DNA of 24,000 bases from Enterococcus mediterraneensis (GTDB lineage Bacteria > Bacillota > Bacilli > Lactobacillales > Enterococcaceae), in assembly GCF_900604485.1 (NCBI RefSeq), contig NZ_UWOP01000001.1, positions 1,544,369-1,568,368 of the forward strand, in the 5' to 3' direction. How positions within the stretch are numbered: the first letter of the stretch is position 1; every line of letters starts with the position of its first letter. Of this stretch, positions 1 to 24,000 are shown piece after piece. A program made the position numbers and the translations under genes. The notes beneath the pieces are model-generated. The model searched no databases and was not told where the DNA came from. It saw only the letters and a list, made by a program, of their open reading frames with translations.

Positions 1-255
1 ATTCATGATATCAACCGACTGCATTTGGTGTGCTACTTATTTCAAGGTCCTTGCGCAGATCGCGTATTTGCTGATGAGGAGCTTTCAGGAGAGTGTCGGC
101 AACTGGTCGCCTTTTTTGAAAAGAACCTGCCGCAATACCAGAAGATATTGGAGAAACATCCTGAGATTCCTTCCGCCTATGAAAAAATCTTGCGATATAG
201 ATATGGGAATCAAAAAAACGCGGCTGTTGCTGAAACAGCCAATAGTTACCAATAA
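1..255 (+). CDS. 3' end of a CDS that begins upstream of the window (function not recognised)
   Basis: Frame 1 is open from base 1 (IHDINRLHLVCYLFQGPCADRVF...) to TAA at 253-255. The tracked ORF 25..255 is only the part after an internal start. I cannot name a family motif. Confidence 0.5.
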   Translation: MHDINRLHLVCYLFQGPCADRVFADEELSGECRQLVAFFEKNLPQYQKILEKHPEIPSAYEKILRYRYGNQKNAAVAETANSYQ

Positions 256-413
256 AAAAAGGGATGATGACATGCGTCTATCAACCGTATCTGAACGCTA
301 TACATTTTGCGCTGTTACGCAGCGGCTAACCTAAAAGCTGGTGCTTTGCGGTAGCTGATGTATAGAGTATAGATACATCGAATAGATTGACGTTTGTCAT
401 ATCCCGTTTTTTT
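254..413. other. Long-range imperfect inverted repeat flanked by A7 and T7: a bidirectional terminator-like element or a structured RNA of about 145 nt
   Basis: GGGAT-G-ATGACA-TGC-GTC (261-278) pairs with GAC-GTT-TGTCAT-ATCCC (389-405), giving 14 bp with one bulge and one 3x3 loop. A-run 254-260 lies upstream and T-run 407-413 downstream. The enclosed 110 nt contain further hairpins (CGCTG/CAGCG about 310-324; GATGTAT/ATACATC 357-379). Confidence 0.4.
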
Positions 414-445
414 ATTTTTATTAGTTACTAGTTATTAGCGATTGT

Positions 446-763
446 TTATTTTGTTTCACTTGGCAAAAGAATGGTTTGTCTTGCACCATCATCGTATGCG
501 AAGATCTCTTTTGGCAGGTCAGACGAATAAGGAAACGGCAGATCGATATCCATTTCTACATCGCTGTCCTCTTGAGAAAAATGCATCGTAACTGTTCCGT
601 TTTTATTGATCAAGTCAAACGCAATCAAATTATTCAAAGGAATGACTCCTTTTAAATCCAAATCAATAATGAACCAAATGCTATCGATCAATTCTCCGGG
701 CATACTTGAAACGACGCCGACAGAAGCGTATCTACTGCGATTGCTATCAAAGACTTCAAACAT
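446..763 (-). CDS. Small acidic cytoplasmic protein of unknown function (possibly a DUF960-like family; family call uncertain)
   Basis: 105-aa ORF with a strong SD (minus strand AAGGAGGTCAGGATT-ATG). It has no TM segment and no overlap with other good ORFs. The family assignment is from memory of similar Firmicute proteins only. Confidence 0.65.
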   Translation of the reverse strand: MFEVFDSNRSRYASVGVVSSMPGELIDSIWFIIDLDLKGVIPLNNLIAFDLINKNGTVTMHFSQEDSDVEMDIDLPFPYSSDLPKEIFAYDDGARQTILLPSETK

Positions 764-879
764 AATCCTGACCTCCTTGTATCGTTATCATACTTCTATT
801 ATAGAAGAAATGAAAAAATGTTGCTCATATGAACACTTATTTTACGAAAGTGAACGTGAAAATGCAACAAGTCGGATAA

Positions 880-916
880 AGAAAACGAGACGTTAATTAA
901 AAATTAATCAACGTCC
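880..916 (-). terminator. Intrinsic terminator downstream of rplY
   Basis: GACGTT(889-894)/AACGTC(910-915) plus an AT-rich extension of the stem. On the minus strand it is followed by TCGTTTTCTTT. Confidence 0.5.
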
Positions 917-954
917 CGTACTGCTGGAAATTTTGTTTAGCGAGATCGATTTGC

Positions 955-1572
955 TTACTCTTCGCTAGCTGTATCGCCGATCACTTCAGGTTCCCCTGCT
1001 TCAGTCGTAAGGTCTTCTTCCACTTCTTGTGCTTCAGTCAATGAAACGACTTGTTCTTCAGGATCGGTCACGATAGTATAGTCTTCTGCACTTGGCAGAT
1101 CAGAAACAGTCAGTGAATCACCGATTTCAAGATTTGTAACATCTACTTCGATACGTTCAGGCAATTTGTCAGGTGTTGCGGAAACAACAACGGTATAAAG
1201 TGTTTGGTTCAAGACACCGCCGGCTTTGACACCTGCTGCTTCGCCGACAAGTGTTACTTCGGCTTCTACTTCAGTTTCTTCAGACATATTTACTGATAAG
1301 AATTCAACGTGAGTCAAATGTTTGGTAAATGTATCAGATTGTGTTTGTTTTACCAAAGTATTGACTGTCTTGCCATCTAAGTTCATTTTGATTACTGCGT
1401 TTGCTCCATGTTCCCGCAGGATTTTGTCTAACTCCCGTGCGTTCACAGAAATCGGCGTACTTTCCACTTGATAACCGTTCACGATTGCGGGGATTTTTCC
1501 TTCATGGCGTAATTGATTACGCAACGAACGGGGACGGGTTTCTCTCTTACTTACTTCTAATGATACTGCCAT
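955..1572 (-). CDS. rplY: 50S ribosomal protein L25 / general stress protein Ctc (long form with acidic C-terminal tail)
   Basis: The N-terminus MAVSLEVSKRETRPRSLRNQLRHEGKIPAIVNGY is typical of Ctc-type L25. Length is 205 aa with an acidic tail. SD is AGGAGGAAT 8 nt upstream. Confidence 0.95.
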   Translation of the reverse strand: MAVSLEVSKRETRPRSLRNQLRHEGKIPAIVNGYQVESTPISVNARELDKILREHGANAVIKMNLDGKTVNTLVKQTQSDTFTKHLTHVEFLSVNMSEETEVEAEVTLVGEAAGVKAGGVLNQTLYTVVVSATPDKLPERIEVDVTNLEIGDSLTVSDLPSAEDYTIVTDPEEQVVSLTEAQEVEEDLTTEAGEPEVIGDTASEE

Positions 1573-1769
1573 AACTTAATTCCTCCTAAAATTTTCCTGT
1601 CTGACGACATTCATTTTTAAAAGCAAATCTCGTTAGTCTGCACATTAAGTGGTACGTGAGAACACGCAAAAGGGCAGCCGAAATACAGCTACCCAAGAAA
1701 GTTTTGGTTCAACTTTTCTCCACCAGGTCATAACGCTGTGTAGAAGAACTTTATTTACTTTACTCTTTA

Positions 1770-1798
1770 ACCATAGGACGTTTTTTAAATTAAGTCAA
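1770..1798 (-). promoter_or_regulatory. SigmaA-type promoter for rplY
   Basis: The minus strand reads TTGACT (1798-1793), a 17-nt spacer, then TATGGT (1775-1770). This implies a leader of about 190 nt. Confidence 0.5.
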
Positions 1799-1864
1799 GG
1801 ATTTCGCCGTTGACTTGTTTTTAAAACATGGTTTTCGTTATAATAGCTCAGAAAGGAAAATCTG

Positions 1865-2581
1865 ATGCGTTTAGATAAATTGATTGAAAAAGAACTGACA
1901 ACCAGCCGCAAAGAGATGAAGCGTTTATTTGTGAGAGGAAAAGTAAAAGTAGACGGCAAGATCGAGCGGAGCGAAGCAAGAAATGTGGACAGCCGCCTGC
2001 ATCATATCGAAGTAAACGGCAGAACGCTGAGTACCTCAGAAGCCTATTATTTACTGAACAAGCCGCAAGGTGTCGTGACCGCCAATCATGATCACCAGCA
2101 TCAAACGGTCTTGGATCTGCTCTCGACAAATGATCGAAAAGAAAAACTAGCATCCGTAGGTCGTCTGGACCGTGACACAGAAGGTCTGGTTTTTCTAACA
2201 ACAAACGGTCAGCTGGCGTATGAACTGCTTCATCCAGTAAAAAAAGTGACAAAATGCTACGAGGCTGTAGTCAATGGCGAAGTGACTACAGAAGATATAG
2301 CGGCATTTCAAAAAGGGATCGTCTTTCATGGCGGGGAAATTTGCCAGCCGGCACAATTGGAGATTCTATCCGCAACTGCAGAAGAAAGCCGAGTGCGGCT
2401 GATGATCCAAGAAGGAAAGTTCCATCAGGTGAAAAAGATGTTTTTAGCTTGCGGGAAAAAAGTCGTTTTTTTAAAACGCTATGGAATCGGGCCATTAATG
2501 CTGCCGGCTGATCTTACTATTGGCAGATATCGGGAATTAACCGTTGATGAACTGGAATCATTAAAAATCTATTTTTGTTAG
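1865..2581 (+). CDS. Pseudouridine synthase, RsuA/RluB family (16S rRNA pseudouridine synthase-like)
   Basis: S4-like N-terminus (MRLDKLI...) and the catalytic-Asp motif GRLDRDTEGLVFLTTNG. Length is 238 aa. Confidence 0.9.
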   Translation: MRLDKLIEKELTTSRKEMKRLFVRGKVKVDGKIERSEARNVDSRLHHIEVNGRTLSTSEAYYLLNKPQGVVTANHDHQHQTVLDLLSTNDRKEKLASVGRLDRDTEGLVFLTTNGQLAYELLHPVKKVTKCYEAVVNGEVTTEDIAAFQKGIVFHGGEICQPAQLEILSATAEESRVRLMIQEGKFHQVKKMFLACGKKVVFLKRYGIGPLMLPADLTIGRYRELTVDELESLKIYFC

Positions 2582-2592
2582 AAGGAGTAATT

Positions 2593-3276
2593 ATGAAATA
2601 CAAAAATCTGTTATTTGACGTCGATGATACACTGCTTGATTTTCAAGCAGCAGAAAACCAAGCATTAGGAAGCTTATTTCAAACAGAAGGCATCCCGTTG
2701 ACTCCGGAAATCAAAACCAGCTATCAAGCATTGAACCGAATGTTATGGGAAGAATATGAACAGGGAAAAAGATCCCGCGATGAAGTAGTCAACCAGCGCT
2801 TTGCTTTATTGTTCCAACAATTTGGAAAATCAGTTGACGGTATGCTGTTGGAAAAGCAATACCGCCAATTTCTAAATCAAGGGCATCAGCTATTAGGCAA
2901 TAGCCGCGAGATCATTGCGGATCTGTCTGATAAAGCAGAATTATATGTTGTGACAAATGGAGTTTCTGATACACAATACCAACGTTTGACAGCATCGAAA
3001 TTACTGCCTTATTTTAAAAATGTCTTTGTTTCAGAAGATACTGGATATCAAAAACCAATGAAAGAGTATTTTGATTATGTGTTTGACCGGATCCCTGATT
3101 TTAAAAAAGAAGAAACTGTAATCATCGGTGATTCACTGTCTTCAGATATTGCAGGCGGCAAACAAGCCGGGATCGATACGATTTGGCTCAATTCCGACGA
3201 AAACGTGAAAACAACTATCGCGCCTACTTATCGCATCAGCAGTTTGGATGAGATTTATACGATTTTAGCCAACTAG
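2593..3276 (+). CDS. HAD-superfamily hydrolase, YjjG-like (noncanonical pyrimidine nucleotidase type)
   Basis: HAD motif I LLFDVDDTLLDF, motif II VVTNG and motif IV GDSLSSDIAGG. I placed the start at ATG 2593 behind GAAGGAG (2581-2587) rather than at the tracked 2575. Confidence 0.85.
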   Translation: MKYKNLLFDVDDTLLDFQAAENQALGSLFQTEGIPLTPEIKTSYQALNRMLWEEYEQGKRSRDEVVNQRFALLFQQFGKSVDGMLLEKQYRQFLNQGHQLLGNSREIIADLSDKAELYVVTNGVSDTQYQRLTASKLLPYFKNVFVSEDTGYQKPMKEYFDYVFDRIPDFKKEETVIIGDSLSSDIAGGKQAGIDTIWLNSDENVKTTIAPTYRISSLDEIYTILAN

Positions 3277-3357
3277 AAACAGGATTAAGCGTAGCATTTT
3301 CTGAAAATTTCGCTATAATAATACCTAGTGCAAATAAATTGAAAGAGGTTTTCTTTA

Positions 3358-3981
3358 ATGACGAAAAACAAGCCGATTATAATAGGTGTGACTGGTGGTT
3401 CTGGTAGTGGTAAAACCAGTGTGAGTCGAGCGATATTCAATAATTTTCCGGATCACTCCATTATGATGCTTGAACAGGATTCTTATTATAAAGATCAAAG
3501 CCATTTAGCATTTGAAGAACGGCTAAATACTAACTATGACCATCCTTTTGCTTTTGATACCGATCTATTGATCGAGCATTTGGAAAAACTGCTGCATTAT
3601 GAAGCGATCGAAAAGCCAGTCTATGACTATGTTGCCCATACTCGGAGCACTGCGACAGTGATCCAAGAACCTAAAGAAGTCATTATTTTAGAAGGCATCT
3701 TGATTCTAGAAGATGAGCGTTTACGTGACTTGATGGATATAAAAATCTATGTGGATACGGATGATGATATCCGAATCATCCGCCGAATCAAACGAGACAT
3801 GGAAGAACGCGGACGAACATTGGATTCAGTTATTGAACAATATCTGTCAGTCGTAAAACCGATGTATCATCAATTTATCGAACCGACAAAACGTTACGCT
3901 GACATCATCGTGCCAGAAGGCGGCGAAAATCATGTAGCGATCGATTTAATCACTACAAAAGTCGCGACTTATCTTAAATAG
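3358..3981 (+). CDS. udk: Uridine kinase
   Basis: P-loop [13 protein letters not shown] followed by EQDSYYKD and NYDHPFAFD. Length is 207 aa, typical of Udk. Confidence 0.95.
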
Positions 3982-4000
3982 CTCTCATTGTCTATGAAGG

Positions 4001-4038
4001 ATCAAAGGATTAAATTATTAATTCTTTGGTCTTTTTTT
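4001..4038 (+). terminator. Intrinsic terminator after udk
   Basis: ATCAAAGGATTAA pairs with TTAATTCTTTGGT (two G:U pairs) and is followed by CTTTTTTT (4031-4038). Confidence 0.7.
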
Positions 4039-4044
4039 ATCGCG

Positions 4045-4080
4045 GTTTACAGTATATACTTTATTGTATATACTGTAAAC
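4045..4080 (+). promoter_or_regulatory. Palindromic promoter/operator upstream of the island-1 GntR gene
   Basis: Perfect 15-bp arms GTTTACAGTATATAC (4045-4059) and GTATATACTGTAAAC (4066-4080). It reads as -35 TTTACA (4046-4051), a 17-nt spacer and -10 TATACT (4069-4074). Two GTATATAC boxes (4052-4059, 4066-4073) fit the GntR-type GT-N4-AC pattern. Confidence 0.55.
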
Positions 4081-4087
4081 GCATTCT
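4074..4087 (+). promoter_or_regulatory. cre-like box (candidate CcpA site)
   Basis: TGTAAACGCATTCT matches TGWAANCGNTNWCA at 12 of 14 positions. It lies just downstream of the -10. Confidence 0.4.
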
Positions 4088-4298
4088 AAAATACGGCTTT
4101 AAAGTTTCAAAAGAAATTTTGGAAATATATGTTTATCGAGTGGATTTTAATAGATATAGTTATTGACGATACCAGTGTTAAAAGAATGAACAATGATCTT
4201 AGTAAAACTAGTGTGGGTAATTGTGAAAACAGATTTTTAATTTAAAGATCTATCGTCGTTCACATGAATTTTTTGGAAGGCAGGAGCGTAATAGAAAT

Positions 4299-5018
4299 AT
4301 GAAGAACAAAACGATTTTTTTAGATATTGCCAATGAATTGCATAAACGGATTAATGAAGGAGTATACGTGACTAGCCAGAAACTACCATCTGAATATGAT
4401 CTTGCTGAAGAATTTGGAGTCAGCCGTTTGACGATACGTAAAGCAATCGATTCCCTGATCAGTCAGAACATCTTAGTGAAAGAAAAAGGAAAAGGAACCT
4501 ATGTTATGAAACAACCTAAAATCGCCAGTGGTTTGGGAGGATTATATGGGTTTACCGAAGCTGCTAAAAGACAAGGCAAACGTTCGAAAACTAAGATCAT
4601 CGAATGCACCATAGCAGATCAGATGCCGGACAAGGTCAAACAAGCCTTTGGAAAGTATGCAGATGAAAAGATGATCCATTTGGTTCGCCAGCGTTTTTTA
4701 GAAGACGAGCCGATGACTGTAGAAGACATTTATGTCCTGCAACGTTACGTGTCAGAGTCGTCTATCGAACAGCTGGAAGAACAATCTTTATTTTCCGAGA
4801 TCGAAAAAAATATCGAAATCGGCTATTCTCATCAAGAAGTCGAAGCTATCTTGGTGACAGAGGATTTGAGCAGGTTGTTGGATGTAGAAGTGGGTCAGCC
4901 ATTACTATTGGTTCATTCCCTGACGTATTCCCCTTCTGCAAAACCGATTTTATATGATACTTCTTTCTATCGAGCGGACAAATACACATTTAAACATACA
5001 TTACAGCGCAAACATTAA
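4299..5018 (+). CDS. GntR-family transcriptional regulator, HutC subfamily (wHTH plus UTRA-like effector domain)
   Basis: The N-terminal wHTH reads KLPSEYDLAEEFGVSRLTIRKAIDSLISQNILVKEKGKGTYV. Length is about 240 aa, typical of HutC/UTRA regulators. Confidence 0.9.
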   Translation: MKNKTIFLDIANELHKRINEGVYVTSQKLPSEYDLAEEFGVSRLTIRKAIDSLISQNILVKEKGKGTYVMKQPKIASGLGGLYGFTEAAKRQGKRSKTKIIECTIADQMPDKVKQAFGKYADEKMIHLVRQRFLEDEPMTVEDIYVLQRYVSESSIEQLEEQSLFSEIEKNIEIGYSHQEVEAILVTEDLSRLLDVEVGQPLLLVHSLTYSPSAKPILYDTSFYRADKYTFKHTLQRKH

Positions 5019-5030
5019 GAGGTGTGAAAA

Positions 5031-6329
5031 ATGGATAATGTAAAAACAATGATCGATGAAAACTGGACCGCTTTTTTAGCTGATCTGCAAAAGGTGATGC
5101 GCGTTCCGAGCGTCAAAGGCAAGTCGGCAGAAAAAGCTCCTTATGGAATTAATCCCAGACAAGTATTGACTTTGGTGATGGAATTAGGGGAAAGCTATGG
5201 ATTTAGCACAAAAGTCATTAATGATGCAATTGGCTATATTCAATGGGGAACGGATCCTGATTATATCGGAATCTTAGGACATTTAGATGTGGTTCCGGCT
5301 GGAGAAGGATGGGATTATCCGCCTTTTGATTTGACCGAGTCTGATGGAATATTATATGGTCGCGGCATTCTAGATAATAAAGGACCTATTATGAGCTGTT
5401 TATATAGTCTGAAATTATTAAAAGACAGTGGTTTTCAGCCGTCAAAAACGATTCGAATCATTTTTGGAACCGATGAAGAAAGCGGTATGTCAGATGTTTC
5501 TCACTATTTACAGGCAGAAGAGCCGCCTATATTTGGCTTTACACCTGATTGCAAATATCCGGTCGTTTATGGCGAACGCGGAATTGTAAATATCAATATC
5601 ATAACAACCTTTGAACCAGAAGAGCTGGCTAGCATGGGAGAAATCAGGGGCGATCAGGCACGCGATCATGTGCCTGATAATTTATCCGTTTTGATCCAAA
5701 GCTCTCCTATAAGGGTGACTGGAAAACGTGCTCCTAGCAATGCACCGGAAATGGGAGAAAATGCCATTACTCTGTTGGCAAAAAAAATAAAAGACGATCT
5801 TCGTTTGTCCAGCAGTGTGCGAAGTTATTTTGACTGGCTGTTTACAAGCTTTCATGGAAAGCATTTTGGTGAAGGGATCGATCTGGCGTTACAGGACAAA
5901 GATTCCGGCAGATTGATTTTGACACCGGTTGTGTTTTCAAAACAGAAGGACCATTTACAATTAGAGATTGCTTTCCGTTATCCAGTCTCGTTTCAAGAAG
6001 AAGATATCGTAGCGGGAATAAAGGCTGCTATTCCTGAGCATTCACAGATAGAAGTCGTCCGCAGTATCCCGGGGATAAATCTGGACAAGGAGCGTCCGGA
6101 AATCAAGTCATTAAGTGCCGTTTATCAAAAAATCACAGGAAACGACGGAACACCGGTCACAACGACCGGCGCTACCTATGCCCGAAAATTGCCGAATATT
6201 GTTGCGTTTGGTCCTTCTTTTCCAGGACAAAAAGGGATCGCCCACAATAAAAATGAATGGATGTCGGTATCTGACTTAAAAATGAACATGGAAATTTATC
6301 TTGAAAGTATCATCGCATTGCTTAGTTAA
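5031..6329 (+). CDS. M20-family metallodipeptidase, PepV/Sapep-like
   Basis: Motifs GHLDVVPAGEGW, GRGILDNKGP and GTDEESG. SD is AAGAGGTG. Length is 432 aa. Confidence 0.85.
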   Translation: MDNVKTMIDENWTAFLADLQKVMRVPSVKGKSAEKAPYGINPRQVLTLVMELGESYGFSTKVINDAIGYIQWGTDPDYIGILGHLDVVPAGEGWDYPPFDLTESDGILYGRGILDNKGPIMSCLYSLKLLKDSGFQPSKTIRIIFGTDEESGMSDVSHYLQAEEPPIFGFTPDCKYPVVYGERGIVNINIITTFEPEELASMGEIRGDQARDHVPDNLSVLIQSSPIRVTGKRAPSNAPEMGENAITLLAKKIKDDLRLSSSVRSYFDWLFTSFHGKHFGEGIDLALQDKDSGRLILTPVVFSKQKDHLQLEIAFRYPVSFQEEDIVAGIKAAIPEHSQIEVVRSIPGINLDKERPEIKSLSAVYQKITGNDGTPVTTTGATYARKLPNIVAFGPSFPGQKGIAHNKNEWMSVSDLKMNMEIYLESIIALLS

Positions 6330-6330
6330 A

Positions 6331-6368
6331 ACAGCGTTCCTGAATTTTTTTCAGGAATGCTGTTTTTT
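6331..6368 (+). terminator. Intrinsic terminator separating the GntR-dipeptidase unit from the asparaginase-PTS unit
   Basis: ACAGCGTTCCTGA (6331-6343) pairs with TCAGGAATGCTGT (6351-6363), followed by a T-run to 6368. Confidence 0.8.
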
Positions 6369-6372
6369 AGTA

Positions 6373-6401
6373 TAGACATTATAGTATATACTATGTACAA
6401 T
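6373..6401 (+). promoter_or_regulatory. SigmaA promoter with a GntR-type palindromic operator in the spacer
   Basis: -35 TAGACA (6373-6378), a 17-nt spacer and -10 TACAAT (6396-6401). The spacer contains the 14-nt palindrome ATAGTATATACTAT (6381-6394), which shares the GTATATAC core seen at 4052 and 4066. Confidence 0.6.
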
Positions 6402-6406
6402 ACTAC

Positions 6407-6420
6407 TGAAAGCGCTATAT
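6407..6420 (+). promoter_or_regulatory. cre-like box (candidate CcpA site) at about +1 to +20
   Basis: TGAAAGCGCTATAT matches TGWAANCGNTNWCA at 12 of 14 positions, including the central CG. Confidence 0.45.
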
Positions 6421-6443
6421 GCGAATAAGGAGGAAAAAATTAT

Positions 6444-7391
6444 ATGTGGGGAATCATTGCAACTTGGCGCATGGCTCATGAAGGAATACTTGCCGCCAAA
6501 GAATTATTAGTAAAGGAACGATCTGCAGGAGATGCTGTTGAAACAGCAATCAAATGTGTAGAAGATTACCCATATTACAAATCAGTTGGATATGGTGGTC
6601 TGCCTAATGAAGAGGGTGTTCTTGAAATGGATGCCGCATTTATGGACGGCGACACTTTTGCAATCGGTGCAGTGGCGGGAATCGTCGACATCAAGAATCC
6701 CATTTCGGTTGCTCGAAAACTGAGCAAAGAAAAATTCAACAGTTTCCGAGTCGGCGCAGGCGCAACACGTTATGCGCAAGCAGAAGGTTTTGAACAAAAG
6801 GAAATGTTGACAGAACGTGCCAAAAAAATCTGGGAAAAACGTGTGGAAGAAGTGGCGAAACATCAGCTTGATCCTTACGATGGTCACGATACAGTAGGTG
6901 TTGTGGCATTAGATGAGCTATCTAGTATGGCGGCTGGGACTTCCAGCTCTGGCTTATTTATGAAAAAAAGCGGCCGTGTCGGTGACTCACCACTTTCCGG
7001 ATCGGGATTTTACGTAGACAGCGAAATCGGCGGAGCGGCTGCTACAGGATTAGGCGAAGATTTGATGAAAGGCTGTCTTTCATATGAGATCGTTCGCCTG
7101 ATGGGATCAGGGTATTCTCCACAAGATGCATGCGATCAGGCCGTCTATGGTTTCAGCGAAAAGCTGAAAAAACGCTATGGCAAAGCAGGCGCTTTTTCTT
7201 TGATCGCAATGAATAAGGAAGGGCAATGGGGCGTTGCCACGAATGTCGAATTTACATTCAGTGTCGCAACAAAGGAAACGGAACCAACGATTTTCATTGC
7301 TCATCCAGGAGAAAATCAAACAACGGTAATCGAACCAATCACTCAAGAATGGCTGGATGCGTATGAAAAACGGATCAAAGCACCGATTTAA
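6444..7391 (+). CDS. Ntn-hydrolase of the asparaginase-2 family (glycosylasparaginase / isoaspartyl peptidase type)
   Basis: Autoprocessing and nucleophile motif DGHD-TVGVVALD, plus the glycine-rich GGAAATGLGEDL. SD is AAGGAGG. Length is 315 aa. Confidence 0.85.
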   Translation: MWGIIATWRMAHEGILAAKELLVKERSAGDAVETAIKCVEDYPYYKSVGYGGLPNEEGVLEMDAAFMDGDTFAIGAVAGIVDIKNPISVARKLSKEKFNSFRVGAGATRYAQAEGFEQKEMLTERAKKIWEKRVEEVAKHQLDPYDGHDTVGVVALDELSSMAAGTSSSGLFMKKSGRVGDSPLSGSGFYVDSEIGGAAATGLGEDLMKGCLSYEIVRLMGSGYSPQDACDQAVYGFSEKLKKRYGKAGAFSLIAMNKEGQWGVATNVEFTFSVATKETEPTIFIAHPGENQTTVIEPITQEWLDAYEKRIKAPI

Positions 7392-7412
7392 AAAAAGAAT
7401 AGGAGGAAGAAA

Positions 7413-7739
7413 ATGAGTACGAAAAAGATTTATTTATTTTGTGAAGCAGGTATGTCGACCAGCATGATGGTCAATAAGATGATGGGAGTAGTCAAAGAGC
7501 ATAATATGCCATTAGAAATAACTGCTTACCCTGCCATCAGAGCAGAGGATATAGTGGCACAAGAAAAGCCTATTGCTATTTTGTTGGGACCGCAAGTACG
7601 TTTTCTATTAGATAAAGTAAAGAAACAGTTTGAACCACAAGGAATTCCAGTTGGAACGATTTCTCCAGAGATTTATGGAATGATGGATGGAGAAAAAGCA
7701 TTGAAAGAGGCGCTGAAATTAATTAAAAATAAAAAGTAA
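7413..7739 (+). CDS. PTS EIIB component, lactose/cellobiose family
   Basis: KIYLFCEAGMSTSMMV contains the phospho-cysteine. Length is 108 aa. SD is AGGAGGAAG. Confidence 0.9.
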   Translation: MSTKKIYLFCEAGMSTSMMVNKMMGVVKEHNMPLEITAYPAIRAEDIVAQEKPIAILLGPQVRFLLDKVKKQFEPQGIPVGTISPEIYGMMDGEKALKEALKLIKNKK

Positions 7740-7756
7740 GTTAAGGAGGAACTCTG

Positions 7757-9112
7757 ATGCAAGTATTTCTTAATTGGTTAGAAAGAGTTTTGACACCATT
7801 AGCGAAAGTGATTGGTGAGAACAAGTATCTTGTAGCAATTAGAGATGGTTTTTTACTATCGACACCTTTGTTAATTGTAGGTTCTCTTTTCTTAGTCATT
7901 ACAAATTTTCCGATTCCCCAGTGGAATGATTGGATGAGTGCTATTCTAGGAGACAACTGGGCGAGTATGTTGTCTGTTCCGGCAAGTGCTAGTTTTGATG
8001 TAATGACAATTTTAGCTGTGGCGGGTATTGCTTACAGCTTAGGAAAACAGTTTCACGTTGATGCTATGCAAGCAGCAATTATTTCTCTTGTATCATTCTT
8101 TATTGTGACACCTTATACAACACTGTTCACCCCTGAAGGAAGCCAAGAAATTTATGAAGTTAGCAGCTTGCCTTTACGATGGATGGGATCTAGCGGTTTA
8201 TTTTTAGGGATGGTCGTAGCGTTGATTTCGACTCGTTTATTTGTTGCTATTTTACGTAAAGGTTGGACGATAAAGATGCCGGAGGGGGTTCCACCGACTG
8301 TAGTCAAATCTTTTGAAGCACTGATTCCAAGCTTTATCGTTGTTTGCTTGATGTGCGTATTGAACTGGTTAGCACACTTGACTCCGCTGAATAATTTACA
8401 AGAGATTTTATTTAAGTTCTTACAAACACCTTTGCTGAGTCTCGGTAATACTTTGGGAGCGATGATCATTGCATATCTCTTCTTACATTTTTTCTGGTTT
8501 TTTGGTATTAATGGTTCAAGTGTTGTAGGAGCGGTATTTAATCCAGTTTTACGGGCACTTTCAGTAGAAAATTTAGATGCTTTTAAATCAGGAAATGATA
8601 TTCCAAATATTATCACTGGACAATTCCAAGATATGTTTGCCACGTTTGGTGGAGGCGGTTCCACGTTATCATTGATTATCGTTATGGTCATTTTTTGTAA
8701 AAGTCAACGGATCAAAAAATTATCTCAGCTTTCATTAGTTCCTGGTATCTTCGGCATCAATGAACCAATTATTTTTGGATTGCCTATTGTCTTAAATCCG
8801 ATTATACTTGTTCCATTTGTTTTAGTTCCAACGATCAATATTATTATTTCTTATTTTGCCATGAGTTGGGGGTTAGTGAATTACACCAATGGAATTCAGT
8901 TGCCATGGACTACACCGCCGATTATTTCGGGATTATTAGTTAGTGGTTGGCAAGCAGCAGTACTTCAGGCAATTCTGATTCCTTTAGGGATGCTGATTTA
9001 CTATCCATTTATAAAGGTTATGGATGATCAATATATCAAAGAAGAGAAAGAAGCTTCGGAAAAAGTTGAAGAAGAAATTAATTTTGATGACTTCAACTTT
9101 GATGAATTATAG
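7757..9112 (+). CDS. PTS EIIC permease, lactose/cellobiose (Lac) family
   Basis: Polytopic membrane protein with IKMPEGVPPTV and GINEPIIFGLPIVLNP motifs. SD is TAAGGAGG. It has an acidic C-terminal tail. Confidence 0.95.
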   Translation: MQVFLNWLERVLTPLAKVIGENKYLVAIRDGFLLSTPLLIVGSLFLVITNFPIPQWNDWMSAILGDNWASMLSVPASASFDVMTILAVAGIAYSLGKQFHVDAMQAAIISLVSFFIVTPYTTLFTPEGSQEIYEVSSLPLRWMGSSGLFLGMVVALISTRLFVAILRKGWTIKMPEGVPPTVVKSFEALIPSFIVVCLMCVLNWLAHLTPLNNLQEILFKFLQTPLLSLGNTLGAMIIAYLFLHFFWFFGINGSSVVGAVFNPVLRALSVENLDAFKSGNDIPNIITGQFQDMFATFGGGGSTLSLIIVMVIFCKSQRIKKLSQLSLVPGIFGINEPIIFGLPIVLNPIILVPFVLVPTINIIISYFAMSWGLVNYTNGIQLPWTTPPIISGLLVSGWQAAVLQAILIPLGMLIYYPFIKVMDDQYIKEEKEASEKVEEEINFDDFNFDEL

Positions 9113-9122
9113 AGGAAATATA

Positions 9123-9638
9123 ATGAAAAAAATTGTGCTGATTTTGAATCATGTTCAAGCGGGATTTGGAAGTGACGAAAATTCAACTATGCCGCCTGGT
9201 GGGAAGAATGCCATTATAGGTCCTGGTCAGATATTAAATCCTCTATTTAAAGAGCATGATGCAGAAATAGTTGCCACATTATATTGTGGTGATCAATACT
9301 ATTTGGAAAATTCCCAAGAGGTAAATAAAAAGTTTATCGGTTTCGTAAAGAAAAATGGAATAGATGCTGTTTTATGTGGTCCTGCGATGCATTATCCAAA
9401 ATTTGGTGAGATGGCAGCAAGATTAGCCGCTGCTTTTCAAAAGTATGATGTACCTGCTGTAGCCGCCATGTCTATTGAAAATCCGGCAGTGGCACAATTT
9501 CGTGATCAAATTTGCATAGTCGAGATGCCTAAAAAAGGCGGGATCGGTTTGAATGATTCTTTTAAGCACATGGCTTTGATTACAGCTAAAAAAGCACACA
9601 ATCAAAGTATCGATGAATTTAAAAAATATGTGTTTTAA
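9123..9638 (+). CDS. Stand-alone protein resembling the N-terminal domain of glycine/sarcosine/betaine reductase component B (GrdB-like; no selenocysteine)
   Basis: MKKIVLILNHVQAGFGSDE..PPGG...IIGPG...AEIVATLYCGD.Y...N follows the N-terminal pattern I recall for GrdB proteins. The ORF stops after 171 aa. I placed the start at ATG 9123 behind AGAGGAAAT, not at the tracked 9024, which overlaps the EIIC gene. Confidence 0.65.
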   Translation: MKKIVLILNHVQAGFGSDENSTMPPGGKNAIIGPGQILNPLFKEHDAEIVATLYCGDQYYLENSQEVNKKFIGFVKKNGIDAVLCGPAMHYPKFGEMAARLAAAFQKYDVPAVAAMSIENPAVAQFRDQICIVEMPKKGGIGLNDSFKHMALITAKKAHNQSIDEFKKYVF

Positions 9639-9646
9639 AATTTTGA

Positions 9647-9676
9647 AAACTGTTCATTTCCAAATGAACAGTTTTT
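9647..9676 (+). terminator. Intrinsic terminator ending island 1
   Basis: AAAACTGTTCATTT pairs with AAATGAACAGTTTT and is followed by a T-run. Confidence 0.8.
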
Positions 9677-9728
9677 ATTTTTGTCATCTCAATGTATACT
9701 AGAACTATCTTTTTAAGGCTGGTGTACA

Positions 9729-10328
9729 ATGAAAGAACGTTCTAGAAAAAATCAAATCTTGCAGTTTTTACCGATCGTCGGCTTGCTGTTTTTCTTTGGT
9801 CTGGCGATTTATGGCAAGTATATAGGAATCTTTAGCTCCACGCATTCACTGCAAGTCTTTATTCGCCAGTTTGGTAGTTGCGCAGTATTGGTTTTTATTC
9901 TTTTGCAAGTGATCCAAGTTATCGTGCCGATTTTGCCGGGAGGAATCTCAACAGTCGCTGGATTAGTGCTGTTTGGTCCCTTCCTAGGTATCCTATATAG
10001 CTACATTGGGTTAGTTATCGGTGCCATCATCGGTTTTTTACTGATTCGAAAATATGGGGTCGGGCTAGCCAAACTATTCCTATCTCCTAAGAAATTTCAG
10101 CAATTTCAAAGCATAGTGGAAAATAATCAAAAAACCATCAAGCGTTTCTTGATCATCACGCTCCTTATTCCGTTTGCCCCTGATGACCTAATTTGTTTGG
10201 CTGCAGGATTAACGACGATTTCATTTAAAGATTATTTGAAGATCCTCTTGTTTTTCAAACCATGGTCGATTGCGATCTACGGATTGTTGATGCTGTATTT
10301 GTTTAACAAAGTCGAAGCATTTTTGTGA
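9729..10328 (+). CDS. TVP38/TMEM64 (DedA-related, VTT-domain) membrane protein
   Basis: Five to six hydrophobic segments, with LPGG..S and the FAPDDLICLAAGLT signature typical of the family. Confidence 0.8.
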   Translation: MKERSRKNQILQFLPIVGLLFFFGLAIYGKYIGIFSSTHSLQVFIRQFGSCAVLVFILLQVIQVIVPILPGGISTVAGLVLFGPFLGILYSYIGLVIGAIIGFLLIRKYGVGLAKLFLSPKKFQQFQSIVENNQKTIKRFLIITLLIPFAPDDLICLAAGLTTISFKDYLKILLFFKPWSIAIYGLLMLYLFNKVEAFL

Positions 10329-10354
10329 TCGTTGTATAGTTTCAGACAGATTTT

Positions 10355-10382
10355 TTGCCAAAAAATCATTGTTGGCTATACT
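10355..10382 (+). promoter_or_regulatory. SigmaA promoter for the OsmC-family gene
   Basis: TTGCCA (10355-10360), a 16-nt spacer and TATACT (10377-10382). Confidence 0.5.
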
Positions 10383-10408
10383 TAAAAGAAAAGGCAAGGG
10401 GGAGTATT

Positions 10409-10804
10409 ATGATCGAAAGACATTTAGATTTAGACGCAGATAAAGAAGGAATGTACAGTACAACTCATAAAGGCAATCATGTACGTATCGGGCACGGGGA
10501 TGTTGATATTGCACCAAGCGAATTACTAGCGACTGCGATTTCAGGATGCAGTTATGGTGTATTGCGGACGATTTTAGACAATCGACAAATCACTTATGAT
10601 GATATCCATGTTGACGTTGACTGGTTGATGGAAGATAAAAAACCAAATATCGTCACTGAAGTCAGTGTTCATTTTAAAATCAAAAATCCATCTGCGGATA
10701 TCGAAGTTCTAGGTCGTGCATTGAACCAAACGATTAAAAACTGCACGATTATCCAATCCGTAAAATCAGCGATCAAGATCGATGAAAAACTGACCGTTAT
10801 CTAA
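10409..10804 (+). CDS. OsmC/Ohr-family protein (putative peroxiredoxin-like)
   Basis: About 131 aa with two cysteines in the usual OsmC contexts (AISGCSYGV and IKNCTIIQS). I placed the start at ATG 10409 behind AGGGGGAG rather than at the tracked 10355. Confidence 0.75.
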   Translation: MIERHLDLDADKEGMYSTTHKGNHVRIGHGDVDIAPSELLATAISGCSYGVLRTILDNRQITYDDIHVDVDWLMEDKKPNIVTEVSVHFKIKNPSADIEVLGRALNQTIKNCTIIQSVKSAIKIDEKLTVI

Positions 10805-10913
10805 ACTGACTTGCTACTGCTTATTACACAATATCCATCTTTACATACTGACTGGCTTTAATGATTAAAGAGAAGATGCTGGTTGGAACATCTGCTTCGC
10901 AAAGAAAAATTTA

Positions 10914-10943
10914 TTGGCATATCATTCGGAAATATGGTAGAGT
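10914..10943 (+). promoter_or_regulatory. SigmaA promoter with extended -10, driving the orphan unit below
   Basis: TTGGCA (10914-10919), an 18-nt spacer and TGgTAGAGT (10935-10943). An A/T-rich tract lies upstream. Confidence 0.45.
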
Positions 10944-10949
10944 AAGTGT

Positions 10950-11121
10950 CATGCGATGAGCCGAAAAGGCTAGACTTGTTCTAGTCCTTTCAACCAACGG
11001 CACATGAGCTTGCTCACCTGCCGGATTTGCAGGGTGTCGGAACAGACTTTTGTGGAGAAGGGCTGTTCTGCCAGAGATGGTATTGGACTGAAGCAACGGA
11101 ATATATTCCGTTGCTTTTTTT
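10950..11121 (+). ncRNA. Candidate small RNA or cis-regulatory leader of about 170 nt (family not recognised)
   Basis: It is bounded by the promoter above and a strong terminator. It is hairpin-dense: GCC-GAAAA-GGC, CTAGA-cttgt-TCTAG, GGCAcaTGAGcttgCTCAccTGCC, CCTGC-N7-GCAGG and GAACAG-N18-CTGTTC. No ORF in it has an SD. Confidence 0.4.
11091..11121 (+). terminator. Strong intrinsic terminator
   Basis: AAGCAACGGAA (11091-11101), loop TATA, TTCCGTTGCTT (11106-11116), with a T-run to 11121. Confidence 0.85.
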
Positions 11122-11209
11122 ATTTCAAAAAATTTTGATTTTTATGTTTCACGAGACAGAAAGTATCCATTTAGATAAAAAAATTCATTTTAAGATCATT
11201 GATTTGTTT

Positions 11210-11238
11210 TTGCAAACTGATTTTGTAAATGGTATTCT
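11210..11238 (+). promoter_or_regulatory. SigmaA promoter (extended -10) for the island-2 GntR gene
   Basis: TTGCAA (11210-11215), a 17-nt spacer and TGgTATTCT (11230-11238). It overlaps TGTAAAT, which resembles the TGTAAAC operator half-site at 12046. Confidence 0.5.
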
Positions 11239-11269
11239 GTCCATAATGAATGATGAGAAAGGTGACAGT

Positions 11270-11971
11270 ATGAAAAGAAATCGTGTCCTCTATTTAGAAG
11301 TAGCAGAAAAATTAAAAGCAGATATATTTTCTGGAAAATACCCTGTGGGAACGATGTTGCCGACTGAAACAGAATTAGAGCAGATTTTTGACGTTAGCAA
11401 GATCACTGTGCGTAAAGCAATCGAGTTATTGGCTGCAGACGAGTATGTTGAAAAGAAGAGCGGAAAAGGTACAACCGTTTTAAGTGATCGACCATACAAT
11501 AAATTATCTAAAGCGGCGAGTTTTACACAAATATTAGAAAAGTCCCATCTTACCGTACAAAAAAAGTTACTGGCTCTTGATAAAATGATGCCTGACAGAA
11601 ATTCTCTATTATTTGGATTGTTTGGAAAAGAATGTATCCACTTTCAGCGGATGTACCTTTTAGAAAACCAACCTTATATTCTTTTTGATCATTATTTGCC
11701 TGCTGAATTTTCAGACGTTGACGAAATAGTGTTTGATAAAGAGTCTTTATATCGAATTATTCATCAAAAGGGATTTGAGATCCAATCGTTCTCAGATGAT
11801 TTTGCTGCTGTTCATTTGGATACAGCGCAGCAAGATTTATTGCAAACGAAAGAAACGATCGCGATGCAGCGCATACGCAAGTCGATTGACAGAAGCGGGA
11901 AAGTCGTGGAGTACTCTGAAGCGATTTATAACACTGCCCAACATCCTTACCATATTGAATATGAAGTGTGA
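11270..11971 (+). CDS. GntR-family transcriptional regulator, HutC subfamily
   Basis: wHTH reads MLPTETELEQIFDVSKITVRKAIELLAADEYVEKKSGKGTTV. I placed the start at ATG 11270 behind GAGAAAGGTGA. The tracked 11027 start would run through a terminator and a promoter. Confidence 0.9.
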   Translation: MKRNRVLYLEVAEKLKADIFSGKYPVGTMLPTETELEQIFDVSKITVRKAIELLAADEYVEKKSGKGTTVLSDRPYNKLSKAASFTQILEKSHLTVQKKLLALDKMMPDRNSLLFGLFGKECIHFQRMYLLENQPYILFDHYLPAEFSDVDEIVFDKESLYRIIHQKGFEIQSFSDDFAAVHLDTAQQDLLQTKETIAMQRIRKSIDRSGKVVEYSEAIYNTAQHPYHIEYEV

Positions 11972-12003
11972 TCATTCTATGAAAAAGATGACCACACTTT
12001 TTC

Positions 12004-12067
12004 GAAAAGCGTTTACATTATAATGTTATTATGTTACTATGCAGGTGTAAACATTATAATATTATAA
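12004..12067 (+). promoter_or_regulatory. Island-2 operon promoter with AT-rich palindromic operators and a cre-like box
   Basis: -35 TTTACA (12012-12017), a 17-nt spacer and TGtTACTAT (12032-12040). Palindromes are ACATTATAATGT (12015-12026) and TTATAATATTATAA (12054-12067). ACATTATAAT is a direct repeat at 12015 and 12051. GTTTACA (12011) and TGTAAAC (12046) form an inverted pair. GAAAAGCGTTTACA (12004-12017) matches cre at 12 of 14 positions. Confidence 0.55.
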
Positions 12068-12081
12068 GCGGAGGCGGAAAT

Positions 12082-13419
12082 ATGGACAAATTTGTAGGGG
12101 TCATTGAGCAGAAGATCATGCCTGTTGCAAATAAAATCGGAACACAGCGACACATGACAGCAATCAGAAAAGGGATCATTGCGACAATGCCTTTGACGAT
12201 CGTGGGGTCATTCTTCACCATTTTACTAAACTTTCCAATTGAATCAGTAGCAGCAGTAATCGAACCTTATCGCGAAGTATTAGATATTCCATTTCGTTAT
12301 ACAGTAGGTATTTTGGCATTATACGCGACATTCGGTATTGCTTCATCTTTAGCAAAAAGTTACAGATTGGACTCATTAACTGCAGGTATTTTAGCACTTA
12401 TGTCATTTTTAGTTACAGCTGCACCACCTTTAAGAGTATTAGAAAATGTTGATAATGTTATTGATGCAGGATGTTACATGAATATTGCAAATTTAGGATC
12501 GGGATCTTTATTTGGTTCTATTGTGACTGCCATTATATCTGTTGAGATTTATCGCTTTTTTATTGAGAAAAAAATAACAATAAAAATGCCTGATGGTGTG
12601 CCGCCTGAAGTAAGCAACTCATTTCTAGCATTGATTCCCGGTGCTGTGATTTTGATTTTCTTCTGGGCGATCCGTCATCTTCTGGGATTTGATATCAATG
12701 GCTTTTTGAGTAATCTGTTGATGCCGTTGAAGGATGTTTTGGCCGGCAATAGTTTATTCGGTGGTCTGTTAACTGTATTTTTGATTTGTTTCTTCTGGGT
12801 ATTAGGGATTCACGGACCTGCGATCATGGGACCTGTGATTCGTCCATTCTGGGATATTTCCATTGCGGAAAATATGGATGCTTTTCAAGCCGGAACTAGC
12901 GCGCATAATCTACCTAATATCTTCACTGAACAATTTTTACAATGGTTTGTTTGGATCGGCGGCGCTGGTACAACACTTGCATTAGTCGTCTTGTTCATGT
13001 TTTCAAAATCGAAATATTTAAAGAGTTTAGGTCGGCTATCTATTTTGCCAGGATTGTTCAATATCAATGAACCAGTCATTTTTGGGGCACCGATCGTTAT
13101 GAATCCTGTTTTAGGTATCCCATTTATCGTTGCACCGTTGATTACAACGACACTTTCTTATTTCTTGACGATTTCCGGCGTCGTGCCAATGATGGCGGCA
13201 AGACTTGGTTTTGCAATGCCGGCACCGATCGCAGCATGGATGAGTACAAATTGGAGTGTAGCTGCAGGTATTCTTGTCATTGTCAATTTCTTGATCACTT
13301 TGGGAATCTACTATCCATTCTTCAAAGTATTTGAAAAACAACAACTTGCTCGCGAAGCTGCTGAGCGTGAAGCAGAAGCAGCAGCTGCTTCAGAGAAAAT
13401 CTCTGTCGTTCAAAACTAA
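12082..13419 (+). CDS. PTS EIIC permease, lactose/cellobiose (Lac) family; no cognate EIIB or EIIA nearby
   Basis: MDKFVGVIEQKIMPVANKIG N-terminus, with IKMPDGVPPEV and NINEPVIFGAPIVMNP motifs. I placed the start at ATG 12082, 7 nt after GGAGG (12070-12074), not at the tracked 12031. Confidence 0.95.
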   Translation: MDKFVGVIEQKIMPVANKIGTQRHMTAIRKGIIATMPLTIVGSFFTILLNFPIESVAAVIEPYREVLDIPFRYTVGILALYATFGIASSLAKSYRLDSLTAGILALMSFLVTAAPPLRVLENVDNVIDAGCYMNIANLGSGSLFGSIVTAIISVEIYRFFIEKKITIKMPDGVPPEVSNSFLALIPGAVILIFFWAIRHLLGFDINGFLSNLLMPLKDVLAGNSLFGGLLTVFLICFFWVLGIHGPAIMGPVIRPFWDISIAENMDAFQAGTSAHNLPNIFTEQFLQWFVWIGGAGTTLALVVLFMFSKSKYLKSLGRLSILPGLFNINEPVIFGAPIVMNPVLGIPFIVAPLITTTLSYFLTISGVVPMMAARLGFAMPAPIAAWMSTNWSVAAGILVIVNFLITLGIYYPFFKVFEKQQLAREAAEREAEAAAASEKISVVQN

Positions 13420-13466
13420 GTAAAAGGAGGGAGGATAGTCGTTGTACTATCCTCTTTGGTGATACT

Positions 13467-13730
13467 ATGACATTCGTTTATTTACTGCTTCTCTTTTTTG
13501 GAAGCCACATTTATTTAGAGAAAAAAGGATTGCCGCAGTTCATTGATAATAGTAAATTGCGGTACGTGCTTGTTGGTTCGATCGGTGTGATCATCCTATC
13601 GATCGTTCTTGGAACAGTATTGTGGATCGGCGCATTTTGTGCAATGACAGCTACGGTTTTATCAAGTTCGATCATTGCCTATAAATTCCGATCAAAATTC
13701 GAAAAGATGGAACGAGGGAAAAGTGTATGA
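13467..13730 (+). CDS. Small hydrophobic protein (87 aa, 2-3 predicted TM segments), function unknown
   Basis: The ORF is flanked on both sides by operon genes. Its stop overlaps the next start (ATGA at 13727-13730). The SD is weak (GGTGA). Its hydrophobic character is clear. Confidence 0.45.
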   Translation: MTFVYLLLLFFGSHIYLEKKGLPQFIDNSKLRYVLVGSIGVIILSIVLGTVLWIGAFCAMTATVLSSSIIAYKFRSKFEKMERGKSV

Positions 13731-14815
13731 AAAGAAATCTAGGTGTTTCTGTGTACCCAGACCACAGTGATATGGAGAAAGACAAAGCCTATTTGTCCCT
13801 AGCAAAAAAATATGGTTTCAGCCGAATCTTCATGAGTATGCTGGAAGTAACAGATGGCAAAGAAGCAGTGAAAAAAAAGTTTAAGGAACTGATTTTTTTC
13901 GCTAAGGATCTTGGTTATAAGACGATTTTAGATGTGGCACCAAATATTTTTTCAGAGTTGGGGATTTCTTATGATGATCTAACTTTCTTTCATGAACTGG
14001 GAGCAGACGGGATTCGTTTGGATCTTGGCTTTGATGGCAATAAAGAAGCCATGCTGACCTATAACCCTTATGGCTTGGCGGTAGAATTAAACATGAGTAA
14101 CGATGTTGCTTATTTGGATAATATTTTGACTTATCAAGCCAATACGCCATTTCTTTACGGGTGTCATAACTTTTATCCGCAAGAAGGAACAGCACTGCCA
14201 TATGGATTTTTTGAAAAATGCAGTCAGCGTTTTAAAAAGCAAGGAATACGAACAGCAGCGTTTATTACTTCCCAATCTGGAAAAATCGGTCCTTGGGATA
14301 TCAACGATGGGTTGCCAACTTTGGAAATGCACCGACATTTGCCAGTGGAAGCTGCGGCAAAACATTTATTTGCTACAAATTTGATTGACGACGTAATTAT
14401 TGGAAACGCTTATGCTTCTGAAGAAGAATTGAAAGCATTAGGAACGATAGATCGTTATCAAACCGAATTTACCATTGAATTTGTTGAAGAAGCAAACTCT
14501 GTCGAAAAAGCCATCGTTTTGAATGAACAACATTTTCGCAGAGGTGATATTACGGATCAGGTGATTCGTTCAACAGAGGTCCGTAAAAAATATAAAAATC
14601 AAGAAAATGCCCCACATGATAATGAGAAGGAATTTCAAGTAGGAGATGTGGTAATCGGAAACGATCAGTTCGGCAAATACAAAAATGAACTGCAAATCGT
14701 ACTTGTTCCTCATCGTGATCCTCGGAAAAACAAGGTCGGACAAATTACAAAAAATGAATTGATTTTGCTACCTTTTATCCACCCATGGACAAAATTTAAA
14801 TTTACAGAGAAGTAG
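13727..14815 (+). CDS. DUF871-family protein (family of MupG 6-phospho-N-acetylmuramidase): putative 6-phospho-glycosidase
   Basis: N-terminus MKRNLGVSVYPDHSDMEKDKAYLSLAKKYGFSRIFMSMLEV matches the pattern I know for DUF871 proteins. Length is about 360 aa. It sits next to a PTS EIIC, as is typical for the family. Confidence 0.8.
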   Translation: MKRNLGVSVYPDHSDMEKDKAYLSLAKKYGFSRIFMSMLEVTDGKEAVKKKFKELIFFAKDLGYKTILDVAPNIFSELGISYDDLTFFHELGADGIRLDLGFDGNKEAMLTYNPYGLAVELNMSNDVAYLDNILTYQANTPFLYGCHNFYPQEGTALPYGFFEKCSQRFKKQGIRTAAFITSQSGKIGPWDINDGLPTLEMHRHLPVEAAAKHLFATNLIDDVIIGNAYASEEELKALGTIDRYQTEFTIEFVEEANSVEKAIVLNEQHFRRGDITDQVIRSTEVRKKYKNQENAPHDNEKEFQVGDVVIGNDQFGKYKNELQIVLVPHRDPRKNKVGQITKNELILLPFIHPWTKFKFTEK

Positions 14816-14823
14816 GAATGAAT

Positions 14824-15930
14824 ATGTTAGACTTAATTATACGTAATGCTAAAGAATTGAATCAGGAACCTGTGGAAATCGGTATTTTAGATGGAAAAAT
14901 CCAGCAGATTTCTTCAAAAATCTCTGAAGAAGCAAAAGAGGAAGTTACGCTTTCTGACACGCAGTACCTCTCCGCCGGCTGGATCGACGATCACGTCCAT
15001 TGCTATGAAAAGATGAACCTGTATTATGATTATCCAGATAAGATCGGTGTGTCTAAAGGTGTGACCACAGTGATCGATGCCGGAACGACAGGGGCGGAAA
15101 ATATCGGTGATTTTTATCACATCACTCGGGATAAGAAGACCAATGTCTTTGCGCTATTGAATATCTCTAAATGGGGGATCGTGGAGCAAGATGAACTGGC
15201 TGATTTGACGAAAATCAAGGAAGAAAAAGTAGCACAAGCACTAAGAGATTATCCAGATTTCATCGTAGGGATCAAAGCTCGGATGAGCAAATCTGTTGTT
15301 GGGGAAAATGGGATCACACCGTTAGAACTGGCGAAAAAGATCCAATCGGACAACGAACACCTGCCACTGATGGTGCATATCGGCTCTGCACCACCAGAAT
15401 TGTCTGAAGTACTGGCAAAAATGGAGGCAGGAGATGTCTTGACTCATTGTTTCAATGGTAAAGAAAACGGCATTTTGGATCACGAAACAGATAAGATCAA
15501 AGAGGTTGCTTGGGACGCTTATCGCAAAGGGGTAGTCTTCGATATCGGTCATGGAACCGACAGCTTCAATTTTCACGTAGCAGAAACAGCCTTAAAAGAA
15601 GGAATGAAAGCCCGTTCCATCAGTACAGATATCTACGTGCGCAATCGCAACAATGGACCTGTATTCGATCTGGCCACTACGATGGAAAAATTGCATGTAG
15701 TTGGCTACTCTTGGGAAGAGATTCTCACAAAAGTTACCGCAACACCTGCTGAAAACTTTCATTTAACGACAAAGGGGCAGCTTCAACCAGGATTTGATGC
15801 TGATATCACCATCTTCGAATTGGTGGATGAGGATAAAGAACTGACAGATTCGAATGGCTTTACCCGTGTGACTCATCAACAAATCAAACCGATCAAAACG
15901 ATTATTGGAGGCGTCATTTATGACAATTAG
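14824..15930 (+). CDS. Amidohydrolase/deacetylase-family metallohydrolase
   Basis: Metal-binding GWIDDHVHC (HxH) follows a beta-sandwich-like N-terminus (LDLIIRNAKEL...GILDGKI). ATG 14824 has better SD spacing (AGGA) than the tracked ATG 14818. Either start is possible. Confidence 0.85.
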   Translation: MLDLIIRNAKELNQEPVEIGILDGKIQQISSKISEEAKEEVTLSDTQYLSAGWIDDHVHCYEKMNLYYDYPDKIGVSKGVTTVIDAGTTGAENIGDFYHITRDKKTNVFALLNISKWGIVEQDELADLTKIKEEKVAQALRDYPDFIVGIKARMSKSVVGENGITPLELAKKIQSDNEHLPLMVHIGSAPPELSEVLAKMEAGDVLTHCFNGKENGILDHETDKIKEVAWDAYRKGVVFDIGHGTDSFNFHVAETALKEGMKARSISTDIYVRNRNNGPVFDLATTMEKLHVVGYSWEEILTKVTATPAENFHLTTKGQLQPGFDADITIFELVDEDKELTDSNGFTRVTHQQIKPIKTIIGGVIYDN

Positions 15931-17011
15931 TTATGAAAAATTCGGCTTGAAGGAAGTCATCAATGCTTCCGGACGAATGACGATCTTAGGCGTTTCAAAA
16001 GTTTCGGAAAATGTGTTGGCAGCGCAACGTTTTGGCGGTGAACATTTTTTTGAAATGAGCGAATTGGCGATCAAAACCGGTGCTTATTTAGCTGAACTGC
16101 TCCATGTAGAAGATACGCAGATCGTTTCTTCTGCATCAGCTGGGATCGCTCAGTCTGTGGCGGCATTGATCGGACAAGGAGATCTGTATCATTTGTACCA
16201 TCCTTACGCATCAAGATTTCAAAAACGAGAAATCGTTTTGCCTAAAGGACACAATGTCGATTATGGAACTCCCGTTGAGGTCATGGTGAACCTTGGAGGC
16301 GGGCAAGTGGTGGAAGCCGGCTACGCCAATATGTGCGGGCCAGAGCATCTTGAACAAGTGATCACGGAACAGACCGCGGCTATTTTATATATCAAGAGCC
16401 ATCACACTGTTCAAAAAAGCATGCTGACGGTAGCGGAAGCCGCAGAAGTTGCCAAGAAACATCAATTACCGTTGATCGTAGATGCGGCAGCGGAAGAAGA
16501 TCTGTTCCGTTACATCGAAGCCGGAGCGGATCTGGTGATTTATTCCGGTGCCAAAGCGATCGAAGGGCCAAGTGCTGGTCTGGTCATCGGGAAAAAAGAA
16601 TACGTCGAATGGGTCCGTCTTCAAAGCAAAGGGATCGGTCGGGCGATGAAGATCGGCAAAGATAACATCCTTGGATTTACACAAGCGGTGGAGGACTATT
16701 TGCATCATGGGAGTGAAGACGGCGACTCTATGAAAGCACGTTTGGCACCTTTTGTGACGGCTTTAAATGAGATCTCAGGAATCACTGCCGCTATCGTCCA
16801 AGATGGAGCAGGCCGGGATATCTACCGTGCCAGTGTCAAAGTGACAGGAACCAAAACAGCAAAGGAAGTCATTAACGAGTTGAAGGCTGAAGATCCAGCG
16901 ATCTATACACGGGAATATCAAGCAAACAACGGAATCATCGAATTCGATATCCGTTCTGTCAATCAGGAAGAAATGGAAAAAATCACGAAACGATTACAAG
17001 AAATCATGTAG
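15920..17011 (+). CDS. SelA-like PLP-dependent enzyme, DgaE family (D-glucosaminate-6-phosphate ammonia-lyase-like)
   Basis: INASGRMTILGVS N-terminus and the PLP-lysine motif YSGAKAIEGPSAG. ATG 15920 follows GGAGG (15907-15911) and overlaps the upstream stop by 11 nt. Confidence 0.8.
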   Translation: MTISYEKFGLKEVINASGRMTILGVSKVSENVLAAQRFGGEHFFEMSELAIKTGAYLAELLHVEDTQIVSSASAGIAQSVAALIGQGDLYHLYHPYASRFQKREIVLPKGHNVDYGTPVEVMVNLGGGQVVEAGYANMCGPEHLEQVITEQTAAILYIKSHHTVQKSMLTVAEAAEVAKKHQLPLIVDAAAEEDLFRYIEAGADLVIYSGAKAIEGPSAGLVIGKKEYVEWVRLQSKGIGRAMKIGKDNILGFTQAVEDYLHHGSEDGDSMKARLAPFVTALNEISGITAAIVQDGAGRDIYRASVKVTGTKTAKEVINELKAEDPAIYTREYQANNGIIEFDIRSVNQEEMEKITKRLQEIM

Positions 17012-17024
17012 AGGAGTAGAAAAA

Positions 17025-17765
17025 ATGACATTGACACCTAATTATTTAGAAGATCGGATTTGCTTGAATGTTTTAGCAAATTCTGTAGAAAATGCGAAAG
17101 CATGTTACGAAGCGGCAGAAGGACATGTCGTATTGGGGGTATTGTCCAAAAACTATGACAGCGACGAAGCAGCGATCGAAGACATGAAAAAATATCAGGA
17201 GGCAACCAATAACGCATTATCGGTAGGGTTAGGAGCAGGTGATCCTAATCAAAGCCAAATGGTTTCCCGGATCTCAGGTGTCTTGCAACCGCAACATGTG
17301 AATCAAGTCTTTACCGGTGTAGGAACTTCCCGAGCATTATTAGGACAAAACGAAACCATCATCAACGGGTTGGTCTCACCAACAGGCAAAGTCGGCTATG
17401 TCAATATCGCTACAGGACCGTTGAGCTCTGATGCACCAGAAGCCGTAGTGCCTATCGAAACAGCGATCAAATTGTTAAAAGACATGGGAGGCAGCTCTAT
17501 CAAATATTTCCCAATGAAAGGCTTGGCTCATAAAGAAGAATACCAAGCAGTAGCTGAGGCTTGCGGGAAATATGATTTTTATTTGGAACCAACTGGCGGG
17601 ATCGATTTATCCAACTTTGAAGAAATCGTACAAATCGCTGTAGATGCCGGCGTGAAAAAAATCATTCCTCATGTATACAGCTCGATCATCGATAAAGAGA
17701 CAGGAGACACGAAAGTCGAAGACGTCAAAGCGTTACTGGATATGATGAAAAATACCTTGAAATAA
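17025..17765 (+). CDS. KDGP-aldolase family protein (DgaF-like 2-dehydro-3-deoxy-phosphogluconate aldolase)
   Basis: 246 aa, immediately downstream of the DgaE-like gene as in the Salmonella dgaEF pair. The sequence pattern (LGAGDPNQ..., YFPMKGL, LEPTGGIDL) matches my recollection of this family. The call rests partly on context. Confidence 0.7.
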   Translation: MTLTPNYLEDRICLNVLANSVENAKACYEAAEGHVVLGVLSKNYDSDEAAIEDMKKYQEATNNALSVGLGAGDPNQSQMVSRISGVLQPQHVNQVFTGVGTSRALLGQNETIINGLVSPTGKVGYVNIATGPLSSDAPEAVVPIETAIKLLKDMGGSSIKYFPMKGLAHKEEYQAVAEACGKYDFYLEPTGGIDLSNFEEIVQIAVDAGVKKIIPHVYSSIIDKETGDTKVEDVKALLDMMKNTLK

Positions 17766-17777
17766 AAAGGAGAGCTT

Positions 17778-18788
17778 ATGAAGATTGGGGCATTTGGCGA
17801 AGTTATGCTGCGACTAACGACGCCAGAACATTTATTATTGGAACAAACCCATCATTTGCGAATGGATTTTACCGGAACAGGGGTCAACTTAGTAGCAAAT
17901 CTTGCTTGTTTTGGCTTATCCAGCGCTCTTTTGACAGCGTTGCCGGATAATCGTTTAGGAGACGCCGCTCAAGCCAATTTAAAGAGTCTCGGGATTGATA
18001 CGCAGTTTGTGGTACGGCAGCATCAGCACATGGGATCATATTTTGCAGAGATGGGATTTGGTCCGCGTCCGACGCAAGTGACTTATCAAAACCGCGTCAA
18101 CAGCTCTTTTGGTCTGTCGAAGGCGGCAGATTATGACTTTGCGGCTTTTGCTGCAGCAACGGATCTGATCCACATTTGCGGGATCTCACTCAGTTTGACG
18201 GAAAAAACGGCTGAAGCAGCACTTCAGCTGGCAAAAACAGTTCATGAGCAAGGGAAAAAAGTCTGCTTTGATTTCAATTTCCGTCCCAGCTTGAATCAGG
18301 AAGAAGGCAAAAAAGAACAGATGAAAACTCGCTATGAAGCGATTCTGCCTTACTGTTCCATCGTCTTCGGTTCGATTCGTGATCTGACGGATCTGCTGCA
18401 AAGAGCGGATCGTCAAATGCTAAAGACACCGCAAGATGAGGTCAGTGTCATCCAAGCATTTATGAAAGAGTACGGCATCGAATGGTTCGCTGGGACTACT
18501 CGTCTGGTAAACGAACAGAAACAGATCAGCGGCTATTTGGTGGCCTCTGATGCGGCTTTTCAAACAGACCCTCAGCCTTTGACGGTGTTGGATCGAATCG
18601 GTGCCGGTGATGCGTATGCAGCAGGAGTCTTGCTGGGGTATGCGGAAAACTGGTCGATCGAACGAACTGCAAACTTTGCGCTGGCGAATTCTCTATTGGC
18701 CCACACTATCCAAGGGGATGTACCGCTGACCACCCGTCAACAAGTAGAGCGATTGTTGACAGATCCTCATACGGATTTGATTCGCTGA
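17778..18788 (+). CDS. PfkB-family sugar/sugar-acid kinase (2-dehydro-3-deoxygluconokinase-like)
   Basis: N-terminus FGEVMLRL..., C-terminal PfkB signature DRIGAGDAYAAG. SD is AAGGAGAG. Length is 336 aa. Confidence 0.85.
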   Translation: MKIGAFGEVMLRLTTPEHLLLEQTHHLRMDFTGTGVNLVANLACFGLSSALLTALPDNRLGDAAQANLKSLGIDTQFVVRQHQHMGSYFAEMGFGPRPTQVTYQNRVNSSFGLSKAADYDFAAFAAATDLIHICGISLSLTEKTAEAALQLAKTVHEQGKKVCFDFNFRPSLNQEEGKKEQMKTRYEAILPYCSIVFGSIRDLTDLLQRADRQMLKTPQDEVSVIQAFMKEYGIEWFAGTTRLVNEQKQISGYLVASDAAFQTDPQPLTVLDRIGAGDAYAAGVLLGYAENWSIERTANFALANSLLAHTIQGDVPLTTRQQVERLLTDPHTDLIR

Positions 18789-18810
18789 AAAAGAATCAAC
18801 AAATAAAAAT

Positions 18811-18860
18811 GCTCCGACAAATTCTGCCTGATAAAGACAGAGTTTGTCGGAGCGTTTTTT
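18811..18860. terminator. Bidirectional intrinsic terminator between the convergent kinase gene and histidine-kinase gene
   Basis: GCTCCGACAAA (18811-18821) pairs with TTTGTCGGAGC (18843-18853). A T-run lies at 18855-18860 and an A/T-run at 18801-18810 on the other side. Confidence 0.8.
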
Positions 18861-18876
18861 GGCTTGATGACGTTTT

Positions 18877-20193
18877 TTAAACCACAGCTTTTGGCAGACG
18901 AATCTGGAAGACGACTCCTCGCGGCTGCCAGTCATGAACGGTGATCTTGCCTTTATGTTCTGTTACGATCTGTTTGGCGATTGCCAGACCTAAACCGTAA
19001 CCGCCAGTCTCTTTGGAACGAGAGCGGTCTTCGCGATAGAATCGCTCGAAGATCTGCTTCTTATCGCTGTCGCTGATGGAAGGCCCGGTGTTTTTGACTT
19101 CGATCAGCCAAGCATCGTTGATGATCTCAGAGTGCAGTAAGATCGTATCTTTTTTGTCGGTATATTTCAGTGCGTTATCTAAAAGGATGACCAAGACCTG
19201 ATGCAATTTTTTTTCGTCAGCTGAAACAGTTCGATCCGCCAGATTTTCCAAAACAAATTGTTTCTCTTCCATTTCTGCGATTTCCTGGAACGGTTTGACC
19301 AATTGCTGGATGAAGTCATTTGGTGTGATCTCGTTTTTTTCGATGATCAGCTGATTGGAATCACTGCGGGCGATGGTCAGCAGATCACTGGTAAGACCCG
19401 TTAGTCGGCGGGTTTCATTCAACGCCTGGGCGATCGTTTCCGATTCTTCTAAAATCGTGCGGTCCGGTCGCGTAAAAAGCCGCTGCAAGCTGTTTTGGAT
19501 GATCGTCAACGGGGTACGCAGTTCATGAGACGCATTTTCCACAAATTCCTGTTGTTTTTGCCAAGCTGCCCAGATCGGCCGCATATTCATTTTTGAAATA
19601 TAGTAGCTCAGTGCGATGGACAGCAGCCAGAAAATCACCATACAGATCACCAAAATCGAACGGAAGGTAGCCATAGAAGAGGCGATCTGGTCGGTATTCG
19701 CTAAAATCTGGATATAAGCGATCTGACTGTCAGCAACATTGGCTTTGATAGTGATGGATCGAAAATTGATTGCGGTGTTATCCTGATCGCCTTTGATCGC
19801 TACCGGGGTGATTTTTTGCAGATTATTTGTATCAAGTGTAAGAGTCTGCAGCTCATTGAAACGTCCGCCTAATGCATCTTTATTCAATATCTCGCCGTCT
19901 TGTGACCACAAAACGATCTGGGTATTGAAACGATTGCCAAGCTGTTTAGCAGAGGGTGAGTTAGTATCAGGCTGTTTTAAAAAGGGATCATTTTGCTGGA
20001 AACGAGCGATTTCCATTTGTAAAAGGTGCTGATCCTGTGTCATTTCCGTCAAAGAAAGATCGGTCTGTCGATACGCCGACTGGTTCAATAGTTGCAAAAT
20101 GATAAAACCTAATAATAGAAACACGATCGCAAAGGCACTGACATTGATCCCGAAAAAATACCAGCGCTGTTTTTTTGACAGTTCTTGATTCAT
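18877..20193 (-). CDS. Sensor histidine kinase (2 TM with extracytoplasmic loop, HAMP, HisKA, HATPase_c)
   Basis: H-box [10 protein letters not shown]-box LLDNALKYT and G-boxes NTGPSI and [14 protein letters not shown]. Two hydrophobic segments flank a loop of about 140 aa. Confidence 0.95.
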
Positions 20194-20873
20194 ACCTGCT
20201 CCTGTTCTTGCAAAATGTAGCCGACATTTCGCAATGTTTTGAAAGCCTGATCCATGCCGCTGGGTTTCAAATGTTTCCGCAGATGGCTCATATAGACTTC
20301 AACGACTGTGATAGTAGTTTCGGAATCAAAACCCCAGATACGATCGAAAATCTGTTCTTTTGTCAGAATGACGCCTTTGTTTTGGATAAAATACAGCAGC
20401 AATTCAAATTCTTTTCCTTGGATCGGCAAACTCTCTCCTTGATAGAGAACTTGATTATTGGCAAGGTTGCAGGAAATCGTTCCAAAGTTCACGGAATTTT
20501 CATCGTATAAGCCCAAGGAACGTTTCAAAAGCGCTTTGACCCGCAAAATCAATTCTTCTCGATAAAAAGGTTTCGTCAAATAGTCATCGGCACCTTTTTC
20601 AAAGCCCTCGATCTTATCTTCTAAACTGTCTTTGGCAGTTAAAATCAAAACCGGTGTCATGATTTTCTTCTGTCGTAATTCTGCCAGTAGTTGATAGCCG
20701 TTTTTCTCCGGCAGCATCAAATCTAAAAGTATCAAATCATAAATACCGCTTTCTGCTTCAAATAACCCTTCTGCACCATCATAGACCTGAACCACCTCGC
20801 CCAAGTCGGAAATGATTTCTTTGATATTGTCTGAGAGGATCTGTTCGTCCTCTACAACTAAAAATTTGATCAT
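20190..20873 (-). CDS. OmpR/PhoB-family response regulator
   Basis: [10 protein letters not shown]..., phospho-acceptor context [10 protein letters not shown] and a C-terminal winged helix ([12 protein letters not shown]). I placed the start at 20873 behind GAGAGGTGA. The stop overlaps the kinase start (ATGA). Confidence 0.95.
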
Positions 20874-20945
20874 GGTCTTCACCTCTCGCTTATCATACCA
20901 TTTATACCATAAACAAAGCTTAAAGATGCAGTCGAAAATTATCAC

Positions 20946-20981
20946 CTGTTTTAAGGTTTGCTTAAGGCTGGCTGTTTAAGC
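20946..20981 (+). promoter_or_regulatory. Direct-repeat boxes in the divergent intergenic region (candidate response-regulator binding site)
   Basis: TTAAGG at 20951 and 20962 (11-bp phasing), and TTAAGC at 20976. The longer repeats are CTGTTTTAAGG (20946-20956) and CTGTTTAAGC (20972-20981). They lie 25-60 nt upstream of the permease ATG. Confidence 0.4.
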
Positions 20982-21006
20982 TTTCAGCAAATGAGGAGGG
21001 ACCATC

Positions 21007-22491
21007 ATGAATTTTTTTAAACGGGCAATGCAAAGCCTTTGGGCAAAAAAAGGTCGCAGTTTGCTGTTGATCGCAGTTTTTGCCGCTATTTTAGTTTTTG
21101 TCTTAGCGGGTTTGACGATCCGCAGCGCGGCAGAGACATCTGTCGAAAATGCCAAGAAAAGTGTAGGCGCAACGGTGACACTTTCCGCGAATCGACAAGC
21201 GATGTTCAATAAAAAGACAGAAAGTGATTCTGAGCAAACAAGCAGCTCTGAAGAAACTCGACCGGATCCCGGCAGTTTTTCTCTGACACCGGTCAATTTA
21301 ACGGATGCTGAAAAAATCGCCGCATTAGCTGGCGTAAAGTCGTATTCTTTTGAAACCAGCGCTTCGGCGGATCAAAGTACTGGTGCAGAACCAATCTCCA
21401 GCGAAGATACCAGCTCTGAATCAGAGGAAACAGAAGGAATGGGCGGACCTGGCGGCAAGATGCAAATGCAAAGCCAAGGGGATTTCCAAATCAAAGGTGT
21501 GTCCAATAGTGAAGATTACAGTGATTTTTCTTCTGGTACGGCAAAACTGATCGACGGGACAGCCATTACAACAGAAGATGAAGGATCTGCCAATGTATTG
21601 ATCGAAAAAGCGTTGGCTGAAGCAAATGAATTAGCAGTAGGTGATACTTTCAAAATCAAAAACAGCGATGACGAAGATGTCGAAGTGACGATCAAAGGGA
21701 TTTATGAAACCAGCGAGACTGGCGACAGCATGGGAATGCGATTTAATTTTATGAACCCTGCCAATACGATCATCGCTTCTTATACCTTTGCTAACAGTTT
21801 GAATGGCGACGATTCTGCCGATACGATCGATTCAGCTGTATATACATTAGAAGATCCGAAAGATATGGAGGACTTTGTTGCAAAAGCTGAAAAACTGATC
21901 GATAAAGAAACATTCAGTCTGCAAACCAATGATCAAATGTATCAGCAAATGCTGCAGCCATTGAACAATGTCGCAAGTTTTGCGAAAAATATCGTGCTGC
22001 TGGTAGCGGCGGCCGGTGTGATCATCTTGACATTGATCGTTATGATGTCGATCCGCGAACGAAAATATGAGATCGGCGTGTTGCTTTCATTAGGTGAAGC
22101 AAGAGCAAAAGTTATCGGACAATTTTTCGTAGAAATCGTCGTCTGCATGATCATCGCGTTAGGGATCGCTGGGGTCAGCGGCAATCTGGTGGGCAATGCA
22201 GTGGGCAATCAGCTATTGTCTCAACAAAGTACGTCTGCTCAAACAGCAGAGGGACAAAATGGACCAGGAGGCCAAGGAATGCCAGGTGCTCAAGGTGAAC
22301 GGGGTCAAGGCAGGGTTGGCAAGATGGCGAATTTGACTGCCAGTCAAGAAGTGAAGGACTTGAACATTTCCGTTAAACCAATGGAGATCGTCAGTCTTGC
22401 CGGTATCGGTCTAGGCATCAGCATGTTTTCAATCTTACTTTCATCAGCTGGCATCTTACGGCTGAATCCGAAAAAAATATTGATTTCTTAG
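21007..22491 (+). CDS. ABC transporter permease, MacB/FtsX type (single FtsX domain with a large extracytoplasmic domain)
   Basis: An N-terminal TM is followed by an external domain of about 290 aa and three C-terminal TMs (SIRERKYEIGVLLSLGE is FtsX-like). It contains low-complexity inserts. SD is GAGGAGGG. Confidence 0.9.
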   Translation: MNFFKRAMQSLWAKKGRSLLLIAVFAAILVFVLAGLTIRSAAETSVENAKKSVGATVTLSANRQAMFNKKTESDSEQTSSSEETRPDPGSFSLTPVNLTDAEKIAALAGVKSYSFETSASADQSTGAEPISSEDTSSESEETEGMGGPGGKMQMQSQGDFQIKGVSNSEDYSDFSSGTAKLIDGTAITTEDEGSANVLIEKALAEANELAVGDTFKIKNSDDEDVEVTIKGIYETSETGDSMGMRFNFMNPANTIIASYTFANSLNGDDSADTIDSAVYTLEDPKDMEDFVAKAEKLIDKETFSLQTNDQMYQQMLQPLNNVASFAKNIVLLVAAAGVIILTLIVMMSIRERKYEIGVLLSLGEARAKVIGQFFVEIVVCMIIALGIAGVSGNLVGNAVGNQLLSQQSTSAQTAEGQNGPGGQGMPGAQGERGQGRVGKMANLTASQEVKDLNISVKPMEIVSLAGIGLGISMFSILLSSAGILRLNPKKILIS

Positions 22492-22502
22492 GAGGGATTT
22501 TC

Positions 22503-23165
22503 ATGACATTAACAACGGAAAAACTAGGCTATTGGTACGAAACTGATCGACCACTTTTTGAAGATGTTTCATTGACATTTGAAGCGGGGAAAATGTATGG
22601 GATCTTAGGTTCCAGCGGTTCAGGCAAAACAACCTTTCTTTCGCTGATCGCCGGTCTTGATACACCTAAAGCTGGAACCATCACGTTCCAAGAGCGTTCC
22701 TTGAAACAGATCGGATTGCAAAATTATCGGCGACAAGACGTATCCATCGTTTTTCAAGCCTATAATCTGCTGCCGTACTTATCGGCAGTGGACAATGTAG
22801 TGACGGCGATGGAGATCGCCGGTTCAAAACAGCCAGACAAAAAAGCTTATGCTTTAGAGAATTTGGCAAAGGTGGGGATCACATCAGAAATGGCGCATAA
22901 AAAAGTGACATTTCTTTCCGGCGGTCAGCAGCAGCGGGTAGCTATCGTGCGGGCGTTGTGCTGTGAGCATGAGCTGATCGTCGCCGATGAGCCTACCGGA
23001 AATCTTGATGAAGCCACTTCGCAAGAAATCGTGAAACTTTTTCAAGAAATCGCTCATCAGGAAAACCGCTGTGTCATTTTAGTTACTCATGAGCCGGCAG
23101 TCGGCAAAGTTTGCGATGTAGTCTATGAATTGAAAAATCAAGAATTCAGCGAGATCCTTTTATAG
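22503..23165 (+). CDS. ABC transporter ATP-binding protein (MacB/LolD-like)
   Basis: Walker A GSSGSGKTT, Q-loop, signature LSGGQQQRV and Walker B LIVADEPTGNLD. SD is AGGAGGGA. Confidence 0.95.
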   Translation: MTLTTEKLGYWYETDRPLFEDVSLTFEAGKMYGILGSSGSGKTTFLSLIAGLDTPKAGTITFQERSLKQIGLQNYRRQDVSIVFQAYNLLPYLSAVDNVVTAMEIAGSKQPDKKAYALENLAKVGITSEMAHKKVTFLSGGQQQRVAIVRALCCEHELIVADEPTGNLDEATSQEIVKLFQEIAHQENRCVILVTHEPAVGKVCDVVYELKNQEFSEILL

Positions 23166-23211
23166 AAAAACACACTTCCTAGAAACGATGGATTTTTATC
23201 CTATGAAAAAA

Positions 23212-23240
23212 TTGAAAAAATCCTGTTCTTCCGTCATACT
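23212..23240 (+). promoter_or_regulatory. Candidate sigmaA promoter for the YaiI-family gene
   Basis: TTGAAA (23212-23217), a 17-nt spacer and CATACT (23235-23240). Confidence 0.35.
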
Positions 23241-23263
23241 GAAAAAGAACAGGAGGGGTGAAG

Positions 23264-23722
23264 ATGCGTTTAGTGATCGATGGCGATGGTTCGCCGGTCA
23301 AAGAAGAAGTCATTTCATTAGGGAAAGAATTCCATTTACCAGTTGTCATTGTGACGAGCGTGGATCATTATACTCGAAAAGAATATCCGGCATTTGTCCA
23401 ATTTATTTATGTGGATAAGGGAGCGGATCGTGCGGATTATCGTATTGTCAAAGAGATTCAGAAAGAAGATATCGTCATCACCCAAGATTATGGTCTGGCA
23501 TCGTTGGTGTTAGGAAAAAAAGCCCGTGCCTTCCATCATAATGGGAAAGAATATCTGATAGAAACTATCGATGAATTGCTGATGCAACGCTATCTGGGGG
23601 CACAGATGCGTAAATCCGGTTCTCGTACGAAAGGACCAAAGCCCTTCACAGCAGAAGATCGTCAACATTTCAAACAAATTTTGCGGGAAGTTTTACAAAA
23701 AAGCAGTAGTCTCAGAAAATAG
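23264..23722 (+). CDS. YaiI/YqxD-family protein (UPF0178)
   Basis: DGDGSPVKEEVISL..., ITQDYGLASLVL and MRKSGSRTKGPKPF closely follow the B. subtilis YqxD pattern. ATG 23264 lies 7 nt after GGAGGGG. Confidence 0.85.
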   Translation: MRLVIDGDGSPVKEEVISLGKEFHLPVVIVTSVDHYTRKEYPAFVQFIYVDKGADRADYRIVKEIQKEDIVITQDYGLASLVLGKKARAFHHNGKEYLIETIDELLMQRYLGAQMRKSGSRTKGPKPFTAEDRQHFKQILREVLQKSSSLRK

Positions 23723-23743
23723 TATCTGAAACTACTGCTTTTT
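23697..23743. terminator. Bidirectional intrinsic terminator shared by convergent genes
   Basis: AAGCAGTAGTcTCAGA pairs with TCTGAaACTACTGCTT. An A-run lies upstream and a T-run downstream. Both stop codons lie in or next to the stem. Confidence 0.8.
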
Positions 23744-24000
23744 CATTTGCGAAAATACAGATAGATGGAACGGAGGAGGTGCAGGAGCAATACGACTGCT
23801 ACAAAAATCAGTCCAGCGATTCCTAAATGGGTCACCCATTCTGGCTGGCGGGCAGTATTGATCAACAGCAGCGAGGAGCCGATGATCACTGAGGCCAGCA
23901 GCCAGCCGATCACTAAGCGAGTCACCATTTTTTCTACATATGCCAATAATTGAGGCTGATCGCTTACTGTCAATTGCACCCGACTATTGCCGCGAGTGAA
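23743..24000 (-). CDS. 3' end of a CDS continuing beyond the window; the C-terminus has two TM helices (possibly ABC1/UbiB-kinase-like; uncertain)
   Basis: The minus-strand frame stays open from 24000 (FTRGNSRVQLTVSDQ...) to TGA at 23743-23745. Two hydrophobic stretches are present. The tracked GTG start at 23979 is probably internal. Confidence 0.6.
   Translation of the reverse strand, partial: FTRGNSRVQLTVSDQPQLLAYVEKMVTRLVIGWLLASVIIGSSLLLINTARQPEWVTHLGIAGLIFVAVVLLLHLLRSIYLYFRK

Follow-up and report, generated by a model that had tools for sequence, protein, structure and literature searches.

We found that a 24,000-nucleotide stretch of the Enterococcus mediterraneensis genome (hereafter, the window) contains a repressor-controlled seven-gene operon that, with somewhat better than even chances on the sequence evidence below, serves a beta-disaccharide carrying an N-acetylated 2-amino-2-deoxy-aldonic acid at its reducing end, the likeliest substrate being chitobionic acid (GlcNAc-beta-1,4-GlcNAc1A). 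Chitobionic acid is thus presented as the best candidate, unproven. If true, the bacterium could feed on a dead-end product of oxidative chitin breakdown. In the literature searched, no Gram-positive route combining a disaccharide PTS, a phospho-glycosidase and amino-sugar-acid enzymes has been described, in agreement with an earlier note on this DNA, which knew of no PTS/DUF871-based GlcNAc1A route in Firmicutes.

Eight co-directional ORFs lie where the earlier note had placed them (11270-18788; Table 1), and at least 13 genomes, from the genera Enterococcus, Companilactobacillus, Clostridioides and Clostridium, repeat their order, which is therefore not due to chance. The same note described eight tightly packed genes ending at one terminator. 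Tight packing applies to the enzyme genes (gaps of 2, 13 and 12 nt, an ATGA overlap at 13727 and an 11-nt overlap at 15920-15930), but not to the GntR-EIIC and EIIC-87-aa ORF intervals, which measure 110 and 47 nt. Likewise, the end terminator is strong and is common to the operon and a convergent histidine-kinase gene, but the regulator gene has a hairpin and U5 tract of its own. Because these lie directly 3' of the GntR gene, the layout is better read as a regulator gene, probably a separate transcription unit, plus a seven-gene operon. By eye, on unfolded sequence, a similar hairpin and T-run can be read after GntR in six of the seven further loci of the same type (type B, see below) that were inspected and is not evident in the remaining one (L011). 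The EIIC reading frame opens at 12031; the start ATG at 12082 is backed by orthologues of 444 aa.

Table 1. Features of the operon region, in window coordinates
Feature	Position	Strand	Details
HutC-type GntR repressor gene	11270..11971	+	233 aa; Pfam GntR 66 bits + UTRA 66 bits
Hairpin + U5, probable (possibly leaky) terminator	11963..12005	+	dG -14.6 kcal/mol, z = -4.1
Operon promoter + two overlapping operator palindromes	12012..12063	+	promoter scan; AACATTATAATGTT matches
Lactose/cellobiose-family PTS EIIC	12082..13419	+	445 aa; PF02378 207 bits
Intercistronic hairpin, EIIC / 87-aa ORF	13428..13457	+	dG -17.9 kcal/mol, z = -3.4
87-aa membrane peptide, conserved	13467..13730	+	outside Pfam and NCBIfam families
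GH170 (DUF871/MupG-family) putative 6-phospho-beta-glycosidase	13727..14815	+	362 aa; MupG_N 330 bits + MupG_C 130 bits
EF_0837-type (cog3964) binuclear-metal amidohydrolase, predicted de-N-acetylase	14818..15930	+	370 aa; TIGR03583 558 bits
DgaE-family PLP ammonia-lyase	15920..17011	+	363 aa; TIGR01437 582 bits
DgaF-type KDPG aldolase	17025..17765	+	246 aa; PF07071 364 bits
PfkB-family sugar(-acid) kinase	17778..18788	+	336 aa; PF00294 109 bits
Strong bidirectional intrinsic terminator	about 18805..18860	.	dG -37.4 kcal/mol, z = -8.35; A-run upstream, U-run downstream

Profile-HMM and PDB-sequence matches bear out every family proposed earlier (HutC-type GntR, Lac EIIC, DUF871, amidohydrolase, DgaE, DgaF and PfkB), with the 246-aa and 363-aa proteins falling in the DgaF and DgaE families (NF047796 and TIGR01437 above cutoff). 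The HxH motif (H59/H61) and the lyase motif SGAKAIEGPSAG were both found in the translations.

A promoter scan placed a -35 element (TTTACA) at 12012 and a TG-extended -10 element (TACTAT) at 12035, and operator palindromes at 12014-12027 and 12050-12063 both overlap this promoter of the seven-gene operon. With one mismatch allowed, AACATTATAATGTT has two matches in the window, both at the promoter and none elsewhere (0.32 expected). The HutC-type GntR would sit on these palindromes until a pathway intermediate frees it.

To place the operon among its relatives, we consider 80 loci, gathered around the amidohydrolase and compared by ORF clustering; an amidohydrolase ORF was called in 78 of them. 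DgaE accompanies it in 75/78 loci and DgaF in 70/78; amidohydrolase, DgaE and DgaF make up a single conserved module, which is supplied by three different uptake systems. Type A is a PRD-regulated DUF4310/4311/4312/SFCGS system, frequently with a secreted lactonase; type B combines a Lac-EIIC with GH170, and type C uses a GntP aldonate permease or an ABC transporter. Since a GntP-family permease lies inside the operon in 8 loci (Bacillus, Paenibacillus, Staphylococcus) and a signal-peptide lactonase lies 3' of DgaF in 15 enterobacterial loci, the module substrate would be a sugar acid. The kinase is present in none of the 41 loci with DUF431x only, in all 14 with GH170 (a count that takes in the DUF431x hybrid L009) and in 25 of the 28 with neither, so that its presence tracks the predicted non-phosphorylating delivery of the acid. 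The earlier note had reasoned that the acid can only be the aglycone, released unphosphorylated and needing a deacetylase and its own kinase; these counts, the GntP and lactonase links and the operator common to types B and C all speak for that argument.

In many genera, type B and type C operons carry this operator, the same 14-bp palindrome, ahead of their first gene: it precedes EIIC in type B and the amidohydrolase in type C, as well as EIIB in C. difficile and EIIC in E. faecalis. GntR orthologues (30-78% identity) adjoin the operons of both types. Based on the common operator, types B and C are, as predicted from sequence, one regulon. In E. faecalis types A and B are fused, with DUF431x, EIIC, the small ORF, GH170 and the genes from EF0837 onward in one cluster, and a single lyase covers the PTS-like and the GH170 routes. 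Elsewhere in the survey, a GH130 beta-mannoside phosphorylase and an ABC transporter adjoin the module in three Paenibacillus loci, while in locus L060 a MurP-like EIIBC, a divergent GH170 and an RpiR regulator lie 5' of it; the 29% identity at the bottom of the type-B range for GH170 was taken as this locus.

As for uptake, the EIIC exceeds the TIGR00410 cutoff (389 bits against 236) and scores under the ChbC and cellobiose equivalog cutoffs; EIIA and EIIB genes are absent from within the operon. Going by the behaviour of its family, this EIIC, with EIIA and EIIB from elsewhere, would import the disaccharide and phosphorylate O6 of the non-reducing GlcNAc. The 87-aa peptide gave no matches to Pfam or NCBIfam, and has homologues similarly placed in Enterococcus spp., Companilactobacillus, Clostridium sp. 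and E. faecalis; they are missing from loci L008 and L010 and from C. difficile, and the peptide is probably a conserved, non-essential EIIC accessory. To our knowledge, the only biochemically known GH170 specificity is MurNAc-6P-GlcNAc. The GH170 protein ChbE is needed genetically for Lac-type-PTS-dependent chitobiose use in L. paracasei (PMC12791066). In the window, GH170 would split the imported phospho-disaccharide into GlcNAc-6-P, passed on to NagA/NagB, and free GlcNAc1A.

The kinase would then phosphorylate the acid at O6 and the amidohydrolase would take off acetate. We favour this order, kinase and then deacetylase, because in E. faecalis the PTS-like monomer route shares its single amidohydrolase with the GH170 route. 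The amidohydrolase exceeds its TIGR03583 cutoff of 432 and matches PDB 2ICS at 590 bits, and its metal ligands H59, H61, K153, H187, H210 and D271 are invariant across 30 diverse homologues. Ornelas reportedly showed in 2013 that cog3964 enzymes hydrolyse acetyl-(R)-mandelate-type esters, said to be the sole activity so far for this group. The lyase lies above the TIGR01437 cutoff (385), scores 298 bits against the Salmonella enzyme DGL (PDB 7LC0), and remains under the NCBI equivalog cutoff for D-glucosaminate-6-P ammonia-lyase (373 vs 600). Types A, B and C show no variation at the DGL residues H162, H163 and K213 (the PLP lysine) or at the Arg triad R301/R332/R346; R226, the proposed alpha-carboxylate contact, is Lys in the window lyase. 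The triad has been proposed as the 6-phosphate site of DGL, a role that rests on manual docking (PMC9529869). With its proposed catalytic and phosphate residues kept, the lyase would turn D-glucosaminate-6-P into KDPG and NH3, as shown for its Salmonella DgaE homologue. DgaF would cleave KDPG to pyruvate and glyceraldehyde-3-P, since the protein exceeds an equivalog-level cutoff (NF047796, 399.5 bits against 300) as well as that of TIGR03581.

Two contexts connect this scheme to chitin. E. faecalis reportedly secretes EfChi18A and the C1-oxidising EfAA10A, according to Vaaje-Kolstad in 2012. In Gracilibacillus timonensis a Lac-PTS/YdjC(ChbG) set stands on one side of the module, and an ABC transporter with an AA10-CBM5/12 LPMO on the other. 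The promoter motif GGTATAGACNTCTA, spotted by eye before testing, has only two occurrences in this 21-kb locus, one ahead of the amidohydrolase gene and the other ahead of the LPMO gene. A scan of 84 loci turned up no GH18 motif, and one LPMO gene and one GH20 gene in all lie near the module, close to chance expectation. Chitobionic acid is left over once the GH20 chitobiase SmCHB has acted on LPMO products, so a dedicated route for it makes sense, and no other natural disaccharide with an N-acyl-amino-aldonic acid unit is nearly as well documented (PMC13325158; 10.1101/2021.03.24.436902).

That same documentation weighs against a different sugar, as do the precedent of GH170 in chitobiose use (PMC12791066), the E. 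faecalis and Gracilibacillus contexts, and DgaF, whose score above the KDPG-aldolase cutoff favours the gluco configuration. Another glycone or N-acyl-amino-aldonic acid, such as Gal- or Man-beta-1,4-GlcNAc1A, GalNAc1A glycosides or chitosan-derived GlcN-GlcN1A, is unlikely. In its favour, the glycone cannot be read from the sequence, type B occurs in gut-dwelling hosts, C. difficile among them, and the Paenibacillus GH130 and L060 arrangements fit other sugars. Oxidases, periplasmic dehydrogenases or host oxidants could produce such compounds, instead of chitin LPMOs. The order of steps might also differ, with KDG made by the lyase from unphosphorylated D-glucosaminate and PfkB coming last as a KDG kinase, similarly to marine OngB/OngC/KdgK, where phosphorylation occurs at the KDG stage only (PMC9537276). 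The kinase is KDG-kinase-like, with KDG/KDGal kinases as its best NCBIfam and PDB matches (3KTN, 427 bits), which fits a non-phosphorylated lyase substrate; however, it falls under every equivalog cutoff, far so for KdgK (58/400 and 141/440), the Arg triad is invariant in kinase-bearing types B and C as in PTS-fed loci, and one E. faecalis lyase covers both routes. We therefore regard this order as rather unlikely. Because DgaE keeps the three proposed 6-phosphate arginines in all types, the kinase probably acts ahead of the lyase; the earlier view that the step order cannot be deduced thus gives way in this part and stands for the rest.

It is improbable, in our judgement, that the operon is a composite in which EIIC and GH170 handle plain chitobiose or another beta-disaccharide, while the remaining enzymes process monomeric GlcNAc1A or glucosaminate taken up by a transporter encoded elsewhere. 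ChbE does handle plain chitobiose (PMC12791066), and a second uptake system, DUF431x, adjoins EIIC and GH170 in E. faecalis. On the other hand, the window operon has no other transporter gene and lacks nagA and nagB, its seven genes are under a single promoter and operator, and GH170 comes with the kinase in all 14 loci, hybrid included. Peptidoglycan recycling, in which GH170 would be a MupG 6-phospho-N-acetylmuramidase cleaving MurNAc-6P-GlcNAc and would have nothing to do with the genes downstream, is suggested by the Pfam family name and the MurP/MupG/MurR-like set of L060. We consider it very improbable: the EIIC is of the Lac family and not a glucose-family MurP, a MurQ etherase is lacking, GH170 is much nearer B. 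cereus 1X7F (473 bits) than 2P0O (111 bits), and this reading offers no reason why GH170 should be so tightly tied to the amino-sugar-acid module across genera.

The predicted chitobionic acid route resembles several known systems in part. The marine gammaproteobacterial ong pathway comprises the GH20 OngA, the SSS transporter OngIT, the D-aminoacylase OngB, the deaminase OngC and KdgK (PMC9537276). Both routes are repressor-controlled and would deacetylate and deaminate GlcNAc1A and send its carbon to the KDPG aldolase branch. Their enzymes appear to be analogues and not homologues, going by the published descriptions of OngB as a D-aminoacylase relative and OngC as a D-amino-acid-deaminase-like PLP enzyme (PMC9537276). 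The dimer is split by a periplasmic GH20 in ong, whereas PTS import followed by a phospho-glycosidase is predicted in the window; phosphorylation comes last in ong, at KDG, and would precede the lyase here. With the L. paracasei chb genes (Lac-type PTS ChbABC, DUF3284 ChbD and GH170 ChbE, for N,N'-diacetylchitobiose; PMC12791066) the window operon shares a Lac-family EIIC, a GH170 phospho-disaccharide hydrolase and a small accessory gene between transporter and hydrolase genes, although the 87-aa peptide is unrelated to ChbD. Unlike chb, the window operon goes on to encode the amidohydrolase, DgaE, DgaF and the kinase, and it is chb that includes EIIA and EIIB.

The TIGRFAM cluster of unknown function "EF_0829-EF_0839 / AHA_3910-3917" corresponds to type A and has the amidohydrolase-DgaE-DgaF module in common with the window, where TIGR03583, TIGR01437 and TIGR03581 all exceed cutoff. 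Type A has a PRD regulator and DUF4310/4311/4312/SFCGS, without kinase or GH170; the window has GntR, Lac EIIC, GH170 and the kinase instead, and E. faecalis combines both. The Salmonella dga operon for D-glucosaminate (mannose-family PTS DgaABCD, DgaE, DgaF) has end enzymes homologous to those of the window operon, which lacks the mannose-family PTS and the sigma-54 activator and adds a disaccharide EIIC, GH170, deacetylase and kinase; its predicted substrate is N-acetylated and glycosylated, and would be released unphosphorylated. A true dga-like operon, with sigma-54 activator and Man-PTS, is found in E. faecalis (L001).

The gene content of the operon and its distribution in other genomes support a predicted substrate class, a disaccharide with an N-acetyl-amino-aldonic acid as aglycone, and chitobionic acid (GlcNAc-GlcNAc1A) would be the best candidate for the specific substrate. 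The general idea of an acid-aglycone disaccharide, put forward in an earlier note on this DNA, is backed by comparative evidence that is independent of the reasoning used there. By our subjective estimate, the core intermediate is quite probably an N-acyl-2-amino-aldonic acid; as for the full model, in which the operon serves chitobionic acid catabolism, we lean slightly towards it.

All the family assignments of the earlier note were borne out by profile-HMM searches and by the closest PDB structures, which, save for the Salmonella lyase, are unassigned structural-genomics entries throughout. The amidohydrolase is of the EF_0837/cog3964 type (TIGR03583, 557.6 bits against a cutoff of 432), and its binuclear metal ligands H59, H61, K153, H187, H210 and D271, in the pattern HxH, carboxylated Lys, His, His, Asp, are invariant in 30 homologues at 36-47% identity. 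From the entry name, we take its nearest structure to be that of E. faecalis EF0837. The lyase scored 582.1 bits against TIGR01437 (cutoff 385.3), and its best named match, which bears the label "MULTISPECIES Enterococcus", has 87% identity. Since it misses the D-glucosaminate-6-P lyase equivalog (373.1 against 600 bits), it is, judging by sequence, a DgaE-family member whose identical specificity the HMM does not certify. DgaF passed the NF047796 equivalog (399.5 bits against 300) and matched PF07071 with 364 bits. The kinase matches the general PfkB family and resembles KDG kinases, while staying under all equivalog cutoffs, including those for KdgK (58.2 against 400 and 141.2 against 440); its nearest structure is that of the E. 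faecalis kinase. The EIIC belongs to the Lac/cellobiose family (TIGR00410, 389.2 bits, cutoff 236) and scores below the equivalogs for ChbC (NF007634, 190.9 against 760) and for the cellobiose EIIC (TIGR00359, 389.2 against 434). According to Pfam, the regulator combines a GntR wHTH with a UTRA effector domain and is thus of the HutC type.

The 87-aa ORF matched no family in Pfam/NCBIfam-type HMM searches. In Enterococcus, Companilactobacillus and Clostridium, the genes for Lac EIIC and GH170 flank that of a small, conserved membrane protein of about 80-100 aa that belongs to no family. Besides the window, it was seen in the surveyed loci L002, L004, L006, L007, L011, L026, L038, L084 and L088, with the common motifs LEKKGLP, KLRY and YKYRxKFEKMERG; in L008, L010 and C. 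difficile, no such protein lies between the two genes.

For the neighbourhood survey, we used the amidohydrolase as anchor, collected 80 loci from different species with 10-kb flanks, called and clustered their ORFs, and named recurrent neighbours with Pfam. The search relied on an 8-sequence amidohydrolase alignment, the 30-sequence version being too divergent. Among the 78 loci with an amidohydrolase ORF called, clustering placed DgaE in 75 and DgaF in 70, and a tblastn check of 83 loci (including the window, L002 and L003) found them in 81 and 77, respectively. The genes for the amidohydrolase, DgaE and DgaF make up a single module, which occurs behind three front ends (types A, B and C in the table).

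Features of the window and of related loci, nearest solved structures, and gene order and hosts of the three locus types
Feature	Position or hosts	Details
Second GntR/UTRA-controlled operon	4299-9638 (+)	
Ref68 RNA	10952-11060 (+)	Rfam, 54.9 bits; gathering score 44
Terminator after Ref68	11090-11117	strong
Palindrome copies	12014-12027; 12050-12063	one mismatch each
Promoter-like site	110-nt GntR-EIIC spacer	TTTACA, 17 nt, TG-TACTAT (promoter scan)
87-aa ORF	13467-13730	
Operon terminator	~18805-18860	very strong; dG -37.4 kcal/mol, z = -8.35
Set convergent to the operon	18877-23165	
Histidine kinase	18877-20193 (-)	
Response regulator	20190-20945 (-)	
dga operon, L001 (E. faecalis)	4568-11854	
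Chitin-related island, L058 (Gracilibacillus timonensis)	8338-19663	
PTS/GH170 region, L060 (Paenibacillus pabuli)	~6000-14000	
Amidohydrolase, nearest structure		PDB 2ICS, 590 bits
DgaE, nearest structure		PDB 7LC0 (Salmonella DGL), 298 bits
DgaF, nearest structure		PDB 3LM7, 371 bits
Kinase, nearest structure		PDB 3KTN, 427 bits
GH170, nearest structure		PDB 1X7F, 473 bits
Type A	Enterobacterales, Aeromonas, Vibrionaceae, E. faecium, others	PRD/Mga/EIIA2 regulator, small PRD protein, Gly_rich_SFCGS, DUF4312, DUF4311, DUF4310, module; no kinase
Type B (the window's type)	several Enterococcus spp., Companilactobacillus formosensis, C. difficile, Clostridium MAG	GntR, Lac EIIC, small ORF (most loci), GH170, module, PfkB
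Type C	Bacillus cereus group, Paenibacillus, Staphylococcus nepalensis, Gracilibacillus, others	module, PfkB, GntR; GntP-family permease in operon (8 loci) or ABC sugar transporter + two-component system (others)

Type A comprises L005, L012-L045, L075-L082, L086 and L090, with P0031 as an E. faecium-like example, and its DUF4310/4311/4312/SFCGS set resembles a PTS-type permease, undescribed so far, that would carry a sugar acid. In 15 enterobacterial type A loci, DgaF is followed by a 7-bladed beta-propeller lactonase with a signal peptide, hence secreted. This lactonase and the GntP permease of type C, a member of the gluconate-permease family, say independently that the substrate of the module is an aldonic acid. 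The survey also returned a hybrid, L009, in which DUF431x genes (DUF4310/4311/4312) stand together with GH170, the module and a kinase, and a metagenomic Enterococcus with type B in another chromosomal setting. Three Paenibacillus species (L047, L055 and L057) have the module with a GH130 beta-mannoside phosphorylase, an ABC transporter and a regulator that looks, by inspection, like AraC, and in L060 a glucose-family PTS protein, MurP-like on inspection of its sequence, precedes the module together with a divergent GH170 and an RpiR regulator. The lowest GH170 identity among type-B loci, 29%, is taken to be that of L060.

The earlier note had argued that an acid aglycone would be freed unphosphorylated and would need its own kinase, and the distribution of the kinase supports this. 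By tblastn within 9 kb of the amidohydrolase, a kinase was present in none of 41 loci with DUF431x only, in all 14 loci with GH170 and in 25 of 28 loci with neither. Together with the hybrid L009, these counts give a clean rule: a kinase is found precisely where the acid moiety is expected to arrive in the cytoplasm unphosphorylated.

In the Salmonella lyase (DGL), the substrate 6-phosphate was placed by manual docking at R301, R332 and R346, with H162/H163 in proton transfer (PMC9529869). In the alignment, K212, H161/H162 and R303/R331/R345 of the window lyase correspond to K213, H162/H163 and R301/R332/R346 of DGL, and the arginine triad, the His-His pair and the PLP lysine are retained without exception in the lyases of 14 type-B, 23 type-C and 36 type-A loci as well as in the E. 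faecalis dga-type lyase. Since the triad would be expected to decay if glucosaminate were unphosphorylated, we infer from its retention in types B and C that the kinase step precedes the lyase step. In E. faecalis, one and the same amidohydrolase stands behind both a PTS-like monomer system and an EIIC/GH170 pair, and the simplest order would then be kinase, deacetylase, lyase and aldolase.

Regulation points to a relation between types B and C. The predicted operator of the GntR regulator is a 14-bp palindrome, AACATTATAA(T/C)GTT, with AACATTATAAYGTT as the regulon motif in genome-scan form. The window contains the two copies listed in the table and no other, where 0.32 copies would be expected by chance. 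In 12 of 14 type-B loci, the palindrome lies close upstream of EIIC, as it does in E. faecalis, and in C. difficile it lies upstream of the EIIB gene. Nearly all type C loci carry it 5' of the amidohydrolase, frequently in duplicate with a spacing of about 46 bp. Type A loci are devoid of it, apart from a single one-mismatch copy in L078, a locus scored as type A yet possessing a Lac EIIC and a GntR. The type B and C regulators are 30-78% identical to the window GntR, the same range of divergence as the enzymes. Given the common palindrome and this matching divergence, types B and C are predicted to be one orthologous regulon, which would imply one effector and one core pathway and would link the front end of EIIC and GH170 with the aldonate pathway that GntP feeds.

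Our ORF calls recovered all eight co-directional genes where the earlier note had placed them, and the ATGA overlap at 13727 and the 11-nt overlap at 15920-15930 are both correct. Its gaps of 2-13 nt apply between the enzyme genes (2, 13 and 12 nt), but GntR and EIIC are 110 nt apart, and EIIC and the 87-aa ORF 47 nt. Likewise, the proposed single unit does end at the terminator, but the regulator gene is directly followed by a hairpin and U5 (z = -4.1, window folding), and the spacer contains a promoter-like site. Therefore, the arrangement is better called a regulator gene plus a seven-gene operon. Read by eye from unfolded sequence, a similar hairpin and T-run lies 3' of the regulator gene in six of seven other type-B loci and was not evident in the seventh, L011. 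As for a cre site, inspection of the GntR-EIIC spacer by eye gave just a weak cre-like match with two mismatches. The operon terminator probably also serves the convergent histidine-kinase gene, because an A-run lies upstream of it and a U-run downstream.

DUF871, now CAZy family GH170 (PMC12791066), is the family of MupG, and both MupG domains are present in the window protein (MupG_N 330 bits, MupG_C 130 bits). One might thus think of peptidoglycan recycling, with GH170 acting as a MupG-like 6-phospho-N-acetylmuramidase. This reading was rejected because of the gene content: the MurP/MurQ/MurR setting was not found, the EIIC being of the Lac family and MurQ and RpiR genes being absent from the window. 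A catabolic operon for Amadori compounds (glucoselysine/gfr-type) was set aside as well, as there is neither a SIS-domain deglycase nor a mannose-family PTS. For the reading that we prefer, a phospho-glycosidase acting on a PTS-imported disaccharide, there are precedents. In L. paracasei, the GH170 protein ChbE and a Lac-type PTS are genetically required for the use of N,N'-diacetylchitobiose (PMC12791066), and in Bacillus coagulans a DUF871 protein has been proposed as a novel 6-phospho-beta-glycosidase (PMC6271610).

In E. faecalis, types A and B are fused in the cluster EF0829-EF0839, which encodes a PRD regulator, a small PRD protein, SFCGS, DUF4312, DUF4311 and DUF4310, followed by Lac EIIC, a small ORF, GH170, EF0837 and the start of the lyase gene; the available contigs end inside EF0838, short of the kinase position. 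The same species is reported by Vaaje-Kolstad et al. (2012) to secrete EfChi18A and the C1-oxidising EfAA10A. LPMOs convert a sizeable share of crystalline chitin to C1-oxidised oligomers. The GH20 chitobiase SmCHB, an enzyme employed in LPMO assays, leaves chitobionic acid from soluble LPMO products (PMC13325158; 10.1101/2021.03.24.436902), and a dedicated route for the oxidised dimer would therefore make biological sense. In L001, E. faecalis has in addition a dga operon resembling that of Salmonella, with a sigma-54 LevR-type activator, Man-family EIIABCD, DgaE and DgaF. Its DgaE is 83% identical to that of the window, and the species thus has two lyase/aldolase pairs in different uptake contexts. 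ef_0839 and ef_2975 have been described as identical (PMC2912369).

In Gracilibacillus timonensis (L058), the module lies in a chitin-related island: GntR, divergent Lac-type EIIB/EIIA/EIIC, GntR, a YdjC/ChbG-type deacetylase, the module with kinase, a convergent ABC transporter and an AA10-CBM5/12 LPMO. This locus is without the type B/C operator and has a different shared motif, GGTATAGACNTCTA, which occurs exactly twice in its 21 kb, 43 nt 5' of the amidohydrolase and 27 nt 5' of the LPMO, and was not found in the other 89 loci. A 13-mer common to two short promoter regions is unlikely to have arisen by chance, although its statistic overstates the case, as the motif was spotted by eye before testing. 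In a Clostridium MAG, a secreted GH20 is encoded 6 kb from the type-B operon. A scan of the flanks of 84 loci for GH18, GH20, GH3, AA10, NagA and ROK motifs, with crude regexes that may miss divergent members, gave one AA10, one GH20 and one ROK-like match and no GH18. Hence, local co-localisation with chitinases is not general; such associations are few, and a single LPMO in about 40 loci of types B and C is close to what chance would give.

The chemistry was known already, as were the end enzymes, while the front end (PTS, GH170, cog3964 deacetylase and kinase), the regulon and the distribution are undescribed. The Salmonella dga operon, the source of the homologous lyase and aldolase, is sigma-54-controlled and takes in free glucosaminate by way of a mannose-family PTS; neither in the window nor in any of the type-B loci does the module have a homologue of a mannose-family EIIABCD or a LevR-type activator nearby. 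The marine ong pathway has the same overall chemistry, but its enzymes look unrelated, judged by the descriptions in the paper, and in it the dimer is cleaved in the periplasm and phosphorylation is the final step (PMC9537276). This pathway, from marine Gammaproteobacteria, appears to be the sole one described for chitobionic acid. Consistent with the earlier note, which knew of no PTS/DUF871 version in Firmicutes, the literature searched shows no PTS route for oxidised chitin products, and it contains no functional study of EF0829-EF0840, DUF4310-4312/SFCGS or N-acetylglucosaminate. EF0838, EF0839 and EF2975 have been treated as unknowns (PMC7701990, PMC2912369). An Aeromonas study sought OngB/OngC homologues and found none convincing; Aeromonas has type A (L031), and a further locus, L036, was picked up by its amidohydrolase match and has no ORF map.

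More tentatively, and with the balance tipping a little against it, types A, B and C may together represent a widespread and so far unassigned pathway by which Bacillota and Enterobacterales use oxidised GlcNAc (N-acetyl-D-glucosaminate) and its glycosides. In that case, the window version would be the PTS/GH170 route by which chitobionic acid is used, N-acetyl-D-glucosaminate(-6-P) would be the physiological substrate of cog3964 amidohydrolases, GH170 would gain a 6'-phospho-chitobionate hydrolase activity, and DUF4310/4311/4312/SFCGS would make up a new permease of the PTS type that carries the sugar acid. E. faecalis, whose LPMO and chitinase are well studied, and other producers of chitin LPMOs could then eat their own oxidised products. 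The operon offers a complete gene set for a PTS and phospho-glycosidase route, each gene being testable, and a defined, predicted operator for a new GntR regulon; its type is found in enterococci and C. difficile and, in E. faecalis, is fused to a second uptake system. Functions are thereby proposed for EF_0837/cog3964 amidohydrolases, non-Salmonella DgaE homologues, the DUF4310/4311/4312/SFCGS proteins and the EF0829-EF0839 cluster with its probable downstream kinase gene.

Elsewhere in the window, Ref68 (Enterococcus sRNA 68/Lacto-3 RNA) sits between the OsmC and GntR genes, and its sequence is conserved 5' of the GntR gene in L002. The second GntR/UTRA-controlled operon encodes an M20 peptidase, an Asparaginase_2 of the glycosylasparaginase/isoaspartyl-peptidase type, Lac-family EIIB and EIIC, and a 170-aa ORF that corresponds to the N-terminal half of GrdB alone (PF07355 positions 3-164 of 347). 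Judging by this gene content, the operon may take up a glycosyl-asparagine or a glycopeptide-like compound through the PTS, and its EIIB is the only one in the window. Convergent to the operon under study, an OmpR-type two-component system is followed on the + strand by a 494-aa membrane protein, the L002 orthologue of which has MacB_PCD and FtsX domains, and an ABC ATPase. This arrangement, conserved in L002 and L003, may be a module for peptide-antibiotic sensing and efflux.
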